Shown here: one piece after another, positions 1-64,000 of the stretch
Numbering within the stretch: position 1 is the first letter of the stretch
Layout of the letters: each line of letters starts with the position of its first letter
Assembly: GCA_017561155.1 (NCBI GenBank)
Contig: JAFZDP010000033.1
Location: forward strand, 1,007 to 65,006
Origin: Bacteroidales bacterium
Lineage (GTDB): Bacteria; Bacteroidota; Bacteroidia; Bacteroidales; P3
Reading direction: 5' to 3'
DNA length: 64,000 bases
The notes under the pieces: model-generated
Databases searched by the model: none
What the model saw: only the letters and a program-made list of their open reading frames with translations
What the model was told of the DNA's origin: nothing
Program-made: the position numbers and the translations under genes

Positions 1-1
1 A

Positions 2-1186
2 AAGCTGGAATTGTTAATTAAAAGACTAAATTTATCTGAAAGGGTAAGTCCGTTTATAAAACAAAAGGAAATAAAAGAACTTTTAGATTACTATTTTTTG
101 ACAGAAGCAGAGAGTGACAGAATGACTAATTTGGGTGTTCTGTTTATTGGAACACAATCGCAAAGAGGTAGATTAATGAATAGTCCGGTTATTCAATGTA
201 TTAAATATGATGATAAGGGAGAGAAGGTACAAAAATATTTGTGGGACGATTTTTCGATGACTCCTGAAGAAATTATAGAAGATGTTTGGAATAGAATACC
301 TGATTGGAAAGAAACAAATGAAATCAGTGAGGGACTGTTTCGTAAAGAAATTTCAGCATACGATAAGGAGGTGATACGAGAATTGGTATGTAATGCATTG
401 GTACATCGCCCATACACAATCAGTGGTGATATATTTATAAATATTCACCCTAATCGTATTGAAGTGAAAAATCCCGGAACATTGCCATTGGGTGTTACTC
501 CTGAAAATATTTTGCATAAAACTGTTAAACGAAATGAACATTTTGCCAATCTTTGTTATGCACTGATGTTGATGGAGAGAGAAGGATCGGGATATGATAA
601 AATGTATGAGATACAATTGAGTAATGGTAAGCAAATACCAAGGGTGTTAGAAAGTGAAGATTCGGTTACAGCTATTGTTGAACGTCGAATAATAAGCAAG
701 GAAGCTGTAAAAGTGATACGCGAGGCTTTGTTAATGGCAGATTTGAAGCAAAAACAAATAATTTGTTTAGGGTTAATAGTTCAATATGAAACTATATCGG
801 CGACTAATTTGATACGAATACTAAATCTTAAAAACAGAGAAGATCTTTCGCCTTGGTTAAATCCTTTATTGGAGTATGGAATTGTCGAAACTATTGGATC
901 TCATAGGGCAAAAGAATACCGAATAAATACATCTGTACTTAAACAAAGCGATTATAAAGGCACAACCTCTTTGAAAAGGGTAGAAGACTATCGTATTAAG
1001 GAATTGATAATAGAGGATTTAAAAATATATGATTGTGCTCCTCTTAAAGATATTCATCAACGAGTAGGAAAAGAGATACCTTATAAAAAGATTTTGGCAC
1101 AAATAAAATCATTGATTGCAGAAGGAATTGTGGCAGAAATTGGACACAATAGATGGGTAAAGTATCGATTATTAAGGAAAATGTGA
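2..1186 (+). CDS. Putative ATP-binding transcriptional regulator (divergent AAA / HATPase_c_4 type); 5' end lies outside the window
   Basis: The frame is open from base 2 up to the listed TTG at 11, so the window edge truncates the gene. Motifs NALVHRPY, IEVKNPG, EREGSGYDKM and a winged-helix-like C-terminus match my recollection of this family. Confidence 0.6.
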   Translation, partial: KLELLIKRLNLSERVSPFIKQKEIKELLDYYFLTEAESDRMTNLGVLFIGTQSQRGRLMNSPVIQCIKYDDKGEKVQKYLWDDFSMTPEEIIEDVWNRIPDWKETNEISEGLFRKEISAYDKEVIRELVCNALVHRPYTISGDIFINIHPNRIEVKNPGTLPLGVTPENILHKTVKRNEHFANLCYALMLMEREGSGYDKMYEIQLSNGKQIPRVLESEDSVTAIVERRIISKEAVKVIREALLMADLKQKQIICLGLIVQYETISATNLIRILNLKNREDLSPWLNPLLEYGIVETIGSHRAKEYRINTSVLKQSDYKGTTSLKRVEDYRIKELIIEDLKIYDCAPLKDIHQRVGKEIPYKKILAQIKSLIAEGIVAEIGHNRWVKYRLLRKM

Positions 1187-1221
1187 TTCTCATTTCCAAA
1201 ATAGTAAATAGAAACTAACAA

Positions 1222-1258
1222 GAAATGATAAAAGGAAATGATAAAAGGAAATGATAAG
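1222..1258. repeat. 13-bp tandem repeat GAAATGATAAAAG x3 (last copy shortened)
   Basis: Read directly; it starts 36 nt after the stop at 1186. Confidence 0.9.
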
Positions 1259-1395
1259 TTTCTTAAGCTTTAAAATCAACACTTTAACAAAATAAATAGT
1301 TTGAATTTATTTAAAATAGAACATTTGAATAAGCTACAATTGGAGTTGTTAACCAAGAGTTATCGTCTGTAGTTATAGAAAACTAATGAGCTTTA

Positions 1396-2018
1396 GGGCT
1401 TCGCTAACGCTTTGCAGACTACGAGACTACGAGTGGGGCTACGCTGCGCTTCGCTGACAACGGACAACAGACAAAGGACAACGGAGGGCTACGCTAACGC
1501 TTCGCCAGACTACGAGACTACGAGACAACTAGTCAACAAGACAACAAGTAGGGCGGTAGTCGGAACAAGGGAATTACGGATCTACGGAATTACGGAGGGC
1601 TTCGCCTGGGGATAGAAAGTAGAGAAAGTAGAGAAAGTACAGAAAGTACAGAAAGAACCTTCTATACCCTCTATACCTTCTGTACCCTCTATACCCAAAG
1701 AAATCCTTTAAACATAAAAAAGACTGTAGTCTGTTGACCGTAGTCCGTAGTCCTAGAAAAGAACTTTAGACTTATGACATTAGCCTTTCGACATTAAGTA
1801 AAGCTTCGCTGCGCTTCGCCAGAGAAACGACAAAAGCCATGAGACAAAAGAGACATTAGACTTTAAACCAAACAACTAGTAGTCTCGTAGTCCTAATAAA
1901 TACTCTCTATACTCTCTAGACTATTCTATACCCAAAGTAAACCTTTAGCCTTTTGTCATTTGCCTTTAGACATTAAACAAAAAACGACTGTAGTCCGTAG
2001 TCCATTGTCTGTAGTCCT
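1396..2018. repeat. Mosaic microsatellite block A (header + 7-9 bp unit modules; forward half to about 1655, then reverse-complement vocabulary)
   Basis: Forward half: GGGCTTCGCTAACGC..AGAC(TACGAGAC)n, (AACGGAC)n, (TACGGAAT)n, (TAGAGAAAG)n. Reverse half: (CTCTATACC)n, (CGTAGTC)n. Shares 66-100 nt identities with blocks B and C. Confidence 0.95.
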
Positions 2019-2051
2019 AAAAAAATACTTGTCTATATCGCGGAAAAGTTG

Positions 2052-2059
2052 TAATTTTG
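2052..2059 (+). promoter_or_regulatory. Bacteroidota -7 box TAATTTTG
   Basis: Matches TAnnTTTG; 37 nt upstream of the ATG at 2096. Confidence 0.6.
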
Positions 2060-2095
2060 CAAACCGAAATATTTGAAATAATTCGGTATTAATAT

Positions 2096-2713
2096 ATGTT
2101 AATGAATAAGGATTCTACAATAAAGTCAAAGATATTCAAGCGTTTGAAAGATAGTCCTGAAAACAGTGTTTTCTTTTTGAGTGACTTTTCTGAATTAGGT
2201 TCTATCGAAACAATAAGAAAAGTATTGTTTCAAGCTCGTTTGCAAGGATTGATTACAAATCTTTGCCACGGAATATATCTTAAACCGATGCTGTCGCGTT
2301 TTGGCGAAGTGCCACCTCCATTAGAAACGATAGCCGAGGCTATTGCCGAAAGAGATCATGTAGAAATAATGCCTACAGGTAGTACAGCTGCAAATATTTT
2401 GGGTCTATCGACACAAGTTCCTATGATTGTTTCATATCTTACCACCGGGTCTTCAAGAAAAATTCCAATTAAAAACAGGATTATTATATTCAAACATGCC
2501 GCCCCACGAAATTTTGCATATAAGGGGAAAACCATTCCATTGATAGTACAGGCTTTGAAAGAATTAGGTAAAGCAAATATTGATGAATCTACGTTGTCGA
2601 CTCTGTCGGCATATATAGACAAAGCGAAAGACTGCGATACATTTGCCACTGATATATTGTTGGCTCCGCAATGGATACAAGCTATTGTTAAACCAATGAT
2701 TAAAAGCTATTGA
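2096..2713 (+). CDS. AbiEi-type antitoxin / transcriptional regulator (type IV toxin-antitoxin, abortive infection)
   Basis: 205 aa. N-terminal wHTH-like region and overall similarity to AbiEi/DUF6088 proteins as I recall them. Directly followed by an AbiEii gene (stop 2711-2713, next ATG 2716). Confidence 0.7.
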   Translation: MLMNKDSTIKSKIFKRLKDSPENSVFFLSDFSELGSIETIRKVLFQARLQGLITNLCHGIYLKPMLSRFGEVPPPLETIAEAIAERDHVEIMPTGSTAANILGLSTQVPMIVSYLTTGSSRKIPIKNRIIIFKHAAPRNFAYKGKTIPLIVQALKELGKANIDESTLSTLSAYIDKAKDCDTFATDILLAPQWIQAIVKPMIKSY

Positions 2714-2715
2714 AT

Positions 2716-3735
2716 ATGAAACATTGGCAACAATATGACGCCGAAGAACAGCTTCAGTTGCTCGACATTACGAGTGGAGCTACGGGGCTTCCTCGATTGG
2801 CAATAGAAAAAGATTGGTGGGTAACAGTAGTTTTGAAAGCACTATCGTTAACACAATTTTCACATCTGATGTCGTTTAAAGGAGGTACATCGTTATCAAA
2901 AGGATGGCAATTGATAAACCGCTTTAGCGAAGATATAGACATTGCTTTGAAAAGGGAAGAGCATTTTCTTATTAAAGGTACATCTAATAACCAATTAGCA
3001 AAAGTTCGCAGAACAGCAAGACATTACATTATAAGGGAATTACCGTTGGAACTTAATTTGGCATTAGAATCGTTTGGTGTAACGAATTTTACTATAGAGC
3101 CCGAAATATCGCGAACCAAAGATGGGGTAACTAAAGAACTTCGTGCAGATACAGACCCTTCGGTTATTTTTGTAAATTACAACAGCATTGTTCCCGAGAC
3201 GTCTGAATATGTACAACCAAGAGTCAAAATAGAGATCAGTTGTCGTTCGATGGACGAACCTATAAAAGAATTGCAGTTTAGCTCGTTTATTTCAACTTCG
3301 GTGCCGGAGTCGGAAGATATGGAAGTGAAATTCAATACAGTAATTCCCACAAGAACTTTTTTGGAGAAAATATTTTTATTGCACGAAGAATTTCTTAGTG
3401 AACGACCTCGAAGTTATCGTATGTCGCGACATTTGTATGATTTGGAAAAAATAATGGATAACGATTTTGGTTTAAATGCATTGTCGGACGGACAACTTTA
3501 TATGGATATTGTGAACCACAGAAGTATATTTAACAAACTTACAAATGTAGACTATAGCAGTCACTATCCGTGCCGTATTAATTTTCTTCCTCCAACATCT
3601 GTTATAAATGAATGGGAAAATGACTATAACAAAATGAAAGAAACCTTTATTTATGACCCGAATAAGATACCTTTTGATAACCTTGTAAAGAGAATGAGAG
3701 AACTACAAGAACGTGTCAGAAAGATTAAGATTTAA
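2716..3735 (+). CDS. AbiEii/AbiGii-family nucleotidyltransferase toxin
   Basis: Motif FKGGTSLSKGW..INRFSEDIDI is typical of AbiEii nucleotidyltransferases. I prefer the ATG at 2716 to the track's TTG at 2710. Confidence 0.8.
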   Translation: MKHWQQYDAEEQLQLLDITSGATGLPRLAIEKDWWVTVVLKALSLTQFSHLMSFKGGTSLSKGWQLINRFSEDIDIALKREEHFLIKGTSNNQLAKVRRTARHYIIRELPLELNLALESFGVTNFTIEPEISRTKDGVTKELRADTDPSVIFVNYNSIVPETSEYVQPRVKIEISCRSMDEPIKELQFSSFISTSVPESEDMEVKFNTVIPTRTFLEKIFLLHEEFLSERPRSYRMSRHLYDLEKIMDNDFGLNALSDGQLYMDIVNHRSIFNKLTNVDYSSHYPCRINFLPPTSVINEWENDYNKMKETFIYDPNKIPFDNLVKRMRELQERVRKIKI

Positions 3736-4317
3736 GGCTTCGCCGGGGCTGCGACAGACAAAGGACAAAAGTCGTAAGACAAAAGAAGCTCGTTAGACTT
3801 ATGACATTAGCCTTTCGACATTAAGTAAGGCTTTGCTGGGGCTGTGCCAGACTACGAGACAACTAGTCAACAAGACAACAAGTGGAGGCTGCGCTGGGGC
3901 TGCGCCGGAAATACGGAATCACGGAATTACGGAGGGCTTCGCGACAAAGGACAAAAGACGTAAGGCAAAAGGTGAGCTTCGCTAGACTACGCAAATAACA
4001 GACAACGGACAACAGACAACGGAGGGCGGTTGCCGGATCTAGGGATTTACGGAATCACGGAATTACGGAGGCTTCGCTGGACCTACGGATCTACGGAGTC
4101 ACGGAACTACGGAAACACTTTCTGTACACTCTATACCATTCTATACTCTCTCTACCTTTCGACTTTAATCCTTAAACAAAAAACGACTGTAGTCCGTTGA
4201 CCGTAGTCTGTAGTCTTAAAAATACTCTCTATACCCAAAGAAATCCTTTAAACATAAAAAAGACTGTAGTCTGTTGACCGTAGTCCGTAGTCTATCGAAT
4301 AAAAAAAATCGTAGTCC
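3736..4317. repeat. Mosaic microsatellite block B
   Basis: Starts on the base after the AbiEii stop codon and ends on the stop codon of the convergent ATPase gene. Same module vocabulary as the other blocks. 4227-4292 is identical to 1687-1752. Confidence 0.95.
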
Positions 4318-5564
4318 TAAAGCATCCAGCGCCAACACGGCATTATTATGATTTCCTTTCCATCGGGCAATGAAATTGTTTCAGATTCTGTCAACGTCAG
4401 TATTATGCCGGAGTTTAAACCAAAAGCATCCATAGCAGTTTGCAAGCCTTTCAGTTCTCGACTGCGAGTAGGTTCGGACTCCATAGATGCCGTAACTTGT
4501 ATAACTTGTTTGACAGTATTTCTTTCTCTAACAACGAAATCACATTCAGCACCATCGTTGTAATAAAATACATTTCCACCTCTTCTCAACAATTCCACAG
4601 CTACCAAATTTTCCAACCAGCGACCAATATTTTTACTCATATTAAATCCTATTTGAGAGGCTAATGCGTTGTCGATAAAATAAATCTTCTTTGGACTACG
4701 CAACTGAACACCTACTTTGGGACTATATTTACATAGCTGAGAAATCAAATAAGTTTGCTCTATATTATCGATCCACGAAGATATAGTGTCGGAACTTGAT
4801 ATACCTATATTTTTTGCTACAGAATTGTAGGTGCATAGATTAGTAGCATTACTAGCCAAGTAGAAAAGCATTTCTCGCAATTGACGTTCCGATGAGATTT
4901 TATTTCGGACAATGACATCACGAAAAACTATATCGGAATAGATGGATTTCAGATAATTCTCACTGCCATTATTCAAATACTGAGGGAAGCCACCCTTGAC
5001 AAGATACTCTTGAAAAGATGAAGATAATAGAGCTTTGCCTTTTGTAGTAAAAAAATCTTTACGACTAAAATCGATACCAAGAAATTCGAGATATTCGGCA
5101 AAAGAGAATGGATACAACTCGTGAGTAACATGTCGTCCGGTGAGTAATGTGCCCATTTCTTTGCTTAAAAGATGAGCATTGCTACCGGTAACAAATACTT
5201 TATTGCCTGAAGAATACAGTCGGCTTACAAATCGTTCCCAGCCATCTATATTTTGAATTTCATCGAAATAGTAGGTATGCTGTTCTCCAAATTCTTCATG
5301 AAATAACTCGTCGAGCTTTTGAAAGTCTTCTACAGTAAACGACAACAACCTTTCATCATCGAAGTTTATATAATAATCCCGTTCGCTACGAGAAGTTTGT
5401 ATTTGACGTAAAAGAACCGACTTACCACAGCGACGTACACCAGTAATAACAAGAACTTCGGCACAATTTAGTAATTTCGAATCTATTTTTCGAGCAATTA
5501 TATTGTGTAATTTATATTCTTTTTGCTCGTAAATTATCTGTAAAAGAGTATCTTTCGTTATCAT
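4317..5564 (-). CDS. AAA+ ATPase with DUF4143-type C-terminal domain (COG1373-like)
   Basis: Walker A GVRRCGKS and a Walker B-like YYFDEIQ. I chose the start at the internal Met (MITKDTLL) because a TATATTTG box lies 21 nt upstream of it. Confidence 0.75.
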   Translation of the reverse strand: MITKDTLLQIIYEQKEYKLHNIIARKIDSKLLNCAEVLVITGVRRCGKSVLLRQIQTSRSERDYYINFDDERLLSFTVEDFQKLDELFHEEFGEQHTYYFDEIQNIDGWERFVSRLYSSGNKVFVTGSNAHLLSKEMGTLLTGRHVTHELYPFSFAEYLEFLGIDFSRKDFFTTKGKALLSSSFQEYLVKGGFPQYLNNGSENYLKSIYSDIVFRDVIVRNKISSERQLREMLFYLASNATNLCTYNSVAKNIGISSSDTISSWIDNIEQTYLISQLCKYSPKVGVQLRSPKKIYFIDNALASQIGFNMSKNIGRWLENLVAVELLRRGGNVFYYNDGAECDFVVRERNTVKQVIQVTASMESEPTRSRELKGLQTAMDAFGLNSGIILTLTESETISLPDGKEIIIMPCWRWML

Positions 5565-5584
5565 AATACTTGTGTTTTGTCTGG

Positions 5585-5592
5585 CAAATATA
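5585..5592 (-). promoter_or_regulatory. -7 box TATATTTG (minus strand)
   Basis: Plus strand reads CAAATATA; 21 nt upstream of the ATG at 5564. Confidence 0.55.
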
Positions 5593-5668
5593 CGAATAAT
5601 TTCCCAATGGCAGTAGGAAAATAAAAAAAAACTTCCTATTATCATTGGGAAGTTTTGTTAATAAGACG

Positions 5669-6070
5669 TGGGCTACGCTGGTGCTTCGCAGACTACGAGA
5701 CTACCAGTCAACTAGACAACGAGTGGGGCGGTAGCCGGAACAAGGGAATTACGGATCTACGGAATTACGGAGGGCTTCGCGACAAAGGACAAAAGACGTA
5801 AGGCAAAAGGTGAGCTTCGCTAGACTACGCAAATAACAGACAACGGACAACGGAGGGCGGTTGCCGGAACAAGGGATTTACGGATCTACGGAATTACGGA
5901 GGGCTTCGCCTGGGGATAGAAAGTAGAGAAAGTACAGAAAGTACAGAAAGAACCCTCTATACCTTTTATACCCTCTATACCCTCTATACCCAAAGAAATC
6001 CTTTAGACATAAAAAAGACTGTAGTCCGTTGACCGTGGTCCGTAGTCCGTAGTTCTTAAAAAATAGTCCT
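5669..6070. repeat. Mosaic microsatellite block C (cleanest exemplar)
   Basis: Six forward modules are followed by (CTCTATACC)4 and (CGTAGTC)n. 5761-5868 equals 3923-4037 minus one 7-nt unit. Confidence 0.95.
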
Positions 6071-6113
6071 AAAAAAACTTCCCTTGAGTGTAATACTTAA
6101 GGGAAGTTTTTTT
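6071..6113. terminator. Bidirectional intrinsic terminator hairpin
   Basis: Stem CTTCCCTT (6078-6085) pairs with AAGGGAAG (6099-6106). It is flanked by an A-run and a T-run and lies just downstream of the minus-strand gene ending at 6141. Confidence 0.7.
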
Positions 6114-6140
6114 GTTTGTGTATATTTATTTTGCTTTTGT

Positions 6141-6728
6141 CTACCAGCCTGGACGAGTGTTTGAATGTATTCTTAACACTATACCGATAGAAAGATAGTT
6201 GTAAAATGCGGCATTGTTGAAGTTTGTCATACAGAAAACTTTGTCTTCGACATTGAAGTAAACATTTTCTGCGATACGGGTGTATGCACCCAAACCGAAG
6301 TTTACATAGTATCCAAAGCTACCAAGAAAATCGTTGTTTTTTCCCATCAAAACACCCACACAAGGTGTAGCATATAGGTCGAAAATTCTGTTTCTGGAAT
6401 ATCCGGAGAATGTTTCGGATATCGAGAAGTTTATCCCTGCACCAACCATTGCCATACTACCTAAGTCGTAGTCGTCGTTTAGGACGCTGTGTAGGTATGC
6501 TTCGGTGCGAACTGTCCAATAAGGATTTATCTTTTTACCTACATTGACACCGGCACCCCAGTGTATGTAGTCGGAGGCTGTGAAACCACCATTGGCAGCA
6601 AAAATCCATTCTTCGTGCCATCTATAAGTTGGGTATTCTCTCATCTCCCAATTTTTTTGCGAATAGGCACTATTGGCAAAAACTACACTCAAGAGTGCTA
6701 CTAAAAAAATGTATTTACTTTGTTTCAT
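6141..6728 (-). CDS. Putative outer-membrane beta-barrel protein (signal peptide)
   Basis: N-terminal MKQSKYIFLVALLSVVFANSAYSQ signal sequence, alternating aromatic/Gly-rich segments and an aromatic C-terminus. Confidence 0.5.
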   Translation of the reverse strand: MKQSKYIFLVALLSVVFANSAYSQKNWEMREYPTYRWHEEWIFAANGGFTASDYIHWGAGVNVGKKINPYWTVRTEAYLHSVLNDDYDLGSMAMVGAGINFSISETFSGYSRNRIFDLYATPCVGVLMGKNNDFLGSFGYYVNFGLGAYTRIAENVYFNVEDKVFCMTNFNNAAFYNYLSIGIVLRIHSNTRPGW

Positions 6729-6748
6729 GTTTAATATGTGTTTGTTTT

Positions 6749-7390
6749 TTAATATCTGATAAATGGGTTATAATAATAATTGAATGGCGATAATGATGAC
6801 ATGTGATGGTAGTTGCCGTATAGTGGAAGCATGTCCTTGTTGTTTTTAATAACAGCAACGTTTATGCTTATAGTGTTGTTGTTTTTGGTTTTGTAGTTGA
6901 TGGTTGCTGCTCCGCCGTAGCTGCTGATTTCTCTGGGACAACCAAATAGTGAAAATGCCGGCGACAATGTACCCCCTATATAGAATGCTGTTCCCGAAAT
7001 GTATAGGTTGCTGTCTGCTTGGTATTCGGCTTGTACATAGCCCGATAGCATCTGTGTGGTAGGGGAGTGCGTAGGTATATCTTTACTGCCGTTTCCTATT
7101 TGCATGCCGTGTGGCGAAAGGTCGGAAAGCAATGTAAAGCCTGTGTTTATATTTAGTCTTGGTGTTACCTTGAAATGGAACGATGGCGATATGGCGGTGT
7201 ATGCTGTAGCATCGAAACCATTTGATATTACTCCAGTGCCAAGGGTAAGGTGGTAGTCGTATCTGGGCGAAGAGCAAGTGTCGTTTTTGGCGAAGCGTGA
7301 ATGGTCTTTCCATTGTGCGAAGGTGCAAACGGATATACCCATTGCCATGGCCAACACTATTGATATTTTTGTATATTTCTTGTTCTTCAT
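6749..7390 (-). CDS. Secreted / outer-membrane hypothetical protein
   Basis: Signal peptide MKNKKYTKISIVLAMAMGISVCTFAQ, beta-rich composition and C-terminal ..FIRY. Confidence 0.45.
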   Translation of the reverse strand: MKNKKYTKISIVLAMAMGISVCTFAQWKDHSRFAKNDTCSSPRYDYHLTLGTGVISNGFDATAYTAISPSFHFKVTPRLNINTGFTLLSDLSPHGMQIGNGSKDIPTHSPTTQMLSGYVQAEYQADSNLYISGTAFYIGGTLSPAFSLFGCPREISSYGGAATINYKTKNNNTISINVAVIKNNKDMLPLYGNYHHMSSLSPFNYYYNPFIRY

Positions 7391-7467
7391 TGCTTTTTTC
7401 GATTAGTTTTTTTAGATACGAACAAATAACGACTACATATAGTATAATATTGTTTTACAAATGTTTT

Positions 7468-8262
7468 TTAGTCTCTGTTGATATCTGCCAGAATTTTTGT
7501 GTAGTGTTTAAGGCTGCGTAGTATCAAGGTAATGATTCCTGCTGCTGCAAGGTAGTACAACGAAGGGCGTACCCATTGGAAACCGGCATAGTCTGCCATC
7601 AAGGTGTGGATTCCGAAACTTCTTATATAGTCGATAACGACAAACGAAAGCGACATGGCGAAAAATCCGGCATATTCGCGACGAAGTACAGCTTTGAACG
7701 AAAAAGGAATATTGCCTTTTTGGAAGTTTTTGAAACAGGGAATGAAAGGAGGAACGGTAAGGCTCCAATCGATATATTTTTGTCCGAATTGTTTTTCCAA
7801 GAAACATTCTTCGGCGAACATAATTCTTTCGTAGTATACCCAATATAGCAACGATGTAACCAAGAATAAAGGAATGCTTCCGATAAAGATGAGTAAACCT
7901 GCCCACATCAAATAGTTACCTAAATATAAAGGGTGACGTACTGTAGAGTATATTCCGGTAGAGTTAAGCTCGTTGGCAACTTGTTCTTTGGTGTTTCGTC
8001 CCGATGTTCCGCGAGGTGTTGTTCCAATAGTGTATGCACGTATCCACATTCCGGCCACCGAAACTATGATTCCCACAATGGTAAGTATGGTAAATAATGT
8101 ATCGGTGCTTCCGCCCATAAGCTCTGCAAGGTTGAAATAGCTTTTGGTGTAGTAGCTGAAATAAATAAAAGGTAAACCTAGTAGGAATATAAATACAGGT
8201 ATTTGTCCGCGGTAGCGAAACAAGAAAAGTCCGTTTTTTTCTAATGATTGTTTTAGTGCCAT
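7468..8262 (-). CDS. Isoprenylcysteine carboxyl methyltransferase (ICMT/PEMT)-family membrane methyltransferase
   Basis: Multi-pass membrane protein with GIYSTVRHPLYLGNYLMW, which is characteristic of the ICMT family. Confidence 0.7.
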   Translation of the reverse strand: MALKQSLEKNGLFLFRYRGQIPVFIFLLGLPFIYFSYYTKSYFNLAELMGGSTDTLFTILTIVGIIVSVAGMWIRAYTIGTTPRGTSGRNTKEQVANELNSTGIYSTVRHPLYLGNYLMWAGLLIFIGSIPLFLVTSLLYWVYYERIMFAEECFLEKQFGQKYIDWSLTVPPFIPCFKNFQKGNIPFSFKAVLRREYAGFFAMSLSFVVIDYIRSFGIHTLMADYAGFQWVRPSLYYLAAAGIITLILRSLKHYTKILADINRD

Positions 8263-8333
8263 TTCTATTAAATATTTGATATATAATTGTATTACATAGC
8301 TTCGATATAGTTATTATCCGAGCTTTGAAGTTG

Positions 8334-8341
8334 CAAATATA
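8334..8341 (-). promoter_or_regulatory. -7 box TATATTTG (minus strand)
   Basis: Plus strand reads CAAATATA; 72 nt upstream of the ATG at 8262. Confidence 0.45.
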
Positions 8342-8450
8342 CGCTTTTTTTTTGACATTATGAAACATATATTTTTAGGTTTGCAGCAAGTTTTAAATCA
8401 TTAAGCAAAGGGTAGGGGGTATGCTGTGTATGTATGGCAGAAAAAGTGGT

Positions 8451-8487
8451 AAAAAATAAGGCTTAAAGCCAGTGTGCTTTAAGCCTT
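8451..8487 (-). terminator. Intrinsic terminator of the Na/Pi transporter gene
   Basis: Stem AAGGCTTAAAG pairs with CTTTAAGCCTT. The A-run on the plus strand gives a T-run on the minus strand. Confidence 0.7.
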
Positions 8488-8523
8488 GTGTAGTTAAACT
8501 TAAAATCTAAACAAAATCTATAT

Positions 8524-10221
8524 CTATCTATCGGACTGTTGTTTATTGCTTGCTGCTTCCGATACGTTGATTATGAAGTCGGCGGTTTTTTCGTATAGGG
8601 CGTACATGCTGCTGTATACGGTGCCGGTTTGGTAGTTGTATGTTCCGGATTTTATATCTTCCAAGTGTTGGTTTCGCAGTTTGTCGCGATATTGGTTTAT
8701 CTTGTTTTCTATGTCGATGGCAGCGTCGATGTCTGCATTGTCGTATTCGCTATGTAGGTTGTCGTTCATCACTTCCAATGCCCGGCTTACCATTTGGTGG
8801 ATGTTGTCAAGATTGGCTGTCAGTGTTTCGTCGAGGGTAACTTTGTTTTCGCGTTGGTTGTTTTTCAGTATCGATATTTGGTATATTGCATCGCCTATGC
8901 TTTCCATGTTATCTATTATTCTGAGCATCGAGCTTACACGTTGCGAACCTTTGTTACTTAGTTCTCCTTCGGCTATCTTGGTCAGGAATTTGGCTATCTC
9001 TATCTCCATGTTGTCGGTTATGTCTTCGTATTTTGCTATTCTAGCCATCAGCTTTTCGTAGTCTTCGGTTTTGGCAGTGTTGTCCAGATCTTTCAGGAAT
9101 CCGAACATTCGTAGCACACGTTGCGAGAAAACCTCTATTTCTTTTTTTGCTGTCTGTATGTCAAGTTCCGACGTGTTTACAAGTGTAGAAGGGATGTAGT
9201 GAAGTCTGAAGTTTTCGCTTTCGTCGTTGTTCACTCTGATAATGAAATTTACGATTTTGATTATTTGAGGGATAAACCACACCATTACCGCTGTGTTGGT
9301 AAGATTGAACAGCGAGTGGAATATAGAAAGAGCCACAGGCATTGCAGCTGCCGATACGAAGGGCGAAAGACCTTCGGTGCTTTCGGTTATGAATGCTACC
9401 AGTTTTAGGAAAGGGTAGAACACTATCAGCATCCATATTACACCTATTACGTTGAACACCAGGTGCGAGAGAGCCGCTCTCTTGGCGGTGTTGTTGGCTA
9501 CAGTGGCAGCAAGGTTGGCAGTGATGGTGGTGCCTATGTTTTCGCCAAGCACCATGGCAGCACCCACTTCGAAACCTATCCAGCCTTGGCTGCACATAAG
9601 TAGAGTGATGGCCATGGTGGCACTACTGGACTGTACTATGAGTGTGAGTATGGTACCGATAAGTACGAAGAGCAGTATCGACCGGTAACCCATATTGGAG
9701 TATTGGGCTATAAATTCCAATATCTGTGGGTGGTTGTTGATGTCGGGTATGCTGTTTTTCATAAACTCGATACCCAAGAATAGTACCGAAAAGCCTATTA
9801 TAAATTCGCCTATCGACTTGCGTTTGCTGTGTTTTGAGAATATGAAAGGTATGGAAAAGGCCACCAATGGTATTGCCAACTGAGCCATAGAGAATTTAAG
9901 TCCTAGCAGCGATATTATCCATGCGGTGGCTGTTGTGCCGATATTGGCGCCCATGATGATGGCTATGGCACCTGCAAGCGATAGCAGACCTGCATTGACA
10001 AAGCTGACCACCATGACGGTTGTAGCACTGGAACTTTGTATTACTGTGGTGACGAATGCTCCGGTAAGGATACCATTGAATGGTTTTGAGGTCATACGAG
10101 CAAGGATATTACGCATTTTGTTTCCTGCCAATTTTTGTAAACTTTCGCTCATCAGCTTCATTCCGTAAAGGAAGATACCTAGCGAACCTAGTGTGATAAG
10201 TAGATTAATTACTACGTTCAT
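8524..10221 (-). CDS. Na/Pi cotransporter family protein with PhoU-like C-terminal domain
   Basis: N-terminus LGSLGIFLYGMKLMSESLQK, duplicated NaPi_cotrn-type membrane repeats and a soluble helical C-terminal half. Confidence 0.9.
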   Translation of the reverse strand: MNVVINLLITLGSLGIFLYGMKLMSESLQKLAGNKMRNILARMTSKPFNGILTGAFVTTVIQSSSATTVMVVSFVNAGLLSLAGAIAIIMGANIGTTATAWIISLLGLKFSMAQLAIPLVAFSIPFIFSKHSKRKSIGEFIIGFSVLFLGIEFMKNSIPDINNHPQILEFIAQYSNMGYRSILLFVLIGTILTLIVQSSSATMAITLLMCSQGWIGFEVGAAMVLGENIGTTITANLAATVANNTAKRAALSHLVFNVIGVIWMLIVFYPFLKLVAFITESTEGLSPFVSAAAMPVALSIFHSLFNLTNTAVMVWFIPQIIKIVNFIIRVNNDESENFRLHYIPSTLVNTSELDIQTAKKEIEVFSQRVLRMFGFLKDLDNTAKTEDYEKLMARIAKYEDITDNMEIEIAKFLTKIAEGELSNKGSQRVSSMLRIIDNMESIGDAIYQISILKNNQRENKVTLDETLTANLDNIHQMVSRALEVMNDNLHSEYDNADIDAAIDIENKINQYRDKLRNQHLEDIKSGTYNYQTGTVYSSMYALYEKTADFIINVSEAASNKQQSDR

Positions 10222-10481
10222 AATTTTCGTTTTTTGTATTTGTTTTTTCTTTTTCTGTTATTTTCGGGGTGCAAAATTCTACAAAGATTGTTACTTACAG
10301 ATGAATTTTTTGTTACATTTTTGTTGCATATATTTCTTGTTTTGCTATTGCTTTGTAAATCAATGATTAATTCTGTTTGTATTACCGATATATCAATAAA
10401 AAAATATGATATATTGCATTAATATTACAATAAAAAGGAAATAATGTTTACAAAAACTAAAGGTAATTGATAAAAAAAACG

Positions 10482-10489
10482 TACTTTTG
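10482..10489 (+). promoter_or_regulatory. -7 box TACTTTTG
   Basis: 23 nt upstream of the ATG at 10512, which argues against the track's start at 10467. Confidence 0.6.
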
Positions 10490-10511
10490 CAAACCGAAAA
10501 ATAAATTATAT

Positions 10512-10934
10512 ATGGGCAGAATATTAGCAATAGATTATGGTCAGAAAAGAGTAGGTATAGCTGTAAGCGACGAGTTGCAGATAATAGCGACAGGACTTAC
10601 TACTGTAGAGACCAAGAAATGTATCGACTTTTTGAAAGAATATTGTAGCAAAGAAAATGTAAGTTGTTTTGTAGTGGGCGAGGCCAAACATTTGAACAAT
10701 ACTCCGTCGGAGTCGGCGAAATATATCGAGCCTTTTGTGGGACTGCTAAAGAAAACATTTCCCAATATATCGGTGGCGAGAGTTGATGAACGTTTTACAT
10801 CGAAGATGGCGTTCCAAACAATGATAGATTCGGGATTGAAGAAAAAGCAACGACAAAACAAGGCTTTGATAGACACAATAAGTGCGACTATTATATTGCA
10901 AACCTATATGAGCATGTCCGAAATGGGACGCTAA
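10512..10934 (+). CDS. ruvX: Holliday junction resolvase-like protein RuvX (YqgF)
   Basis: MGRILAIDYGQKRVGIAVSD is a YqgF signature; the protein is about 140 aa. Confidence 0.9.
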   Translation: MGRILAIDYGQKRVGIAVSDELQIIATGLTTVETKKCIDFLKEYCSKENVSCFVVGEAKHLNNTPSESAKYIEPFVGLLKKTFPNISVARVDERFTSKMAFQTMIDSGLKKKQRQNKALIDTISATIILQTYMSMSEMGR

Positions 10935-10997
10935 TGCTTTCCTAAAAACGCTTGCGAAACTGTATTAGTAAGTTTTTATATTGTATTTAATTAGAGA

Positions 10998-11031
10998 AGG
11001 GAATCAAAAACTATCAAGTTTCTGATTCCCT
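10998..11031. terminator. Hairpin between convergent ruvX and typA
   Basis: Stem AGGGAATCA pairs with TGATTCCCT. Confidence 0.55.
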
Positions 11032-11060
11032 TTCTGTATTTAGGGCGTTAGCCTATTATA

Positions 11061-12896
11061 TTATTCGTCAATTTCTTCTAATGCTTTTTGAGCACGTTTG
11101 CGCGATACTTCGTCTAACAATATTTTTCGTATACGAAGCGACTGTGGAGTAATTTCCAAATATTCGTCTTCGCGGATGTATTCCATAGCTTCTTCAAGCG
11201 AGAACTTTGTGGCAGGTATAGTGGTCGATTTGTCGTCGGCACTTTTACTACGCATATTGGTAAGGTTCTTGGCTACGATAACGTTGATCACGATGTCGCT
11301 GTCGGGTCTTAAACCTTCGCCTACTACTTGTCCGGCATATACTTCTTCGCCCGGTTCTATAAAGAATTGACCTCTGTCTTGGAGCTTGCTAATGCTGTAT
11401 GCTGTCGACGTACCTGTTTCTTTGGCTATAAGAGCTCCCATCTTGTAGGTACCCATTTCGCCTTTCCAAGGTTCGTATGCTTTAAAGCGGTGTGCTATTA
11501 TAGCTTCGCCGTTCGATGCTGTAAGCAAGTTGTTTCTCAAGCCTATTATACCTCTCGATGGTATTGTAAATTCTAGTTGTACACGGTCGCCTTTGGTGTC
11601 TATCGAGTTTACCTCGCCTTTTCTGCGTGTAACTATATCGATAATTTTGCTGCTGAATTCTTCCGGAACAAGTATTGTAAGTTGTTCTACAGGTTCGCAG
11701 CGTTTGCCATCTATTTCTTTTATGATAACCTTTGGCTGTCCTACTTGTAGTTCGTAGCCTTCGCGACGCATAGTTTCGATAAGCACAGAAAGGTGAAGAA
11801 TACCACGACCAAACACGATCAACGAGTCGGGAGAGTCGGTTTCTTCTATTCTCATGGCTAAGTTTTTCTCTAGTTCTTTGAACAAGCGTTCGCGGATATG
11901 ACGCGATGTTACAAACTTACCTTCTTTGCCAAAGAATGGAGAGTTGTTGATAGTGAAAAGCATACTCATGGTAGGCTCGTCTATCTTGATAGGTTTAAGA
12001 GGTTCGGGATTGTCGATATCGCAGATAGTGTCGCCAATTTCGAAGTTTACGTTCTTGTCAAGGTCTAGCAATACTGCTGTTATTTCGCCTGCAGCGATAG
12101 GATTTTTTATTCTTTCTTTTCCCAATCCTTCAAAAACGTATAGTTCTTTTATTCTGGAACGTATTTGAGCGCCATCTCTTTTTACAAGCATTACTTCTTG
12201 TCCGGCTTGCAATGTGCCGCGTTGTAGACGTCCAACTGCTATACGACCTATGTAAGAGCTGTAGTCCAACGACGAAATCATCATCTGAGTGTTACCTTCT
12301 TCAACTTTAGGAGCAGGGATATGCTCTACTATCAAATCCATAAGGTAAGAAATATCTTCGGTAGGAGTATTCCAGTCGGCACTCATCCATCCATGTTTCG
12401 ACGAACCGTATGCTGTAGGGAAATCCAATTGGTTTTCGTTGGCACCAAGGTTAAACATTAGGTCGAACACAGCTTCTTGTGTAAGTTCGGGAGTACAGTT
12501 TGGTTTGTCTACCTTGTTTACTACTACTATTGGTTTTAGATTAAGTTCTATAGCTTTTTGTAGCACAAAACGAGTTTGAGGCATAGGACCTTCAAAAGCA
12601 TCAACTACAAGAAGTACACCATCGGCCATGTTCAACACACGTTCTACTTCTCCTCCAAAGTCGCTGTGGCCCGGAGTATCTATGATATTAATCTTAGTTC
12701 CTTTGTAGTTTACCGACACATTTTTGGACAATATAGTGATACCACGTTCGCGTTCCAAATCGTTGTTGTCAAGAATAAGATTATTGGTTTCTTGGTTTTC
12801 TCTGAAGAGCTTTGCCTGGTGCAACATACGGTCTACCAAGGTAGTTTTGCCATGGTCGACATGTGCTATAATTGCAATATTACGAATATTTTGCAT
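11061..12896 (-). CDS. typA: Translational GTPase TypA/BipA
   Basis: [30 protein letters not shown]; 611 aa with an EF-G-like domain order. Confidence 0.95.
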
Positions 12897-12933
12897 ATAA
12901 ATTTAATCTTTTTATGGTAGTTAAAAAACATTG

Positions 12934-12941
12934 CAAAGGTA
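12934..12941 (-). promoter_or_regulatory. -7 box TACCTTTG (minus strand)
   Basis: Plus strand reads CAAAGGTA; 38 nt upstream of the typA ATG. Confidence 0.6.
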
Positions 12942-13050
12942 CGAAAAAAAACTGAACCTACAGCAACGTTTCCGAAAAACTATGCTATTTTTTGCTACTT
13001 AGTGTTGTTTGGAAACAAAATAGAGGCTACTATTTATTGCTTAAAATAAT

Positions 13051-13072
13051 AGGCGACCAACATTGGTCGCCT
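13051..13072 (-). terminator. Hairpin downstream of the DUF805 gene
   Basis: Stem AGGCGACCA pairs with TGGTCGCCT. Confidence 0.5.
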
Positions 13073-13080
13073 ACATAATA

Positions 13081-14109
13081 TTATTGTATATTTTCTGTTT
13101 CCACGTTTTTGGGGTCTATGTTTCCTGTTTTATTATCTTCTTTAGGATTGGGTCCCCATTTGTTTTGGCCGGGTTGGCTGTCTTTTGCCAGTATGGAATA
13201 GAACCAGATAAGAGAACCTAGAAAAAGTAAAATCGGAGGACAAAATACTACAAGCGGATTATTTGGGAATATTAGTACTAATATCATTATCATTATTGCT
13301 ATTATAAAAATTACGACATAAGGAGTAATTACCCACCAACCACTTTTTCCTATATCGTGAAGACGGCGAATCAATACTGCCAGAGATGGGAAGAAAACAG
13401 CCAAATTGTATATTGCAGAAATTATATAAAGGAAATAAAGAAGCCATTCACTTGTTGCTAAAAATAGAAATTCGAATGTGAAAAAAATAAATTGTATTAT
13501 AAAATTTACTGCGATGAACATCCAAAATTCCGATCGATGTGCTCTGCCCGAGAAGTCAAAATAGTGCTCGAAACATTTGGTAAAGTATTTAAAGCAGTCT
13601 GTATTAGCTTCGTCTTCGGGTGTTAAAGGGTCTTTGGGATTAAGTCCCCATTTGTTTTCGCCGGTTTCACCTTCTTTGCACAACAAAACAATAAACCAAA
13701 TCCAAATAGCTATCTCTGCAAGAATAATAATGCTACCGATTAAATACGGAATAGTGCTAAAGATGCTATTACCTGAATCATCGAAAGGAAAATAGAATAA
13801 GAAACAACCAACTATAGATAATATTCCGACAGCGATAATGTATTTTAGGAATAACCATCCACTTTTACCTATATCGTGCAAACGACGTACTACTACACTA
13901 TAAGATGGGAAAAGCATTGCTAATGTATACAACAAAGTAAATACCGGAACCCCATCGTCGGGAAATGCATGTAGTACTAATACAAAATCCAGTATAAAAA
14001 AGATTAAACTGATGATAAAATTGGTAAGAGTGAACATCCAAAACTCTTTGCGACGTGCTCTGCCTTTAAAGTCAGAATACTGACGAATGCATTTTAGAAA
14101 CCATTCCAT
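13081..14109 (-). CDS. Tandem-duplicated DUF805 membrane protein
   Basis: Two copies of the pattern GRA(R/H)R.EFWMF ... RRLHDIGKSGW ... G.NKWG.NPK within one ORF. Confidence 0.8.
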   Translation of the reverse strand: MEWFLKCIRQYSDFKGRARRKEFWMFTLTNFIISLIFFILDFVLVLHAFPDDGVPVFTLLYTLAMLFPSYSVVVRRLHDIGKSGWLFLKYIIAVGILSIVGCFLFYFPFDDSGNSIFSTIPYLIGSIIILAEIAIWIWFIVLLCKEGETGENKWGLNPKDPLTPEDEANTDCFKYFTKCFEHYFDFSGRAHRSEFWMFIAVNFIIQFIFFTFEFLFLATSEWLLYFLYIISAIYNLAVFFPSLAVLIRRLHDIGKSGWWVITPYVVIFIIAIMIMILVLIFPNNPLVVFCPPILLFLGSLIWFYSILAKDSQPGQNKWGPNPKEDNKTGNIDPKNVETENIQ

Positions 14110-14174
14110 AATGATTGTGTTTTAATTAATAAATATGACGATCTGAATATTTCTTTTACTGAAAAGTTAACACG

Positions 14175-14336
14175 CTAAAAGAGTACTTCTTCTGTTTGGT
14201 AGTAGCCTTTGCTGCGAATGTTGTAGATGGTTCTGTTCACAACCCTGTGACAGCCTTCTGCCGATATTACCATTTGGGTGGTTGTGCAGCTCGACAATAG
14301 CCAAGCTATTCCCGGAAATACCATTATTTTTTTCAT
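14175..14336 (-). CDS. Small putative lipoprotein (53 aa), absent from the ORF track
   Basis: My translation is MKKIMVFPGIAWLLSSCTTTQMVISAEGCHRVVNRTIYNIRSKGYYQTEEVLF. It has a lipobox-like LLSSC. No recognisable promoter box. Confidence 0.35.
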   Translation of the reverse strand: MKKIMVFPGIAWLLSSCTTTQMVISAEGCHRVVNRTIYNIRSKGYYQTEEVLF

Positions 14337-14531
14337 ATCGTTTGTATTAACTTATCAATATCGTTGTTTAAAATTTCAAATACAGTATTTGCATTGTTTA
14401 ATTATCAATGTTTTATGTAGAATGCTGTATTTCTCTACGAGCAACAAAAATACACAATTAATATTATATTGCCAAAGATTTCATGCTTTTTTTCTAAAGC
14501 TTGTCTTGTGTTATTCATTTGCATATAAAAT

Positions 14532-14561
14532 AAAAGACGCACGATTATTCGAGCGTCTTTT
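14532..14561. terminator. Hairpin just downstream of the T9SS-cargo gene
   Basis: Stem AAAAGACGC pairs with GCGTCTTTT, with AT-rich flanks. Confidence 0.6.
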
Positions 14562-14566
14562 ATTAT

Positions 14567-16753
14567 TTACTGAGAGAAAACATCTGACATTTTCATTAGT
14601 CGTATTGTGTGGGTCTTGCCGGTGTTGGTAGTAATAGTGAGCAAATATGTGGCCTGAGGGCGAGCCGTAAGGTCGAGAGTGTATCTCCCGGGTGCTTCGG
14701 CTGCGAGATATACTTGTTCGCGACGGCCCAGTATATCGGTAAGCCATGCTGTTGCTACTCCGTTTTCTATTTTCAAGTCGCCGTTTTCCACCTGAATAGT
14801 TATCCTTTGTCGAAAAGGATTTGGATATGCAACAAAAGCCTCTTCGTCGCCAACTACGGTGATATGTACATCGCCGGCACCATGACTTGTGGAATCGTAA
14901 ACATAGGGATTCATAAAAGCAGTGTCGCTGTAGCGGGCAATGTAGGCTGTGCTGCTACCATAATAGTTGACATGGAATCTGCCCAAATCGGCAGCCGAAC
15001 ATAATGTACCGCTAACCCATACCGAACTATCCTTTAGATGAATATATCCTTGTTCGTCGTACTTACCTTCGGAGTTGTAGTCGATAAAGGCAATCTCGTG
15101 TCCATCATAGTCCCATACAAAAAGTCCCATACCATATCCTCTGCTTATCATAGTGTCTTGAAACAATATATTGGATTGGAACTTCACTTGACAAAATACT
15201 CTGTTGTCTTTTACAGCAAACGATCCGTTATGAGCACGTCGCCATTTGTCTACAAGCATGTATGTCCTTTTCCAATTGCAGTAATCGTCGGCACGAGCCT
15301 TACCATACGAAATAAAGCTTAGGTCGTCGGCATCAAGACGCATCCAACAAGCGTTACGGCTAAGATCGAGGTGGGTGCCGTTGTATTTAAGCGAGTCGTA
15401 ATCTGTATCTGCATATCCCATTAAGAATAAGCTGTTCGTTGCAGTATCTACGGTGGTATTTAGCCACACCAATCCGCCCATTGTATGTCCGCTTGGTATA
15501 TACGTGGTAGGATTTTGCACTATTCCCGTAGGTATAAATTCCGGCGAGTATCGCAACATGCAGTGGGTCCATTCCATTGCCAACGATCGAGAGTATTTTA
15601 TGGGCAAAGTATCCATTCGTGGCAATTGCGAGCGTTCCAAACAAATGTACATATTATCCTTGGAATCGATTTCGAAAGAATGCAGGTGGACAGAAATCAT
15701 TTCATTCAAGTCGTATTCCCAAGTTTTGTCAAATATATATGCACTTGCAATAACGCTATCGAAATTTGGCGTTAGCTTGATAAGTTGCCAATTCCATACA
15801 CTCGAACGCTCCAAAGGGATGTCCAACTGCTTTTCACCACCATTAATCAGCATTCGACGCGAAACAAGATTACCCTCTGTAGGCGACCAAATATAAATTC
15901 CGTCGGGACAGGTGTCGCAATAAGAAGCATATAAATCGTATGTTCTACGAAGCAGAATAATATTTCCTTCGCTATCGATATTGAACGACATAGGAGAACC
16001 TAGTGTCACCAAATTGTTAGTAACATTATCTTTCAACAGCGAGCCATCGGGCTTAACATAGGATTCCATAAAGAAAAGTTCATCAACTATACTGCCGTCT
16101 TTCAAATCAAACGTGATTAATGCATTTGTTCCATGATGGCTTACATTCAAACTATCGGGATATTGAGGAAAATGATCAGCGGTGGTAAGAAGCGTGTCGA
16201 AGTAATATACTATATTTGTGCTGCCATAGCCTTCATCAAAAGGATAAGTAATGCCGGTATATAGCATAATGGCTGAGTCGCCTTTCATTCTTATTGTCCA
16301 AGAATCCATGTCGTAATAACTCGAATACAACTCTTTGTGCCATACAAGGTCGCCATTCGGAGAATATTTGGCAAGAAGAGTACTGCGGTTACGTTGTGAC
16401 GAAAAAGGAAGTATTCCGGATGTTGCGTCGGTACCTCCGTCCCAACGGGCTCCGCCAATAAACTGACCAAGTATGTAAACATTACCCTCGCTATCCATCA
16501 CCGAGCCGAGTATTTCATTTACAGGAGTATCATCGAGGTTATCAGGACCATAATAGCTTCGCACCCAATCGAAGTTTTGTGCATTGGAAGAAAGGGTAAA
16601 CACAGCGAATGCCACTAACAAAATGTACCTTTTGATATTCGTGTAGCTTTCAGACAGAAAATTTGTATATAGCTGCTTTCTGCTATTTTTTCTTTTTGGG
16701 GTATTTTCTATGCAGGAAGAAATATCCCCATGTTGTAGTTTTGACTTATTCAT
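14567..16753 (-). CDS. Secreted protein with T9SS type A C-terminal sorting domain
   Basis: Internal signal-like KRYILLVAFAVFTLSSNAQ. The C-terminus FVAYPNPFRQRITIQ...YLLTITTNTGKTHTIRLMK resembles a Por_Secre_tail. Confidence 0.7.
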   Translation of the reverse strand: MNKSKLQHGDISSCIENTPKRKNSRKQLYTNFLSESYTNIKRYILLVAFAVFTLSSNAQNFDWVRSYYGPDNLDDTPVNEILGSVMDSEGNVYILGQFIGGARWDGGTDATSGILPFSSQRNRSTLLAKYSPNGDLVWHKELYSSYYDMDSWTIRMKGDSAIMLYTGITYPFDEGYGSTNIVYYFDTLLTTADHFPQYPDSLNVSHHGTNALITFDLKDGSIVDELFFMESYVKPDGSLLKDNVTNNLVTLGSPMSFNIDSEGNIILLRRTYDLYASYCDTCPDGIYIWSPTEGNLVSRRMLINGGEKQLDIPLERSSVWNWQLIKLTPNFDSVIASAYIFDKTWEYDLNEMISVHLHSFEIDSKDNMYICLERSQLPRMDTLPIKYSRSLAMEWTHCMLRYSPEFIPTGIVQNPTTYIPSGHTMGGLVWLNTTVDTATNSLFLMGYADTDYDSLKYNGTHLDLSRNACWMRLDADDLSFISYGKARADDYCNWKRTYMLVDKWRRAHNGSFAVKDNRVFCQVKFQSNILFQDTMISRGYGMGLFVWDYDGHEIAFIDYNSEGKYDEQGYIHLKDSSVWVSGTLCSAADLGRFHVNYYGSSTAYIARYSDTAFMNPYVYDSTSHGAGDVHITVVGDEEAFVAYPNPFRQRITIQVENGDLKIENGVATAWLTDILGRREQVYLAAEAPGRYTLDLTARPQATYLLTITTNTGKTHTIRLMKMSDVFSQ

Positions 16754-16922
16754 AATTTTACATTTAGTTTTGCATATATGACTGTTTTTTGTCCGATTTG
16801 GTTGTTAAACGCAAGTTAAATATTCTTATTTTTTTCGTATTGAAATATTTTTTACATTTATGCTTAAACAAGCAATAGTCGATGCAATTGTTCTAAAACT
16901 TTCATATATCGGAAAAATATCG

Positions 16923-16930
16923 TAAATTTG
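16923..16930 (+). promoter_or_regulatory. -7 box TAAATTTG
   Basis: 62 nt upstream of the ATG at 16992. Confidence 0.5.
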
Positions 16931-16991
16931 CACACTGTTTTAGCATTGGCAAAACGTAGAAAAATAGATAAAATAATTAATATACAACAAA

Positions 16992-19907
16992 ATGAGAAGA
17001 ACAAAATTAATTTTAAGTTTGGTAGCATTCATGGCACTAAGCGTAAGTGCATTGTTTGCTCAGAAGTCGTACGAGTACAAAACCGTACCCAACGACCCTA
17101 TGCAAGTTCGTGAATATACATTAGACAACGGACTTAAAGTGTTTATGAGTGTGTACAAAGACGCTCCACGTATCCAAACCTACATAGCAGTGAAAGCCGG
17201 TAGCAAAAACGACCCTGCTACTACTACAGGTTTGGCTCACTACCTTGAACACATGATGTTTAAAGGTACTCAACGCCTTGGTACAAAGGATTGGGAAAAA
17301 GAACAAGTGTATATCCAACAAATAGAAGACTTGTTTGAAGCTTACCGCTTGTTCGACGACGAAGCTACCCGCACAGCTATCTACAAAAAGATAGACTCGC
17401 TTAGCTACGAGGCTTCTAAACTTGCCATTGCAAACGAATACGACAAAAGTATGACTGCAATAGGCAGTACAGGAACAAATGCTTTCACAAGCAACGACTA
17501 CACTATGTATGTAGAAAATATTCCTAACAACCAATTGGAAAACTGGGCTATGATTCAAGCCGACCGCTTCCAAAACCTTGTACTTCGTTTGTTCCACACC
17601 GAGTTGGAAACCATATACGAAGAAAAGAACATGAGCCTTACAAACGATGGTCGTAAAGCCAGCGAAGCTATGCTAAGTGCTTTGTTTCCACACCACCCAT
17701 ACGGCACTCAAACCACTCTTGGCGAAGGCGAACACTTGAAAAACCCTTCTATGCGCAATGTTCGCAACTTTATTGCTACTTACTATGTGCCAAACAATAT
17801 GGCAATATGTATGTCGGGCGACTTCAACCCGGACGAAGCTATCAAGATAATAGACAAATACTTCGGCAATATGAAACCAAGCCCTGTGCCTGAATTTAAA
17901 TTCGAATACGAAAAACCTCTTACCCAAAACATCACTAAAGAAGTTGTAGGTCTTGACGCTGAAAACACTCGTATAGCATTCCGCATAAACGCAGGAAATG
18001 GTAGCGACATAGCACGCAAAGCCGACCTACTTTCTTCGATATTGAACAACGGAAAATGTGGTCTTATCGACATCAACCTAAACCAACAACAAAAATGTCT
18101 TGGTGCTTATGCAGGTACTTACGCCCTTAACGACTACATAGCTTTCCTATTCGGTGGCCGTCCAAAACAAGGTCAAACTCTTGAAGAACTACAACAACTA
18201 TTGCTAGAACAAATAGAGTTGGTGAAAAAAGGCGAATTCCCTGATTGGTTGCTTGAAGCTACTATCAACAATGCTAAGCTAAGCCTTATGAAACAATACG
18301 AAAGCAACCAAAGCCGTGTGAGCATGATGAGCTACGCTTTCGTTCAAAACCAAAAATGGGAAGACGTAGTAAACGAACTTGAAGAATACAGCAAGATAAC
18401 CAAAAAAGATTTGGTAGACTTTGCCAACAAATACCTTAGCGGACACTATGTGATAGTAAACAAACGTCAAGGAACACCTGCCGAAATAGCAAAAGTGGCT
18501 AAACCACCTATCACACCTATCGAAGTGGGTCGCGATGCTGAAAGCGATTTCTTGAAACAAATAAAAGCTAACAAAGTAGCCGACATCGAACCTGTATTTG
18601 TAGACTACAACAAAGAACTACAACGTACAAAACTTGCCAACGGTACAGAATTGTTGTACACTCAAAACGTTGAAAACAAAACATTCAACCTTGTATACTA
18701 CTTTGACTTTGGCTACCGTGCCGACAAAACCATCGACCTTGCCGCCGACCTATTGAGCTACCTAAACACTACCAAACACACTGCCGAAGCTCTTCAACAA
18801 GAATTCTACAAACTTGCTTGTAACTTCAACCTAAGTGTTGGAGCCGAAAATATTTCGGTAAGCATTAGCGGTTTGAGCGAAAACATGGAGAAAGCCATGG
18901 CTCTTGTAGAAGAAATATTTGCCGACGTTCAACCAAACGACGCTGCTTTGAATAACATGGTAGGCGACATCTTAAAATCGAGAATAGAAGGCAAAACAAA
19001 CCAAAAGAACGTCTTCAACCACCTAGTAAGCTACGGTACTTACGGACCAAACTCGCCATACAAAGACATATTGACCGAAGCCGAACTTAAAGCTTACAAC
19101 TCGCAACAACTTGTTGACGCTATCAAAAACCTATTCAGCTACAAACACCGCGTGCTTTACTACGGACCTGAAACTATGGAAAGCATGAAAACTATAGTGG
19201 CTAAAAACCACAACACTCCTAAAAAGTTGAACAAAACTCCAAAGAACAAAGAATTTACCCCATTGGCAACAACCGAAAATAAAGTGTACTTTGTAGACTA
19301 CAACGCAAAACAATCGTATCTGCAACAAGTGACTCGTAGCGGCAAATACAACCCAAATATCTACACTGCACGTGCTCTTTACAACTCTTACTTCGGCGGT
19401 GGAATGAACGCTATCGTATTCCAAGAAATGAGAGAAAAACGCAGCCTTGCCTACACAGCTTGGGCTAACTACCAATTGCCAAGCCAAAAAGACGGTTTCT
19501 GCATAAACACTTCTTACATTGCTACTCAAAACGATAAAGTTATCGACGCTTACGATGCTTTCAACGATTTGTTCAACAATATGCCTGTGGCTGAACAAAA
19601 CTTTGCTTTGGCAAAAGAATCGTTGATTTCTAACATCCGTACCGGTCGTGTAACTAAGATGAGCATCATCTGGAACTATTTGAGCAACGAAAGAATGGGC
19701 TACAAACAAGACATGCGCAAAGTGTTGTTCGAACAACTTCCTACTATGACAATGCAAGACGTTATAGACTTCAACAAAAAATACATCAAAAACACTCCAA
19801 AAACTTACATGATTCTTGGAAAAGAAGCTGACATGGACTTCAAAGCCCTTGAAAAGAAATACGGCAAAGTTCAAAAGCTAACCCTTGAAGACGTATTTGG
19901 ATACTAA
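16992..19907 (+). CDS. M16 (insulinase/pitrilysin) family zinc metallopeptidase
   Basis: Signal peptide, then the inverted zinc motif HYLEHMMFKGT (HxxEH); 971 aa two-half architecture. Confidence 0.9.
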   Translation: MRRTKLILSLVAFMALSVSALFAQKSYEYKTVPNDPMQVREYTLDNGLKVFMSVYKDAPRIQTYIAVKAGSKNDPATTTGLAHYLEHMMFKGTQRLGTKDWEKEQVYIQQIEDLFEAYRLFDDEATRTAIYKKIDSLSYEASKLAIANEYDKSMTAIGSTGTNAFTSNDYTMYVENIPNNQLENWAMIQADRFQNLVLRLFHTELETIYEEKNMSLTNDGRKASEAMLSALFPHHPYGTQTTLGEGEHLKNPSMRNVRNFIATYYVPNNMAICMSGDFNPDEAIKIIDKYFGNMKPSPVPEFKFEYEKPLTQNITKEVVGLDAENTRIAFRINAGNGSDIARKADLLSSILNNGKCGLIDINLNQQQKCLGAYAGTYALNDYIAFLFGGRPKQGQTLEELQQLLLEQIELVKKGEFPDWLLEATINNAKLSLMKQYESNQSRVSMMSYAFVQNQKWEDVVNELEEYSKITKKDLVDFANKYLSGHYVIVNKRQGTPAEIAKVAKPPITPIEVGRDAESDFLKQIKANKVADIEPVFVDYNKELQRTKLANGTELLYTQNVENKTFNLVYYFDFGYRADKTIDLAADLLSYLNTTKHTAEALQQEFYKLACNFNLSVGAENISVSISGLSENMEKAMALVEEIFADVQPNDAALNNMVGDILKSRIEGKTNQKNVFNHLVSYGTYGPNSPYKDILTEAELKAYNSQQLVDAIKNLFSYKHRVLYYGPETMESMKTIVAKNHNTPKKLNKTPKNKEFTPLATTENKVYFVDYNAKQSYLQQVTRSGKYNPNIYTARALYNSYFGGGMNAIVFQEMREKRSLAYTAWANYQLPSQKDGFCINTSYIATQNDKVIDAYDAFNDLFNNMPVAEQNFALAKESLISNIRTGRVTKMSIIWNYLSNERMGYKQDMRKVLFEQLPTMTMQDVIDFNKKYIKNTPKTYMILGKEADMDFKALEKKYGKVQKLTLEDVFGY

Positions 19908-19957
19908 CAGACAGACTATAGCATTTCGGCCAACGGCCTAAATGCCGCCATACGCAA

Positions 19958-19995
19958 GGCGAGAGAAAACCCCGAAAGGTTTCTCTCGCCTTTTT
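19958..19995 (+). terminator. Intrinsic terminator of the M16 peptidase gene
   Basis: Stem GGCGAGAGAAAC pairs with GTTTCTCTCGCC, followed by TTTTT. Confidence 0.8.
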
Positions 19996-20077
19996 GTTTG
20001 CCGTTGCAATAGTATTCATTTTCTTCTAAAACACTTTTTACAGATGCTTACAACACTTTTTACTTTCTTCGGAAATG

Positions 20078-20399
20078 ATAGTATAGAAAGTGCTGTAGTT
20101 ATAGTATAGAGAGTGCTGAAATTATAGTATCGAATGTACTGAAGAGATTATAGAAAATACAGATTTACATGATAAAAAACCTGCACTTGCGATGTGAAAT
20201 ATTGGAATTTTAAATGTGATAAATAGGCTATTTTTCACATCAAAAAAGCCTATTTTTTATAATGCAAGTGGCACTTCGACACCATGCAAGTGGCTATTTC
20301 GCATTGTCTCTCCAATACTCTCGGTATTATATCTCCGGCACTTTCTGTACTATGTATACAATACTTTCGACACTATGTCGTTAGTACTTTGTAAAAAGT
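20078..20399. repeat. Inverted 4 x 23-bp arrays flanking a roughly 140-bp core, upstream of an HU-like gene
   Basis: Forward units ATAGTATAGAAAGTGCTGTAGTT occupy 20078-20169. Reverse units occupy 20308-20399; the reverse complement of unit 20331-20353 matches unit 1 at 19/23 by eye. The units contain the TATAGAAAG/TATAGAGAG core of the mosaic family. Confidence 0.85.
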
Positions 20400-20468
20400 G
20401 TTTCTGAACAAATAGAAAATTGTTTCAGAAGAAATAGAAAAGTAAAACAATACAAACCAACAATAATA

Positions 20469-20927
20469 ATGGCAATAGGATATTACAAACACAAACGCAA
20501 GATAAACGCAAATGGCACAGTAAAAGAAGTGTATGTGGCTAAGGTGGCACGCGCCAATGTGGTAGACATCGATATTTTGGCCGAGGAGATAGCTGCTACA
20601 TGCTCGGCATCGGAAGGCGATGTGCTGATGGTGTTGCGAAACATGGAAAGGGTTATAGAAAAACATATAGCCAAAAGCGATGTAGTGAAGTTGGACTCGC
20701 TGGGTACTTTTTCGCCCACGTTGCGAGCCAAAGTTGTTGATTCGCCCGACAAGGTGAACCAGTTTTCGATAATATCGACAGGCATAAACTTCAGGCCTAC
20801 CAAACGAATGCTTAGCGGTGTGCAAGATGCCGGAGTGCGGCTTGCCGACAAGCGAATACTTGTGCCGGCAGCCAGAGTAAAGGAAAAAGCAAAACAACAA
20901 CAGCAAGAAAACACAGAGGAACAATAA
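20469..20927 (+). CDS. HU-family (Bacteroidota HU_HIG-like) DNA-binding protein
   Basis: Pattern DILAEEIAATCSASEGDVLMVLRNMERVIEKHIAKSDVVKLDSLGTF resembles the HU fold, with a Lys/Gln-rich tail. Confidence 0.7.
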   Translation: MAIGYYKHKRKINANGTVKEVYVAKVARANVVDIDILAEEIAATCSASEGDVLMVLRNMERVIEKHIAKSDVVKLDSLGTFSPTLRAKVVDSPDKVNQFSIISTGINFRPTKRMLSGVQDAGVRLADKRILVPAARVKEKAKQQQQENTEEQ

Positions 20928-20969
20928 GTTCTGTCGCTAAAAATATTTTGCTGTTTGGTAAATAAGTCG

Positions 20970-20977
20970 TAACTTTG
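20970..20977 (+). promoter_or_regulatory. -7 box TAACTTTG
   Basis: 25 nt upstream of the ATG at 21002. The track's start at 20975 falls inside this box. Confidence 0.6.
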
Positions 20978-21001
20978 CAGCCCGAAACGAATAAGACAAC
21001 A

Positions 21002-22321
21002 ATGGTTATGAAAAAATCAATAGTACTACGCTTTTTGGCAGTGTTTGTTGGAATATGTCTGCTCTTATGCTTAGGTGTATATGGATTCATATATCTCATA
21101 TTTTCTCAAAAGCCATCGAGTACGATGTGGAGGGAAACAGACTCGTCTGACGAGTCGAAGGAGAAAGGTGTTTTCGTAGAATACTATGATGCTTTACCTT
21201 TCGAATATTCCGATAGTATTTTCCATGTAAATCTGGTATTTAAAGAAGCATACATAGAATGGATGCACGAATACGACATTAGCACCGACAGTGCAATGGA
21301 GAATGTGCTTTTCTATAAGAATAGTTCAACTACTAAGTCGCAGCAACTAATAGCGGTGTACGATACAATTAACTCCGATATGGGCTATACGGGAGTTGTT
21401 AAAAACGACTCGGCCTACGATGGAAGATGGCGTTTCAATAAATATCGTAAAAAGTATTGGACGTTTGATGTTGGTCATGACAGATGGGGTAATTACAATG
21501 TTACATTATTCAACTATGAATACCATGTCAAGAAAATGAAATTGGTTACAGGACTGTTTGACGACACGATCAGAATTCCTATACGCTCGTTATCTTATTA
21601 CGACTCTGTATGCGGACTTGACAAGACAGTAAAATTTGGCGAATTGGTTTTCGTAAGGCGGAAAGACAGCACACAGAAATCAGAGCCGGCAAAGGTGGTA
21701 AAAAAGAATGAGCCTGTAACAAAAGTGGAATCGGCACAAGGGACAATCAACGATTACGAATATGTAGATTTGGGACTCAGTGTGAAATGGGCTGCGCACA
21801 ACGTCGGAGCCGACAAACCCGAAGAGGTTGGAGCTTACTATGCTTGGGGCGAAAAGAAAGAAAAGAAGAAATACTCGTTTGACAATTGCAAAACAATACC
21901 ACAGAAGCCTAAAAACAAATGGGAGCGAGTGCGAGATATGGACGATATAGGCGGCAATGAGAAATACGATGTAGCCCGTGCAAAGTGGGGAGCACCCTGG
22001 CGATTGCCAAGCAAAGAGGAGTGCGAAGAGTTGAAAGACAAATGCAAATGGGAGTACACAACATTGGATAGCATAGAAGGCTGCAAAGTGATAGGACCTA
22101 ATGGAAATAGTATTTTCCTGCCATTGACAGATTATCGGGTAAATGAGTATATGTCCGGTTGTAGTGTAAATGGTGTGTACACTATGAGTACAGGTGTTTA
22201 TTGGACCTCGCAACCCGAAGACAATTTTTATGCCTATTTTCTAGGCTTTAGCAAAAAGTGTGTCGAAGTGAAATGGACCAGATGTTATTATGGCATGGCC
22301 GTAAGGCCGGTGTTTAAATAG
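21002..22321 (+). CDS. Membrane-anchored protein with C-terminal FISUMP/DUF1566-like domain
   Basis: N-terminal TM segment. C-terminal YVDLGLSVKWAAHNVGA...YYAWGE...WRLPSKEECEEL...YWTS...GMAVRPV resembles the Fibrobacter-paralogous/DUF1566 fold family. Confidence 0.55.
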   Translation: MVMKKSIVLRFLAVFVGICLLLCLGVYGFIYLIFSQKPSSTMWRETDSSDESKEKGVFVEYYDALPFEYSDSIFHVNLVFKEAYIEWMHEYDISTDSAMENVLFYKNSSTTKSQQLIAVYDTINSDMGYTGVVKNDSAYDGRWRFNKYRKKYWTFDVGHDRWGNYNVTLFNYEYHVKKMKLVTGLFDDTIRIPIRSLSYYDSVCGLDKTVKFGELVFVRRKDSTQKSEPAKVVKKNEPVTKVESAQGTINDYEYVDLGLSVKWAAHNVGADKPEEVGAYYAWGEKKEKKKYSFDNCKTIPQKPKNKWERVRDMDDIGGNEKYDVARAKWGAPWRLPSKEECEELKDKCKWEYTTLDSIEGCKVIGPNGNSIFLPLTDYRVNEYMSGCSVNGVYTMSTGVYWTSQPEDNFYAYFLGFSKKCVEVKWTRCYYGMAVRPVFK

Positions 22322-22355
22322 TGTTGCAGTCCTAAGGCAATTTTTATAAAAAAAA

Positions 22356-22384
22356 AACGGAGCACTTAAAGCAAGTGTTCCGTT
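22356..22384. terminator. Bidirectional terminator between convergent genes
   Basis: Stem AACGGAGCACTT pairs with AAGTGTTCCGTT, with an A-run before and a T-run after. Confidence 0.8.
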
Positions 22385-22406
22385 TTTGGTTGTATGCGAT
22401 GATGTA

Positions 22407-23582
22407 CTATTCTACATGAATAAGCAGCCCTTTCAGATATTCGCCCTCGGGGTGATATATGCTTACGGGGTGGTCGATGGCATGGGGGAGCTGTTTCACA
22501 ATTCGTACTTTTCTGTTGGCATTGGCTGCCGAAGTGAATACCATTTGTTTGAAATCTTCGGTGCTTACAGCCTGCGAGCAAGAGAAAGTAAGTATAAGCC
22601 CACCCGGTTTTATCTTTTCTATGGCACGTTGGTTTATGTTCTTGTAGCCTTTAAGTCCCTGCTTAAGGTTTCTGTGGTTTTTTGCAAAGGCAGGAGGGTC
22701 TAATATTATTATGTCGTAGTTATCGTCGATGGTAGAAAGGTATGGCAATACGTCTTCGGCTACGCCTTTGTGGTTGGCGTTGTCAAAGTTTAGAGCAACA
22801 TTGCGTTCGCAAAGCGATATTGCTTTCTTCGATATGTCTACGGTTTCTACATATTCGGCGTTGCCTCTTAGTGCACTCAACGAAAAACCTCCTGTATATC
22901 CAAATGTGTTCAGCACTCTTTTTCCTGCAGCCAACGAGCGTACCAAAGCTCTGTTTTCGCGTTGGTCTATAAAGAAGCCCGTCTTTTGTCCTTCGTAGAA
23001 GTTGATAAGGAATTTGTTGCCGTCTTCTTTCACTTCCCATTCTTCGGGAGTGGCACCATATATATATTTGTCTTCGCTTTTTGTACGCGGCAGCGTCGAA
23101 GAACTCTTGTCGAACACCGCCACAAGTTTGTCGGTAAGCAGTTCGGCAAGTATGTCGGCAAAGGTCTGAAAGTTGTTGTGCATACCTTGCGAGTGTGCTT
23201 GTAGCACCACTATTCCGTTGTAGTAGTCGGCTATAAGTCCCGGCATAAAGTCGCCTTCACCGTTTATCAGGCGGAAGACATTGGTGTCGGGGTTGTCGAA
23301 AAAACCAAAACCTTTACGATAGTTTATGGCGTTGGCAATGCGTTGTTTCCAAAAGTCGTAGTCGATGTTGGCATTGCCAAATTCAAGTATCTTTGCTATA
23401 ATGGTTTCGTCTTGGAAATGTCCTGTTGCCAAGTATTGCTTGTCGGCGTCGTATATATCTACAAGGTCGCCTTCTTGCGGCTTGCCTGCCATCTTGGCAA
23501 TAGCACCCGAAAAAAGCCATGGGTGTTTGCGATACAACGATTTTTCTTTACCCGGTTTTAAGTATAACTTACAACGTTCCAT
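22407..23582 (-). CDS. rlmI: 23S rRNA (cytosine-C5) methyltransferase RlmI-like (PUA + class I SAM MTase)
   Basis: 391 aa; N-terminal PUA-like region, LNTFGYTGGFS and IILDPPAFA motifs. Confidence 0.8.
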   Translation of the reverse strand: MERCKLYLKPGKEKSLYRKHPWLFSGAIAKMAGKPQEGDLVDIYDADKQYLATGHFQDETIIAKILEFGNANIDYDFWKQRIANAINYRKGFGFFDNPDTNVFRLINGEGDFMPGLIADYYNGIVVLQAHSQGMHNNFQTFADILAELLTDKLVAVFDKSSSTLPRTKSEDKYIYGATPEEWEVKEDGNKFLINFYEGQKTGFFIDQRENRALVRSLAAGKRVLNTFGYTGGFSLSALRGNAEYVETVDISKKAISLCERNVALNFDNANHKGVAEDVLPYLSTIDDNYDIIILDPPAFAKNHRNLKQGLKGYKNINQRAIEKIKPGGLILTFSCSQAVSTEDFKQMVFTSAANANRKVRIVKQLPHAIDHPVSIYHPEGEYLKGLLIHVE

Positions 23583-23596
23583 AGTATGTTTGGTAT

Positions 23597-24187
23597 TTAT
23601 TTTGTGTTTAATATCTTTATTCTGTTTTGAGTTATTATCCGTACTATCTTCTTGTTAGCTGCAATCATCGAAGGCGAATCCAAGCGGTGTTGCATGTGGA
23701 ACTTCAGGTCGTCGGCTATCCAGCAGTAGCGCACCGAAAGGCGTGCCAATATGTATGCCGCCAATACCTTTACGCCGTTAGGTGTTTCGTCGGCAAGCAG
23801 GTGTTCAAACAGTCTGCCTATAATGTCGTCCCAGTCGTAGGTGTCCAAATAGTTTAGGGCAAAGACGGGACGTTTGCTTTTCGCCGACCGGTCCAGATAT
23901 ATTACTATTATCTTAAGCAGGCATCTGGTTTGTCCGTCGTGTTCCAGTGTGGGTATGGCTGCCAAAATATCGGCAAAAAAACTTTCGCATTTGCCTATAT
24001 CCAGCTTTGCCAACCGCTCCAAACTCCATGCCAAACGAAACTTTGTTTTGGAATTAGCAGTGTTTTTCATGGCTTCGAAAAGCATTGCAGGCGACAGCTC
24101 GTCGTCAAGTAGTGCCTCTACAACGCATTCAGTATTAGCAATGCCAAGATTGTTTTCCAATATGTTTATAGCTTCGTTTACGGTCAT
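23597..24187 (-). CDS. Hypothetical all-alpha (HEAT-like) protein
   Basis: 196-aa ORF, 14 nt upstream of rlmI on the same strand, with its own promoter box. No family recognised. Confidence 0.45.
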   Translation of the reverse strand: MTVNEAINILENNLGIANTECVVEALLDDELSPAMLFEAMKNTANSKTKFRLAWSLERLAKLDIGKCESFFADILAAIPTLEHDGQTRCLLKIIVIYLDRSAKSKRPVFALNYLDTYDWDDIIGRLFEHLLADETPNGVKVLAAYILARLSVRYCWIADDLKFHMQHRLDSPSMIAANKKIVRIITQNRIKILNTK

Positions 24188-24210
24188 ATTACTGTGTAGT
24201 TTGCGTTTTG

Positions 24211-24218
24211 CAAAAGTA
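24211..24218 (-). promoter_or_regulatory. -7 box TACTTTTG (minus strand)
   Basis: Plus strand reads CAAAAGTA; 24 nt upstream of the ATG at 24187. Confidence 0.6.
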
Positions 24219-24309
24219 CAATTTTTTTTCTACAAACGTTGTGTTTTTCTGCACAAATATATCTTTCGGCAGCTTGTAGCCCTTTTGCCGTAGGGCGAAA
24301 AAAGAAAAA

Positions 24310-24337
24310 AAAGGAACACCTTTTTGTCGGTGTTCCT
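24310..24337 (-). terminator. Intrinsic terminator of the Sel1-repeat gene
   Basis: Stem AAGGAACACC pairs with GGTGTTCCTT. The A-rich run on the plus strand gives a T-run on the minus strand. Confidence 0.75.
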
Positions 24338-24375
24338 TTTTCTGCCATGTAGCACATGCTGTTTTGCAGTGCCGT

Positions 24376-26871
24376 TTATCTTATCTTCTTTTTAAGTTCT
24401 TTTACTTTTGCTATAGACTCGTCGTGACCTTCGTCGGCAAGTATTTGGTACCATTTCAACGCTTCTACATAGTCTAGTTGGTCTTCGTATACGACAGCCA
24501 AACCATATATAGCATCCAAATATCCTGCTTCGGCAGCCGGCAACCACCATTTGATGGCTTCGTCGTAGTCTTCTTCGTCGTCTTCGGAGTTTATATAGGT
24601 CAAACCTATTCTATACTGAGCTTCATGCGAGCCTTGCTCGGCGGCCATCTTCCACCACTTCATGGCTTCCAAGTAGTTCTTTTCTACTCCTAATCCTTCG
24701 TAGTATATTATACCTAAGTTTACTTGCGACATGATGTGTCCTTCTTCGGCAGCAGCGGTAAAGTAGTTTATACCTTCTTGCATATTTTGTTCTACACCTT
24801 CGCCGTTGAAGTAGAATACACCAAGGTTGAAGTATCCTTCCAAAAGACCTTCTTCGGCAGCCTTTGTATACCATTTAATGGCTTCGGCCTGATCGGCTTT
24901 TATTCCTGCGCTTTCAAAACCATCGCGGTACAAAAGTCCCATGCTTAGTATACCTTTCCAATAACCTTCGTTGGCAGCTATTTCAATAAGTCTGATGGCT
25001 TCTTTTTGGTCTTTTTTCACTCCGTAGCCTTGCATGTAACACTCTGCAAGCTCTATCAGCGAACGCATGTCGCCAAGGTCAGCTGCTTTTGCATAGCAGT
25101 AGGAAGCAGTTTTAAGGTCTTGCTCTACACCGATACCACGGCTGTACAATACACCCAAAGCATGGAAGGCATCCGGACTGCCACCTTCTGCTGCTGCTGT
25201 AAACCAATCGGCAGCTTCTTTAAAGTTTTGTTCCACACCACGACCTTCAAGGTATATAACACCAAGTTCGAATTGCGATTCAACGTTGCCATTTTCGGCA
25301 GCTGTGGTATACCATTTTATACCTTCCAAAGTATCGACAGGAACACCTTCGCCACTATGATATGCTATAGCCATAATTTTTTGTGCTTGAGGGTAGCCTA
25401 AATCTGCAGCTTGGCGGAATAGTTTGATGGCATTGTCCAGGCTTTGTTCTACACCGGTACCGTTGAAGTACATAATAGCCATGCCGTACATTCCTTCCGG
25501 CGATTCCAATTCTATAGCTTTGTTGTAGTACTCTATAGCTTTTGCAAACGATTCAGGTGTGCCACCATCTTCTCTCATGCAAACTTCGCCCAAAGCAGCA
25601 TAAGCTTTGCCATAGCCTAGTGTTCCGGCTGATTCTAACAATTCTTTTCCTTTCTCGATATTGACTTCGCCAAACGAACCATCGATGTGCGACTCTGCAT
25701 ATTCGTATATTGCTACAACGGCTTCGGCTTCGGTCAATTTGTTGTACCAATTGATGGCTTCAGGGTAGTTTTCTATTGCTTTGTAGTAGCGTGCCAATCT
25801 TACATACGCATCTAAGTCCTCCAAATTGGCAGCTTTATTATAGCATTCTATAGCCTTTTCAATGTCTTGTTTTACATCTTCTGTTCCATAAAGATAAATG
25901 TCGCCCAAAGTTATTATAGCCGGACTGAAGTTGCCGTCGGCAGAAGCTTTGTACCATTTCATGGCATTTTTCATGCTGGCTTTTACGCCCATGCCATTAA
26001 GGTACATTTGAGCTATGTAAGCTTTAGACTCAGCATCGCCCAAATCCGAGGCCTTGCGAAAACATTTCATGGCTTCGCCGAAATTGATTTCTACTCCGGT
26101 GCCATTGGCATACATCATACCTAATTTGCGTAGTCCATCAGAGTCGTTTTTATCTGCCAAAGCTCTATAATAGTTTGTAGCTTTGGAAAAGTCTTGATCT
26201 ACACCAATTCCGTATTCATGCATAACGCCCAGATAAAAAATACATCCACGGTTGCCTTTTTCTTCTCCACGTTTAAACCATTTTAGGGCTTCGGCATAGT
26301 TTTCTTGTAGCAGCAGTCTGTGTCCTAAAGTCATATAAGCAGCAGTAATACCATTTTCAGCAGATTTCATCAGCCACTTCAAGCCTTCTACGGTATCGTT
26401 ATATTCTTCTATATAAAATAGTCCCAAAGTGCACATTGTTTTAGCATCGTTTTGCTCTATCGACTTTTGATACCACTTCATGGCTTCGTCGAAGTTTTTC
26501 TCCACTCCGCAACCGGCGCGATAAAGGTTGCCTACGCCTCGTTGTCCTTGCGAGTTGTTTTGTTCGGCCGACAGCATGTACCATTTCATACCCTCAACAC
26601 AGTCTTCTTCTACACCAAGACCATTGGAATATATACGGCCTACTCCATACTGACCATTGGCATTGCCTTGTTTTGCCGACTTCTTGTACCATTTCAAGGC
26701 TTCAGCATAGTCGATGGCTGTTACTTCGCCATATTCATACATTTCTCCCAACTCGTATTGGGCTTGTGCATCGCCTTTTTGGGCGGCTTTCTTTACTTCG
26801 TCGAAACTTTTTTGTGCCGTTGCCGACAACGATAATGTAGCCACTGCTACAAACAATAGGATTCTTTTCAT
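24376..26871 (-). CDS. Secreted Sel1-like (TPR-type) repeat protein, about 20 repeats
   Basis: Signal peptide MKRILLFVAVATLSLSATAQ, then a reiterated A..WY.KAAEQG...AQ..LG.MY..G.GV..D pattern. Confidence 0.9.
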   Translation of the reverse strand: MKRILLFVAVATLSLSATAQKSFDEVKKAAQKGDAQAQYELGEMYEYGEVTAIDYAEALKWYKKSAKQGNANGQYGVGRIYSNGLGVEEDCVEGMKWYMLSAEQNNSQGQRGVGNLYRAGCGVEKNFDEAMKWYQKSIEQNDAKTMCTLGLFYIEEYNDTVEGLKWLMKSAENGITAAYMTLGHRLLLQENYAEALKWFKRGEEKGNRGCIFYLGVMHEYGIGVDQDFSKATNYYRALADKNDSDGLRKLGMMYANGTGVEINFGEAMKCFRKASDLGDAESKAYIAQMYLNGMGVKASMKNAMKWYKASADGNFSPAIITLGDIYLYGTEDVKQDIEKAIECYNKAANLEDLDAYVRLARYYKAIENYPEAINWYNKLTEAEAVVAIYEYAESHIDGSFGEVNIEKGKELLESAGTLGYGKAYAALGEVCMREDGGTPESFAKAIEYYNKAIELESPEGMYGMAIMYFNGTGVEQSLDNAIKLFRQAADLGYPQAQKIMAIAYHSGEGVPVDTLEGIKWYTTAAENGNVESQFELGVIYLEGRGVEQNFKEAADWFTAAAEGGSPDAFHALGVLYSRGIGVEQDLKTASYCYAKAADLGDMRSLIELAECYMQGYGVKKDQKEAIRLIEIAANEGYWKGILSMGLLYRDGFESAGIKADQAEAIKWYTKAAEEGLLEGYFNLGVFYFNGEGVEQNMQEGINYFTAAAEEGHIMSQVNLGIIYYEGLGVEKNYLEAMKWWKMAAEQGSHEAQYRIGLTYINSEDDEEDYDEAIKWWLPAAEAGYLDAIYGLAVVYEDQLDYVEALKWYQILADEGHDESIAKVKELKKKIR

Positions 26872-26980
26872 GTGTCCTCCTTGTAGTTATAATCTCTAGT
26901 TCCAAAAGATTATGTTTTTTATTTGTTACGATTAGAAACGTAGAACTAAAAGCCGTTTCGTTTTGTTATCTTGTTTGTTG

Positions 26981-27436
26981 TTAATTTTGTTTCAAGTTTT
27001 TGTTTGTCTCCACTTCCTTAGGGTTGTCGCCCCATTTGTTGGTGCCGGGTTGGCTGTCTTTTAGTGTCAAAATAAGCAACCAAATGTATCCCAATATGAA
27101 TACAGCCAATGATGTGATGATTATAAATTTGGAAACACTAATCAAAGAACAAATGATGGCTGCCAAAGCCGGTATTACCACAATAAGATACCACCAACCA
27201 CTTTTACCCACATCGTGCAGGCGACGTACACAGGCAGCAAGGAAATAGGGAAATAATATCGCGATGACAATAGACCATACTATCAAAATGGGAGTACCCT
27301 TGTAGGGAATTTCTGAGAAAATATAGTTGATGCTATGATAAAAAGCCCAAAAACACCAGAAATCTCTTCGGCGTGTTCGACCTTTATAGTCGGTTGAGTC
27401 TTTGAAAAATTGCTTCAACCACTTCATAAGTATCAT
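26981..27436 (-). CDS. DUF805 membrane protein (single module)
   Basis: GRTRRRDFW, RRLHDVGKSGWW and GTNKWGDNPK; a paralogue of 13081-14109. Confidence 0.8.
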   Translation of the reverse strand: MILMKWLKQFFKDSTDYKGRTRRRDFWCFWAFYHSINYIFSEIPYKGTPILIVWSIVIAILFPYFLAACVRRLHDVGKSGWWYLIVVIPALAAIICSLISVSKFIIITSLAVFILGYIWLLILTLKDSQPGTNKWGDNPKEVETNKNLKQN

Positions 27437-27514
27437 ACATTTTAGTTAATAAATCGATGTTTTCTGTTTAATTAATAATAACTTACAAATAAGTCGTTTG
27501 AACAGTTTGTGCCA

Positions 27515-27522
27515 CAAAGATA
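27515..27522 (-). promoter_or_regulatory. -7 box TATCTTTG (minus strand)
   Basis: Plus strand reads CAAAGATA; 79 nt upstream of the ATG at 27436. Confidence 0.45.
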
Positions 27523-27821
27523 CACAATAATATCATAATAGCAAAGCTTTGCAAATATTTTTTCTCAGAGGCTGATGTTGTAGGCAGTCAGCTATGGTGC
27601 ATATTTGTTGTAATCGCCGCTGTTTTGCATGGTTGGGAAGGGTAGGGGAACGGCCTTTCCGGGGTAGTGTGGAAGGGTTGGCTGTGGTGGCAGACGTTTG
27701 TTTGGAAAAAGGTGCGTCGGCTTGTAGTTTTGCTATGCTATATATGGCTGATTATGTGGTTTGTGGTAAGTTTTTGAAAATAAAATATGTATAAAAGTTG
27801 GCACGAACGAAGAAAATTTCG

Positions 27822-29471
<1,650 letters not shown>

Positions 29472-29519
29472 GAAAATCATACATATAATATATTATAGTA
29501 TATAAAGACATAAAAGAAA

Positions 29520-30929
29520 ATGACAGACCAAAACATAGCATACAAAGTTGCCGATATTAATCTTAAAGATTGGGGCAGAAAAGAACTAGACACAGCCGAA
29601 AAAGAAATGCCGGGTTTGATGGCATTGCGTAAAAAATACGGAACCGAAAAACCTTTGAACGGCGTTCGTATCATGGGCTCGTTGCACATGACTATACAAA
29701 CTGCTGTGCTTATAGAAACGTTGAAAGAGTTGGGTGCCGACGTACGTTGGGCCAGCTGCAACATATTCTCGACCCAAGACCATGCTGCTGCTGCAATAGC
29801 TGCTACCGGTACTCCGGTGTTTGCATGGAAAGGCGAAACTTTGGAAGAATATTGGTGGTGTACAAACCAAGCTCTAACATTTCCCGGTGGCAAAGGTCCA
29901 CAACTAATAGTTGACGATGGTGGCGACGCTACATTGCTTATCCACAAAGGTGTGGCTGTAGAAAATGACCCATCGTTGCTAGATAAAACTCCTGCCAATG
30001 CTGAAGAAGGTGTTATACTAAACACTCTACGTCAGGTGTACAACGAAAATCCTACCAAATGGCACGATATGCTTAAAGAACTACGCGGTGTGTCGGAAGA
30101 AACCACAACCGGTGTTCATCGTTTGTACCAAATGATGGAACGTGGCGAACTTCTTATTCCTGCCATCAACGTGAACGACTCGGTGACAAAATCGAAATTC
30201 GACAATCTTTATGGTTGTCGCGAATCGTTGGCCGACGGTATAAAACGTGCTACCGACGTTATGATAGCAGGAAAAGTAGTAGTGGTATGTGGCTATGGCG
30301 ACGTGGGTAAAGGTTGTGCTCACTCTATGCGTACTTACGGTGCTCGAGTACTTGTTACCGAAATTGACCCTATATGTGCATTGCAAGCTGCCATGGAAGG
30401 TTTTGAAGTGACAACACTACAAGACGCTTTGAAAGAAGGAAACATATATGTTACCACCACAGGTAACTGCGACGTTATAACTGCCGAAGATATTGCAAAC
30501 ATGAAAGACGAAGCCATAGTATGTAATATCGGACACTTCGACAACGAAATACAAGTGGAACGCCTTGAAAAATGGGAAGGAATAAAGAAGATAAACATCA
30601 AACCTCAAGTGGATAAATATATCTTCCCCGACGGACACTGCATATACCTATTGGCCGAAGGTCGTTTGGTGAACCTTGGTTGTGCTACAGGACACCCATC
30701 GTTTGTGATGAGCAACTCGTTTACAAACCAAACATTGGCTCAGATAGAGTTATGGCAAAAACAATACGAAGTGGGAGTATACCGTTTGCCTAAACATTTG
30801 GACGAAGAGGTGGCTCGCTTGCACTTGGAACAAATTGGTGTGAAACTTACCAAGCTAACCCAAAAACAGGCCGACTATATCGGAGTGCCTGTAGAAGGAC
30901 CATACAAAGCCGATCACTATCGCTACTAA
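29520..30929 (+). CDS. ahcY: Adenosylhomocysteinase
   Basis: [30 protein letters not shown] motif [10 protein letters not shown]-terminal ..KADHYRY. Confidence 0.97.
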
Positions 30930-30968
30930 CAGATACAGGCGATTTATAATATAACAAAGAATATAGAA

Positions 30969-31010
30969 ACCAAGCAGAAACATACACATGTTTATTGTTT
31001 CTGTTTGGTT
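30969..31010 (+). terminator. Hairpin after ahcY
   Basis: Stem AACCAAGCAGAAACA pairs with TGTTTCTGTTTGGTT (one G-U). The T-run is weak. Confidence 0.55.
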
Positions 31011-31016
31011 TGTTTC

Positions 31017-31090
31017 GGCCCCGTAGCTTAGCTGAATAGAGCGTCAGATTCCGGTTCTGAAGGTCGGGGGTTTGAATCCCTCCGGGGTCA
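31017..31090 (+). tRNA. tRNA-Arg (anticodon CCG)
   Basis: Hand-folded 74-nt cloverleaf. Acceptor GGCCCCG/CGGGGTC, D stem GCTT/GAGC, anticodon stem TCAGA/TCTGA with loop TTCCGGT, T arm GGGGG-TTTGAAT-CCCTC, discriminator A. CCA is not encoded. Confidence 0.93.
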
Positions 31091-31122
31091 CAACGATAGC
31101 ACTAACTAAAACGAAATATAAT

Positions 31123-31148
31123 AAAAGCCAACTGATTAGTTGGCTTTT
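31123..31148 (+). terminator. Terminator hairpin after the tRNA
   Basis: Stem AAAAGCCAACT pairs with AGTTGGCTTTT. Confidence 0.7.
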
Positions 31149-31266
31149 TGCTCCTACCACCTACGTCGGAAATGGTGGAATAGACTACAAAAGAACGGAA
31201 GAACCCAAAAGGTCTTCAGAAAAGAAACATTTATACAGTAACACATTAATATACGCATATATAACT

Positions 31267-32778
31267 ATGGATAGTATCGCAAAGAAAGTAGGTAAACACA
31301 AACGAATATCTTACGACGACGCTTTTGCCATCAACGGCAAAACGCCACCACAAGCGTTGGAGTTGGAAGAGTCGGTATTGGGAGCGTTGATGCTCGACCA
31401 AAACGCCTTGACCAATACCATCGAGATAATAAAGCCCGAATATTTTTACAAACCCGAACACCAAACTATATTCAAGGCTATCGTAGGATTGTTCGAAAAG
31501 TCGCAACCCGTCGATATACTTACCGTAGTGGATGCGTTGAGAAGTGCCGGCGAACTGGAATTGGCCGGTGGTGCATACTATGTGTCGCAGCTTACAAACC
31601 GTGTGGTGTCGGCAGCACATATCGAATACCACGCCCGTATACTTTCCGAAAAGTTTATACAACGAGAACTTATACGCGTTTCGACTGAAACGTTGACCGA
31701 GTCGTACGACGAAACTACCGATGTTATCGACTTGCTGGACAAGACCGAACAACGCCTGATGGATATTACCGAAAACAACTTTCGCCGCGACTATTCGAGC
31801 ATGAGCTCCATTATGAAGGTTGCCTACGACCAGATAGAAAAATCGCAGGCCAACGAGAGCGGTGTGAGCGGTATTCCTACAGGATTTATCGAGTTGGACC
31901 GTGCCACAGCAGGATTCCAACGCGGTACGCTTATCATCTTGGCAGCACGTCCTGCTATGGGTAAGACGGCTTTTGCATTGTCGTTGGCAAAGAATATGGC
32001 TTTGGATTTCGACAAGCCCGTGGCTTTCTTCTCGCTGGAAATGACTGCCGTAGAGTTGGCTATGCGTCTTATATCCAGCGAATCGGAGATAAAATCGGAA
32101 AAGTTCAAAAAAGGTGGATTGGAAGAGTGGGAAAAACAACAGCTGTACATGAAAACAGAACGCCTGAACAAGGCTCCGATATATATCGACGACACACCAC
32201 AGCTGACTATTTTCGAGTTGCGTGCAAAATGTCGTCGTCTGAAACAACGCTACGGCATAGAGATGGTGTTTATCGACTATTTGCAGCTTATGCATGGCGG
32301 ATCCGAGAGCAAAGGCGGAAACCGCGAACAGGAAATCAGTACCATATCGCGCCAGTTGAAGGCTTTGTCGAAGGAGTTGAACATTCCTATATTGGCACTT
32401 TCGCAGCTTAGCCGTGCCGTAGAAACTCGTGGCGGCGACAAGCGTCCGCAGTTGTCAGACCTTCGCGAATCGGGTGCAATAGAGCAGGATGCCGATATCG
32501 TAATGTTTATATATCGTCCCGAATACTATAATATAGACAGCGACGAAAAGGGTAGCACTTTGGGAAAAGCCGACATTATATTGGCTAAGCACCGTAGTGG
32601 ATCGACCGATACGATACGTTTGAGGTTTATCAAAAACTTTACTCGTTTCGAGAACGACACTTTCGAAATAGAGAATATGAACACTGGATTTGCTCCGAAC
32701 GAAAACTTCGACGGTGGTGGCATGCCTAGTCAGACATTCGAGTCGAAAATGAATGCCGACCAGGATGTGCCTTTTTAA
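31267..32778 (+). CDS. dnaB: Replicative DNA helicase DnaB
   Basis: PPQALELEESVLGALM, Walker A AARPAMGKTAF, IDYLQLM, LSQLSRAVE. The start is set at MDSIAKK because the track's start at 31072 overlaps the tRNA and its terminator. Confidence 0.95.
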   Translation: MDSIAKKVGKHKRISYDDAFAINGKTPPQALELEESVLGALMLDQNALTNTIEIIKPEYFYKPEHQTIFKAIVGLFEKSQPVDILTVVDALRSAGELELAGGAYYVSQLTNRVVSAAHIEYHARILSEKFIQRELIRVSTETLTESYDETTDVIDLLDKTEQRLMDITENNFRRDYSSMSSIMKVAYDQIEKSQANESGVSGIPTGFIELDRATAGFQRGTLIILAARPAMGKTAFALSLAKNMALDFDKPVAFFSLEMTAVELAMRLISSESEIKSEKFKKGGLEEWEKQQLYMKTERLNKAPIYIDDTPQLTIFELRAKCRRLKQRYGIEMVFIDYLQLMHGGSESKGGNREQEISTISRQLKALSKELNIPILALSQLSRAVETRGGDKRPQLSDLRESGAIEQDADIVMFIYRPEYYNIDSDEKGSTLGKADIILAKHRSGSTDTIRLRFIKNFTRFENDTFEIENMNTGFAPNENFDGGGMPSQTFESKMNADQDVPF

Positions 32779-32818
32779 AAAAAGACTTCAAAATCATAGA
32801 TATATCGAAAAAAAATAG

Positions 32819-32826
32819 TAATTTTG
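32819..32826 (+). promoter_or_regulatory. -7 box TAATTTTG
   Basis: 20 nt upstream of the ATG at 32846. Confidence 0.6.
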
Positions 32827-32845
32827 CACTTTAAAATACTTGAAG

Positions 32846-33916
32846 ATGTTAGAGAAATTAGAAGCTATAAATATTCGTTTTCAGGAACTTGAACAAGAAA
32901 TGAATAATCCCGACATAATGTCGGATATGAAACGTTTTGTAAAACTAAACAAAGATTATAAAGACCTACAACCTGTTATAGTTGCCTACAAAGAATATAA
33001 AGATGTGTTGGGCAACATAGCCAATTGTAAAGAAATTCTTTCGACAGAAAAAGACGAAGAGTTTCGCGAAATGGCTAAATTGGAACTTTCCGAACTTACT
33101 ACTCGCCGCGAGCAAATGGAAGAAGATATTCGTTTGATGCTTATACCTGCCGACCCACAAGATGGTAAAAATGCTGTTGTGGAAATACGCGGTGGTACCG
33201 GTGGCGACGAAGCAAGCATATTTGCCGGCGACCTTTACAGAATGTATACCCACTACTGCGAAAAGAAAAACTGGAAAGTGGAAGTGGTGGACTATACCGA
33301 AGGTACTGCAGGTGGATACAAAGAAATAGTGTTCAACGTGATAGGCGAAAACGTATATGGTCAGTTGAAATACGAATCGGGTGTACACCGTGTGCAACGT
33401 GTGCCACAAACCGAAACACAGGGCCGTGTGCATACATCGGCAGCATCGGTGGTGGTGCTTCCCGAAGCCGAAGAGTTCGACGTAGAACTTAAACAATCGG
33501 ATATCCGCAAGGACACATTCTGTTCGTCGGGTCCGGGAGGTCAGTCGGTAAATACTACTTACTCGGCTATACGTCTTACCCACATTCCTACAGGTATAGT
33601 GGTGTCGTGCCAAGACCAAAAGTCGCAAATCAAAAACTTGGAAAAAGCGATGGTGGTGTTGCGTACTCGTTTGTTCGAAATGGAGTACAACAAATACTTG
33701 GAAGAAATGTCGTCGAAACGTAAAACTATGGTGTCGACAGGCGACCGTTCGGCAAAAGTTCGTACATACAACTATCCTCAAAGCCGTGTTACCGACCACC
33801 GTATAGGCTACACCATGTACAACCTTTCGGCATATATGGACGGTGATATACAAGACCTTATAGATGCTTTGCAACTTGCAGAAAATGCAGAACGCTTGAA
33901 AGAAGCTGTAGGTTGA
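32846..33916 (+). CDS. prfA: Peptide chain release factor 1
   Basis: [16 protein letters not shown] (PxT-type) and the [14 protein letters not shown] motif. Confidence 0.95.
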
Positions 33917-33951
33917 TAACCTAGAAGATATAATAATACTTATATATACCA

Positions 33952-33999
33952 CTTTGTGTGTAGTGTCGATAAAATTGGCCTATGCACAAAGTTTTTTTT
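33952..33999 (+). terminator. prfA intrinsic terminator
   Basis: Stem CTTTGTGTGTAG pairs with CTATGCACAAAG (10/12), followed by T8. Confidence 0.7.
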
Positions 34000-34005
34000 G
34001 TTTTT

Positions 34006-34470
34006 GAGGGCTTCGCTGTCGCTTCGCAGACTTGTGCTTCGCTATCGCTTCGCAGACTAAGGGCAAAAGTATAGAAAGTATAGAAAGTAGAGAAGGTATA
34101 GAAAGTATAGAAAGTATAGAAAGGCTGTGAGCTACGAGTCATGAGTTATGAGCCGGCTTCGCCCTATCCGTGATTCCGTAGTTCCGTTAATCCATAATTC
34201 CGTGATTCCGTAAATCCGGCTACTGCTCTCCCTTTTGTCTTACGACTTTCGTCTTTTGACAGCGAAGCTCAATTTCCGTGATTCCGTAATTCCATAGTTC
34301 CATAATTCCGGCTACTGCCCTCCATTTTGTCTTACGACATTTGTCTTTTGTCGGCATAGCCACCGCGAAGCTACAACCGGCTGCTGCTCTCCATTTTGTC
34401 TTACGACTTTCGTCTTTTGACAGCAAAGCTCAATTTCCGTGATTCCGTAATTTCGGCGTAGCCTCAGTCT
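34006..34470. repeat. Mosaic microsatellite block D
   Basis: Two double-GCTTCGC headers and (TATAGAAAG)n in forward orientation, then reverse vocabulary (ATTCCGTA, CCGGCTAC, GTCTTACGAC, GCGAAGC). Confidence 0.95.
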
Positions 34471-34562
34471 GTTTGAAATGTTAAACTAGAAATGCTCAAT
34501 TCTTAAATTTTTGCTCTTTCTGAGAGTATGAAATATATGCCTGTTGGGACTCTCTGAAAAAT

Positions 34563-34640
34563 GACCCGCCCCTAAATTGATTTTCACCCGGGGTATTTTT
34601 AATTTTACCCCGCCCCTAAATGAATTTTACCCCGCCCTAT
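34563..34640. repeat. Three direct copies of a GC box, (T/G)ACCC(C)GCCCCTAAAT, in the AT-rich unique core
   Basis: Copies at 34563-34577, 34606-34621 and 34628-34640 (the last is shortened). The palindrome ACCCGGGGT lies between copies 1 and 2. Confidence 0.85.
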
Positions 34641-34867
34641 TTTTTAGTCGTTCCCGGATATGGTGTAAAAGGGAGTGATATGTGTGTTTAATATTTTGAT
34701 TAATAATTTATTATCTTTTTTGATGTTGCTTGTGACACTCATCGCTAAAGCATAGGATTTGATGCTTGATAGAAGTTTTTGAATTGTTAAAAATGCCCGT
34801 GTTAAAAATTCTTTAAATTGTTAAAAAGTACTCTGTTTGTTAGTTGGATATCTTTTTGATAATAGAC

Positions 34868-35354
34868 TTTGAGTGCTGAGCAATGAGTGGGGCGGCAGCC
34901 GGAACTGCGGAATAAGGGTATAGAGAGTATGGAGAGTATAGAGAGTATAGAGAGTATAGAGGGTATAGAGGGTATAGAGGGTTTCTCTATCTTCTCTACT
35001 TTCTGTACTTTTAAAGGACAACGGACTTTGGCTACGCCAAGACTACAAGACAACTAGTCAACGAGACCTTGGCTGTGCCAGACAACAAGACAACGAGTCT
35101 ACGAGACAAGTAGTAGGGCGGTGGTTGGAATCACGGAATAAGGGTATAGAGGGTATAGAGGGTATAGAGGGTATAGAGGGTATAGAGGGTATAGAGGGTA
35201 TAGAGAGTCTCTCTACTTTCTGTACCTTTCTATACCTTTTTTGTCCTTTGCCTTTTGCCTTTCGTCGTTAGTCGGCGAAGCGACAGCGAATCCGGCTCAA
35301 AGCTCGTAGCTTGTTGCTCACAGCTAATCCGTCTGCGAAGCGATAGCGAAGTCC
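34868..35354. repeat. Mosaic microsatellite block E
   Basis: (GTATAGAGG)7 at 35144-35206 and a second 9-mer run at about 34917-34980. The block ends in reverse-orientation double-GCTTCGC headers (35273-35352). Confidence 0.95.
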
Positions 35355-35403
35355 TGACCAACTTATATTTTAATGAGTTCTTGGATATCAGCAGAAAAGT
35401 TTG

Positions 35404-35411
35404 TACCTTTG
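35404..35411 (+). promoter_or_regulatory. -7 box TACCTTTG
   Basis: 22 nt upstream of the ATG at 35433. Confidence 0.6.
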
Positions 35412-35432
35412 CAATAATAAATATATATAGAT

Positions 35433-37487
35433 ATGCAATTTATAAATCCCTTATATTTAATAGGTTTGCTAGCGGTGGTAATACCTATACTTGTACACCT
35501 TTTCAATTTTAGGCGCTACAAGAAAGTATACTTCAGCAATGTGGCAATGTTGCAACAGCTACAAAGTCAAAACAAGAAGCAATCTCAGTTGAAGCATAGG
35601 TTAATATTGTTGTGTAGGCTTTTGGCTGTCGTGTTTATAGTGTTGGTATTTGCACGTCCGGTGTTGGTAGACGATGATAAGGCTGTGAATACGGGAGGGG
35701 TGTCGTATGTGAGTGTGTATCTTGACAACTCGTTCAGCATGGAAAACACCGCTACATCGGGAACACTGCTCGACGCTGCCAAACGCAAAGCCTACGAGAT
35801 AGCCGATGCTTACAAGCCGTCGGACTATATGCAGCTTATAACAAACGATATAGAGCCACGACATTTTAGATTCCTATCGCCACAGGAGTTTAAAAACATG
35901 GTAGACGAAGTGGAGATATCTGCTGCTTCCGAACAAATATCAGGTATGTTGGAAAAGCAGTACAACTATTTGAACTCTAACGCATACAACGGGGAAAAAC
36001 GAGTATATGTGGTGTCGGATTTTCAGACGTCGTTAAATAGTTTTGAGAATTACCCTACCGACGAAGAAATATCGACGGTGTTGGTTCCATTGCAGTCGCA
36101 ACAAATAGCCAATATATATACAGACAGTGTGGCGTTGAGTACTCCGTTTTTGCACCGTGGTGCTGTTGTAGTGGCAAATGTGTGGGTGAAAAACACAGGA
36201 GCGTCGGCAGTAGAGAAAGTGCCTGTGAAACTTTTTGTAAACGACAAGCAACGTGCATTGGCATCGGCCGATATACCGGCAAACAGCACACAGGTAGTAC
36301 CCTTGACGTTTACGATAGACGACGGAGAACATCTGGCTTGCAGGGTGGAAACCAGCGACTATCCGATAGTGTACGACGATAAGTTCTACTTCAGCATCAA
36401 CGTAAGGAAGCAGACACGGGTGCTGATGATAAACAACAAATCGGAAAACAAGTATTTGAATATGTTGTTTGATACCGATTCGGCTTTCGTTGTAGAAAAT
36501 CAGTATGCAAAAGCTATAGACTACGACGAGATAGGAAGTTTTGATATGGTGTTGCTCAACGAGTTGGAAGTGTTGCCAAGCGGATTGGTACAAAATCTTA
36601 CTGCTTTTTGCAACGAGGGAGGCAGTATTGTGGTGGTGCCGTCGGACAATGCCGATATGCAATCGTATGCCGCTGCTTCTCGGGAATGGAAAATGCCGAT
36701 ACTGTCGGGACTGCAACAGGCAGCACCACTGAAGGGTCGCGACATAAATGTAGAGCACAGGCTGTACGACGGGGTGTTCGAGAATCGTAAAACAAACGAT
36801 ATGGAAACACTGACTGTGCACAAGTATTTCAAGACACAGTACGATGCAAACACTATAAAGGAAAGCTTGATACAATTGGAGAACGGAGATGATTTTCTGT
36901 GTGTTACTCCAATGGGTAAAGGTAGCGTATACTTGTTTTCTACAGCCATGCAGCCCTCCAATACCGACTTTGTAAAGCAGGCGTTGTTTGTGCCTACGTT
37001 GTACAATATGGCATTGTATAGCAGTCCGTTGTCGATATTGTATCAAATCATGGCTCCAATCAACAGTATAGAACTTGCACATCCTATTGTAGGCGACAAA
37101 GTGATACCTAAGTTGGTGAAAGATGATGATGGATTTGAGATAATACCCGAGCTGAAAAAACAGGGCGATAATATGTATATAAGTGTTCACAATCAGGTGA
37201 AAACAGCCGGTAGTTATACCTTGACTATAGAAGGAAAAGGAGTAGAGTCGATGTCGTTTAACCACGACAGAAGCGAGTCGGTGATGGAGTTTGCCACAGC
37301 GGGTACCATAAAAAAAGAGATAGAAAACTACAATCTGAACAACTATAAGGTGGTAGAAAACATAGACAAGCCACTGTCTGCATTGATAGCAGCCGAGAGT
37401 GATGGCGTGCAGCTGTGGAAGCTGTGTTTGGTGATAGCTCTACTCTCGCTACTGGCAGAAATGCTTATAGTAAGACTTTGGAAATAG
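35433..37487 (+). CDS. BatA-domain (aerotolerance-related N-terminal) membrane protein
   Basis: N-terminus MQFINPLYLIGLLAVVIPILVHLFNFRR is typical of the BatA_N family. VWA-like middle region and a C-terminal TM helix. Confidence 0.7.
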   Translation: MQFINPLYLIGLLAVVIPILVHLFNFRRYKKVYFSNVAMLQQLQSQNKKQSQLKHRLILLCRLLAVVFIVLVFARPVLVDDDKAVNTGGVSYVSVYLDNSFSMENTATSGTLLDAAKRKAYEIADAYKPSDYMQLITNDIEPRHFRFLSPQEFKNMVDEVEISAASEQISGMLEKQYNYLNSNAYNGEKRVYVVSDFQTSLNSFENYPTDEEISTVLVPLQSQQIANIYTDSVALSTPFLHRGAVVVANVWVKNTGASAVEKVPVKLFVNDKQRALASADIPANSTQVVPLTFTIDDGEHLACRVETSDYPIVYDDKFYFSINVRKQTRVLMINNKSENKYLNMLFDTDSAFVVENQYAKAIDYDEIGSFDMVLLNELEVLPSGLVQNLTAFCNEGGSIVVVPSDNADMQSYAAASREWKMPILSGLQQAAPLKGRDINVEHRLYDGVFENRKTNDMETLTVHKYFKTQYDANTIKESLIQLENGDDFLCVTPMGKGSVYLFSTAMQPSNTDFVKQALFVPTLYNMALYSSPLSILYQIMAPINSIELAHPIVGDKVIPKLVKDDDGFEIIPELKKQGDNMYISVHNQVKTAGSYTLTIEGKGVESMSFNHDRSESVMEFATAGTIKKEIENYNLNNYKVVENIDKPLSALIAAESDGVQLWKLCLVIALLSLLAEMLIVRLWK

Positions 37488-37532
37488 CATAGTAAATAAC
37501 TGAAAATATAATAAATAACCAATATAAAAAAT

Positions 37533-38744
37533 ATGAAAATATTACATACCTCTGATTGGCATATAGGAAAGAAGCTATTGGATAAAGAACGTTTTGACGA
37601 ACAGCAAAGCGTAATGGAAGAAATAATAGACATAGCCAATCGCGAAGCCGTAGATATGGTGATAGTGGCCGGTGATTTGTTTGACACCTACATGCCGTCG
37701 AGCAGTGCACAGCGTTTGTTGTACACCACATTGTATCGCTTGTCGGAAAATGGGACAAGGGCAGTAGTCTGCATAGCCGGAAACCATGACAGTCCTGAAC
37801 GTGTAGAAAGTCCTGAAGCATTGGCCGATGTGTCGGGGATATTTTTGTTGGGCTATCCCAATACAAAGATAGAGGAGTTGGAAACAACCGGCAATATAAA
37901 GGTGACCAAGGTTGACGAGGGTTTTATGGAATTGAGGTTGCCTAATGTGGACTATCCTGTGCGTATGATATATACACCATTTGCAAATCAGGAACGATTA
38001 CGTAAGCTGTTCGAGATGGACGATAAGGAAGCACAGCTCCGCGACGAATTGCAACGACGTTGGACACATTTGGCAGACACTTATTGCACCGACGGCGAAG
38101 GAGTAAATTTGCTTGCAACACACTTGTTTGTGATAAAAGATTCGACCGACAATACCTCTGAACCCGACGATGAAAACTCTATAAACGTAGGAGGAACATC
38201 GGCTATATATGTAGATAATTTTCCTGCAGAAATACAATATGTTGCTTTAGGCCATTTGCATAGATGCTTTAAGGTGGGAGATCGCAATATATGGTATAGC
38301 GGAAGTCCGTTGGAATATAGTTTTGCAGAAAGCGAACAGGAAAAGTATGTTCTTGTTTCGACCATCGAACCCAACCAAGAGCCTGCTACAAAGAAAGTGC
38401 CATTGACAAGTGGCCGACGATTGGTGACGGGGGTGTTTGAAAGTGTTGACGATGCTAAGCAATGGCTGCTGGAACACCGGGATATGTGGGTGGATATGAC
38501 ACTGAAAACCGACAACTACCTTACCGCCACAGAGGTGAAAGAGCTACATCAGCTGCACGACAAAATATTGATATTGCGTCCGGTGGTGAAAACAGAAAGC
38601 TACGAAAGCCAAAGCGGCGAAAAGATAGAAGAGCTGATAAAAGACAAGGATGCATTGTTTGTAAGCTTTTTTAAGCAAAGAAACAAAGGTGTAGAGCCTA
38701 ACGAAGAAATAATGGATTTGTTTCACGAAATATTGTCAAAATAA
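37533..38744 (+). CDS. sbcD: Exonuclease SbcD (Mre11-type nuclease)
   Basis: MKILHTSDWHIGK, VIVAGDLFD, GNHDS, LGHLH phosphoesterase motifs. Confidence 0.9.
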   Translation: MKILHTSDWHIGKKLLDKERFDEQQSVMEEIIDIANREAVDMVIVAGDLFDTYMPSSSAQRLLYTTLYRLSENGTRAVVCIAGNHDSPERVESPEALADVSGIFLLGYPNTKIEELETTGNIKVTKVDEGFMELRLPNVDYPVRMIYTPFANQERLRKLFEMDDKEAQLRDELQRRWTHLADTYCTDGEGVNLLATHLFVIKDSTDNTSEPDDENSINVGGTSAIYVDNFPAEIQYVALGHLHRCFKVGDRNIWYSGSPLEYSFAESEQEKYVLVSTIEPNQEPATKKVPLTSGRRLVTGVFESVDDAKQWLLEHRDMWVDMTLKTDNYLTATEVKELHQLHDKILILRPVVKTESYESQSGEKIEELIKDKDALFVSFFKQRNKGVEPNEEIMDLFHEILSK

Positions 38745-38751
38745 AAAAGTT

Positions 38752-41700
38752 ATGATACCATTGAAACTTACGATATCGGGGATATATTCGTATCGCAGCA
38801 AGCAGGAAATTGATTTCAGAACCTTGGCAGCCAACAATATGTTTGGTATTTTTGGAGCCGTAGGCAGTGGAAAATCCACTATATTGGATGCAATAACTTA
38901 TGCATTGTATGGTCGGGTAGACCGTTTGGGGCAAAAGGAAAGAGTAAACTTTAATATGATGAATCTGAGCTCGAACACTATGGAGATAGATTTCGAGTTT
39001 ATGGTAGGGGATAAAGAATATAGGTCGTATGTATCAACACGCAGAAATGGGAAAAATTACGACGAAGTAATAAAAAGTTATTCTACATTTTCCCAAAAGA
39101 TAGATGGTAAGTGGGTGCCTATCGATTTGGATGAAAATCCGGATGCCATAGAGCAGGTCGTGGGCTTGTCCTACGAAAACTTTTCGAAGGTTATAGTTAT
39201 ACCACAGGGAAAGTTTAGAGAGTTTTTGAGCATGACAAGTGCCAAAAGAACAGAGATGTTGGCCGAGTTGTTTCCTGAACTAAATAAGTATGATTTGTCT
39301 GACAAGACATCGAAATTGTTGTTCGAAAACACCAATGCAAAAACATCGATAGAGGGGCAATTGAAAGGGCTGGAAAATGTGACAGAAGAGAATATTGAAG
39401 CACGCAAAGCCGATTTGGTACAGATAGAAACACAGCTTAATGATATAAAACCCAATATAGAAGCCGGCAAAAAGCAAAAGGCCGAAATGGAGGAATTGAA
39501 AACCGACACTGCCGAGTTGTCTCGTAATGAAAGGGAATGGGAGACACTGCAAAATGAGAAAAATATAAAAGCGGCCCAAGAGAAAGAGCTAAAACAGTAT
39601 ACCAAGTGTTTGCAAGATTTTGGAAAAGATATAGCAAACAGACTGACAAAAAAACAACAGCTGGAGCAAACCACACATTTTTTGGCAGATAAAGAAGTGG
39701 GCTACAAACAGCAGGAAACTATAGTAGATAGAACAAAGTCGGCTTTTGAAGAGTGTGCCGAAAAATATAAAAACAGAGACCAATACGCCAATAAACAAAC
39801 TAGTTTGACCAAGATACACGAGGTTAGGAATTTGGAACGAGAAAAACAAAAAGCTGAAGTTGAACTGGAAAAATTGAATGTCGAACTGAGAGCCATAGAT
39901 GTAGATATACAAAGGATAGAAGTAGAACAAAAGAACGCCGAAAAAGAAAAAAATGAACTAACTGTCATGCCGGCAGATATTGTTGCAGGTATGCAAAATT
40001 GGTATTTGACCAATGATAATAAGAACAGAGAGTTGCTAAAAAAGACAGCAGACTTGCAAGAACAACGCACCGAGGTAGATAATTTGAACAAGACGTTGGT
40101 TTCGCTATGCTTGAGGAAAGATTATTTGCAAGGTTGCAATCCCACACTGAAAGACATAAAAAGTCGGATATGCGAAACGATAAAAAAATTGGAAGAAGCC
40201 AAAGAAGATAATGAGCAGATGCTGCATAAGTTGGAGGTGCAGGAAAAACTTCACGAATATTCGTCAAATCTGCAGGAAGGCGAACCATGTCCTCTATGTG
40301 GCAGTGTGCATCACCCTAATGTTATATCAGTTACACAAAAGCCTGAAATAGATAAGCTAAAAGATAAGAGAATCAAACTGAAAGAAGATTTGAAAAACAT
40401 CACCGAAAATGGTCTGTATTGGGTAGAAACAGAAATTCAAAGAGAAACTACACGCAATGAGTCTATTGAAAAAATATCTAACGAGATAAAAAAAATAGAA
40501 AATGATATAACTGAGCATAAAGAGCTTTTTGAATGGGAAAGCTATGGCTTTTCTGTATCGGATGCCAACTACAAAGAAAAGCTTAAAATAGAGTGTGATA
40601 AGCAAAACAAATACAATAATTTGCAAAATACTATATTGGAGCTAAGCGGCGAGTTGGCAAAAAAACGAAATGAAAAGGAATCCAAACAATCGGCAAAAGC
40701 GAATTTGGAAAGAGATAAAATAGCACCGACCGAAACAGAACTGAAATTGAAGTATAATGAAATAGGAGACGAATTGTTGGAAAGCTACAAAACAACGTCT
40801 GACAAGGATATTTTGCTAGAGATAGAAAAATTGACGACCCTGTTGAAAGAGATAGAAGACAAATACGAAGAGCTGAACGAACAATGTAAAGTAGAGCAAG
40901 GAAAATTGGATACACTGCGAGGTGAAAAAAATACTTTGGAACAACAAAAGGTTGCACAAACCAAAGAACTTACAGAAATAGAGCAAGCCATATTGAACAA
41001 AATATCGGGCGAAGGATATACCTCGATAGCAGATATAGAACAAGTGCTAAACAAACATCTGGATACAGAAACAATACAAAACGAGATAGACGAATTTAAA
41101 GAACGACAAGTGTCGATATATGCGGCAATACAAAAGCTGAAAGAGAAAATAGGCGACAAAAAATACAATTCGGAAGAGCATGCACAGATAGAAATACGGC
41201 TTAACGAACTTGAAAGAAAGGAAAAGACACTGTTTACAGAAAAAGGAGCGGTAGAAAAAGAAATAGCAGATTTGACCGACAAGTTGAAAACAAAGACAGA
41301 CTTGGAACAACAAGTGGAAAAACTACAGCTACGCGAAGATAACCTAAATGTGTTATTAAAACTTTTCAAGGGTAAGAAATTTATGGAATATGTGTCTACC
41401 ATGTATTTGGAAAATCTGGTGCGAAGTGCCAACGAACGTTTCAAAAAAATGACACGTCAGCAACTAGAATTGGTGCTGGGCGAAGCTCAAGAATTTAAGA
41501 TAAGAGATTATTTAAACGCCGGAAATTGTAGGGCGATAAATACTCTTAGTGGTGGTCAAATATTCCAAGCATCGTTGTCGTTGGCATTGGCTTTGGTGGA
41601 TAATATACACTGTTTTGCCAACGATAATAAGAAATTCTTCTTTCTAGACGAAGGTTTTGGAACCCAAGATAAAGATAGCTTGGCTATAGTGCTTGAAACC

Positions 41701-41829
41701 CTCAGAATGCTACAAAAAGAAAACAGAATAGTAGGGGTGATAAGTCATGTGGAAGAACTGAAACAAAATATTCCTAATTTTATAACTGTAAAACGTTCTG
41801 AACAAGAAGGTAGTGTGATAGAATGTTAA
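38752..41829 (+). CDS. sbcC: Exonuclease SbcC (Rad50-type ATPase)
   Basis: Walker A GAVGSGKSTILDAI, long coiled coil with zinc hook CPLCGS, signature LSGGQ, Walker B FFFLDEGFG. Confidence 0.9.
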   Translation: MIPLKLTISGIYSYRSKQEIDFRTLAANNMFGIFGAVGSGKSTILDAITYALYGRVDRLGQKERVNFNMMNLSSNTMEIDFEFMVGDKEYRSYVSTRRNGKNYDEVIKSYSTFSQKIDGKWVPIDLDENPDAIEQVVGLSYENFSKVIVIPQGKFREFLSMTSAKRTEMLAELFPELNKYDLSDKTSKLLFENTNAKTSIEGQLKGLENVTEENIEARKADLVQIETQLNDIKPNIEAGKKQKAEMEELKTDTAELSRNEREWETLQNEKNIKAAQEKELKQYTKCLQDFGKDIANRLTKKQQLEQTTHFLADKEVGYKQQETIVDRTKSAFEECAEKYKNRDQYANKQTSLTKIHEVRNLEREKQKAEVELEKLNVELRAIDVDIQRIEVEQKNAEKEKNELTVMPADIVAGMQNWYLTNDNKNRELLKKTADLQEQRTEVDNLNKTLVSLCLRKDYLQGCNPTLKDIKSRICETIKKLEEAKEDNEQMLHKLEVQEKLHEYSSNLQEGEPCPLCGSVHHPNVISVTQKPEIDKLKDKRIKLKEDLKNITENGLYWVETEIQRETTRNESIEKISNEIKKIENDITEHKELFEWESYGFSVSDANYKEKLKIECDKQNKYNNLQNTILELSGELAKKRNEKESKQSAKANLERDKIAPTETELKLKYNEIGDELLESYKTTSDKDILLEIEKLTTLLKEIEDKYEELNEQCKVEQGKLDTLRGEKNTLEQQKVAQTKELTEIEQAILNKISGEGYTSIADIEQVLNKHLDTETIQNEIDEFKERQVSIYAAIQKLKEKIGDKKYNSEEHAQIEIRLNELERKEKTLFTEKGAVEKEIADLTDKLKTKTDLEQQVEKLQLREDNLNVLLKLFKGKKFMEYVSTMYLENLVRSANERFKKMTRQQLELVLGEAQEFKIRDYLNAGNCRAINTLSGGQIFQASLSLALALVDNIHCFANDNKKFFFLDEGFGTQDKDSLAIVLETLRMLQKENRIVGVISHVEELKQNIPNFITVKRSEQEGSVIEC

Positions 41830-41848
41830 ACTAAGAAAAGCTACAAAG

Positions 41849-43087
41849 ATGGAGAATATATTAGAAAGATTTTTGCGATATGTGGCTATCGACACACAAT
41901 CTGACGATAGATGTGAATGTCAACCCAGCACAGCCAAGCAATTTGATTTGCAGAAATTGTTGCAAGCCGAATTGCAAGCCATGGGTATATCTGCCGAAGT
42001 GGATGAATATGGCTATCTGATGGCTGCCATACCATCCAATACCGATAAAAAGGTGGATAGTATAGGCTTTATAGCACATGTGGATACCTCGCCTGACTGT
42101 TCGGGAAAGGATGTAAAACCACAGATAGTAGAAAACTATAATGGTGAAGATATTGTACTTAATGCTGAAAGGAATATAATATTGTCGGTAGATAAATTTC
42201 CCGAACTGAAACAGTATCATGGAAAAACTATCATAACCACCGATGGAACTACACTATTGGGTGCCGACGACAAAGCCGGTGTTGCTGCCATAATGTATGC
42301 TGTAGAATATCTGCAAAGCAATCCGAATATCAAACATGGCGATATAAAAATAGCTTTCACTCCCGACGAGGAAGTGGGGCGTGGCACAGAACATTTCGAC
42401 GTGGAAAAGTTCGGAGCAAAATATGCCTACACTATCGATGGCGGCGAAATAGGTGAACTGGAGTACGAAAACTTTAATGCAGCGTCTGCCGATATAACGA
42501 TAGTAGGCGAGGGAATACATCCCGGATATGCCAAAGATAAAATGATTAATGCCTTGTCTGTAGCCATAGAGATTGATAATAGTTTGCCAAAAAAAGAACG
42601 TCCGCAACATACCGAAGGCTATGAGGGATTTTACCATTTGGTAGAACTATCGGGCGAAACAGAGAATGTTACTATGAAGTATATAATACGAGATCATGAT
42701 ATGGTGGCATTTGAGGCTAGGAAAAAAACTATGCAACAAGTGGTAGACAACCTGAACACCATTTATGGCGGAAACAGAATAAAGCTGACGATAAAGGACA
42801 GCTACTACAATATGAAAGAAAAAGTAGAGCCGCATTATCACATAGTAGAAAAAGCTATAAAAGCTATGCAGCAATGTGGTGTAGAAGCCAAAGTGAAACC
42901 TATCAGAGGCGGAACCGATGGCGCTACATTGTCGTATAAAGGTTTGCCTTGTCCAAATATTTTTGCAGGCGGACACAATTTTCATGGAAAATACGAGTAT
43001 TTACCACTAGAGAGTATGCAAAAAGCATCGGAAGTAATACTTGCCATAATACAACTTTTTATCGAAGAAAATAACAACAAAAACTAA
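41849..43087 (+). CDS. pepT: Peptidase T (M20B tripeptide aminopeptidase)
   Basis: ERFLRYVAIDTQSD, FIAHVDTSPD, GADDKAGVAA, TPDEEVGRG. Confidence 0.9.
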   Translation: MENILERFLRYVAIDTQSDDRCECQPSTAKQFDLQKLLQAELQAMGISAEVDEYGYLMAAIPSNTDKKVDSIGFIAHVDTSPDCSGKDVKPQIVENYNGEDIVLNAERNIILSVDKFPELKQYHGKTIITTDGTTLLGADDKAGVAAIMYAVEYLQSNPNIKHGDIKIAFTPDEEVGRGTEHFDVEKFGAKYAYTIDGGEIGELEYENFNAASADITIVGEGIHPGYAKDKMINALSVAIEIDNSLPKKERPQHTEGYEGFYHLVELSGETENVTMKYIIRDHDMVAFEARKKTMQQVVDNLNTIYGGNRIKLTIKDSYYNMKEKVEPHYHIVEKAIKAMQQCGVEAKVKPIRGGTDGATLSYKGLPCPNIFAGGHNFHGKYEYLPLESMQKASEVILAIIQLFIEENNNKN

Positions 43088-43094
43088 TACAACA

Positions 43095-44378
43095 ATGAAT
43101 AAAACGATACCAATAGTGTTGCTTACAGGTTACCTTGGAAGCGGAAAAACTACGTTGATAAACCATATACTATCCAATACAAAGGGAATAAAATTTGCTG
43201 TGATAGTTAACGATATAGGCGAGGTTAATATAGATTCTACACTGATAGAAAAAGGCGGGGTGGTAAACCAAAACGACGACAGCTTGATAGCACTCCAAAA
43301 TGGATGTATATGCTGTAGCTTGAAAACCGACTTGGTGAAACAAGTACAAGATATAGCTAATACAAACAAGTTTGACTACATAGCAATAGAAGCAAGCGGA
43401 ATATGTGAACCCGAACCAATAGCACAAACTTTGTTGGCTATACAACGGACAAGTCAACGCTATTATAATTTTGAAATGTGTAGGTTGGATTGTGTGGTGT
43501 CGGTAACAGATGCTCTACGTTTGAAAACAGAATTTGGCTGTGGCGAGGATTTGACAAATTCGGAGATAGAAGATACCGATATAGAAAATCTGATAGTACA
43601 ACAATTGGAATTTTGCAACATAGTGTTGCTAAACAAAGTCGATGAGGTTACTGCTGATGAGAAAGAACAGATAAAAAGAATAATACACACATTGAATTCG
43701 TCGGCGAAGATAATAGAAACCAACTATGCCCAAGTGGATATAAACGAGATATTAAACACTCAACTATTCGATTTCAACAAAACTGTTCTTGCAGCCAAAT
43801 GGATACAAGAGATAGAACGTCCACTTACTCCGCAAGAAGAATACGAAGGTCGACGTCATCACCATCATCACGACGAACATCACCACGACGAAGAGCATCA
43901 TCATGAACACCATCATCATCACCATGATGAACATCACCACGACGAACATTGTACTTGCAGCTGTTGCTCTCATCATCACGATGACGAACATCATCATCAC
44001 CAACATGGCGACGAGTATGGTATAAGCACATTTGTATACTACAGAAGGTGTGCATTCGATTTTCCAAAATTCGATGCATTTGTGTCTGGCAAATGGGACA
44101 AGAGTATAATACGTTCGAAAGGTGTTTGCTATTTTGCCCAAAATCCCGAAATGTCGTATTTGTTCGAGCAGGCAGGTGTTCAAAAAGGATTGAAAGAGGC
44201 CGGCTTGTGGCTTTGTACTGCCGGCGAAGAAGAGTTGAAAAATATGATGGCAGAAGACCCTTCGATACTTAGAGATTGGGACGATGAGCATGGCGACAAA
44301 ATGATAAAGATAGTAATAATAGGTCGATATATGGATAAAGACGCGATAGTGAATGCATTAGACGCATGCCTGTCGTAA
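43095..44378 (+). CDS. COG0523 (CobW/ZigA/YeiR-type) GTPase metallochaperone with long His-rich insert
   Basis: P-loop GYLGSGKTTL, CxCC motif NGCICCS, NKVD. About 65 residues of H/D/E-rich sequence plus CTCSCC, then a CobW_C-like end. Confidence 0.85.
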   Translation: MNKTIPIVLLTGYLGSGKTTLINHILSNTKGIKFAVIVNDIGEVNIDSTLIEKGGVVNQNDDSLIALQNGCICCSLKTDLVKQVQDIANTNKFDYIAIEASGICEPEPIAQTLLAIQRTSQRYYNFEMCRLDCVVSVTDALRLKTEFGCGEDLTNSEIEDTDIENLIVQQLEFCNIVLLNKVDEVTADEKEQIKRIIHTLNSSAKIIETNYAQVDINEILNTQLFDFNKTVLAAKWIQEIERPLTPQEEYEGRRHHHHHDEHHHDEEHHHEHHHHHHDEHHHDEHCTCSCCSHHHDDEHHHHQHGDEYGISTFVYYRRCAFDFPKFDAFVSGKWDKSIIRSKGVCYFAQNPEMSYLFEQAGVQKGLKEAGLWLCTAGEEELKNMMAEDPSILRDWDDEHGDKMIKIVIIGRYMDKDAIVNALDACLS

Positions 44379-44594
44379 ATTGCACAGTGTCGGTTATCGG
44401 TTTCTAATTGTATTATAAACAACGGAGGACGGTAGCCGACACATTGCTTTATGGCAAGCCGATTTTTAAAACCTACCTACAATCACCCCAAAATTTTAAT
44501 GATAGACTTGTTTTCTTTTTGATGTTTTTTAATAAATTTTCATACACTAAAAAACACATTCCATCGTTATGAAAAGACCTTTAAAGAGGTGTTC

Positions 44595-44683
44595 GGAGAA
44601 GATTCCAATCTTCTTTTGAGAACATTGGAGTCTTCTCCGGAGAACATTGGAGTCTTCTCCAGAGAAGATTGGAGTCTTCTCGA
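44595..44683. repeat. Four tandem 22-23 bp units, each an imperfect hairpin (GAGAACATTGGAGTCTTCTCCG)
   Basis: Units at 44595, 44618, 44640 and 44662; about 115-200 nt upstream of the HU-like gene at 44797. Confidence 0.85.
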
Positions 44684-44796
44684 AGGAAGATTACAATGCT
44701 TGAAAATCAAGCATTTATGATTTGAGAAAAAACTCCGAGAACATCACTCTTTGAAAGGTAAGTATCTTTAGTTATTAACCAATAATATTTAAGACT

Positions 44797-45300
44797 ATGG
44801 CTTTTTATTCAAAAAAGTATGTAAAGCTTACCGAAAAATGGATACCCGTATCCAAAACCGTAAGTTGCTACGATGCCAAGCGTTTGGCAAAAGACATTGA
44901 AAAGGAAAGCACCGTAAGCCAAACCGATGTAATGGCAGTGCTAAATGCAATTCCCACAGTGATGACACGCTATTTGGCCGAGGGACATTCGGTGAAATTA
45001 GATGGGATAGGCTCGTTTTTCTTAACCTTCGAGTGCAAGAAAACCGGTGTGGACACTCCGGAAGAAGTGTCGATGGACCAAGTGACTAACATCAAGGTTC
45101 AGTTTCGTCCGGCTATGAAAGGCGGAAGTATGAAAGGCAAATTCAACAACACTCTTATCGCCGACGATATAGAGTGGACCTATCTGCCATCAACCAAGGG
45201 CGAGAGCTTCGACGACGATGCAGAGGAAAACGAAGGCACAAACAACGAGCAAGGCACCCAAGGCGGAAACAATTCCGGTGACGGTGGCTTTGAAGGCTGA
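44797..45300 (+). CDS. HU-family (HU_HIG-like) DNA-binding protein with acidic/Gly tail ending GGFEG
   Basis: DVMAVLNAIPTVMTRYLAEGHSVKLDGIGSFFLT is an HU-like core; the tail is ..EENEGTNNEQGTQGGNNSGDGGFEG. Confidence 0.7.
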   Translation: MAFYSKKYVKLTEKWIPVSKTVSCYDAKRLAKDIEKESTVSQTDVMAVLNAIPTVMTRYLAEGHSVKLDGIGSFFLTFECKKTGVDTPEEVSMDQVTNIKVQFRPAMKGGSMKGKFNNTLIADDIEWTYLPSTKGESFDDDAEENEGTNNEQGTQGGNNSGDGGFEG

Positions 45301-45312
45301 TGAAGTACAATA

Positions 45313-45347
45313 ATATAGACGCTGTTGTCGGCGTCTATATTATTTTT
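45313..45347 (+). terminator. Intrinsic terminator
   Basis: Stem ATATAGACGC pairs with GCGTCTATAT, followed by TATTTTT. Confidence 0.75.
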
Positions 45348-45391
45348 AAACTGAAGAACCAATCCATTAACAAACAAAAATACAAATAAAA

Positions 45392-46213
45392 ATGAAAAAG
45401 ACATTTAAAAGATTGGCTTGTATGGCAATGGTGGCAAGCCTTGGAGTAGGTGCAATAATGGCACAAGACACACAAACAACAAACACCGACAGCAAAAAAG
45501 TAGAATATTCAATTCATCTTGGTGCCAGCACGCCACTTGGAAGTTTTGGACAGGCTCCGTCACATGGGTTTCCGGTTGATTTGTTTCACACAAAACTTTC
45601 ATGGAATGATGATATAACTTATGGCGATGCCGATTTCGTTGGTGCAAACATAGGAGTAAAAGCCAAATACAATATATCGGGGCTAAAAGGTTTAGGCATA
45701 ATAGCTACTGCCGATGTATTGTTTAATACCGCCGGCGATTTTGATATAAAAGAAGTAGATGAATCAGATGCTCATCTAGATGAATATTTTTACTCTACCT
45801 ATATCAATATTCCGGTAATGGTTGGTGCAAACTACAACTATGCAATAAATGATAAAGTAAGCATTTGGGGTGAAGCAGCCATAGGTGCAAACCTTAGAAT
45901 AATCACTTCTGATATTTTTGATCACAAGAGATCAAACGGCATAGACACAAAAGATTATACTGAAATAAACTATGACAATTGCTTTACATTGGGATTTCAA
46001 GCAGGATTAGGCGTTAAGCTAAAGAATAAATACAGCATAGGATTGCATTATTACAACTTGGGCAACAAAGCTGTAACTGAAAAATATACACAAATAACAG
46101 ACTATACTAGTGTAATTGGAAATTATTATTATGTGAATATAATAGACGAACCACATACAAAACCACCATTAAAAACCACAATGTTGTTGATACGTTTTGG
46201 CTATCACTTCTAA
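45392..46213 (+). CDS. Outer-membrane beta-barrel (porin-family) protein
   Basis: Signal peptide, alternating beta pattern and C-terminal ..LLIRFGYHF. Confidence 0.6.
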   Translation: MKKTFKRLACMAMVASLGVGAIMAQDTQTTNTDSKKVEYSIHLGASTPLGSFGQAPSHGFPVDLFHTKLSWNDDITYGDADFVGANIGVKAKYNISGLKGLGIIATADVLFNTAGDFDIKEVDESDAHLDEYFYSTYINIPVMVGANYNYAINDKVSIWGEAAIGANLRIITSDIFDHKRSNGIDTKDYTEINYDNCFTLGFQAGLGVKLKNKYSIGLHYYNLGNKAVTEKYTQITDYTSVIGNYYYVNIIDEPHTKPPLKTTMLLIRFGYHF

Positions 46214-46236
46214 GGGATAATTAATAATACAAAAAA

Positions 46237-46269
46237 AGGCGGAGCACACAAGTGTTTCGCCTTTTTTTG
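46237..46269 (+). terminator. Intrinsic terminator
   Basis: AGGCGGAGCAC pairs with GTGTTTCGCCT, with G-U pairs that work only in plus-strand RNA, followed by T7. Confidence 0.8.
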
Positions 46270-46405
46270 TATACTATTGTTGGTTGTCCTACACGAACAA
46301 GATGATACACTGAACTTCGATACCCGATAAGTACCAATAATAAATGAACTTTTCGACGATAAAAAATAGTTTGAAAATATTTTTTCGTATGTTAGATATT
46401 TTTCG

Positions 46406-46413
46406 TATCTTTG
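46406..46413 (+). promoter_or_regulatory. -7 box TATCTTTG
   Basis: 23 nt upstream of the ATG at 46436. Confidence 0.6.
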
Positions 46414-46435
46414 TGGCTCAAAAACAGAAATCAAT

Positions 46436-49400
46436 ATGAAAAAAAATAGATACATAATAGCGGTTTTGGCAGTGCTTGTATTGGCCATGCAGCAAGTGTA
46501 TGCTCACAAAAAACACGATACTATCGGAGTAGGGCAGAATGTTCGTTTTGTTGAGAATAAAACACAGTGGGATAGTAATATATACTTCAGATCGTCTTTG
46601 ATCGATGCTACATTGTTCTACGAAAAAGGATGCTTTACAATATTGCTTGCCGACCCTAAAAATCCAACGGGAAAAAGTCCGGAAATAGATAAAAACAGAA
46701 ATAAAACTTGCAAATTTCATGCTTATAAAGTGCATTTTGTAGGTTCTGATACAAAGAAAATACAAGGAGAAAATCGTCAAACGTACTACGAAAACTACTA
46801 TATTGGAAACAATCCTGCTAAATGGAGTTCGAATGTTGGAGTGTTTGAAAATATATGCTACAACAATTTATATGCCAATATAGATATGAAGGTGTATGGT
46901 CAGCAACATCAATTGAAATACGATTTTGTGGTGTATCCGCAAGGCAATCCCAACGATATAGCACTAAGATACGAGGGTGTAGATGGTTTGCAGCTAAAAA
47001 ATGGCAATATCGTAATAAAGACCTCTATCACAAACATAGTAGAGCTTAAGCCTTATGCCTACCAAATAGTGAACGACAAAGAACAAGAAGTTCTATGTAA
47101 TTACAAATTAGACAAAGAAGATAATACCATACGTTTTGAAGTTGGGAATTACGATTCTACTTTGCCGTTGGTTATAGACCCTGTGTTGATTTTCAGTACC
47201 TACACAGGTAGTGTAGCCGACAACTGGGGTACCACAGCCACCTATGATGTGTATGGCAACACCTATAGCAGCGGCTTGGTATTTGGCACCGGTTATCCTA
47301 CACAAATAGGTGCTATGGACGTTTCCTTTAACGGCAACGCCGATGTGGGAATATTCAAGTTGAATTCGATAGGTAATGTAAGGGTATATGCCACCTATTT
47401 GGGCGGTTCTAATGCCGATATGCCGCATAGTATGTATGTGAACGAGTTTCAAGAGTTGGTAATAATGGGTACTACAGGTAGTGTCAATTTCCCTACCACA
47501 GCAAATGCCTACGATACAAGTTTTAATGGTGGAACACCAATAAATTATTTAGGACTAAATGGGTCTACAGCAACGATAAATTTCCCCAATGGGTCGGATA
47601 TATTTGTATCTAGACTTAGTGTCGATGGAACACAATTGGCGGCTTCGACCTACGTGGGGGGTACTGCCAACGATGGTTTGAATTATAAAAGAAGTTTTTC
47701 AAATAATAATTACGACATTATTTTTGGCGGCAACGATTCGTTGTACTGCAACTATGGCGATGGTGCAAGAGGAGAGTTGATAACCGACGATTTGAACAAC
47801 ATATATGTGGGTACATGTACCTTTTCGTACAATTTTCCTACAACATCGGGCTGTTTTCAGCCGAACTATGGAGGTAAACAAGACGGCGTGGTGTTTAAAC
47901 TAGACTACAACCTAAGCAATATGCTATGGAGCAGCTATATTGGCGGCAGCAACGACGATGCTGTTTTCTCGATAGATACCGACAAGGACTATAATTTGGT
48001 AGTGGCAGGGGGTACAAACTCCAACAATTTTGTTACCACGGCAGATGCTTACAACACAACTTATCAAGGCGGACGAGCCGATTGTTTTATAAGCAAGATA
48101 AGCTACAATGGTAGTCGGCTTATGAATTCGACATTCTTTGGCAGCGACTCTACCGATCAGGCTTATTTCGTAAGAGTGTCTAAAGATAACGATGTATATA
48201 TATTCGGACAAACAAAAGCCTATGGCAGCACTTTGATACATAATGCCCACTACAATACGCCTAATAGTGGACAATTGTTGGCACGTTTCGGATCTGATTT
48301 GGATACGCTGATATGGAGTACCGTGTTTGGAACAGGCAGTGGAAAACCCAATATAAGTCCTACCGCTTTTGCTGTGGATATATGCAACAAGGTGTATTGT
48401 GCAGGGTGGGGGCGAGAATTTGGCGGATATAGAATAAACAACCAAGTAATACAATGGAACACCGTAGGTACTGCCGGAATGCAAACTTCGTTACATGCCA
48501 TACAAAGTCAAACCGACGGACAGGATTTTTATATTATGGTCCTCAACGACGATGCTTCGGTGATGGAATATGCAACATTCTTTGGCGAGCTGCATTTAAC
48601 TTCCAGCGATGGCGGTGGCGACCACGTTGATGGTGGTACCAGTCGTTTCGACAGACAAGGAAATCTTTATCAATCGGTATGTGCCAGCTGTAATAGTACT
48701 CAGAATTTCCCAACTACAAGCAATGCATGGGACACTGTGAACAGAAGCCAAAATTGTAACAACGGTATATTCAAAATGAATGTAAGCGATGATTTTGCAG
48801 TGGCAGAATTTATGTTCCCGACAGGTGGTTGCAGTCCCGACACTATTACTTTTGAAAACTATAGTAGGGGCGAGTTTTATTATTGGGATTTTGGCGACAG
48901 CACTTACTCCACCGAAATCAATCCTACTCACGTCTATTCTCAGCCGGGAATATACCAAGTGACACTGATTGCAAAAACAGAAAAAGGCTGTTGGAAGTCT
49001 GATACCATTACCAAAGAACTTATAGTGTTGGGCAATGGAACAAGAACACTAGACACTATATTTGCATGTCCGCAAAATACGGTACAGTTGGGTTTTCAAC
49101 CTGTGGCAGGATACACATATAGGTGGTTGGCGCGTTTGGGTGTATTGAGCGACAATACTGTGGCAAACCCATATATGGTGTTTAATTATCCTACAACACT
49201 TACTCTTTTGGTAGATAATGGTACTTGTGTTGATACTATGTACCAGACAGTGACTTATTATAATGTAAAAACCGATATAGTGTACGACTCTGCTTCGTGC
49301 GTAAATCCGATATATCTTACTGTGGAAACAGGCGATAGCAATATAGTGTCGTATCAGTGGTCTACTCAAAGAGATTTTTCCGATACCATAAATACCAATA

Positions 49401-50719
49401 TGTCTAGGCCTAATTTTCGTATATATATTGACACTCCGTTGTATTACTATATCAGAGTTGTGAACGAATATGGGTGTGATGGTGTTGACAGTATATTGGT
49501 AGATTTTAATCTTATGACTGTCGACGTAGAGCCAATTTTGCCATCGTGTCCTAATGGCTGCGACGGGTCGGTGGAACTGCAAATAAACAATGGTACACCG
49601 GAGTACTTATACGATTGGGACTATCTGATATCGTCGAACTATATAATAGACCTATGTCCCGGCGACCATGCTTTGACTGTGACAGATATAAATGGCTGTA
49701 CGGCAGAGGTAGAGTTTACAATACCCAATCCCGAACCTATACATTTGGAAAAGGAGGTAACTCCGGCTTTGTGCAAAGAGGTGTGCGATGGCAGCATCAG
49801 GATAGCAATGCCTGCAAGCTATACGGGTGACTATACATTGACATGGGTCGACAATAACAGCCACGATACTGTGCGTAACAATTTATGTGTCGGTATGTAT
49901 GTGGTACGAATAGAATATGGCAATGGCTGTGTTATATATGACACAATAGTAGTGGGTACTAAAACAAGATTCGAGATAGAAAAAATTACCACTCCGTCGT
50001 GCAACATAAGAAACTGCGATGGTACTGTTTTGGTGTCGGTAGAGGGAGGTACCGAACCTTATAGCTACTGGTGGAGCACCGGAGAAACAGGAAATTATGT
50101 AGATGGTATGTGTTGGGGTGTGTATACTTTTATTATAACAGACGCTATGGGCTGCAAAATAGAAGATACTGTTGTGGTAAAACGAATAGGTACATTCGAC
50201 AATATGGAAATATGGGCCGACAGATATACTATATTCAAGGGCGAAAGCACAATGCTACACGCTACAGAAATACCGGCAGTAACTTATAGTTGGACCCCAT
50301 CAGGCAGTCTTGAAACACCATACGACAACGATACCAAAGCCTCGCCCGAAGTTACTACCATATACACTTTGAATGCTTCGGATACCAACAACTGTAAGTT
50401 TCAAGATACATTAAAGATAGAATGTATAGAGCTTATATGCGGTATGCCAAATCTTTTTATCCCCAATGCTTTTTCGCCAAACGACGACGGTGTGAACGAC
50501 AAACTATGCTTTAAAGGCGATTGGTTGAGGAGTTTCAAAATATCGATATTCTCGAGATGGGGCGAAAAGGTGTTTGAAACAACCGATATAAACGAATGTT
50601 GGGACGGACGATACAAAGGTAATAAGTGCCAAGCAGGAGTATATATGTATGTATGTGATATTATTTGCGAAGACAATCAAGAAGGTAGTTTTAAAGGTGA
50701 TATCACTATAATACAATAA
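46436..50719 (+). CDS. Large surface adhesin with PKD-like and SprB-like repeats and a T9SS type B (gliding-motility-associated) C-terminal domain
   Basis: Signal peptide. Repeats of the YLGGS..D / SBBP type, a PKD-like FGDSTYSTEINPTHVYSQPGIYQVTL, Cys-rich C.G..DG repeats and the terminal LFIPNAFSPNDDGVNDKLCFKG...WDGRYKG. Confidence 0.85.
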   Translation: MKKNRYIIAVLAVLVLAMQQVYAHKKHDTIGVGQNVRFVENKTQWDSNIYFRSSLIDATLFYEKGCFTILLADPKNPTGKSPEIDKNRNKTCKFHAYKVHFVGSDTKKIQGENRQTYYENYYIGNNPAKWSSNVGVFENICYNNLYANIDMKVYGQQHQLKYDFVVYPQGNPNDIALRYEGVDGLQLKNGNIVIKTSITNIVELKPYAYQIVNDKEQEVLCNYKLDKEDNTIRFEVGNYDSTLPLVIDPVLIFSTYTGSVADNWGTTATYDVYGNTYSSGLVFGTGYPTQIGAMDVSFNGNADVGIFKLNSIGNVRVYATYLGGSNADMPHSMYVNEFQELVIMGTTGSVNFPTTANAYDTSFNGGTPINYLGLNGSTATINFPNGSDIFVSRLSVDGTQLAASTYVGGTANDGLNYKRSFSNNNYDIIFGGNDSLYCNYGDGARGELITDDLNNIYVGTCTFSYNFPTTSGCFQPNYGGKQDGVVFKLDYNLSNMLWSSYIGGSNDDAVFSIDTDKDYNLVVAGGTNSNNFVTTADAYNTTYQGGRADCFISKISYNGSRLMNSTFFGSDSTDQAYFVRVSKDNDVYIFGQTKAYGSTLIHNAHYNTPNSGQLLARFGSDLDTLIWSTVFGTGSGKPNISPTAFAVDICNKVYCAGWGREFGGYRINNQVIQWNTVGTAGMQTSLHAIQSQTDGQDFYIMVLNDDASVMEYATFFGELHLTSSDGGGDHVDGGTSRFDRQGNLYQSVCASCNSTQNFPTTSNAWDTVNRSQNCNNGIFKMNVSDDFAVAEFMFPTGGCSPDTITFENYSRGEFYYWDFGDSTYSTEINPTHVYSQPGIYQVTLIAKTEKGCWKSDTITKELIVLGNGTRTLDTIFACPQNTVQLGFQPVAGYTYRWLARLGVLSDNTVANPYMVFNYPTTLTLLVDNGTCVDTMYQTVTYYNVKTDIVYDSASCVNPIYLTVETGDSNIVSYQWSTQRDFSDTINTNMSRPNFRIYIDTPLYYYIRVVNEYGCDGVDSILVDFNLMTVDVEPILPSCPNGCDGSVELQINNGTPEYLYDWDYLISSNYIIDLCPGDHALTVTDINGCTAEVEFTIPNPEPIHLEKEVTPALCKEVCDGSIRIAMPASYTGDYTLTWVDNNSHDTVRNNLCVGMYVVRIEYGNGCVIYDTIVVGTKTRFEIEKITTPSCNIRNCDGTVLVSVEGGTEPYSYWWSTGETGNYVDGMCWGVYTFIITDAMGCKIEDTVVVKRIGTFDNMEIWADRYTIFKGESTMLHATEIPAVTYSWTPSGSLETPYDNDTKASPEVTTIYTLNASDTNNCKFQDTLKIECIELICGMPNLFIPNAFSPNDDGVNDKLCFKGDWLRSFKISIFSRWGEKVFETTDINECWDGRYKGNKCQAGVYMYVCDIICEDNQEGSFKGDITIIQ

Positions 50720-50790
50720 AAATACAACTCGACACAATAATTGCAAATAGTTTGTTTATTGTGTTGTAACAGAAAAAAACAAATTGATTT

Positions 50791-51411
50791 ATGATAACAA
50801 AGATATACGATACCAATCCAAACTATCAAGATGTATTGAAAGTGGTTAAGTGTTTGGAAAATGGAGGTATAATAGTTATACCCACCGACACTTTGTATGC
50901 TTTTGCCTGTAGTATGAACTACAAAAAAGCCGTCGAGCGAATGGCACAGATAAAAGGCACTACTCTGGAAAAGGCCAAGTTTTCGTTGCTGTGCAAGGAT
51001 ATAAGTCAGCTGTCGGAATACACCAAACCACTCAGCAAAGAAAAGTATCAACTGATAAGGGAATGCCTACCGGGCCCATACACCTTTATAATGGATGCCG
51101 GAAGCAATATACCTCGCATATACCAAAATGCCAACAAAACAATAGGCTTGAGAGTACCTCAAAATCCAATCTCTCATGCCGTGTTGGATATGTTGTCGGA
51201 ACCTCTTATAGCCACTTCGGTACGCATACTCAACGAGGAAATGGAAACAGAATATTTGACCAATCCGGAGTTGATACACGAAATTTTCAACCATAAGGTA
51301 GATATGGTGGTAGATGGCGGAATAGGCGAAGACATACCATCGACAGTGATAGACTGCAGCAACAATAATTTAGAAATTGTCCGTTACGGAAAAGGAGAAA
51401 TAGAAATATAA
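50791..51411 (+). CDS. tsaC: L-threonylcarbamoyladenylate synthase (YrdC/TsaC family)
   Basis: GGIIVIPTDTLYAFAC, GPYTFI, IGLRVP; 206-aa single-domain form. Confidence 0.8.
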   Translation: MITKIYDTNPNYQDVLKVVKCLENGGIIVIPTDTLYAFACSMNYKKAVERMAQIKGTTLEKAKFSLLCKDISQLSEYTKPLSKEKYQLIRECLPGPYTFIMDAGSNIPRIYQNANKTIGLRVPQNPISHAVLDMLSEPLIATSVRILNEEMETEYLTNPELIHEIFNHKVDMVVDGGIGEDIPSTVIDCSNNNLEIVRYGKGEIEI

Positions 51412-51420
51412 ACGAAAATC

Positions 51421-53076
51421 ATGTTACAGCATCTTACGATAGAGAATTATGCACTCATAAAATCCTTGCAGATAGATTTCGAAAAAGGATTTACTGTTAT
51501 TACCGGCGAAACCGGATCCGGAAAAAGTATAATACTTGGTGCTCTCGGACTATTGTTGGGACAGCGTGCCGATGTAGGTGTGCTTTTCGACAAGGAGAAG
51601 AAATGTATAGTAGAGGCCACTTTCGATATAAAGGATTTGGGCTTGAAAGCTTTTTTCGAAAAAAACGATTTGGACTACGACGACACTCTATTGCTTCGCA
51701 GAGAAATACAACCTTCAGGAAAGTCCAGGGCTTTTATCAACGATACTCCTGCAGCCTTGCAGATAATGAAAGATTTGGGCAGTTATATAATAGATATACA
51801 TTCGCAACATCAAACTCTTACCCTGAAAGATTCCGATTTTCAGCTGAAGATTTTGGACGAGATGTGCGACGACAACACCACCCTTGCCCAATACAAAGAA
51901 AAATATGCCGAATATAAATCTCTTCGCAAAGAACTGGCTCTTTTGGAAGACGAGGATAAGAAAAACAAATTGGATTTGGACTACTATCAGTTTTTGTTCA
52001 ACGAACTTAACGATGAGAAACTACAATCCGATGAGCAGGCCGAACTGGAGCAGGAGATAGAGCTGCTGAACAATGTAGAGGGGATAAAAACCAATCTTTC
52101 GGCAGTGCTCGAGGCATGTCATAATAGCGACAACTCGTTGCTGTCGCAGCTTGTGGTGTGCAAGAATATGCTCAACAAGGCATCGGTACACTATGCACCA
52201 TTGGCCGAAGTGGCAAGCCGTTTCGATTCGGCTATTATAGAGCTGAAAGATATAGTGTCGGAGGTGGATAGTATAGACGGCGAACTGCAATATTCGCCAC
52301 AACGACAAGACGAAATATCGTCGCGACTAGACACTATATACCGATTGGAAACCAAACACAACGTAGCTACTGTAGCCGAACTATTGGAGATACAAAACAA
52401 CCTGGACGAACGTTTGCAAAACGTGATGGGGCTGGACGACAGAATAGATGCCACACGCAAACAGCTGAAACAGGCAGAAAGCGAATTGCAGACCAAAGCA
52501 AACCTGCTGACCAAGTTACGCCAAAAATCGGCAGAAGTATTGGAAAAACAAATACTGCCAATACTATCGGATTTGGGTATGAAAGACTCTAAGTTTAAAG
52601 TAGAGATAGAAACAACGGCAGATTTCTTGTCGTCGGGTTGCAATTCAATATCGTTTATGTTCAACGCCAACAAGGGAGGCCAACTTGGCGAGATAGGAAA
52701 AACGATATCGGGCGGTGAGCTGTCGAGGGTTATGCTTGCCATCAAATCGCTTATTACATCGAAAACATTGTTGCCTACCATTATATTCGACGAGATAGAT
52801 ACGGGAGTATCGGGCGAGATATCGTCGAAGGTGGGAAATATAATGAAACAGATGTCGGCAACTACACAGGTGTTTGCCATCACTCATTTGCCACAGATAG
52901 CAGCCAAATCGGATACACATCTCAAGGTGTACAAACAAGAAGAGGACAACCGAACACTGTCTAAAATGCTTGTGCTGACCGACGAGCAGAAGGTGGAAGA
53001 GGTGGCCAAAATGCTATCGTCAAACACTCTGACCGATGCAGCCATTGCAACAGCAAAAGAGCTTACAAAACTTTAA
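51421..53076 (+). CDS. recN: DNA repair protein RecN
   Basis: MLQHLTIENYALI, GETGSGKSI, ISGGELSRVMLA, IIFDEIDTGVSG. Confidence 0.95.
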   Translation: MLQHLTIENYALIKSLQIDFEKGFTVITGETGSGKSIILGALGLLLGQRADVGVLFDKEKKCIVEATFDIKDLGLKAFFEKNDLDYDDTLLLRREIQPSGKSRAFINDTPAALQIMKDLGSYIIDIHSQHQTLTLKDSDFQLKILDEMCDDNTTLAQYKEKYAEYKSLRKELALLEDEDKKNKLDLDYYQFLFNELNDEKLQSDEQAELEQEIELLNNVEGIKTNLSAVLEACHNSDNSLLSQLVVCKNMLNKASVHYAPLAEVASRFDSAIIELKDIVSEVDSIDGELQYSPQRQDEISSRLDTIYRLETKHNVATVAELLEIQNNLDERLQNVMGLDDRIDATRKQLKQAESELQTKANLLTKLRQKSAEVLEKQILPILSDLGMKDSKFKVEIETTADFLSSGCNSISFMFNANKGGQLGEIGKTISGGELSRVMLAIKSLITSKTLLPTIIFDEIDTGVSGEISSKVGNIMKQMSATTQVFAITHLPQIAAKSDTHLKVYKQEEDNRTLSKMLVLTDEQKVEEVAKMLSSNTLTDAAIATAKELTKL

Positions 53077-53101
53077 TACCGCAAAATACAATAATTATTA
53101 G

Positions 53102-53109
53102 TATCTTTG
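53102..53109 (+). promoter_or_regulatory. -7 box TATCTTTG
   Basis: 155 nt upstream of the deaD ATG, implying a long 5' UTR as is common for cold-shock DEAD-box genes. Confidence 0.5.
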
Positions 53110-53264
53110 CAAAAATTTTTAGGGCTTAATTGGTCATAAAGTCGGGTAGTATTTAGTTGGGTAAATATTATATAGTCAGCATATTGTATATGGTATAAAG
53201 GCTTCGGCTTGAATGATTCAATTTTGTGTAAAAACCAAACTTTATACGAATTTTTAAATTATAT

Positions 53265-55064
53265 ATGACATTTTCAGAATTAGGCGTTGGCGAAAAAATA
53301 TTGAAAGCCATCGAAGAATTGGGCTTTGAACGTCCCATGCCGGTACAAGAAGCTGTACTACCCATTTTGTTCGAAAAAGAAACAGACTTAATAGCTTTGG
53401 CACAAACAGGAACAGGCAAAACTGCTGCCTTTGGTATCCCTACAATACAAAATTTGGACTACTCGAACCAGAATACAGAAGCTGTAGTTCTCAGTCCTAC
53501 CAGAGAATTGTGTGTGCAAATAGCAAACGACCTTACAAAGTATGCCAAGTATATACCCGAATGTACTGTAGTGCCGGTATATGGCGGTGCCAGCATAGAG
53601 GTGCAAAAGAAAGCCCTAAAAAAGGGCGCTAAAATAATAGTGGCTACTCCGGGCAGAATAAACGACTTGTTGAGAAGAAAGTACATAGACCTATCCAACG
53701 TAAAATGGGCTGTACTCGACGAGGCCGACGAGATGCTGGATATGGGATTTAAAGACGATTTGGATTTCATATTGGCACAAACACCCGACACCAAACACAC
53801 CATGCTGTTTTCGGCTACCATGCCCGACGAGGTGGCTCGCATAGCCAAAAACTATATGAACGACCCCAAAGAGGTAACCATAGGTGTGCGTAACTCAGGA
53901 TCGGCAAATGTGCGTCACTGCTACTATTTGGTGCAAGCCAAAGACAGATATTTGGCCCTTAAACGTATCGCCGACTACTACCCAAGCATTTATGCCATAA
54001 TATTTTGCCGTACACGTTCCGAAACACAAGAGGTGGCCACTGCTCTTATTCGCGACGGTTACAATGCCGATGCTTTGCATGGCGACTTGTCGCAGGCTCA
54101 GAGAGATCATGTGATGGAGCGTTTCAGATGCAGAAACCTACAAATGCTTGTGGCTACCGATGTGGCTGCAAGAGGGCTTGACGTAAGCAACCTTACTCAC
54201 GTTATCAACTACAACCTGCCCGACGAGATAGAACAATATACTCACCGAAGCGGCAGAACAGGACGTGCCGACAAAACAGGTATATCTATAGCAATAATAA
54301 ACCTACGAGAAAAACACAAGATAAAGGCTATAGAAAAGATAATAAAGAAAAAGTTTGAACAAGTGCCTGTGCCTACGGGTATGGACGTGTGCGAAAAGCA
54401 GTTCTACAACATGATAGCCAAGGTGGAAAGGGTAGAGGTGAAGTACGACGAGATAAATAAGTTCACATCTGAGGTGGTGAAACGTTTGGAGTGGATGGAC
54501 AAGAAAGAACTTATCAGCAGATTCGTATCGGTAGAGTTTAACAGATTTTTGGAATACTACAAAAACTCGCCCGACTTGAACGTGAAAGAAAAAGAAGAAA
54601 AACAAAAAATAGACAAGAAAAAGAGCAAAGTACAACACAACGATGTGGGTATGGCCAGATTGTTTTTCAACTTGGGATATGCAGACAAAATTTTGCCACA
54701 ACGACTTATAGGTCTTATAAACGATACTTGCGACAACAAAGACATCAAGATAGGAAAGATAGACATTATGGAGCGTTTCTCGTATGTGGATGTGGATGGA
54801 TATTATGCCAACGAGATAATAGAGGCTTTTCATGGCGAAACCTACAAGAGAAAACCTCTTATAGTAGAGGCTGCCAATGCCAGAAAAGCCGGTGCCGACA
54901 AGAAAAGCAAGAAAAAACAAAACAGCCTTCCGGTCGAAACTCCTAAGAAGAAAGAAGCCAAGGGCGATAAAAAGAATAAAAGAAAAGACAGAAATAAGGA
55001 CACAGACTTTGCTCCCAAAAAAGGCAGAAAGGGTAGAAGCAGAAGAGGTGAAAACTTCTTTTAG
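53265..55064 (+). CDS. deaD: DEAD-box ATP-dependent RNA helicase (DeaD/CsdA-like) with Lys/Arg-rich tail
   Basis: AQTGTGKT, VLDEADEML, SAT, HRSGRTGRA, a DbpA-like C-terminal region and a basic tail. Confidence 0.93.
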   Translation: MTFSELGVGEKILKAIEELGFERPMPVQEAVLPILFEKETDLIALAQTGTGKTAAFGIPTIQNLDYSNQNTEAVVLSPTRELCVQIANDLTKYAKYIPECTVVPVYGGASIEVQKKALKKGAKIIVATPGRINDLLRRKYIDLSNVKWAVLDEADEMLDMGFKDDLDFILAQTPDTKHTMLFSATMPDEVARIAKNYMNDPKEVTIGVRNSGSANVRHCYYLVQAKDRYLALKRIADYYPSIYAIIFCRTRSETQEVATALIRDGYNADALHGDLSQAQRDHVMERFRCRNLQMLVATDVAARGLDVSNLTHVINYNLPDEIEQYTHRSGRTGRADKTGISIAIINLREKHKIKAIEKIIKKKFEQVPVPTGMDVCEKQFYNMIAKVERVEVKYDEINKFTSEVVKRLEWMDKKELISRFVSVEFNRFLEYYKNSPDLNVKEKEEKQKIDKKKSKVQHNDVGMARLFFNLGYADKILPQRLIGLINDTCDNKDIKIGKIDIMERFSYVDVDGYYANEIIEAFHGETYKRKPLIVEAANARKAGADKKSKKKQNSLPVETPKKKEAKGDKKNKRKDRNKDTDFAPKKGRKGRSRRGENFF

Positions 55065-55095
55065 TCAAGTTCTTATCTGATAAATATACAGACCG

Positions 55096-55138
55096 AAGCA
55101 AACTATGTGATACCAACGCATGGTTTGCTTTTTTTTTC
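55096..55138 (+). terminator. deaD intrinsic terminator
   Basis: Stem AAGCAAAC pairs with GTTTGCTT, followed by T8. Confidence 0.75.
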
Positions 55139-55140
55139 TT

Positions 55141-55646
55141 GAGCTTCGCTATTGCTTCGCAGACTAAGGGCAAAAGACAAAAGTCTAAAGGGTATAGAGA
55201 GTATAGAAAGTATAGAGAGTATAGAAAGTGGGTTTCGCTGTCGCTTCGCAGACTAAGGGCAAAGGGCAAAAGTCTAAAGGGTATAGAGAGTATAGAAAGT
55301 ATAGAGAGTATAGAAAGTGGGCTTCGCTGTCGCTACGCAGACTAAGGGCTAAGGGCAAAAGTCTAAAGGGTATAGAGAGTATAGAGAGTATAGAGAGTAT
55401 AGAGAGTATAGAGAGTATCGAAAGTGGGCTTCGCTGTCGCTTCGCAGGCTAAGGGCAAAAGGCAAAAGGCAAAGGACAAAAGTCTAAAGGGTATAGAAAG
55501 TATAGAAAGGCTACGAGCTGTGAGCTTTGAGCCACTTCGCCCTATCCGTGATTCCGTAGTTCCATAATTCCGTAGTTCCGTTAATCCATAATTCCGTAAT
55601 TCTATCAATCCGTAGTTCCGTAATTCCGGCTTCGCCTCCGTTGTCT
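55141..55646. repeat. Mosaic microsatellite block G with an 89-bp higher-order tandem repeat
   Basis: Units start at 55141, 55230, 55319 and 55426, giving lengths 89, 89 and 107 (89 + 2 x 9). A reverse (ATTCCGTA)-type half follows. Confidence 0.95.
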
Positions 55647-55716
55647 TTTTTTGTAATATTTTGTGGTGGGAAATGAATAAAAACAAAATAATTTCACTAA
55701 TAACAGAAAAAAACAG

Positions 55717-55724
55717 TATCTTTG
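55717..55724 (+). promoter_or_regulatory. -7 box TATCTTTG
   Basis: 44 nt upstream of the ATG at 55768. Confidence 0.55.
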
Positions 55725-55767
55725 CAGAAGTTTTTAGAGCATAAAACCAAGGGGATTGATATTGAAT

Positions 55768-56637
55768 ATGAGTATACAAAAAGCACCAATAATAGGGATA
55801 AATAGGCATAGGTTTCTTACAGATGGAGAAGGTGTAACCACTCTTGTGGTGTTCCACGGTTGCCCATTGGATTGTAAATACTGCCTTAATCCCGAATGCA
55901 AAACCAATGCGGAAAGACATGAATCGTTTACACCCCGGCAACTATACGACAAGGTGCAGATAGACGATCTTTATTTTCGTGTTACCGGTGGAGGTGTCGT
56001 TTTTGGTGGTGGCGAGCCTTTGTTGCAAAGTCGTTTTATAGAGGAGTTTAATGATATATGTGGCGACAAATGGAGTATATATATAGAAACATCGCTTAAT
56101 GTGGATCAGTGTCATGTGGAAAGACTTGTATCGATAGCAGATAGTTGGATAATAGATATAAAAGATTGGAACAACGATATATATAGAAATTATACAGCAT
56201 GCAACAATTTTGCAGTAAAACGTAACTTGGAGTACTTGCTATCGAATGTAGATGCCGATAAAATACAGATACGGGTGCCTCTTATTCCATGCTACAATAC
56301 CATTGGCGATACCGAACATACAATAGCGGAGCTCCATAAATTAGGTATTACCGATATTGATAAATTTGAATACAAACAAGATGTTGCTTCTCTAAAAGAA
56401 AAAATACATAAGAAAAATAATCAAATAACCACACTCGACCCGGATAGTATCAATATGGGAAAGTTTAGGTGCGAGGTGCTGAAAAGTATTCGTATTCATG
56501 CTGCCGAGTGTAACAATATACCGTATACTCCACACGAATGCCCAAACAATATGTGTGCCACCGGATTTTGTCCGATATGCGACAATGAATTAAAAAAGAT
56601 AACAAACGAATATTATAAACAAATAAAAATAAAATAG
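55768..56637 (+). CDS. Radical SAM enzyme, glycyl-radical-enzyme-activase (PflA)-like core with a Cys-rich C-terminal extension
   Basis: DGEGVTTLVVFHGCPLDCKYCLNPE (CxxxCxxC) and GGGVVFGGGEPLLQ. The C-terminal roughly 60 aa carry six Cys residues (C-x12-C-x9-C-x4-C-x4-C-x2-C). Confidence 0.75.
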   Translation: MSIQKAPIIGINRHRFLTDGEGVTTLVVFHGCPLDCKYCLNPECKTNAERHESFTPRQLYDKVQIDDLYFRVTGGGVVFGGGEPLLQSRFIEEFNDICGDKWSIYIETSLNVDQCHVERLVSIADSWIIDIKDWNNDIYRNYTACNNFAVKRNLEYLLSNVDADKIQIRVPLIPCYNTIGDTEHTIAELHKLGITDIDKFEYKQDVASLKEKIHKKNNQITTLDPDSINMGKFRCEVLKSIRIHAAECNNIPYTPHECPNNMCATGFCPICDNELKKITNEYYKQIKIK

Positions 56638-56639
56638 TT

Positions 56640-56873
56640 ATGAATAAGAAATTAAAAGATTTTATTGATAATGTATCATCTCGATTTAAAGGTAAAATAA
56701 AAGATGAAGATTCCAGGTATTTTGGATGTGAAGGAGATGTAAAAGCGGATTTTAATTTCGATGATGAGGACGAAATTGAAGAAGATGACGATGTTGTTTT
56801 CTCGGATGGTATTTTGCTTCCTGATTATAATGAAAATGATATAAGTGACGAGAGGAGAACAGAAGATAGTTAG
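56640..56873 (+). CDS. Small highly acidic hypothetical protein (77 aa)
   Basis: The ATG is 2 nt after the radical SAM stop. The sequence contains DFNFDDEDEIEEDDDVVFSDG..DYNENDISDERRTEDS. Confidence 0.45.
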   Translation: MNKKLKDFIDNVSSRFKGKIKDEDSRYFGCEGDVKADFNFDDEDEIEEDDDVVFSDGILLPDYNENDISDERRTEDS

Positions 56874-57094
56874 TAATTGGTAGTTTTTACTCTATCTTTG
56901 AAAAAGTCAGCCCAATACGGATTTTCTTTGTCAAAAATTTCTTTTTGTTCTTTTGTGAGTTTATGCGGATAATCTGAAAAAAGATTAAATACTACACGTT
57001 TATCAAAGGAAAATAGAAATTCGCCTATGATATTTGGATTATCAACCCAAAATATTTTGTCTTCTTCATTTTCTTTATAGAAATTGTACTCCAT
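56870..57094 (-). CDS. Hypothetical small protein (74 aa)
   Basis: ORF with its own TATCTTTG box 87 nt upstream. Its stop overlaps the convergent acidic ORF. Confidence 0.5.
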   Translation of the reverse strand: MEYNFYKENEEDKIFWVDNPNIIGEFLFSFDKRVVFNLFSDYPHKLTKEQKEIFDKENPYWADFFKDRVKTTNY

Positions 57095-57180
57095 AGTTTA
57101 TTTTATAAATACAAAAATAGAAAGCCCGATATTGCTCTCATTATGCAAACAAGCAGCAGTATCAAGTTTTAGTTATTTTG

Positions 57181-57188
57181 CAAAGATA
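57181..57188 (-). promoter_or_regulatory. -7 box TATCTTTG (minus strand)
   Basis: Plus strand reads CAAAGATA. Confidence 0.5.
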
Positions 57189-57211
57189 CGAATAGATTTT
57201 GATTGACAAAA

Positions 57212-57454
57212 TTATATTTCTTTTCTCATGATTTCCAGTGCTTCGTCGGGAGTGCTATACCTACACGAAATGCCATTTTCGTCCTCTGTTATTATTATAA
57301 AATGAGGGTAGCCGACACAAGCATTTTCCTCGGCTTCACATGTAGCATGATACACTACACCGCCTTTGTATTCACATTCATACGTTACTTGGTCTAGTTC
57401 GTTATTTACGGCAAATGTAAGCGCCATTAAATATGTTTCTTTTGTCGCTTTCAT
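57212..57454 (-). CDS. Hypothetical small Cys-containing protein (80 aa)
   Basis: An ORF. A decayed copy of its 3' end lies about 420 bp away, which implies it is or was a real gene. Confidence 0.5.
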   Translation of the reverse strand: MKATKETYLMALTFAVNNELDQVTYECEYKGGVVYHATCEAEENACVGYPHFIIITEDENGISCRYSTPDEALEIMRKEI

Positions 57455-57458
57455 GATG

Positions 57459-57466
57459 CAAAGTTA
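57459..57466 (-). promoter_or_regulatory. -7 box TAACTTTG (minus strand), only 5 nt from the ATG (possible leaderless mRNA)
   Basis: Plus strand reads CAAAGTTA, immediately upstream of the ATG at 57454. Confidence 0.4.
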
Positions 57467-57534
57467 CAAACTTTTTCCGACATAAAGATATATTTCTAAA
57501 ATAATATTTGCAATGGTTGTGTAGTAAGAGTGGA

Positions 57535-57591
57535 ATAAAAAAACCTCTTAATTTGGTTCTCGGCACTACAAGCCGAGGCAACATTAAAAGG
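57535..57591 (-). terminator. Strand-specific intrinsic terminator (minus strand)
   Basis: Minus-strand RNA reads CCUUUUAAU-GUUG-CCUCGGC-UUGUAGU-GCCGAG-AACCAA-AUUAAGAGG-U7. The U-G wobble works only on the minus strand. Confidence 0.6.
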
Positions 57592-57626
57592 CTTTTGTGA
57601 CTGCAAAATTACAAATAAATTTCGAG

Positions 57627-57678
57627 TTGACAAAATTATTTATCTTTTCTCATGATTTACAGTGTATACCTACACGAA
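57627..57678 (-). pseudogene. Relic of the 3' end of a paralogue of the 57212-57454 gene
   Basis: Aligns to 57203-57270 with a 15-nt deletion between GCACT direct repeats and a G-to-T change that creates TAA. Confidence 0.75.
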
Positions 57679-57911
57679 AAAAACTTTTGTAGTTTTCTGA
57701 AACAACAAGTCGATAATAATCTAATATACCGGTAATAGACAATAAAAAAAGCTTTTATAAGTTATTCTTGAAAATATTTAGTATGTTTGATTTTATAGCA
57801 GGATTGATAGAAGATTTTTTGAATTCCAAAACAGGATGTGGTTGTTTTGTTATTTTTTTGTTTTGGTTTTTTATATCTTCATTGTTAATGGCTATTTTTT
57901 AATATCTAAAT

Positions 57912-58215
57912 TATGCTTCGCTGTCGCTCAGTAGACTAAGGGCAAAAGACAAAAGGCAAAGGGCAAAAGTCTAAAGGGTATAGAAAGTATAGAAAGGCTA
58001 CGAGCTGTGAGCTTTGAGCCACTTCGCCCTATCCGTGATTCCGTAGTTCCATAATTTCGTGATTTCGTAAATCCGTAGTTCCGTTAATCCATAATTCCGT
58101 GATTCCGTAAATCCGTAAATCCGTAGTTCCATAATTCCGGCTACCGCCCTTCCTTTTGTCTTACGACATTTGTCTTTTGTCCGGCGTAGCACCGCGAAGC
58201 CATGGTCTGTTGTCC
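57912..58215. repeat. Mosaic microsatellite block H
   Basis: 57964-58056 is identical (93/93 by eye) to 55477-55569 of block G, in the same orientation. Confidence 0.95.
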
Positions 58216-58216
58216 A

Positions 58217-58257
58217 TAAAAAAACTAGAGTCAACGGAAATATCCATCGACTCTAGT
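58217..58257 (-). terminator. Terminator of the HU-like gene
   Basis: Stem ACTAGAGTC pairs with GACTCTAGT. The A-run on the plus strand gives a T-run on the minus strand. Confidence 0.7.
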
Positions 58258-58307
58258 TAGGGGCTTGTCGTTACTCAATGGTAAAAAGCCAATAGTTTTA
58301 AAAAGGT

Positions 58308-58925
58308 CTATCCTTCAAAACCGCCGCCACCTTGGTTGGTGTTGCCACTATCACCATTGTCCGGAGATGTGTTGGAATTGTTGTCATCGTCATCGTCGTC
58401 GTCCTCATTGTCGTCGGTGATGTCGATTATCTCAGATTCGCCACCTTTGATTTTGGAATAAAGTTTTTCAGTACGGATAGGATTGCCATCGGCATCTCGC
58501 TCCAATACACGTTCGCCTACTATTTCGTAAACGCCCTCCAATTCGCAATCAATTTTGGCCAAATCTTCTTTCAAATCGGTTGAAGGAAGAAAACGAATTT
58601 TGAAATCCACCAGTTGGCGTATTCCTGCTGCTTCCAAATTGTCGGTGGCAGTGCTTTCGCAAGTAATGCGGAATGTACCTAAGTTAGGAAATTCCACACT
58701 ATGACCATTCAACAAAAAATTGCGGATGGATTGCGTAAGTGCATGCATGGATGCAGACACATAGGCAGGTGGTACCATCGAGTTTTGGGTGCAATACTCC
58801 AAGATGTCTTTGCTAGACATAGTGGTGTAGCGTACAGGGCGTAAAACAAAACCCTTAGAAATTTTTTGGCTTCCGCCAACATTGTAAATGTTCTGCTCTT
58901 TGGCAGTCAAAAGAATTTTTCCCAT
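58308..58925 (-). CDS. HU-family (HU_HIG-like) DNA-binding protein with poly-Asp / Gly tail ending GGFEG
   Basis: DILEYCTQNSMVPPAYVSASMHALTQSIRNFLLNGHSVEFPNLGTFRIT is an HU-like core; the tail is ..DDNEDDDDDDDNNSNTSPDNGDSGNTNQGGGGFEG. Confidence 0.7.
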   Translation of the reverse strand: MGKILLTAKEQNIYNVGGSQKISKGFVLRPVRYTTMSSKDILEYCTQNSMVPPAYVSASMHALTQSIRNFLLNGHSVEFPNLGTFRITCESTATDNLEAAGIRQLVDFKIRFLPSTDLKEDLAKIDCELEGVYEIVGERVLERDADGNPIRTEKLYSKIKGGESEIIDITDDNEDDDDDDDNNSNTSPDNGDSGNTNQGGGGFEG

Positions 58926-59120
58926 TTTCTTTCTTTTTTTTATGGGATTTTTTGGAAGGACCTCAGTTATACAACGAATATCATGACGAGGTCTGCCACA
59001 ATATCTCTTTTTTATTTTACGGAACTTTAGCTTTTAGCCATTGGCTTTTGGTTTAACTGTCGCAGTCTGATTGTTATTGCTTGCATATCAAAAAGCTAAC
59101 AGTCAAATACTAAAGTTGCC

Positions 59121-59408
59121 TTATATTTGTTTTATGCTTATAACGCGAGGGTCGTTGTAGAAATTATTTTTAGGTTCCGAAATCCTATTATAATACACTA
59201 CTTCTACCATCATACCGTCGCAACCGGCATAGTTTACATTATCGCCATTGCAGGTTAGTATCAAATTATTCTCCAATCCCGACACATTGGTGTTCGATTG
59301 TACCCATAGTTTTGCAGCTTTGATTGGTTTTCCATCTCTATCGTTTCCTATCGTAGTCACCATCGATTTCACGATTCGTCCTCTAAATGTTTCTTTTTTG
59401 AATTTCAT
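59121..59408 (-). CDS. Hypothetical protein (95 aa)
   Basis: ORF with a TAATTTTG box about 118 nt upstream. No family recognised. Confidence 0.45.
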   Translation of the reverse strand: MKFKKETFRGRIVKSMVTTIGNDRDGKPIKAAKLWVQSNTNVSGLENNLILTCNGDNVNYAGCDGMMVEVVYYNRISEPKNNFYNDPRVISIKQI

Positions 59409-59525
59409 ATCTACTATTTATATTTGAAAAAAAATTATCGTCGTTACACAAATTATCAAGCCTAAATATTCTTCAAACAATATGCTATCTATTAATTGAT
59501 TAGCATGTTTGTTTTTATTCGATTG

Positions 59526-59533
59526 CAAAATTA
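59526..59533 (-). promoter_or_regulatory. -7 box TAATTTTG (minus strand)
   Basis: Plus strand reads CAAAATTA. Confidence 0.45.
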
Positions 59534-59810
59534 CTAATATTTCGTCACATACCTAAATTTAAGATATTAACAAGTGGTGATAAAAAAGGGAAAAAACTTG
59601 ATTGTGAATTATATATATGCTAATAACATCCTTTTTTTTTTTCTATATTTTTCTTGTTTTGAGTAGATTGAGATAAAAATGATTTCTTGTTTTTTTGTAG
59701 TTTTTTGATTTGAAGTTGCAAACATAGATAATATTGTTTTTTAGCGCAAATTGAATGTTAATTTCATGGTTAATAACTGTTAATAAAGTAGCGTATATAA
59801 CCCTCAAAAA

Positions 59811-59893
59811 AAATGGGTACCCATTTGTCGAAAAATGGGTACTATATTTGGGAAAAATGGGTACCCATTTCGTATGTAAATGGGTACCCATTT
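59811..59893. promoter_or_regulatory. Phased array of a perfect 16-bp palindrome AAATGGGTACCCATTT (3 exact copies + 1 half-degenerate)
   Basis: Copies start at 59811, 59833 (degenerate right half), 59855 and 59878, so spacing is 22, 22 and 23 bp. The array lies in a 740-bp region with no credible ORF. Confidence 0.85.
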
Positions 59894-60145
59894 TTGGATT
59901 ATATAGTACTATCCGGAACAAAATATAGTGGGGATATGAAAAATAATAGATTATTTGAAATTTAAATTCTTGAATATTAGAGTGTTTTGATTTTTTTGAA
60001 AAATGTTTTTTTTATGGTCGATAGTGCCGGTGTTTTATTTTTGTGAGCCAAATATATGGATAAAATGCATAGTTGTAAATGTTAAAATACATACTTGTGC
60101 AAATGTATTATTATGCAGTTGCAATATCCGTCTTTTTGTAAAGAG

Positions 60146-60545
60146 ATGTATAGAAAGTAGAGAACGGTTGTGAGGCATGATCCGGTTTCGCTTTGCTACG
60201 CCAATACTAAAAGCAAAGGTCGTAAGACAAAAGGAGGGCGGTAGCCGAAGCTACGGAATTACGGAATAGAGGGTATAGAGAGTATAGAGAGTATAGAGAG
60301 TATAGAAAGTATAGAGAGTATAGAGAGTATAGAGAGTATAGAGAGTCTCTCTACTTTCTGTACCTTTTTGGGGACAACGGACTACGGACAACAGACAACA
60401 GTCGGGCGGTAGCCGGCTCAAGGCTCACAGCTCGTAGCTCATAGCTACTCCGTCTGCGAAGCGTAAGCGAAGCACCAGCGGCAGCCACTTGTAGTCTCGT
60501 AGTCTTGTAGACTAGTAGTCTCGTAGACTCGTAGTCGGCGAAGTA
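60146..60545. repeat. Mosaic microsatellite block I
   Basis: (GTATAGAGA)8 at 60273-60344, the shared junction GTATAGAGAGTCTCTCTACTTTCTGTACC, then reverse vocabulary (GCGAAGC, GTAGTCTCGTAGTC). Confidence 0.95.
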
Positions 60546-60717
60546 CACCAAAAATATATAATACTATAATTAAATGCAGTAATAACTCACATATAACCAG
60601 CGGTGGAGTTGTATAAAGAAATGTGAAAATATTTCTGATAATCAAAATAATATGGAAGATAAATTGAAAAATGGTAAAAAAATCTTTCTTTTTTGCTTGT
60701 ATATGAAAAAAAAGTAG

Positions 60718-60725
60718 TACCTTTG
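60718..60725 (+). promoter_or_regulatory. -7 box TACCTTTG driving the tracrRNA candidate
   Basis: Matches TAnnTTTG, with a TTTG-containing stretch about 25 nt upstream. Confidence 0.55.
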
Positions 60726-60730
60726 CAGCA

Positions 60731-60813
60731 CGAAAATAAAGCAAATCACAATAAGGATTATTCCGTTGTGAAAACATTTAGAGTGGGAGTTTAACGATTC
60801 TCGCTCTTTTTTT
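60731..60813 (+). ncRNA. Candidate tracrRNA of the type II-C system
   Basis: Anti-repeat-like CGAAAATAAAGCAAATCACAAT, nexus-like AAGGATTATTCCGTT, and the terminal hairpin GAGTGGGA/TCTCGCTC (two G-U pairs valid only in plus-strand RNA) plus T7. It lies 100 nt upstream of cas9 on the same strand. Confidence 0.6.
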
Positions 60814-60836
60814 GTATATTATTCAAAAATATTTCA

Positions 60837-60844
60837 TATCTTTG
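60837..60844 (+). promoter_or_regulatory. -7 box TATCTTTG upstream of cas9
   Basis: 69 nt upstream of the ATG at 60913. Confidence 0.55.
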
Positions 60845-60912
60845 CATTTCGAAACACAGAGAGTTATTTGTGTTAAATATTAGATTGATTAATAATAAAA
60901 ACACTATATAGT

Positions 60913-63900
60913 ATGAGAAAAATACTTGGATTAGACCTTGGCACCAATAGTATTGGATGGGCAGTGATAGAGGCAGAAGATAACGAACTTGTAGAAATAT
61001 TGGGAATGGGAAGTAGAATAATTCCGTTGACTACAGACGAATCGAACGAATTTTCTACCGGTAATGCTATTTCTAAAAACCAAAAACGAACAGAGAAACG
61101 TACTACTCGTAAGGGATATGACAGGTATCAACAGCGACGAATAAATTTGACTCTTAAACTTAGAGAGTTGAATATGTTGCCCGATGAGCAATTGATAAAA
61201 TTGCCGGTATTAGAACTTTGGCAACTAAGAGCAAATGCGGCTACTAATGGTTGCAAACTGAGTTTGGCAGAGATAGGCAGAGTGCTTTATCATCTAAACC
61301 AAAAACGAGGATATAAGCATGCCAAAGCCGACGAAAACTCTGATAAAAAACAACGTGAATACGTTGCCAACATAAACAATAGATATACTCATATACAAGA
61401 ATTGGGCAAAACTATTGGTCAATACTTTTTTGATAATCTGAAAGATAACGAAGTGACAACCGAAAAGGGAAAATTCTATACATATCGTATAAAAGATCAA
61501 GTGTTTCCACGCAAGGCATACGAGGCTGAGTACGACCAAATAATGGAATGTCAAAAAGAATTTTATCCCGATATACTAACCGATGAGGTTATAGACGAAA
61601 TACGCAACGAAATAATATACTATCAACGCAAACTAAAATCGTGCAAACACCTTGTTTCGCTATGCGAATTCGAGAAGCGAAAATACATAAACAAAGAGGG
61701 AAAAGAAGTGTATGATGGGCCAAAGGTGGCTCCAAAGTCGTCGCCACTATTCCAAGTGTGTAAGATATGGGAAAGTGTAAATAACTTAACCTTAAAGAAT
61801 AGACGAAACGATGAACTATATATATCGGCAGAGCAACGCAAAGCAATGTTCGACTTTTTGAATGAAAACGAAAAGATGACACTGACCGATATGTATAAAA
61901 TACTAAACATTACCAAAGCCGACGGTTGGTGGGGTGGAAAAGCTATTGGCAAAGGTTTGCAAGGTAATACTACAAAGATGCAACTTCGTAAAGCTCTTTC
62001 AAATATTGAAGGTGCTGATGAATTGTTGAAGTTTGATTTGACTACGATAAATATCGATAAAGTTAATACTGAAACAGGAGAAATATTGAAAGTAGTAAGT
62101 CCCGATTTTGAAAAAGAACCTTTATATAAACTTTGGCATACCATATATTCTATTCAAGATAAAGAGGAGCTAAGAAATGTCCTTGCAAAGAACTTTAATA
62201 TTACCGACGAAGAAACTATAAACGCACTATTTGCAATAGATTTTGTAAAAGCCGGTTTTGGCAATAAGTCGTCGAAGTTTATGCGTAGAATATTACCGTA
62301 TCTTCAAGAGGGCGAAAAATATAGCAAGGCTTGCGAATATGTAGGTGTAAACCACTCTAATAGCATAACAACGGCCGAAAACGAAGCCCGTACATTACTT
62401 GCCAAACTTCCTCAAATTCAGAAAAACGAATTGCGTCAACCGGTGGTTGAAAAGATACTTAACCAAATGGTTAATGTAGTAAATGCTATTATAGATAAAT
62501 ATGGAACAATAGACGAAATAAGGGTAGAGCTTGCCAGAGAGTTGAAGCAAAGCAAAGATGAGCGTAATGAAACTGACAAGCGAATGAGAAATAGTCAAAA
62601 AGAAAATGAAAATATTGCAAAAAGAATAGAAGAATATGGCATTCGTTCCTCTCGTAATAAAATACAAAAATATAAGATGTGGGTCGAAGCCGAAGAGAAA
62701 TGTTTCTACTGTGGGCAACCTGTTAATGTTACTGAATTTTTAAAAGGAGATAATATAGAAATAGAACACATTATACCAAAGTCGTTGTATTTTGATGATA
62801 GTTTTTCTAACAAAGTATGTTCGTGCAAAAAATGTAACCAAGAGAAAAACAATCGCACTGCATACGACTATATGAAAACCAAAGGCGAAGAAGCTTTTAA
62901 TGAATATGTGAAACGAGTAGAACGATACTATGAAGCCAAGAAAATATCGAAAACCAAAAGAGAGCGACTACTTACCCCTACGGATAAAATACCAAACGAT
63001 TTTATAGATAGACAATTAAGAGAAAGTCAATATATAGCCCGCAAATCGGCAGAGATGTTGCGATTGGTATGTCGCAATGTTTGGACCACAAGTGGTAGTA
63101 TTACCGACTTTTTGAGACACAACTGGGGATACGATGAAATACTACACTCTGTAAACCTTGAACGCTATCAGCTTGGAGGACTTACCGAAATGGTAGAGTA
63201 TGAACACAAAGGCCAGAAACATACCGAAGAAAGAATAAAAGAATGGACAAAACGTCTGGACCACAGACATCATGCTATAGATGCTTTGGTAGTGGCTTGT
63301 ACCAGACAAAGCTACATTCAACGCCTAAACAACTTGAACACCGAAAGAGATGTAATGTTCGAAGAAGTTGAAAAACAAGGAGCTGAATGGAAAGAAAAAC
63401 TATCGTTGCTTAACAAGTGGGTTTCTATTCAACCTCACTTCCCGGTAGATGTGGTGAGGAACAAGGTGGAAGAAATACTTGTATCGTTCAAGTCCGGAAA
63501 GAAGGTGACAACTTCAGGCAGGCGTGTAGTATACAAACATGGTAAAAAGGTTGTGATGCAATCGGATATACTTGTGCCTCGTGGTAGCCTAAGCGAAGAA
63601 AGTGTTTATGGCAAAATAAAGACAATAGAAGAAAAGAAACCTATTAAATATATATTCGAACATCCGGATTTGATTTTCAAACCATATATAAAGAAGTTGG
63701 TAGAAGATAGACTGAAGATGTTTGATGGCGATAGCAAAAAGGCGATAGCTTCGTTGAAAAAAGAGCCTATTTATCTGAGAGAAGATAAATCTGCAGTATT
63801 GGAATATGCCACATGCTACAAAGAAGAATACGTAATTAAGTATCCTTTGAATTCGTTGAAGGCCAAAGATACTGAATATATAACTGATAGTAAGATAAAA

Positions 63901-64000
63901 GAAATAGTAAAACAACGATTGCTTGAACACAACAACAACGAGAAGATAGCTTTTAGTACTCCGTTGTATGCCGATGCAAATAATAAGATAGAAATAAAAA
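60913..64000 (+). CDS. cas9: Cas9 (type II-C, Bacteroidota-like); 3' end lies outside the window
   Basis: Absent from the ORF track because no stop falls in the window; my hand translation stays open from 60913 to 64000. RuvC-I MRKILGLDLGTNSIGWAV, RuvC-II IDEIRVELAREL, HNH CFYCGQ..EIEHIIPKS..CKKCNQEKNNRTAYDY, RuvC-III LDHRHHAIDALVVA. Confidence 0.93.
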   Translation, partial: MRKILGLDLGTNSIGWAVIEAEDNELVEILGMGSRIIPLTTDESNEFSTGNAISKNQKRTEKRTTRKGYDRYQQRRINLTLKLRELNMLPDEQLIKLPVLELWQLRANAATNGCKLSLAEIGRVLYHLNQKRGYKHAKADENSDKKQREYVANINNRYTHIQELGKTIGQYFFDNLKDNEVTTEKGKFYTYRIKDQVFPRKAYEAEYDQIMECQKEFYPDILTDEVIDEIRNEIIYYQRKLKSCKHLVSLCEFEKRKYINKEGKEVYDGPKVAPKSSPLFQVCKIWESVNNLTLKNRRNDELYISAEQRKAMFDFLNENEKMTLTDMYKILNITKADGWWGGKAIGKGLQGNTTKMQLRKALSNIEGADELLKFDLTTINIDKVNTETGEILKVVSPDFEKEPLYKLWHTIYSIQDKEELRNVLAKNFNITDEETINALFAIDFVKAGFGNKSSKFMRRILPYLQEGEKYSKACEYVGVNHSNSITTAENEARTLLAKLPQIQKNELRQPVVEKILNQMVNVVNAIIDKYGTIDEIRVELARELKQSKDERNETDKRMRNSQKENENIAKRIEEYGIRSSRNKIQKYKMWVEAEEKCFYCGQPVNVTEFLKGDNIEIEHIIPKSLYFDDSFSNKVCSCKKCNQEKNNRTAYDYMKTKGEEAFNEYVKRVERYYEAKKISKTKRERLLTPTDKIPNDFIDRQLRESQYIARKSAEMLRLVCRNVWTTSGSITDFLRHNWGYDEILHSVNLERYQLGGLTEMVEYEHKGQKHTEERIKEWTKRLDHRHHAIDALVVACTRQSYIQRLNNLNTERDVMFEEVEKQGAEWKEKLSLLNKWVSIQPHFPVDVVRNKVEEILVSFKSGKKVTTSGRRVVYKHGKKVVMQSDILVPRGSLSEESVYGKIKTIEEKKPIKYIFEHPDLIFKPYIKKLVEDRLKMFDGDSKKAIASLKKEPIYLREDKSAVLEYATCYKEEYVIKYPLNSLKAKDTEYITDSKIKEIVKQRLLEHNNNEKIAFSTPLYADANNKIEIK

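Follow-up and report, generated by a model that had tools for sequence, protein, structure and literature searches.

Small accessory gene units at the start of the window (the whole 64,000-nt stretch of DNA analysed here) are bracketed by repeat blocks, and their presence or absence has similarity breakpoints inside these blocks. In the explanation we prefer and hold to be rather probable, the blocks Z, A, B and C are lineage-specific dispersed intergenic mosaic repeats of uncultured ruminant-gut Bacteroidales, which may act as portable homology for cassette exchange. The features of the window are as follows (strand given where assigned):

2..1186, + strand: 3′ part of cassette 1, a gene with AlbA_2 (Schlafen-like) and HATPase_c_4 domains (Pfam PF13749)
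1396..2030, + strand: block A, a mosaic in which microsatellite modules (7-, 8- and 9-nt units) are combined with GCTNCGC headers
1561..1605, + strand: exact direct repeat of 45 nt, its partner lying in block Z, outside the window and 5′ of the AlbA_2/HATPase gene
1574-1630 and 5878-5934: exact direct repeat of 57 nt
1687..1752 (copy 1) and 4227..4292 (copy 2), + strand: exact direct repeat of 66 nt in the AbiE flanks
2029..2064, + strand: putative promoter module TTGTCTATATCGCGGAAAAGTTGTAATTTTGCAAAC (TTG ... TAnnTTTG), inferred from the Bacteroidota consensus, which is of the -33/-7 type
2096..2713, + strand: AbiEi (DUF6088) antitoxin/regulator gene (Pfam 6e-46; PADLOC AbiEi 1.5e-61)
2716..3735, + strand: AbiEii nucleotidyltransferase toxin gene (Pfam 3.7e-29; PADLOC AbiEii 3e-90)
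3736..4316, + strand: block B, between two convergent stop codons
3921..4013 (copy 1) and 5759..5851 (copy 2), + strand: exact direct repeat of 93 nt in the ATPase flanks
4317..5564, - strand: AAA_14 and DUF4143 ATPase, candidate defence gene (Pfam; PADLOC PDC-S01 5.6e-114); a longer gene-caller version has its start at 5645
5598..5654: imperfect inverted repeat beside a T run, between the ATPase start and block C, read from the sequence
5660..6080, + strand: block C
6071..6113: terminator-like hairpin 3′ of the 195-aa gene; in L018, L001 and L014, the opposite side of the variable region has a similar hairpin (by eye, unaligned) 3′ of the final gene of the polysaccharide locus
34000..35350: blocks D and E, further members of the family, with prfA on one side and a BatA-family gene on the other
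55130..55650: block G, between a DEAD-box helicase gene and the radical SAM gene
55768..57454: radical SAM gene and small genes, with block G on one side and block H on the other; run X9 lacks this unit
57905..58225: block H
60140..60550: block I, upstream of cas9

The layout proposed in the preliminary description (HATPase_c_4 gene, block A, AbiE pair, block B, convergent ATPase, block C, terminator) was borne out, and block B does span all of 3736-4316 from stop codon to stop codon of the convergent genes. The three identities claimed there were also recovered: 1687-1752 and 4227-4292 around AbiE are equal in 66 of 66 nt, 3923-4037 and 5761-5868 differ solely by one extra 7-nt unit, and 1561-1658 and 5865-5953 are one 9-nt unit and one substitution apart. 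Perfect direct repeats had been put at 66-110 nt; long exact repeats exist, but their maxima are 66, 93 and 57 nt. The HATPase_c_4 regulator, previously called truncated, is cut by the window edge only, and a complete 547-aa gene containing PF04326 and PF13749 is found in the same contig (L002). A fourth block, Z, precedes this gene upstream of the window and has 45- and 55-nt exact direct repeats in common with A and C. Since several independent assemblies (L002, L003, L013, L016, L018) contain the arrangement at 99-100% identity, it is no assembly artefact.

The presence or absence of single units was followed in relatives. Public assemblies show three cassette states: all three present, the AlbA_2/HATPase_c_4 gene missing, or blocks only. 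L018 carries this gene between blocks Z and A and L001 is without it; the difference comprises about 2.3 kb, its junction sits in a common GGATCTACGGAATTACGGA 8-mer array, and both alignments overlap inside a repeat. In L018, GGATCTACGGAATTACGGAGGGCTTCGC was read from the sequence on either side of the gene; in the window strain, the corresponding repeat is exact over 45 nt (1561..1605), and the presence/absence junction falls within it. Identity jumps at this junction, being 86.8% towards the polysaccharide locus and 97.6-100% towards AbiE, and the 3′ part of block A (1561-2030) accompanies AbiE in L001 at 97.6% identity. This is the only presence/absence junction seen at the nucleotide level, the others being taken from contig depth or from the end of similarity, and Logan contigs are evidence of presence, not of absence. 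Runs X5 and X9 hold AbiE and the ATPase, with depth 0 over the AlbA_2/HATPase gene. Empty sites in L010 and L014/L015 consist of the same 195-aa neighbour gene, followed by a block of 760-870 nt and then a polysaccharide locus, with no cassette. In L010, L012, L014, L016 and L017, similarity to the window stops at 6003-6042, within the last 40-80 nt of block C.

A second variable unit is the radical SAM gene with its small neighbours. In run X9, whose core differs from the window at 115 of 6547 nt (98% identity), depth is 0 over 55779-57680 and a contig joins 55378 to 57915. Together with the junction and the empty sites, this agrees with the earlier proposal that accessory units are individually present or absent in relatives, with blocks at their edges. 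Deletion junctions in the window strain's own population, which the preliminary description had suggested looking for, were not detectable: depth in run X1 is uniform (54-65) across the cassettes, and the joints listed for this run are short-sided, as is typical of other copies of the repeats.

Units of this kind are also shared with a more distant organism. In run X5, core genes 79-81% identical to the window (246 differences in 1322 nt; 184 in 869 nt) lie on contigs at depth 33-36, and contigs at depth 29-38 carry AbiE at approx. 99%, the ATPase at 95% and the radical SAM gene at 97%; these contigs were assigned to one genome by equal depth only. The AbiE contig of this run matches L004 in length and in alignment pattern, and L004 and L001 are 100% identical. 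As judged by these alignments, near-identical cassettes (95-99%) occur in a divergent background (approx. 80% core identity).

Blocks Z, A, B and C are members of a family that is dispersed over intergenic regions and is not specific to this island. Modules of block A are GACTACG, GACAACG, GGAATTAC, AGAAAGTAC, CTCTATACC and GTAGTCC. The family fills 7 of the 41 intergenic gaps of the window; repeated 11-mers, which amount to 4.8% of the window, occur in these gaps and in one unrelated palindrome array. The classes in the window table were chosen after the data were seen. On independent block-bearing contigs, single genes or gene pairs are bracketed by blocks 1-2.5 kb apart, namely HEPN/MNT pairs, AAA_21 with DUF4276, a 23S_rRNA_IVP protein and sugar-nucleotide genes. 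Two AbiE pairs in other organisms, 81% and 69% identical, have no blocks; thus, blocks do not belong to the AbiE unit.

The repeat family is hypervariable between strains. L018 has one extra 9-nt unit in an orthologous block, run X5 and L001 each have a 9-nt insertion in an orthologous block, and block C of L016 contains an additional stretch, roughly 130 nt long, of A/B-type modules. The spacer at block G is 89 nt shorter in L023. At the position of block B, L001 has approx. 87 nt of unaligned sequence versus approx. 468 nt in the window, and the replacing spacer consists of Z-type modules. Such differences around the same genes, at B and at G, argue against the idea that the blocks are mainly regulatory spacers carrying terminators, promoters and insulating structure, with their similarity maintained by selection for that role. 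Further, the hairpin of block A is on the wrong strand for its upstream gene, and the blocks have no match in Rfam. This idea draws on the 36-nt putative promoter module, of which an identical copy precedes the AlbA_2/HATPase gene as well as AbiEi, on paired 9-mer arrays which can fold into a hairpin of 20 pairs with a T-rich tail behind it, and on the fact that nothing but block B lies between the two convergent genes. Overall, we consider it improbable.

The same block vocabulary stands on both sides of apparently independently transcribed accessory units, namely the AlbA_2/HATPase_c_4 gene, the AbiEi/AbiEii pair, the PDC-S01 ATPase and the radical SAM unit, and it is common to related species; therefore, blocks would serve as portable homology. 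Each block consists of microsatellite modules of 7-, 8- and 9-nt units with GC-rich GCTNCGC headers between them. In the mechanism we propose, replication slippage would change unit numbers, and recombination or gene conversion would shuffle and homogenise whole modules among loci, which could yield the perfect direct repeats of 45-93 nt. Homologous recombination between two blocks of one chromosome may then delete or duplicate the unit between them, and recombination of chromosomal blocks with incoming DNA may insert or replace one. The outcome would be a defence island that varies between strains in a cassette-like way, lies where a variable polysaccharide locus ends and is formed without a dedicated integrase. 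We infer from the sequence comparisons that the blocks may cause the exchange, with homologous recombination as the probable mechanism. Association is not causation, and blocks may accumulate in permissive, newly acquired or fast-recombining DNA.

The causal part could also be missing altogether. Neutral or selfish microsatellite-mosaic DNA might grow wherever selection for compactness is weak, i.e., at ends of transcription units, in newly acquired DNA and in polysaccharide or defence islands, while the cassettes move by other routes. Consistent with such a passive association, the prfA/BatA-family locus with its two large blocks, D and E, keeps both flanks and lacks no segment in four other strains, and thus has blocks but no cassette variation. 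Passive growth would also suit the empty sites, which retain blocks alone, the short block fragments between ordinary genes in L032 (DHQ synthase, Zip, amino-acid kinase), and slippage, which changes blocks fast regardless of cassettes. However, the sole nucleotide-level junction lies in a perfect repeat common to both flanking blocks, identity jumps there from 86.8% to at least 97.6%, four long gaps elsewhere in the window (418-561 nt) are without blocks, and none occur in approx. 22 kb of core genes of one related member of the Bacteroidales (same 90%-identity BipA cluster). We regard passive association as possible but, on these grounds, unlikely.

Finally, a recombinase or single-strand DNA transposase encoded elsewhere might recognise some block feature, e.g., GCGNAGC mini-hairpins from the complement of the GCTNCGC headers, and move cassettes as happens at integron attC sites or with REP/RAYT elements. 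The headers are approx. 44-fold denser in blocks (37 in 3.85 kb versus 13 in 60 kb outside), and their complement is GCGNAGC, the published consensus for DNA mini-hairpins of extraordinary stability (PMC13037366). Blocks Z, A, B and C have one common polarity regardless of gene orientation, and a site-specific recombinase was also proposed for the NIME arrays of Neisseria (PMC1797815). Nevertheless, we rate a dedicated system as very improbable. As stated before, there is no integrase or transposase in the window, at least by Pfam among the subset of ORFs scanned, and the Pfam lists precomputed for the 21-kb locus of L001 contain none either. The blocks show neither a strong nor an attC-like fold (z-scores −2.3, −1.05 and −1.5), no conserved cassette end or target duplication was found, the junction lies in a microsatellite and not at a header, and no block matches were found in viral contigs. 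Consequently, the “integron-like” logic suggested earlier is unsupported, given the absence of an integrase among the scanned ORFs, of an attC-like structure, of a dRS3 site and of co-orientation, and a junction in a microsatellite instead of a defined site. As putative promoter motifs lie before AbiEi and the ATPase, the cassettes do not look promoterless; to this extent, the view that each cassette has its own promoter is retained.

Among known systems, integron arrays share with this locus small gene units, repeated non-coding elements between them and strain-variable content. An integron cassette array is not supported, as intI (among the scanned ORFs), an attC-type imperfect palindrome and a common orientation are lacking; this locus differs further by putative promoter motifs before two units and by its microsatellite junction. 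The STRR heptamers of heterocystous cyanobacteria are tandem 7-nt units with many dispersed intergenic copies, like those seen here, but they form single-motif arrays, whereas the present family combines several unit families with GC-rich headers and is linked to cassette variation. BIME/REP elements of enterobacteria are, like this family, dispersed intergenic mosaics of a few short motifs, and they are often found at operon ends or in the gaps of convergent gene pairs. RAYT transposases mobilise the REP units, which are imperfect palindromes, whereas the modules described here are direct microsatellites that fold weakly. By analogy, the family most closely resembles the Neisseria NIME arrays with minimal mobile elements. 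NIME arrays are neisserial intergenic mosaic elements of dRS3 and RS units and, as of 2007, had not been seen outside Neisseria (PMC1797815); the present family has a Bacteroidota host, no dRS3 motif (0 matches), and 7-9-nt microsatellites instead of RS elements of 50-150 nt. Both form long intergenic arrays in which many families of short repeats occur and high-GC segments alternate with low-GC ones (GC profile computed here), and both adjoin variable genes and have recombination end points in or near the arrays. Minimal mobile elements, like the units at this locus, are alternative small units (restriction or defence genes) at syntenic sites with conserved flanks, and NIME arrays have been proposed to favour exchange with incoming DNA (PMC1797815), as the blocks may do here.

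Direct comparison bore out the same-orientation identities that the preliminary description had reported by eye for repeat blocks A (1396-2030), B (3736-4316) and C (5660-6080): positions 1687-1752 equal 4227-4292 (66/66 nt), one 7-nt unit is the sole difference between 3923-4037 and 5761-5868, and 1561-1658 differs from 5865-5953 by one 9-nt unit and one substitution. At the three blocks, exact direct repeats reach at most 66, 93 and 57 nt. The gene layout is likewise as described, with an AbiE pair followed by a convergent ATPase and a terminator hairpin (Pfam, PADLOC and hairpin evidence), and block B spans the whole stretch between the two convergent stop codons:

2096-2713, DUF6088/AbiEi gene (Pfam 6e-46; PADLOC 1.5e-61)
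2716-3735, AbiEii gene (PF08843; Pfam 3.7e-29; PADLOC 3e-90)
4317-5564, minus strand, AAA_14-DUF4143 ATPase gene (PADLOC PDC-S01 5.6e-114, 394 of 412 profile positions)
6071-6113, hairpin terminator, 3' of the next gene

Since a DUF6088-type AbiEi gene and an AbiEii gene lie side by side, separated by 2 nt, they are predicted to form an AbiE type IV toxin-antitoxin / abortive infection system. The ATPase fits the profile of the PADLOC candidate system PDC-S01, and its defence role is a candidate annotation. The HATPase_c_4 regulator at the left end, described as truncated, is cut by the window edge only: a complete 547-aa AlbA_2 + HATPase_c_4 gene is present in the same contig (L002). It is preceded by a further block, Z, and 45- and 55-nt exact direct repeats are common to Z and A/C. 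The locus layout was seen again in several independent assemblies at 99-100% identity and is, therefore, not an assembly artefact. Exact-protein look-ups of the shorter ATPase start and of prfA returned no matching record.

Blocks A, B and C are made up of short units in tandem (GACTACG, GACAACG, GGAATTAC, AGAAAGTAC, CTCTATACC and GTAGTCC, according to Tandem Repeats Finder and a repeat finder) with GC-rich headers between them, so that the G+C content swings from about 0.6 in the headers to 0.25-0.4 in the microsatellites. The same vocabulary occurs at five further loci of the window:

34000-34470, between prfA and a BatA-family gene
34860-35350, between prfA and a BatA-family gene
55130-55650, block G, between a DEAD-box helicase and a radical SAM gene
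57905-58225, block H
60140-60550, block I, upstream of cas9

Repeated 11-mers make up 4.8% of the window and are found in 7 of its 41 intergenic gaps as well as in one unrelated palindrome array. In 3.85 kb of blocks there are 37 copies of the header motif GCTNCGC vs. 13 in the remaining 60 kb. An Rfam search gave no match for the blocks, its sole match being a tRNA. Other tandem arrays do not belong to the block family, namely those at 20072-20443 and 44593-44697 (23-, 22- and 44-nt periods), upstream of HU-like genes; a 22-nt periodic palindrome array (AAAAATGGGTACCCATTT) at 59809-59895, in a long stretch without ORFs, is likewise outside the block vocabulary. According to the sample labels ("gut metagenome", "bovine gut metagenome") and to near-identical proteins that carry the name "Bacteroidales bacterium", the host is an uncultured member of the Bacteroidales of ruminant guts.

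The states of the cassette locus, which lies between a variable polysaccharide locus and a conserved 195-aa gene, were compiled using exact-protein look-ups.

Order of blocks and genes at the cassette locus (L numbers are contigs of public assemblies)
Window strain: Z, AlbA_2/HATPase, A, AbiE, B, ATPase, C, 195-aa gene
L018: polysaccharide locus, DUF6016 gene, Z, AlbA_2/HATPase, A, AbiE
L001: polysaccharide-locus end as in L018, one block, AbiE, short block, ATPase, block, mfd; AlbA_2/HATPase gene absent
L010, L014/L015: 195-aa gene, terminator, 760-870 nt of blocks, different polysaccharide locus; without cassette

Cassettes are thus variably present in the pan-genome comparison that the preliminary description had proposed, and one junction and several similarity end points lie inside blocks. 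L018 and L001 differ by about 2.3 kb, and their two alignments overlap within a repeat. Reading the sequence, we found GGATCTACGGAATTACGGAGGGCTTCGC on both sides of the AlbA_2/HATPase gene in L018 and one hybrid copy in L001. Identity of the two contigs rises from 86.8% left of the junction to 97.6% for what remains of block A, 100% for the promoter region, 98.4% for AbiEi and 99.6% for AbiEii on its right. This junction, in an 8-mer array, is the one placed at the nucleotide level, the other end points being taken from contig depth or from where similarity ends. Similarity of the window to L010, L012, L014, L016 and L017 stops at 6003-6042, i.e., within the last 40-80 nt of block C. Beyond the blocks, the polysaccharide locus of L010 and L014/L015 carries Bac_transf and DegT genes or a ManC-like gene. 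Hairpins resembling terminators appear alike by eye at 6071-6113 of the window, at about 9598-9640 in L018 and at about 2675-2715 and 3415-3460 in L014; such hairpins (loop GAGTGTAATACTT or GAGTGCAATACTT), equally oriented, flank the entire variable region at either end, and both are also present in the empty-site allele L014.

Near-identical cassettes are found in divergent backgrounds in public sequencing runs, for which the evidence consists of assembled Logan contigs. In runs X5 and X9, AbiE and the ATPase are present at a depth of 20-38, and the AlbA_2/HATPase gene has depth 0. X9 and the window differ at 115 of 6547 nt in core genes (98% identity). This run also has depth 0 over 55779-57680, where the window has the radical SAM unit bracketed by blocks G and H, and a single contig links 55378 to 57915. 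In the window, 55768-57454 holds the radical SAM gene with an acidic ORF of 77 aa coupled to it, plus two small genes on the minus strand. Beyond block H, the HU-HIG gene (58308-58925) and cas9 of X9 are about 90-92% identical to the window vs. 98% for the core; the cas9 ORF (60913-63999; RuvC_III, HNH and Cas9 alpha-helical lobe domains) continues past the window end. On contigs of depth 33-36, run X5 has the region of the helicase and RecN at 79-81% identity, and contigs of depth 29-38 carry AbiE (about 99%), the ATPase (95%) and the radical SAM gene (97%). In length and alignment pattern its AbiE contig matches L004, which is itself 100% identical to L001. The identities point to block-flanked units being common to species whose core genes are about 20% apart, with the X5 contigs tied together by equal depth only. 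The contigs of one run labelled RNA include the promoter region, so this run may contain DNA. Among Logan contigs searched for deletion junctions within populations, joints in blocks are short-sided (20-41 nt), other repeat copies being their most plausible source; depth in the window strain's own run is uniform over the cassettes.

The blocks themselves change fast, apparently by unit slippage and by exchange of whole modules between strains with nearly identical genes. L018 has one 9-nt unit more in its blocks while its genes are nearly identical, and a 9-nt insertion is found in blocks of run X5 and L001. Block C of L016 contains an additional run of about 130 nt of A/B-type modules, the spacer of block G is 89 nt shorter in L023, and block B of L001, whose spacer is made of Z-type modules, has about 87 unaligned nt vs. 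about 468 nt in the window; internal block lengths may be misjudged in such short-read assemblies.

Based on these observations, homologous recombination via the blocks is the best-supported reading. The blocks would constitute a dispersed, slippage-prone mosaic repeat family; since block sequence is common to different loci and related species, it would offer homology for recombination, and recombination between two blocks would delete, duplicate, insert or replace the unit in between. Both the causal role of the blocks and this pathway are what we infer. Passive association, in which blocks accompany variable genes and take no causal part in cassette exchange, is a serious rival, on which the distribution of the blocks bears. 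Six of the seven block-bearing gaps in the window border a variable or defence-related unit (classes set after seeing the data), and four long gaps (418-561 nt) are free of blocks. About 22 kb of core genes of a related member of the Bacteroidales (same 90%-identity BipA cluster) contained no blocks; a 12-mer match downstream of BipA in L052-L056 was dismissed as chance after reading the sequence. Short block fragments are also present between ordinary genes of contigs retrieved with a block 20-mer (see below), and the prfA/BatA-family block locus retains both flanks in four other strains, with no segment missing.

Scanning with a block 20-mer retrieved one related genome (L032) among chance matches in genome contigs, the window's own genome not being among them, and four related contigs in metagenomes; viral contigs gave no block match. 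In these five independent contigs, single genes or gene pairs lie between blocks 1-2.5 kb apart, including HEPN/MNT pairs, AAA_21 + DUF4276, a 23S_rRNA_IVP protein and sugar-nucleotide genes. Two of the independent contigs (L032 685-1425; L039 1771-2511) have a block-bracketed nucleotidyltransferase/HEPN pair beside a gene for an M20 peptidase, which in L039 is split into ORFs of 260 and 99 aa. In L033 (3323-5764), a 23S_rRNA_IVP gene and an AAA_21 + DUF4276 pair, each set off by blocks, lie downstream of dTDP-rhamnose genes. AbiE pairs of other organisms, 81% and 69% identical, have no blocks, and a 97% identical allele has blocks with a different module set, and so the blocks are a property of the host lineage rather than of AbiE.

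A mainly regulatory role of the blocks is weakly supported. Consistent with it, a 36-nt putative promoter module (TTG ... TAATTTTG) is common to the regions upstream of AbiEi and of the AlbA_2/HATPase gene (window 2029-2064 equals L002 484-519), and paired 9-mer arrays give hairpins. A variant of the module with a 6-nt change precedes the 97% identical AbiE allele in L042.

We consider a dedicated recombinase that would act on the headers possible but unlikely. The complement of the header motif, GCGNAGC, matches a published consensus for very stable DNA mini-hairpins (PMC13037366), which we regard as a lead rather than a finding. That the blocks are the recognition substrate of a cassette-shuffling system, with GCGNAGC mini-hairpins on one header strand serving as the binding or cleavage target of a dedicated single-strand enzyme (recombinase, transposase or primase-like) whose gene lies elsewhere, seems improbable to us; if true, block-cassette arrays would be a functional counterpart of integrons for defence genes in ruminant-gut Bacteroidales. 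When folded as single-stranded DNA, blocks A, B and C score not notably better than shuffled sequences (z-scores −2.3, −1.05 and −1.5), and an attC-like or REP-like reading was dropped on account of these weak folds.

If, following the preferred reading, blocks promote exchange by recombination, this clade would shuffle single defence and surface-polysaccharide genes without a recombinase, within and between species, with portable repeat arrays supplying the homology, which would help to explain the assembly of defence islands in gut Bacteroidales. Short-read assemblies, moreover, are broken by the blocks precisely where cassettes begin or end. Many of the closest AbiEii homologues are on contigs of only 1.4-2.4 kb, approximately the cassette length, which fits assembly breaks in the flanking repeats, and three inspected contigs (L002, L024, L042) end in or beside blocks. 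Metagenome-assembled genomes of these organisms are consequently likely to lack accessory genes or to carry them in the wrong place.

Compared with known systems, the blocks are neither CRISPR arrays nor MITEs. CRISPR arrays alternate constant repeats with unique spacers, whereas the blocks consist of head-to-tail 7-9-mers without spacers, and Rfam gave no CRISPR match; MITEs have terminal inverted repeats, target-site duplications and uniform copies, whereas A, B and C lack terminal inverted repeats and differ in module content. The integron-like logic suggested in the preliminary description did not hold either. Integrons have an intI tyrosine recombinase beside attI and a common promoter Pc, and no intI or recombinase domain was found in the window ORFs scanned against Pfam or in the precomputed Pfam lists of neighbouring contig parts. 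The attC sites of integrons are imperfect palindromes folding as single strands, whereas the folds here are weak and no conserved palindromic ends were seen. Integron cassettes are promoterless and co-oriented, whereas AbiE and the ATPase are convergent. Two of the units also have putative promoters, as matches to a TAnnTTTG-type consensus before AbiEi and the ATPase.

The closest parallel comes from Neisseria, where allele-replacement end points fall in or near NIME arrays combined with minimal mobile elements and an exchange-promoting role of the arrays was proposed (PMC1797815). The 20-bp dRS3 inverted repeat that flanks the RS units of NIMEs (ATTCCCN8GGGAAT) has no match in the 64 kb with up to one mismatch, so the blocks are not NIMEs. 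In behaviour, they appear most like these arrays combined with minimal mobile elements: they lie beside variable genes, and end points attributable to recombination fall within them, i.e., the 8-mer-array junction, the similarity ends in block C (five lineages) and the G/H radical SAM unit absent in X9. Literature searches gave no description of the family in Bacteroidales. NIME-type arrays had not been seen outside Neisseria as of 2007 (PMC1797815), and if the blocks promote exchange, the mechanism proposed for NIMEs and minimal mobile elements would extend beyond that genus.

Follow-up and report, generated by a model that had tools for sequence, protein, structure and literature searches.

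What are the repeat-rich tracts that separate genes in a 64,000-nucleotide stretch of Bacteroidales DNA (hereafter the window), and what process could have written them in the same few sequence words? We find that they belong to an apparently undescribed family of non-coding repeat clusters, carried by a gut Bacteroidales lineage not yet cultured, in which very small GC hairpin motifs are combined with 7–9-base tandem units.

Eight intergenic blocks share one vocabulary

Eight intergenic blocks, all found where a preliminary description had placed them, are written in one common vocabulary and total 3,769 nt, or 5.9% of the window. The dispersed family which that description had proposed is genuine: 12-mers with at least three occurrences (both strands) cover 3,206 nt, against 0–108 nt in shuffles, and are almost confined to positions 1415–2002, 3757–4292, 5625–6113, 34008–34450, 34914–35343, 55140–55628, 57915–58167 and 60148–60526. 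The blocks and the features within and beside them are as follows.

1396–2018: block A, between the SLFN/AlbA_2-HATPase_c_4 gene and the DUF6088-AbiEii toxin-antitoxin pair (from sequence, tandem arrays and 12-mers)
3736–4319: block B, between convergent AbiEii (plus strand) and AAA_14/DUF4143 (minus strand)
5669–6070: block C, six header-plus-unit modules on the plus strand, then a pyrimidine-rich arm
5726–5741, plus strand: example of the second header type, GGGCGGTAGCCGGAAC, containing GCGGTAGC, which fits GCGNNAGC, then (TACGGAWY)n
5918–5991, minus strand: central hairpin of block C, where a (AGAAAGTAC)n array meets a (ACCCTCTAT)n array
6070–6114: bidirectional terminator hairpin of the gene for a 195-aa protein, end point of block C
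34006–34470: block D, right after the RF-1 terminator T-run
34868–35356: block E, upstream of BatA, ending in the inverted imperfect double header GTCTGCGAAGCGATAGCGAAGT
44421–44440, plus strand: solo header relic, AACGGAGGACGGTAGCCGAC
55141–55646: block G, after the DEAD-box helicase terminator (55095–55131 plus T-run)
57912–58217: block H, containing (TCCGTAAT)13.5 and closed by an inverted double header (58184) next to the terminator of the HU-HIG gene (58258–58223)
60146–60545: block I, upstream of a probable tracrRNA and cas9

In the window the blocks flank accessory units of one or two genes, and their reported placement next to terminators and stop codons was borne out at B, C, G and H. 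The first base of block B directly follows the AbiEii stop codon, and at its other end the terminal GTAGTCCTA supplies the stop codon of AAA_14 on the minus strand (4317–4319).

In the elementary module a GC-rich header precedes a short microsatellite of 7–9-nt purine-rich units. Tandem Repeats Finder recovered the 7-, 8- and 9-nt units inside the blocks, but the range of 2–8 copies per array given earlier is too low, as 13.5 copies are present at 58032–58139. Modules chain end to end as had been described, with the junction ...TACGGA-GGGCTTCGC found four times, and the switch from purine-rich to pyrimidine-rich sequence occurs in all blocks, late in G. The solo header is not a chance match (seven matches at three or fewer mismatches, none expected). 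The region 20078–20399, previously taken for a degenerate relative, is instead an element in its own right, made of nested inverted repeats with units of 23 nt, and has only the motif GTATAGAAAGT in common with the blocks.

Individual blocks combine these modules differently. Block A is about 90% alike to block C over 1486–1755, whole-module indels aside. On the minus strand the pyrimidine-rich arm of block C reads as a T-run, a leader, and (NACNGAC)n and (GTATAGAGG)n modules; the arrays of its central hairpin pair on the minus strand with G.U/G.T wobbles, and block A holds a homologous 20-pair stem (1680–1633, minus strand). A close relative of the terminator hairpin that ends block C recurs as a module inside blocks in contigs L146 and L147, and in L035 from another species. 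The double header GCTTCGC-N4-GCTTCGC-AGAC stands twice at the start of block D (34010 and 34036). D and E may together be a composite element, with one block at each end of a 400-nt core (34471–34867). Block G contains three copies of an 89-nt higher-order unit, each a double header followed by TAAGGGCAAAAG... and (GTATAGAGA)n, before a (TCCGTAAT)n arm. In block I, (ATAGAGAGT)9 is accompanied by a terminator-like hairpin at 60336–60363 and an inverted double header at 60456.

Headers carry a DNA mini-hairpin motif

The usual header consists of GGGC and one or two GCTNCGC motifs, with a spacing of mostly 4 nt (the commonest spacer between paired copies, judged by eye from the listing); the other header type is GGGCGGTAGCC. 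The complement of GCTNCGC, GCGNAGC, is the consensus of an ultra-stable DNA mini-hairpin known for its extraordinary stability (PMC13037366). GCTNCGC/GCGNAGC occurs 46 times in the 3.8 kb of blocks and 19 times in the 60 kb outside, an enrichment of about 39-fold, and block shuffles contain a mean of 1.2. The loops of GCNNNGC motifs in the blocks are T-N-C or G-N-A in 46 of 55 cases. The pairing of particular units with particular headers is kept from species to species.

Headers are unevenly divided between the strands, with 37 GCTNCGC and 9 GCGNAGC on the plus strand of the window. All eight blocks have one orientation in common, though their flanking genes lie on both strands, and GC skew is positive throughout. 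At 17 other loci we found no consistent relation between header strand and local GC skew, each of these loci spanning 3–6 kb, which is too short to judge.

Compact palindromic elements and larger mosaics

The blocks had all been described as long imperfect palindromes. When whole blocks were folded and scored as z against shuffles, a clear signal was obtained only for A (−4.7, minus strand), C (−4.7, minus strand) and E (−5.2, plus strand). Block H departed weakly from shuffles, B and D were not significant, and block G, which is not palindromic, folded worse than its shuffles (z +4.9).

In other metagenome-assembled genomes (MAGs) the basic element is an imperfect palindrome of 80–125 nt, with headers in inverted orientation at its ends and 7–8-nt units in its arms. 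The distance from forward to reverse double header is about 85–125 nt at loci L038, L073, L084 and L085, and compact elements of 77–113 nt gave DNA fold z values of −2.0 to −4.7. In the window, inverted headers lie at the outer ends of blocks G and H, and of D and E. Our best reading is that the 300–620-nt mosaics of the window species grew by such elements and modules piling up behind terminators.

Occurrence in other Bacteroidales and inside a coding gene

Further copies, well beyond the window, were found in other Bacteroidales. The header-plus-unit grammar is present in at least eight other Bacteroidales MAGs from sheep, yak, buffalo and human gut (among them RGIG6215, RGIG7727, RGIG9913, RGIG7494, RGIG7691, HGM05376 and Ca. 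Caccoplasma) and in the six contigs returned by a metagenome scan, which rules out both an artefact of assembly and a trait of a single strain. The core genes share 87% identity with those of RGIG6215, and 65–68% at third codon positions. The best module matches between species are 84–100% identical over 34–73 nt, a choice of best matches that biases identity upward; on these sequence comparisons, modules appear more alike between species than the synonymous sites of core genes. Among 79 open-reading frames beside blocks in other MAGs we found genes of accessory type: DegT (four), HU-HIG (three), DNA methylases, HipA and AAA_14. A scan of genome contigs with GCTWCGCNNNNGCTWCGCAGAC returned at least 109 loci, mostly chance matches in GC-rich genomes (L007 and L011, for example, were rejected as chance matches in coding DNA), and as this pattern is too permissive its loci provide no taxonomic census.

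Unit lengths of 7 and 8 nt had been held to exclude a coding origin. This stands for the window blocks, which contain no open-reading frames, and coding tandem repeats were dropped as an explanation of them. It does not extend to the vocabulary as a whole, which in a related MAG occurs in frame as the hypervariable linker of a mobile-element primase-like protein (BT4734-like_N/DUF3987) whose domains on either side of the linker are conserved. Over positions 266–338 (block numbering), block B matches the coding linker in L038 at 90% identity.

Blocks vary between strains where gene content differs

Copy number varies between strains, as the preliminary description had predicted. In block E, the arrays at 34918–34979 and 35141–35205 each gain or lose one 9-nt unit, giving three allele combinations across independent samples, and the 89-nt unit of block G is present in three copies in the window and two in another sample. 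Larger changes were found in block C, of which at least five versions lie beside an identical 195-aa protein, all starting directly after the same terminator, and in block D, where at least three variants beside a 100% identical RF-1 differ in their module sets from the same start base. The same 870-nt variant was recovered from two independent samples and assemblers (L146 and L147), and the indel that separates L148 from L140 is bordered by a direct repeat of a module. Change between strains thus consists of the gain and loss of single units, higher-order repeats and whole modules, with indels bounded by module direct repeats. These comparisons use short-read metagenome contigs that are often broken inside blocks, and some variants could be partly chimeric.

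The genes beyond the blocks also change. Past the block that follows the 195-aa gene lie AAA_14/AbiE, Bac_transf and DegT, or other genes, depending on the strain; past the block that follows RF-1 lies BatA or others, and relatives whose RF-1 is 96–97% identical lack the block and carry another gene downstream. At both of the two informative loci, therefore, blocks sit where gene content differs between strains, which speaks against the view of them as neutral filler of a dead zone between transcription units. Look-ups through AAA_14, the DEAD helicase, HU-HIG, BatA and DUF6088 yielded no alternative arrangement, the contigs either repeating the known one or ending inside blocks. We found no clean empty site in which both flanks were conserved, the block-free sister species also differing in the downstream gene.

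Comparison with known repeat elements

The blocks are not CRISPR and match no Rfam family: their 7–9-nt units run head to tail without spacers, and an Rfam search of the whole window at the gathering threshold returned only a tRNA-Arg. A CRISPR array, in which identical 24–48-nt repeats alternate with unique spacers of similar length, was ruled out on the lack of spacers; cas9 adjoins block I, but the window has no array. Promoter arrays were likewise dropped, since TAnnTTTG was not seen in the blocks by eye, as was phase-variable promoter spacing, the blocks lying upstream of the interval from promoter to gene and not inside it. A blastn search of block C against plasmid and phage collections (low-complexity filter on) gave no match, and nor did a viral scan with CGGACAACAGACAACGGAGGGC; the viral scan with GTCTCGTAGTCTGCGAAGC gave only chance coding matches (L150, L151). 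With the header pattern, the viral scan also returned two large viral contigs carrying GCTTCGC-based tandem arrays. Pfam searches of small open-reading frames around blocks G–I found nothing, and literature searches on Bacteroidales repeat elements and on the sequences themselves found only BrickBuilt.

The preliminary description recognised no named element, and we too found no named match in the papers searched, but the likeness to REP/BIME elements or MITEs is closer than it had allowed, given the 80–125-nt palindromes with inverted header termini. REPs are defined as 20–40-bp imperfect palindromes with a conserved terminal GTAG or CGTC tag (PMC3733652). Headers here are GCNNNGC or GCNNNNGC, and GTAG lies within unit arrays, not as a palindrome tag. 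As in REPINs, two inverted hairpin motifs form a longer hairpin and occur in clusters, and as in MITEs there are terminal inverted repeats, the inverted double headers that end the compact elements. The REP/BIME and REPIN-RAYT systems of Enterobacteria and Pseudomonas resemble the blocks in being extragenic, high in copy number, often past gene 3′ ends and composed of inverted hairpin pairs in mosaic clusters, which vary between strains and persist vertically within a lineage. The family described here differs from REPs in its 7–8-nt mini-hairpin (GCGNAGC/GCGNNAGC), which often occurs as two direct copies, and in its 7–9-nt microsatellite arms, and from REPIN-RAYT in its host phylum, Bacteroidota, and in that no RAYT was found among the open-reading frames examined here.

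Neisserial NIME/dRS3 elements are similar in being mosaic intergenic repeats between conserved genes where strains carry different cassettes, and at minimal mobile element sites NIMEs are thought to provide portable homology for recombination. A NIME consists of 20-bp dRS3 repeats flanking 50–150-bp RS units, without microsatellite arms or mini-hairpin headers, and its sequence is unrelated to the blocks; natural transformation is, to our knowledge, unreported in this lineage. BOX elements of Streptococcus pneumoniae and MIRU-VNTR of Mycobacterium are also dispersed intergenic modules whose tandem units (boxB, MIRU) vary in copy number by strain. Their units are 45–100 nt long and the order boxA-boxB(n)-boxC is fixed; only the family here has mini-hairpin headers and mixes many unit types. 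Rickettsia palindromic elements, fixed palindromes of about 100–150 bp in frame within genes, offer a parallel for in-frame repeat DNA tolerated in coding genes, as in the BT4734-like_N/DUF3987 linker, but the vocabulary here forms hypervariable microsatellite mosaics. Within Bacteroidota, the BrickBuilt MITE of Porphyromonas gingivalis is likewise always intergenic and strain-variable, with a leader, variable tandem units and a tail with small inverted-repeat ends, but it has a single 23-nt unit and one array per element, its 19 copies making up 0.44% of the genome (PMC4596501). In the blocks, many 7–9-nt unit types are combined in multi-module mosaics over 5.9% of the window, the 23-nt unit with conserved leader and tail is not found, and we noticed no sequence similarity. 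Our best reading is that the blocks act in the manner of REP/BIME, NIME or MITE elements while differing from them in construction; formal membership of the REP/BIME or MITE families still fails.

Origin of the blocks

We think it probable that the blocks are clusters of a new, lineage-specific REP/BIME- or MITE-like family of interspersed mosaic repeats, evolving by slippage and ectopic recombination and marking recombination junctions. Two modules facing each other would form the 80–125-nt imperfect palindrome with inverted header termini, slipped-strand mispairing would grow and shrink the arrays, and ectopic recombination or gene conversion would exchange modules between loci. Dispersed homology could then make the blocks junctions for rearrangement and the swapping of accessory gene cassettes, and embedded modules with a hairpin and T-run may add transcription termination. 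The support for a role as recombination junctions is correlative, and the blocks might merely accumulate where insertions are tolerated. This model leaves the strand bias of the headers (37 to 9) unexplained. No integrase domain, such as that of the IntI which accompanies the attC cassette arrays of integrons, was reported and no Y1 transposase found among the window open-reading frames scanned, no insertion sequence with header ends lay between inverted headers in the loci examined, and no direct repeat was seen by eye at the flanks of eight compact elements. As no transposase, target-site duplication or clean empty site was found in the block neighbourhoods, compact elements and strain comparisons examined, mobility in the strict sense is conjectural.

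Several other origins would account for parts of this pattern. The palindromes could be a REPIN-like replicator, non-autonomous elements copied by a single-copy RAYT/IS200-IS605-type Y1 transposase or other HUH enzyme that recognises the GCGNAGC mini-hairpins at the replication fork, with the mosaics as BIME-like pile-ups. The inverted hairpin-forming termini of the compact elements, headers that are known ultra-stable single-strand DNA hairpins, the strand bias of the headers with eight co-oriented blocks and uniformly positive GC skew, the abundance of GTAG (the REP tag) in reverse units and the retention of modules across species all fit such a replicator. We regard it as possible but doubtful, as the 20–40-bp REP palindrome with terminal GTAG or CGTC tag and a target-site signature were not seen, Y1 transposases are not among the 25 most frequent families of the 79 neighbouring open-reading frames, header orientation elsewhere shows no consistent relation to local GC skew (in 3–6 kb, too little to judge), and the main text of the RAYT survey does not mention Bacteroidetes. 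Selection for a function, as transcription insulators or terminator stacks, structured RNAs or arrays of protein-binding sites, would be consistent with the position of blocks after terminators and the further hairpin and T-run modules they contain (60336–60363; the module of L146 and L035), with stems that hold G.U pairs on one strand only and with module conservation above synonymous-site identity. For binding sites in particular, GCTTCGC-N4-GCTTCGC (7-4-7) has the one-helical-turn spacing typical of winged-helix/response-regulator sites, 4 nt being the commonest spacer by eye, and HU-HIG genes adjoin blocks in the window and account for 3 of the 79 neighbouring open-reading frames elsewhere, an association confounded with accessory regions. 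The extremely fast turnover at a single locus and the block-free sister species argue against a locus-specific function, and with no Rfam match, inconsistent whole-block folding and no simple Bacteroidota promoter motif seen by eye in the blocks, we judge selected function unlikely.

A purely local origin, in which mini-hairpins stall replication and slippage expands the header-adjacent bases at each locus, the similarity being convergent and without copying, would explain why units echo the header end (...GCAGAC, then TACGAGAC units) and why the copy number of single units varies, and the presence of sbcCD genes, which would remove perfect palindromes, is in keeping with it. Segments of more than 270 nt, with several modules and non-repetitive linkers, are however about 90% identical among A, B and C, unique modules, TTAGACTTATGACATTAGCCTTTCGACATTAAG and the terminator-like hairpin among them, are found again in other species, and the pairing of header with unit is kept across MAGs. 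These go beyond independent slippage and largely refute a local origin, which we consider very improbable. Scrambled or false low-complexity joins made by short-read assemblers might be suspected, given that many contigs end inside blocks and all data are metagenome assemblies. The block sequence of the window is nevertheless identical in L001, L114, L140 and L145, and that of L146 in L147, across independent samples and assemblers, the grammar recurs in MAGs at NCBI that come from different hosts and in further metagenome projects, and the vocabulary stands in frame within a protein whose flanking domains are conserved, which leaves an artefact a negligible chance. A more speculative and distinctly unlikely proposal is that a BT4734-like_N/DUF3987-type primase-helicase of mobile elements, whose own linker the vocabulary has colonised, or an unrecognised HUH enzyme forms a system for writing or copying repeats that is new to Bacteroidota, using single-stranded GCGNAGC mini-hairpins as sites of recognition or priming and producing units by hairpin-primed slipping synthesis. 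Such a mechanism, if real, would account for both the pairing of headers with units and the strand bias, and the blocks would be a self-propagating replicator, an analogue of REPIN-RAYT with a distinct mechanism, that shapes the sites of accessory-gene exchange.

Implications

Interspersed extragenic repeats have been well studied in Proteobacteria (REP, BIME, REPIN) and Neisseria, and hardly in gut Bacteroidales, for which the mosaic family described here would be a clear and abundant example, of an unusual design in which doubled mini-hairpin motifs are joined to microsatellite arms. The blocks explain breaks in short-read assemblies at particular intergenic sites, and offer markers that evolve very fast, of use for tracking strains in gut metagenomes. 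They mark differences between strains in accessory genes, including toxin-antitoxin, ATPase and capsule genes and the CRISPR-Cas neighbourhood. What is known of GCGNAGC mini-hairpins comes so far mainly from phage origins and experiments in vitro, and this family could show whether they have a genome-wide role in a cellular organism.

Eight intergenic blocks written in one vocabulary

The blocks are mosaics of modules, each module a GC-rich header followed by a short tandem array of 7–9-nt units, and they sum to 3,769 nt (5.9% of the window):

1396-2018, block A
3736-4319, block B
5669-6070, block C, after a 195-aa gene
34006-34470, block D, after RF-1
34868-35356, block E, between block D and BatA
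55141-55646, block G, after a DEAD-box helicase gene
57912-58217, block H
60146-60545, block I

Tandem Repeats Finder detected arrays of period 7, 8 or 9 at every one of these loci (consensus units AGACTACG, GACAACG, TCCGTAAT, GTAGTCC, AGAAAGTAC, ACCCTCTAT and GTATAGAGA), the longest with 13.5 units, where the preliminary description had two to eight per module. Repeated 12-mers (seen at least three times, either strand) covered 3,206 nt, against 0–108 nt in shuffled sequence, and were concentrated in the eight intervals; reading all eight sequences confirmed the single small vocabulary claimed for them. Chance does not explain the solo header match at 44421-44440, and the reported placement of blocks beside stop codons or terminators held; the convergent AAA_14 gene even takes its stop codon from block B. 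Whole-block folding bore out the proposed long imperfect palindromes clearly in A, C and E and weakly in H; they were absent from B and D and the result for G was negative. The supposed degenerate relative at 20078-20399 turned out to be a separate nested inverted repeat with one motif in common. This distinct palindromic element (20005-20427) has arms of 37–38 nt that are 76–81% complementary, 23-nt tandem units and a ~200-nt core, and has nothing but GTATAGAAAGT in common with the vocabulary of the blocks.

Headers carry a mini-hairpin motif

The commoner header consists of GGGC and one or two GCTNCGC, usually followed by AGAC or CAGAC, with a gap between GCTNCGC copies that is most often 4 nt (range 3–6 nt, judged by eye); the second kind is GGGCGGTAGCCGG. 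The complement of GCTNCGC is GCGNAGC, and GGGCGGTAGCC includes GCGGTAGC, which matches GCGNNAGC; GCGNAGC and GCGNNAGC are exactly the consensus sequences of ‘mini-hairpin’ DNA (PMC13037366). The GCGAAGC mini-hairpin has a Tm of 76.5 °C and is stable in 7 M urea, and mini-hairpin DNA occurs at phage priming sites (PMC13037366). Within the 3.8 kb of blocks the motif was found 46 times, vs. 19 times in the remaining 60 kb (mean of block shuffles 1.2), 46 of 55 GCNNNGC heptamers within blocks had T-N-C or G-N-A loops, and the header variants TTC, TAC and TGC preserve precisely those positions that a mini-hairpin requires. We infer that block headers would fold as mini-hairpins in vivo. Headers were also biased in strand (37 GCTNCGC vs. 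9 GCGNAGC on the window plus strand), forward headers opening all eight blocks though neighbouring genes occupy both strands. GC skew is positive across the whole window, and no relation between header strand and local GC skew could be drawn at other loci.

Modules follow a conserved grammar

Each header type is paired with a particular unit type, and different MAGs show identical pairings:

Header types and the units that follow them
Double header + AGAC: (TACGAGAC/TACAAGAC/AACTAGTC)n
Double header + CAGAC or TGAC: (AACGGAC/AACAGAC)n
Double header + AGACGGAGTAGC: (TGTGAGC/TATGAGC)n
GGGCGGTAGCCGG + AAY: (TACGGAAT)n
GGGCGGTAGCCGG + CTCA: (TAGCTCA)n

On the opposite strand, the pyrimidine-rich block halves form a second module class, in which a run of 6–9 T and a short leader (AAGGAC or ATGTCTAAAGG) precede the same purine-rich units. 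Non-repetitive modules include TTAGACTTATGACATTAGCCTTTCGACATTAAG and a terminator-like hairpin, AAAAAAACCTCCCCTCAAGTATTRCACTCAAGAGAAGGTTTTG, which recurs within blocks of another species and is similar to the terminator where block C ends. Another unit type, (TGTAATGT)n with TAATATTT after it, is often situated just beyond a header in the comparison loci (L109 7195-7220; L072 2240-2265 and 5375-5400; L117 5345-5375; L158; L161); it could represent a favoured flank or an additional module.

The simplest form in other MAGs is an imperfect palindrome of about 80–125 nt, ordered as double header, (NACNAGAC)n, GGCTNCCGCC, reverse-complement array and inverted double header. Five palindromes folded as single-stranded DNA (77–113 nt) close end to end, with z of −2.0 to −4.7, and the window blocks look like accretions of such elementary palindromes plus single modules. 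At the centre, 9-mer arrays always oppose another unit variant, (GTATAGAGG)n vs. (GTAGAGAAA)n, so the central stem is imperfect, which fits a genome encoding SbcCD. Genes of this kind, which bear on the tolerance of long palindromes in the window genome, follow BatA:

37533-41829, plus strand, sbcD-like (Metallophos) and sbcC-like (AAA_23, SbcC_Walker_B) genes

Occurrence beyond the window

The genes of the window are of Bacteroidota type, and all close homologues of its RF-1 come from MAGs labelled ‘Bacteroidales bacterium’. An independent ENA metagenome contig carries the A-B-C region unchanged. In a scan of a genome collection the pattern was too short and returned mostly chance matches, and the listed loci were then scored for the window vocabulary; among the matches listed, this picked out Bacteroidales MAGs of sheep, yak, buffalo and human gut (RGIG6215, RGIG7727, RGIG9913, RGIG7494, RGIG7691, HGM05376 and Ca. 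Caccoplasma). With a 24-nt header string found in six metagenome contigs in the same surrounding architecture, the family is present outside the window. No match was found in Rfam or, for block C, in plasmid and phage collections.

Two viral contigs (108–175 kb; L003 11090-11200, L004 385-500) carry intergenic arrays, (CGCTTCGCAAC)n and (TTCGCAGAC)n, based on the block header string GCTTCGCAGAC and lying directly after a terminator-like hairpin, with a second array, (GCAGCGTAAGCAGC...)n, after the next gene. A region of ~150 nt with three to four iteron-like TGCCATACTTTTGA motifs adjoins blocks in two MAGs (L084 1410-1660, L024 555-640) and a metagenome contig (L162, reverse complement, 190-430); in L084 and L162 a promoter and then a ~100-nt unit with a terminal T-run come next, the unit being perhaps a short ORF or a small RNA.

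In RGIG6215 the vocabulary also occurs in frame, within a protein of >557 aa (L038 1-1704, minus strand; also proteins P0121–P0145) that has a BT4734-like_N domain, its homologues additionally having DUF3987 (PF13148); further blocks flank this primase-helicase-like gene. An alignment of 20 homologues showed domains conserved either side of a linker whose length and content vary among proteins 88–100% identical (total lengths 735–783 aa), and homologues at 40–50% identity have unrelated linkers. The linker peptides AVAGS, MELRNHGITE and QRTTDNGQQ derive from GCGGTAGCCGG, TACGGAAT units and GACAACG units, respectively. The non-coding origin first proposed thus stands for the window blocks and fails for the family, and the in-frame hypervariable linker implies that a DNA-level process of vocabulary-making and reshuffling operates wherever it is tolerated.

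Turnover of blocks and neighbouring genes between strains

Strains were compared using contigs encoding exactly identical flanking proteins. At the RF-1 locus every block has the identical start base behind the terminator. Two 9-nt arrays vary there by a single unit each, giving three combinations over independent samples, and three contigs contain different module sets. The 89-nt higher-order unit of block G is present in three copies in the window vs. two in another sample; copy number, both of 9-nt units and of 89-nt copies, therefore differs between strains as suggested. At the block C locus at least five structural variants were found, every one starting directly after the same terminator, and one of 870 nt was identical in two independent samples from different assemblers. 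One indel there is bounded by directly repeated copies of a module, a signature of slippage or unequal recombination, not transposition.

Genes past the block vary among strains at both informative loci: beyond the 195-aa gene lie AAA_14 and an AbiE toxin-antitoxin pair, or Bac_transf and DegT, or others, and beyond RF-1 lies BatA or other sequence. Species with 96–97% identical RF-1 are without the block there and have a different downstream gene. The ORFs beside blocks of other MAGs are of typically accessory kinds (DegT, Bac_transf, DNA methylases, HipA, AAA_14, HU-HIG). In the window, blocks lie on either side of a toxin-antitoxin pair, of an AAA ATPase and of a low-GC stretch with small genes, and they adjoin a cas9 locus. 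Core-gene identity between the window species and RGIG6215 is 87% (65–68% at third codon positions), whilst the best module matches share 84–100% identity over 34–73 nt, values biased upward by the choice of best match; module identity above third-position identity points to copying, homogenisation or constraint as possible causes.

Other sequences near the blocks

5596-5655, inverted repeat TTCCCAATG...CATTGGGAA surrounding an A/T run
59809-59893, 3.8 tandem copies of the 22-nt unit AAAAATGGGTACCCATTTGTAG, with the palindrome TGGGTACCCA in each
60700-60815, plus strand, Bacteroidota-type promoter, then a short unit with a terminal hairpin terminator (60780-60807) and T-run
60913-64000, plus strand, cas9 (start approximate), running past the window end

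The inverted repeat sits between block C and the likely AAA_14 promoter (TATATTTG, minus strand, about 5590), and the annotated start of the 442-aa AAA_14 ORF is probably too far upstream. The 22-nt array, upstream of the HU-HIG region, may be operator-like. Directly downstream of block I, cas9 encodes RuvC_III, HNH and Cas9_a domains (1,226 aa in a matching contig); there is no CRISPR array within the window. The usual Bacteroidota type II-C CRISPR repeat is GTTGTGATTTGCTTT, and the 5′ part of the 60700-60815 unit, AAAGCAAATCACAA, resembles an anti-repeat to it; this unit is probably the tracrRNA.

Discussion

The block family is real; an assembly artefact is scarcely credible, being contradicted by independent assemblies. 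We think it fairly probable that the blocks constitute a new family of interspersed mosaic repeats working like REP/BIME, NIME or MITE elements. Single-unit changes are observed, and arrays would change through slipped-strand mispairing, whilst modules would pass between loci via ectopic recombination or gene conversion, as suggested by shared multi-module segments, direct-repeat-bounded indels and module swaps. Purely local slippage is very unlikely to be the whole explanation, as multi-module segments are shared between loci and modules are conserved across species. The dispersed homology may turn blocks into junctions for rearrangement and cassette exchange, a role for which the evidence, from the two informative loci and the identity of neighbouring genes, is correlative.

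The inverted hairpin ends and the header strand bias would also suit a replicator of REPIN type, copied by a single-strand DNA enzyme specific for hairpins, an idea we regard as doubtful, no enzyme having been found in its support. A Y1 transposase was absent from the 25 most frequent Pfam families of 79 ORFs beside blocks. Terminator-like modules and the 7-4-7 geometry of the headers hint at a selected function, in which blocks would terminate or insulate transcription, form structured RNA or bind proteins as an array; such a function is rather improbable, rapid turnover and the lack of the block in sister species at the same locus both speaking against a locus-specific role.

As to known families, a literature search yielded nothing except the BrickBuilt MITE of Porphyromonas gingivalis, and no description of the block family was found in the sources searched. 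The blocks have the inverted ends of MITEs; by eye, the flanks of eight compact elements showed no direct repeat, and no insertion sequence with these ends lay between inverted headers in the loci compared. They lack the defining palindrome and tag of REP/RAYT, and they belong neither to BrickBuilt nor to CRISPR; with Rfam also negative, the view that they are no CRISPR or named element is upheld. The nearest analogues by function and organisation are BIMEs and the neisserial NIME/minimal-mobile-element arrangement, whilst BOX, MIRU and Rickettsia RPE each have single features in common with the blocks. The family is best placed with the interspersed extragenic repeats of bacteria, among which three of its features are unusual: headers with a doubled mini-hairpin motif, microsatellite arms under a conserved grammar and extreme turnover between strains.

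What the first reader, a model, noticed from the sequence alone, without database searches (positions are those of the whole stretch)
34006..35354. 1.5-kb gene-free spacer between prfA and the BatA-like gene: two repeat blocks with inverted terminal headers enclosing a 400-bp unique core
The interval from the prfA terminator (33999) to the next promoter box (35404) holds no credible ORF. Block D starts with forward double-GCTTCGC headers (34008-34057). Block E ends with the same headers reversed (35273-35352). The reverse complement of 35331-35352 matches 34036-34057 at 21/22. The 1.35-kb unit therefore has terminal inverted headers around a unique AT-rich core (34471-34867). That core carries three GC boxes and two AATTGTTAAAAA copies (about 34781 and 34817). 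This is MITE-like or composite-element-like geometry inside an otherwise tightly packed housekeeping region. The core could be cargo such as an ncRNA, a binding platform or an origin-like site.
Basis: seen in the sequence. Interest (0 to 1): 0.6.

Follow-up and report, generated by a model that had tools for sequence, protein, structure and literature searches.

The report
Orphan iteron module between repeat blocks
The gene-free spacer is not one mobile element: two clusters of this gut bacterium's common micro-repeats flank a conserved 390-base non-coding module that elsewhere lies upstream of HU-like DNA-binding-protein genes, at a spot where strains carry different DNA.

Summary
There is no credible gene between prfA and the BatA-like gene. 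The outward-facing GCTTCGC headers form a 21/21 inverted match, and the AT-rich core is unique in the window.

The MITE or composite-element reading fails.
- Blocks D and E are two separate clusters of a repeat family dispersed through this genome.
- Every strain allele of the prfA-BatA interval keeps the outermost header on each side. This holds whether the interval carries the 0.4-kb core, a 7.4-kb gene island or other genes.
- There is no target-site duplication and no header-less empty site.
- Copies of the core found elsewhere have no repeat blocks beside them.

The core (34474-34864) is a discrete conserved module:
- a GAAATGTTAAAC box;
- a variable AT-rich stretch;
- TGTTAAAA boxes.

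In three other loci its homologue lies 430-690 bp upstream of, and divergent from, an operon of a small ORF plus an HU-HIG gene. All three HU-HIG genes in the window have analogous 22-23-bp arrays upstream.

I found no conserved RNA structure, no Rfam family and no match in plasmids or phages. My best reading is an orphan protein-binding control region of an HU-HIG cassette, sitting in a repeat-bounded, strain-variable slot. That function is inferred, not shown.

The parts
33953..33999 (+). prfA terminator-like hairpin followed by a T run. It is conserved in all strain alleles.
   Evidence: Read from the sequence. Invariant columns in alignment A1. The consensus terminator scan did not call it, because the loop is too long for its rule.
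34008..34470 (+). Block D, a cluster of the dispersed mosaic micro-repeat family. In order it holds a double header, (AAAGTATAG) x6.4, a GCTnnGAGCT run, GGCTTCGCC, TCCGTRAT runs and three 81-nt units.
   Evidence: D2, D3, D4, D8. Similar module series occur at 55143-55640 and 57915-58210. Logan contig depth is 5-25 times the single-copy depth.
34010..34058 (+). Two forward headers, GCTTCGCTRTCGCTTCGCAGACT. The outer copy is kept in all five alleles compared on the prfA side.
   Evidence: (D8).
34474..34864 (+). The core: a conserved non-coding module, orphan here. Its homologues lie upstream of operons of a small ORF plus an HU-HIG gene.
   Evidence: nhmmer envelope. Homologues are L054 (77% identity), L063 (80%), L057 (62%) and L053 (59%). 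The core is 100% identical in five contigs of the same allele.
34476..34487 (+). Left box GAAATGTTAAAC, nearly invariant in all five homologues. It marks the left end of the homology.
   Evidence: Alignment A4.
34558..34645 (+). Array of four 22-bp direct units, consensus ATTTTACCCCGCCCCTAAATSA. Unit 2 is a palindromic variant, CACCCGGGGTA.
   Evidence: D7 spacing 44, D10 spacing 22. TRF finds period 22 in the homologues. This is the most conserved part of A4. It is multi-copy in gut metagenomes, with several different right-hand continuations.
34782..34827 (+). Right boxes: AATTGTTAAAAA, GTGTTAAAAA and AATTGTTAAAAA. Their position is conserved in L054, L057 and L053.
   Evidence: (D9).
34868..35352 (-). 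Block E, a second cluster of the same repeat family with its headers at the BatA-side edge. It holds (GTATAGAGR) arrays at 34918-34979 and 35141-35205, each followed by its complement (hairpins), and GACAACG-type 40-nt units at 35019-35107.
   Evidence: D1, D2, D5, I4, I8. A similar series lies at 60130-60545. The hairpins explain the sub-threshold miRNA-family hits in Rfam. Single 9-nt unit losses at 34954-62 and 35141-49 distinguish strains. Allele homology breaks at 35208 and at 35331.
35271..35352 (-). Two reversed headers, at 35271-35293 and 35331-35352. The outer one is kept in all four alleles compared on the BatA side.
   Evidence: (I5, I6).
35404..35411 (+). TACCTTTG box, a Bacteroidota-type -7 promoter motif (TAnnTTTG), 21 nt before the BatA-like start at 35433. 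It is invariant in all alleles.
   Evidence: Sequence and alignment A2. The motif assignment rests on established knowledge of Bacteroides promoters.

Best explanation
The 1.35-kb 'unit' is a mosaic of three independent parts. It sits in a strain-variable slot between prfA and the BatA-like gene.

(1) Blocks D and E are two separate clusters of this species' dispersed micro-repeat family. In such clusters the GCTTCGC header usually lies at the edge that adjoins a gene. Two clusters facing each other therefore look like terminal inverted repeats. The outermost header on each side is a fixed part of the flank. Everything between the headers is exchanged between strains. The points where alleles stop being alike lie inside the repeats, which marks the repeats as the places where recombination joins different DNA. 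Within one allele the blocks change only by gain or loss of single 9-nt units (slippage).

(2) The core is an orphan copy of a conserved module of about 390 bp. The module has one GAAATGTTAAAC box, three or four 22-bp direct GC-box units (two helical turns apart, so on one face of the DNA), a variable AT-rich stretch and TGTTAAAA boxes. Elsewhere this module lies a few hundred bp upstream of the promoter of a divergent operon of a small ORF plus an HU-HIG gene.

Most likely the module acts as DNA, not RNA. It would be an iteron-like platform that a sequence-specific protein binds cooperatively. The binding protein may be a product of the cassette itself. The platform would control or organise the cassette.

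In this strain the genes are missing and block D takes their place. The module here is either a relic or a stand-alone binding or decoy site.

Shown: the anatomy, the strain alleles, the homology, and the linkage to HU-HIG in other loci.
Inferred: protein binding, the regulatory role, and loss of the genes.
For: Dispersed family.
- Headers and modules recur at 1398-1700, 5952, 55143-55640, 57915-58210 and 60130-60545.

Strain alleles, all with BatA in the same 90%-identity cluster or with an identical prfA protein.
- The window type (L037/L044, L038, L045, L046) has an identical core and differs only by 9-nt unit losses.
- L052 carries a 7.4-kb island between prfA and BatA: an HU-HIG gene, ORFs of 95 and 49 aa, two unknown ORFs and a GajB-like UvrD helicase.
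- L039 has clpX and AbiEi/AbiEii to the left of BatA.
- L047, L051 and L036 differ again.
- All alleles keep the outer headers.
- Homology with the window resumes at 35208 or 35331 and ends at 34030.

Core homologues.
- They are L054, L053, L063 and L057/L058.
- In L054, L063 and L057/58 the module lies 430-690 nt upstream of, and divergent from, a 110-112-aa ORF followed by an HU-HIG gene.
- None of these loci has mosaic repeat modules.

Promoter. A TAACTTTG box preceded by a TTG lies 155-174 nt before the small ORF in L054 and L063. It is outside the module.

Shared architecture. A 22/23-nt array, then 150-190 nt, then an AAATGTTAAAA box occurs upstream of the window's own HU-HIG cassette and of the L052 island cassette.

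Arrays and HU-HIG genes. All three HU-HIG genes of the window have a 22-23-nt array within about 100-400 nt upstream. The only other such array that TRF reported lies inside a long ORF.

Constraint. The module is 73-77% identical between L054 and the window or L063. The small-ORF DNA is 67-68% identical and the leader 54-57%.

Not RNA. The RNAalifold consensus energy is -4.2 kcal/mol on one strand and -1.6 on the other, with unfavourable covariation terms.
Against: - No binding protein has been identified, and no experiment exists.
- Burroughs et al. 2017 (PMC5499826) argued that HU-HIG proteins are unlikely to be sequence-specific and lack conserved gene linkage.
- Two of the five homologous loci (window and L053) have no HU-HIG gene nearby. 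The module may therefore have a role of its own unrelated to HU-HIG.
- The module lies 250-500 bp from the operon promoter, which is far for a simple operator.
- The single-sequence fold of the plus strand is somewhat better than shuffles (z = -2.8).
- RNA data were too thin to exclude transcription.
- Loss of the operon genes here is inferred. The island cassette in L052 has a different array and no sequence similarity to the core. The window allele is therefore not a simple deletion derivative of that island.
Confidence: 0.6

Rival explanations
1. The whole 34008-35352 stretch is one non-autonomous mobile element (MITE-like or composite). The headers are its terminal inverted repeats and the core is its cargo. 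It inserted between prfA and the BatA-like gene.
For: The inverted headers match 21/21, with weaker inverted similarity over about 30-40 nt (I1-I6). The interval is variable between strains.
Against: - The outer headers are present in every allele, including those without the core.
- No target-site duplication: the flanks read ...TTTTGAGG and CCTGACCA....
- No second copy of the unit exists in the window.
- Core homologues elsewhere lack headers and modules.
- The two blocks change independently by unit slippage.
- The same headers occur singly or in tandem at other spacers without an inverted partner.
Confidence: 0.04
2. The core encodes a small non-coding RNA. It would be transcribed rightwards from the end of the GC-box array, or leftwards, and would act in trans or on the neighbouring operon.
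For: - The module is a conserved non-coding sequence in several genomes.
- The plus-strand single-sequence fold has z = -2.8.
- A near-consensus TATTTTTK box at the end of the array keeps its position in all five homologues.
Against: - No Rfam family matched.
- No conserved structure or covariation on either strand.
- There is no exact TAnnTTTG box at a conserved position and no intrinsic terminator.
- The middle of the module is replaced in L057 while the boxes and the array are kept. That pattern fits protein sites rather than an RNA body.
- The direct G+C-rich repeats cannot pair with one another.
- No RNA contigs cover the core, but the organism is barely present in the RNA runs.
Confidence: 0.1
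3. The module is a relic or working cis-site of a mobile replicon. It would be an iteron-type origin, a partition (centromere-like) site, or the arm-site region of an integrative element. HU-HIG cassettes would then be the remains of that element.
For: - 22-bp direct iterons lie next to an AT-rich stretch.
- The cassette moves between loci in different strains: the L052 island cassette is 84-86% identical to window 58218-59018.
- The variable slot also receives defence-type genes.
Against: - No rep, par, integrase or transposase gene lies next to any of the five copies.
- No match in plasmids, phages or viral contigs.
- No DnaA-box-like word was seen by eye.
- GC skew keeps the same sign on both sides, so this is not the chromosomal origin.
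Confidence: 0.1
4. The core in this window has no function. It is a decaying leftover of a cassette's upstream region, trapped between two repeat clusters.
For: - No operon is attached here, and block D occupies the place of the leader and genes.
- Other alleles of the slot lack the core altogether and still keep the BatA promoter.
- Its 100% identity among same-allele strains carries no information, because their flanks are equally identical.
Against: - All recognisable parts of the module are intact: left box, four units and right boxes.
- Its ends coincide with the ends of homology in the other orphan copy, L053. This suggests a complete unit rather than a random fragment.
Confidence: 0.15

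Closest known systems
REP / BIME clusters of enterobacteria and pseudomonads (for blocks D and E)
   Same: - They are extragenic.
- They are built from short G+C-rich hairpin-prone motifs combined in mosaic clusters.
- They have many copies per genome and vary between strains.
- They lie after terminators and between operons.
   Different: - Here the clusters consist mainly of 7-9-nt tandem arrays (GTATAGARA, TCCGTAAT, GACAACG, GGCAAAAG) joined by GCTTCGC-type motifs.
- They have a polar layout with the header at the gene-side edge.
- They occur in Bacteroidales.
STRR short tandemly repeated repetitive sequences of heterocystous cyanobacteria
   Different: They come from a different phylum and have different units. 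Here several unit types are concatenated in recurring series with headers and mark the borders of strain-variable cassettes.
Iteron or operator arrays, and centromere-like direct repeats upstream of the operon of their own binding protein (for example plasmid iterons, or parC with ParR)
   Same: Three or four direct repeats lie about two helical turns apart, next to AT-rich DNA. In three of the five homologous loci they lie upstream of an operon that encodes a DNA-binding-fold protein.
   Different: - No initiator or partition ATPase gene is present.
- The location is chromosomal.
- The array is 430-690 bp from the ORF and outside the promoter region.
- The binding protein is unknown.
- The copy in this window has no operon.
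MITEs
   Same: It is non-coding, has inverted sequences at its two ends, and lies between genes.
   Different: - No target-site duplication.
- The ends are retained whatever lies between them.
- The unit is not repeated as a whole.
- At 1.35 kb it is long for a MITE.

Membership tests
MITE | Terminal inverted repeats | tested here: met
   21/21 complementary, 34037-34057 against 35331-35351 (I6).
MITE | Target-site duplication directly outside the inverted repeats | tested here: not met
   The flanks read ...GTTTTTGAGG and CCTGACCAAC..., with no direct repeat.
MITE | Empty sites that lack the element, its ends included, in related strains | tested here: not met
   Five alleles on the prfA side and four on the BatA side all keep the outer header, while the interior differs.
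MITE | Many copies of the whole unit in the genome | tested here: inconclusive
   There is no second copy in the 64-kb window. Copies of the core in other loci have no blocks beside them.
Composite transposon | Two flanking insertion sequences that encode transposase | tested here: not met
   The blocks hold no ORF beyond frames that read through repeats.
REP / BIME-like repeat clusters | Extragenic mosaic clusters of short repeated motifs, many per genome | tested here: met
   Headers and modules occur at six or more spacers in the window. The header pattern matches 11 times against 0 expected.
REP / BIME-like repeat clusters | A cognate RAYT (IS200/IS605-like Y1 transposase) in the genome | not testable with these tools
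Iteron-type replication origin | Direct repeats of about 17-22 bp at helical-turn spacing | tested here: met
   Four 22-bp units at 34558-34645. TRF finds period 22 in L053, L054 and L057.
Iteron-type replication origin | An adjacent initiator (rep) gene, and occurrence on plasmids or phages | tested here: not met
   The neighbours are prfA, BatA, yebC, DUF5606, lipoprotein genes and HU-HIG. No hit in plasmids, phages or viral contigs.
Small RNA gene | Conserved secondary structure with covariation | tested here: not met
   RNAalifold gives -4.18 and -1.63 kcal/mol, with covariation terms of +2.54 and +0.37. Only five sequences were available.
Small RNA gene | Transcription with defined ends | tested here: inconclusive
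   No RNA run holds the core. In the three runs that hold parts of prfA, the organism is covered only at depth 2-5, and the core has depth 0-1.
Upstream control region of HU-HIG cassettes (proposed here, not a curated family) | The homologous module lies upstream of, and divergent from, an operon of a small ORF plus an HU-HIG gene | tested here: met
   Seen in L054, L063 and L057/L058. Not seen in L053 or in the window itself, which are orphan copies.
Upstream control region of HU-HIG cassettes (proposed here, not a curated family) | A cassette protein binds the 22-bp units | not testable with these tools
   This needs EMSA, DAP-seq or ChIP. The AlphaFold model of the 95-aa protein was too poor to use (pLDDT 54).

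The most novel reading that the evidence does not exclude
HU-HIG cassettes may be exchangeable three-part modules: a small all-beta protein, a fast-evolving HU-HIG protein, and a cognate array of 22-23-bp iterons flanked by TGTTAAA boxes. Each HU-HIG paralogue would recognise its own array. That would contradict the published inference that these proteins are not sequence-specific. The cassettes would move between slots bounded by the mosaic repeats. Orphan arrays like this one would persist as decoy or anchoring sites for a paralogue encoded elsewhere in the genome.
Probability: 0.2. Interest if true: 0.7.

Novelty: new variant of a known kind. Interest (0 to 1): 0.45.

Why it matters
The result removes a false mobile-element call. 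It also replaces that call with two points that can be tested.

First, in this uncultured ruminant- and human-gut Bacteroidales lineage, the mosaic micro-repeats mark fixed borders of slots whose content differs between strains. The contents seen include defence-type genes, HU-HIG cassettes, or only a non-coding module. This offers a handle on how gene content is shuffled there.

Second, HU-HIG proteins are a large, fast-evolving Bacteroidota family with no known function and no reported gene linkage (PMC5499826). Here a small ORF repeatedly sits in front of them, and conserved 22-bp direct-repeat arrays lie upstream. The paired small ORF and its module were traced in metagenomic contigs of uncertain relatedness. 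The arrays are candidate binding sites, so the question of whether HU-HIG proteins are sequence-specific can be tested directly by EMSA or DAP-seq.

Tried and rejected
The copy number of the core and the presence of a RAYT gene could not be established.
- Rfam: only sub-threshold miRNA-family hits on the GTATAGAGG hairpin at 35158-35255, none in the core.
- Species-level relatives: the nearest other BatA lineage is 55% identical and has MatE upstream with a 55-nt spacer. There is no synteny and no informative empty site.
- RNA evidence: no run holds the core. The three runs with traces of prfA are too shallow to use.
- Chromosomal origin: rejected, because GC skew has the same sign on both sides and the genes do not diverge here.
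- Mobile replicon: no match in plasmids, phages, IMG/VR viral contigs or JGI metagenome contigs.
- Degraded gene in the core: all ORFs are 33 aa or shorter. The homologues keep no reading frame, since indels are scattered through them.
- GTDB genome scans with three GC-box patterns found only two genomes, L053 and L054. Two further hits, in a Sutterella MAG and an Ardenticatenaceae MAG, match only the 19-mer and are chance.
- Structure of the 95-aa cassette protein: the model is all-beta but has pLDDT 54. I did not take it to a fold search.
Only indirect depth evidence remains. The variant contig has 0.9-1.4 times the strain's depth in X1, X2 and X4. In X3, two variant contigs sum to about twice the strain's depth. 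BatA shows no second variant in X1-X3.
- Literature searches for such repeats, or for iterons near histone-like genes in Bacteroides, found nothing relevant.
Full report
**1. What is in the sequence**

The window comes from an uncultured gut Bacteroidales genome. The stretch is held by ruminant and other gut metagenomes. The cluster's only named protein is labelled 'MAG: Bacteroidales bacterium'.

DnaB (31072-32778) and prfA (32840-33916) lie to the left. A BatA/VWA protein (35433-37487) lies to the right. Between them are 1,516 nt with no credible ORF. No gene is called there on the identical public contig.

- Forward double headers lie at 34010-34058.
- Reversed headers lie at 35271-35293 and 35331-35352, with a 21/21 inverted match (D8, I5, I6).
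- Tandem arrays of 8-9-nt units fill both blocks.
- The AT-rich core is unique within the window.
- The header pattern is far above chance: 11 matches against 0 in shuffles.

**2. The blocks belong to a dispersed family**

The same headers and modules occur in similar series at 1398-1700, about 5952, 55143-55640, 57915-58210 and 60130-60545. The modules are GGCAAAAG, GTATAGARA, GCTnnGAGCT, TCCGTAAT, CTTTTGTCTTACGAC and GACAACG.

Logan contig depth over the blocks is 5-25 times that of the flanking single-copy genes.

In most clusters the header sits at the edge that adjoins a gene, for example directly after the terminator at 55143 and at 34010. Two clusters facing each other therefore give outward-facing headers without being one element.

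An earlier agent of this scan had already described the family (e1-3033473). My data agree with its statement that the clusters sit where gene content differs between strains.

**3.

I fetched contigs that encode BatA proteins of the same 90% cluster, or the identical prfA protein. The prfA-BatA interval turned out to be a strain-variable slot.

| Allele | Loci | Content between or beside the flanks |
|---|---|---|
| Window type | L037/L044, L038, L045, L046 | Block D, core, block E |
| Island | L052 | 7.4-kb island between prfA and BatA |
| clpX junction | L039 | clpX and an AbiEi/AbiEii pair to the left of BatA |
| Others | L047, L051, L036 | Different content again |

- Window type: the core is 100% identical in all five contigs. 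The only differences are losses of single 9-nt units at 34954-62 and 35141-49.
- L052 island: an HU-HIG gene, ORFs of 95 and 49 aa, two unknown ORFs and a GajB-like UvrD helicase.
- Homology with the window stops at 34030 on the left. It resumes at 35208 or 35331 on the right, in both cases inside the repeats.
- Every allele keeps the outermost header next to the prfA terminator and next to the BatA promoter (alignments A1 and A2).
- There is no target-site duplication.

The headers are therefore constant flank features and not the ends of an insertion. The MITE or composite reading is rejected.

The nearest other BatA lineage is 55% identical. It has a different upstream gene and a 55-nt spacer, so it tells us nothing about an empty site.

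**4. The core is a conserved module**

Metagenome contigs first showed that the core exists as variants of about 85-90% identity. They also showed that its GC-box part is multi-copy, with several different right-hand continuations.

Pattern scans of GTDB genomes found two homologues:
- L054, a human-gut Bacteroidales MAG;
- L053, a water-buffalo rectum MAG.

A protein-guided search then found L063 and L057/L058. L063 matches, at the positions I checked by eye, the variant seen in runs X1-X4.

Homology to the window runs from 34474 to 34864, which is exactly the core.

Conserved parts (alignment A4):
- the box GAAATGTTAAAC;
- three or four 22-bp direct units, ATTTTACCCCGCCCCTAAATSA (TRF period 22 in L053, L054 and L057);
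- right-hand boxes TTGTTAAAA...TTAAAA...TCTTTAAAYT.

The stretch between the array and the right boxes is replaced in L057.

None of these loci carries any mosaic repeat module. The core and the blocks are therefore independent.

**5. Link to HU-HIG cassettes**

In L054, L063 and L057/L058 the module lies 430-690 nt upstream of, and divergent from, a 110-112-aa ORF followed by an HU-HIG gene.

That HU-HIG protein is 65% identical to the window's HU-HIG at 58308-58925. The small ORF is a distant homologue of the window's 95-aa ORF at 59121-59408.

A Bacteroidota-type -7 box preceded by a TTG lies 155-174 nt before the small ORF. It is outside the module.

The window's own cassette and the L052 island cassette have the same upstream architecture, but the array sequence differs (AAATGGGTACCCATTT). 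The layout is a 22/23-nt array, then 150-190 nt, then an AAATGTTAAAA box, then TTGCA motifs.

All three HU-HIG genes of the window have an array of period 22-23 within about 100-400 nt upstream. Of the arrays of that period that TRF reported, the only other one lies inside a long ORF.

The GC-box array of the core scored too low for TRF to report. It is thus the one intergenic array of this class in the window without an HU-HIG gene. Its orientation puts the missing operon on the prfA side, where block D now lies. That is the same orientation as the cassette occupying this slot in L052.

L053 is a second orphan copy, between yebC and a DUF5606 gene.

**6. RNA or DNA?**

- No Rfam family matched.
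- RNAalifold gives -4.2 and -1.6 kcal/mol on the two strands, with unfavourable covariation terms.
- There is no exact promoter box at a conserved position and no terminator.
- The direct G+C-rich units cannot pair with one another.
- The conservation pattern is boxes and array kept while the sequence between them is free. This is what protein-binding sites show.
- The module is somewhat better conserved (73-77%) than the adjacent small-ORF DNA (67-68%) and much better than the leader (54-57%).
- RNA runs were too shallow to say anything about transcription.
- There is no plasmid, phage or viral match and no rep, par or integrase neighbour. GC skew does not change sign. A replication origin is therefore unlikely.

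**7. Reading**

Most likely (confidence 0.6) the interval has three parts:
- two independent repeat clusters that mark the fixed borders of a strain-variable slot;
- between them, an orphan copy of the iteron-like control region of an HU-HIG cassette, acting, if it acts at all, as a protein-binding DNA platform.

The anatomy, the alleles, the homology and the linkage are shown. Binding, a regulatory role and gene loss are inferred.

The published view of HU-HIG proteins is that they diverge fast, lack conserved linkage and are probably not sequence-specific (PMC5499826). That view does not predict cognate arrays or the paired small ORF. This is what gives the finding some novelty.

**8. Limits**

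- Only five homologues were available for the structure test.
- Whether the operon-linked L063-type copy lies in the same genome as the window rests only on similar contig depths.

Noticed in passing
window 58218-60124; L052 2808-4594: The HU-HIG cassette at 58.2-60.1 kb consists of an HU-HIG gene, a 95-aa ORF and the upstream array. It is itself bounded by mosaic blocks at 57915-58210 and 60130-60545. It is 84% identical (HU-HIG part) and 69% identical (the rest) to the cassette that occupies the prfA-BatA slot in strain L052. Related cassettes therefore sit in different repeat-bounded slots in different strains.
   Followed up: partly
window 20072-20143 and 20394-20443; 44593-44697; 59809-59893: All three HU-HIG genes of the window (20469-20927, 44797-45300, 58308-58925) have a tandem array of period 22-23 nt within about 100-400 nt upstream. 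Each array has a different unit sequence.
   Followed up: partly
L057 3295-3475 and 2715-2890: In L057 the core-type module is flanked by a direct repeat of about 180 nt. Each copy begins with a TGTTAAAGG box. This suggests a local duplication or insertion event at these boxes.
   Followed up: no
L052 5088-9156: The island in the prfA-BatA slot of strain L052 carries two unknown ORFs (192 and 228 aa) followed by an 871-aa UvrD-type helicase. The helicase matches GajB and DRT-associated helicase models. This is a candidate defence module.
   Followed up: partly
L039 1096-4428: In strain L039 the gene to the left of BatA is clpX, preceded by an AbiEi/AbiEii pair, with mosaic blocks between them. 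The BatA junction therefore joins quite different chromosomal neighbourhoods in different strains.
   Followed up: partly
window 34600-34647 (metagenome runs X1, X4, X8, X9): Contigs that share the last two GC-box units continue rightwards in at least six different ways. Their summed depth is about 5-15 times that of single-copy DNA. A wider family of GC-box arrays therefore exists in ruminant gut communities, although only two GTDB species representatives carry it.
   Followed up: partly
window 62583-62641: A 22-nt periodic repeat lies inside a long open reading frame (60913-63999, open at the window's end). It is a coding repeat, unlike the intergenic arrays.
   Followed up: no
window 35158-35255: The (AGGGTATAG)x7 array and its complement form a long perfect hairpin. 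The hairpin draws sub-threshold hits to several microRNA families in Rfam. These are artefacts of the hairpin shape.
   Followed up: yes
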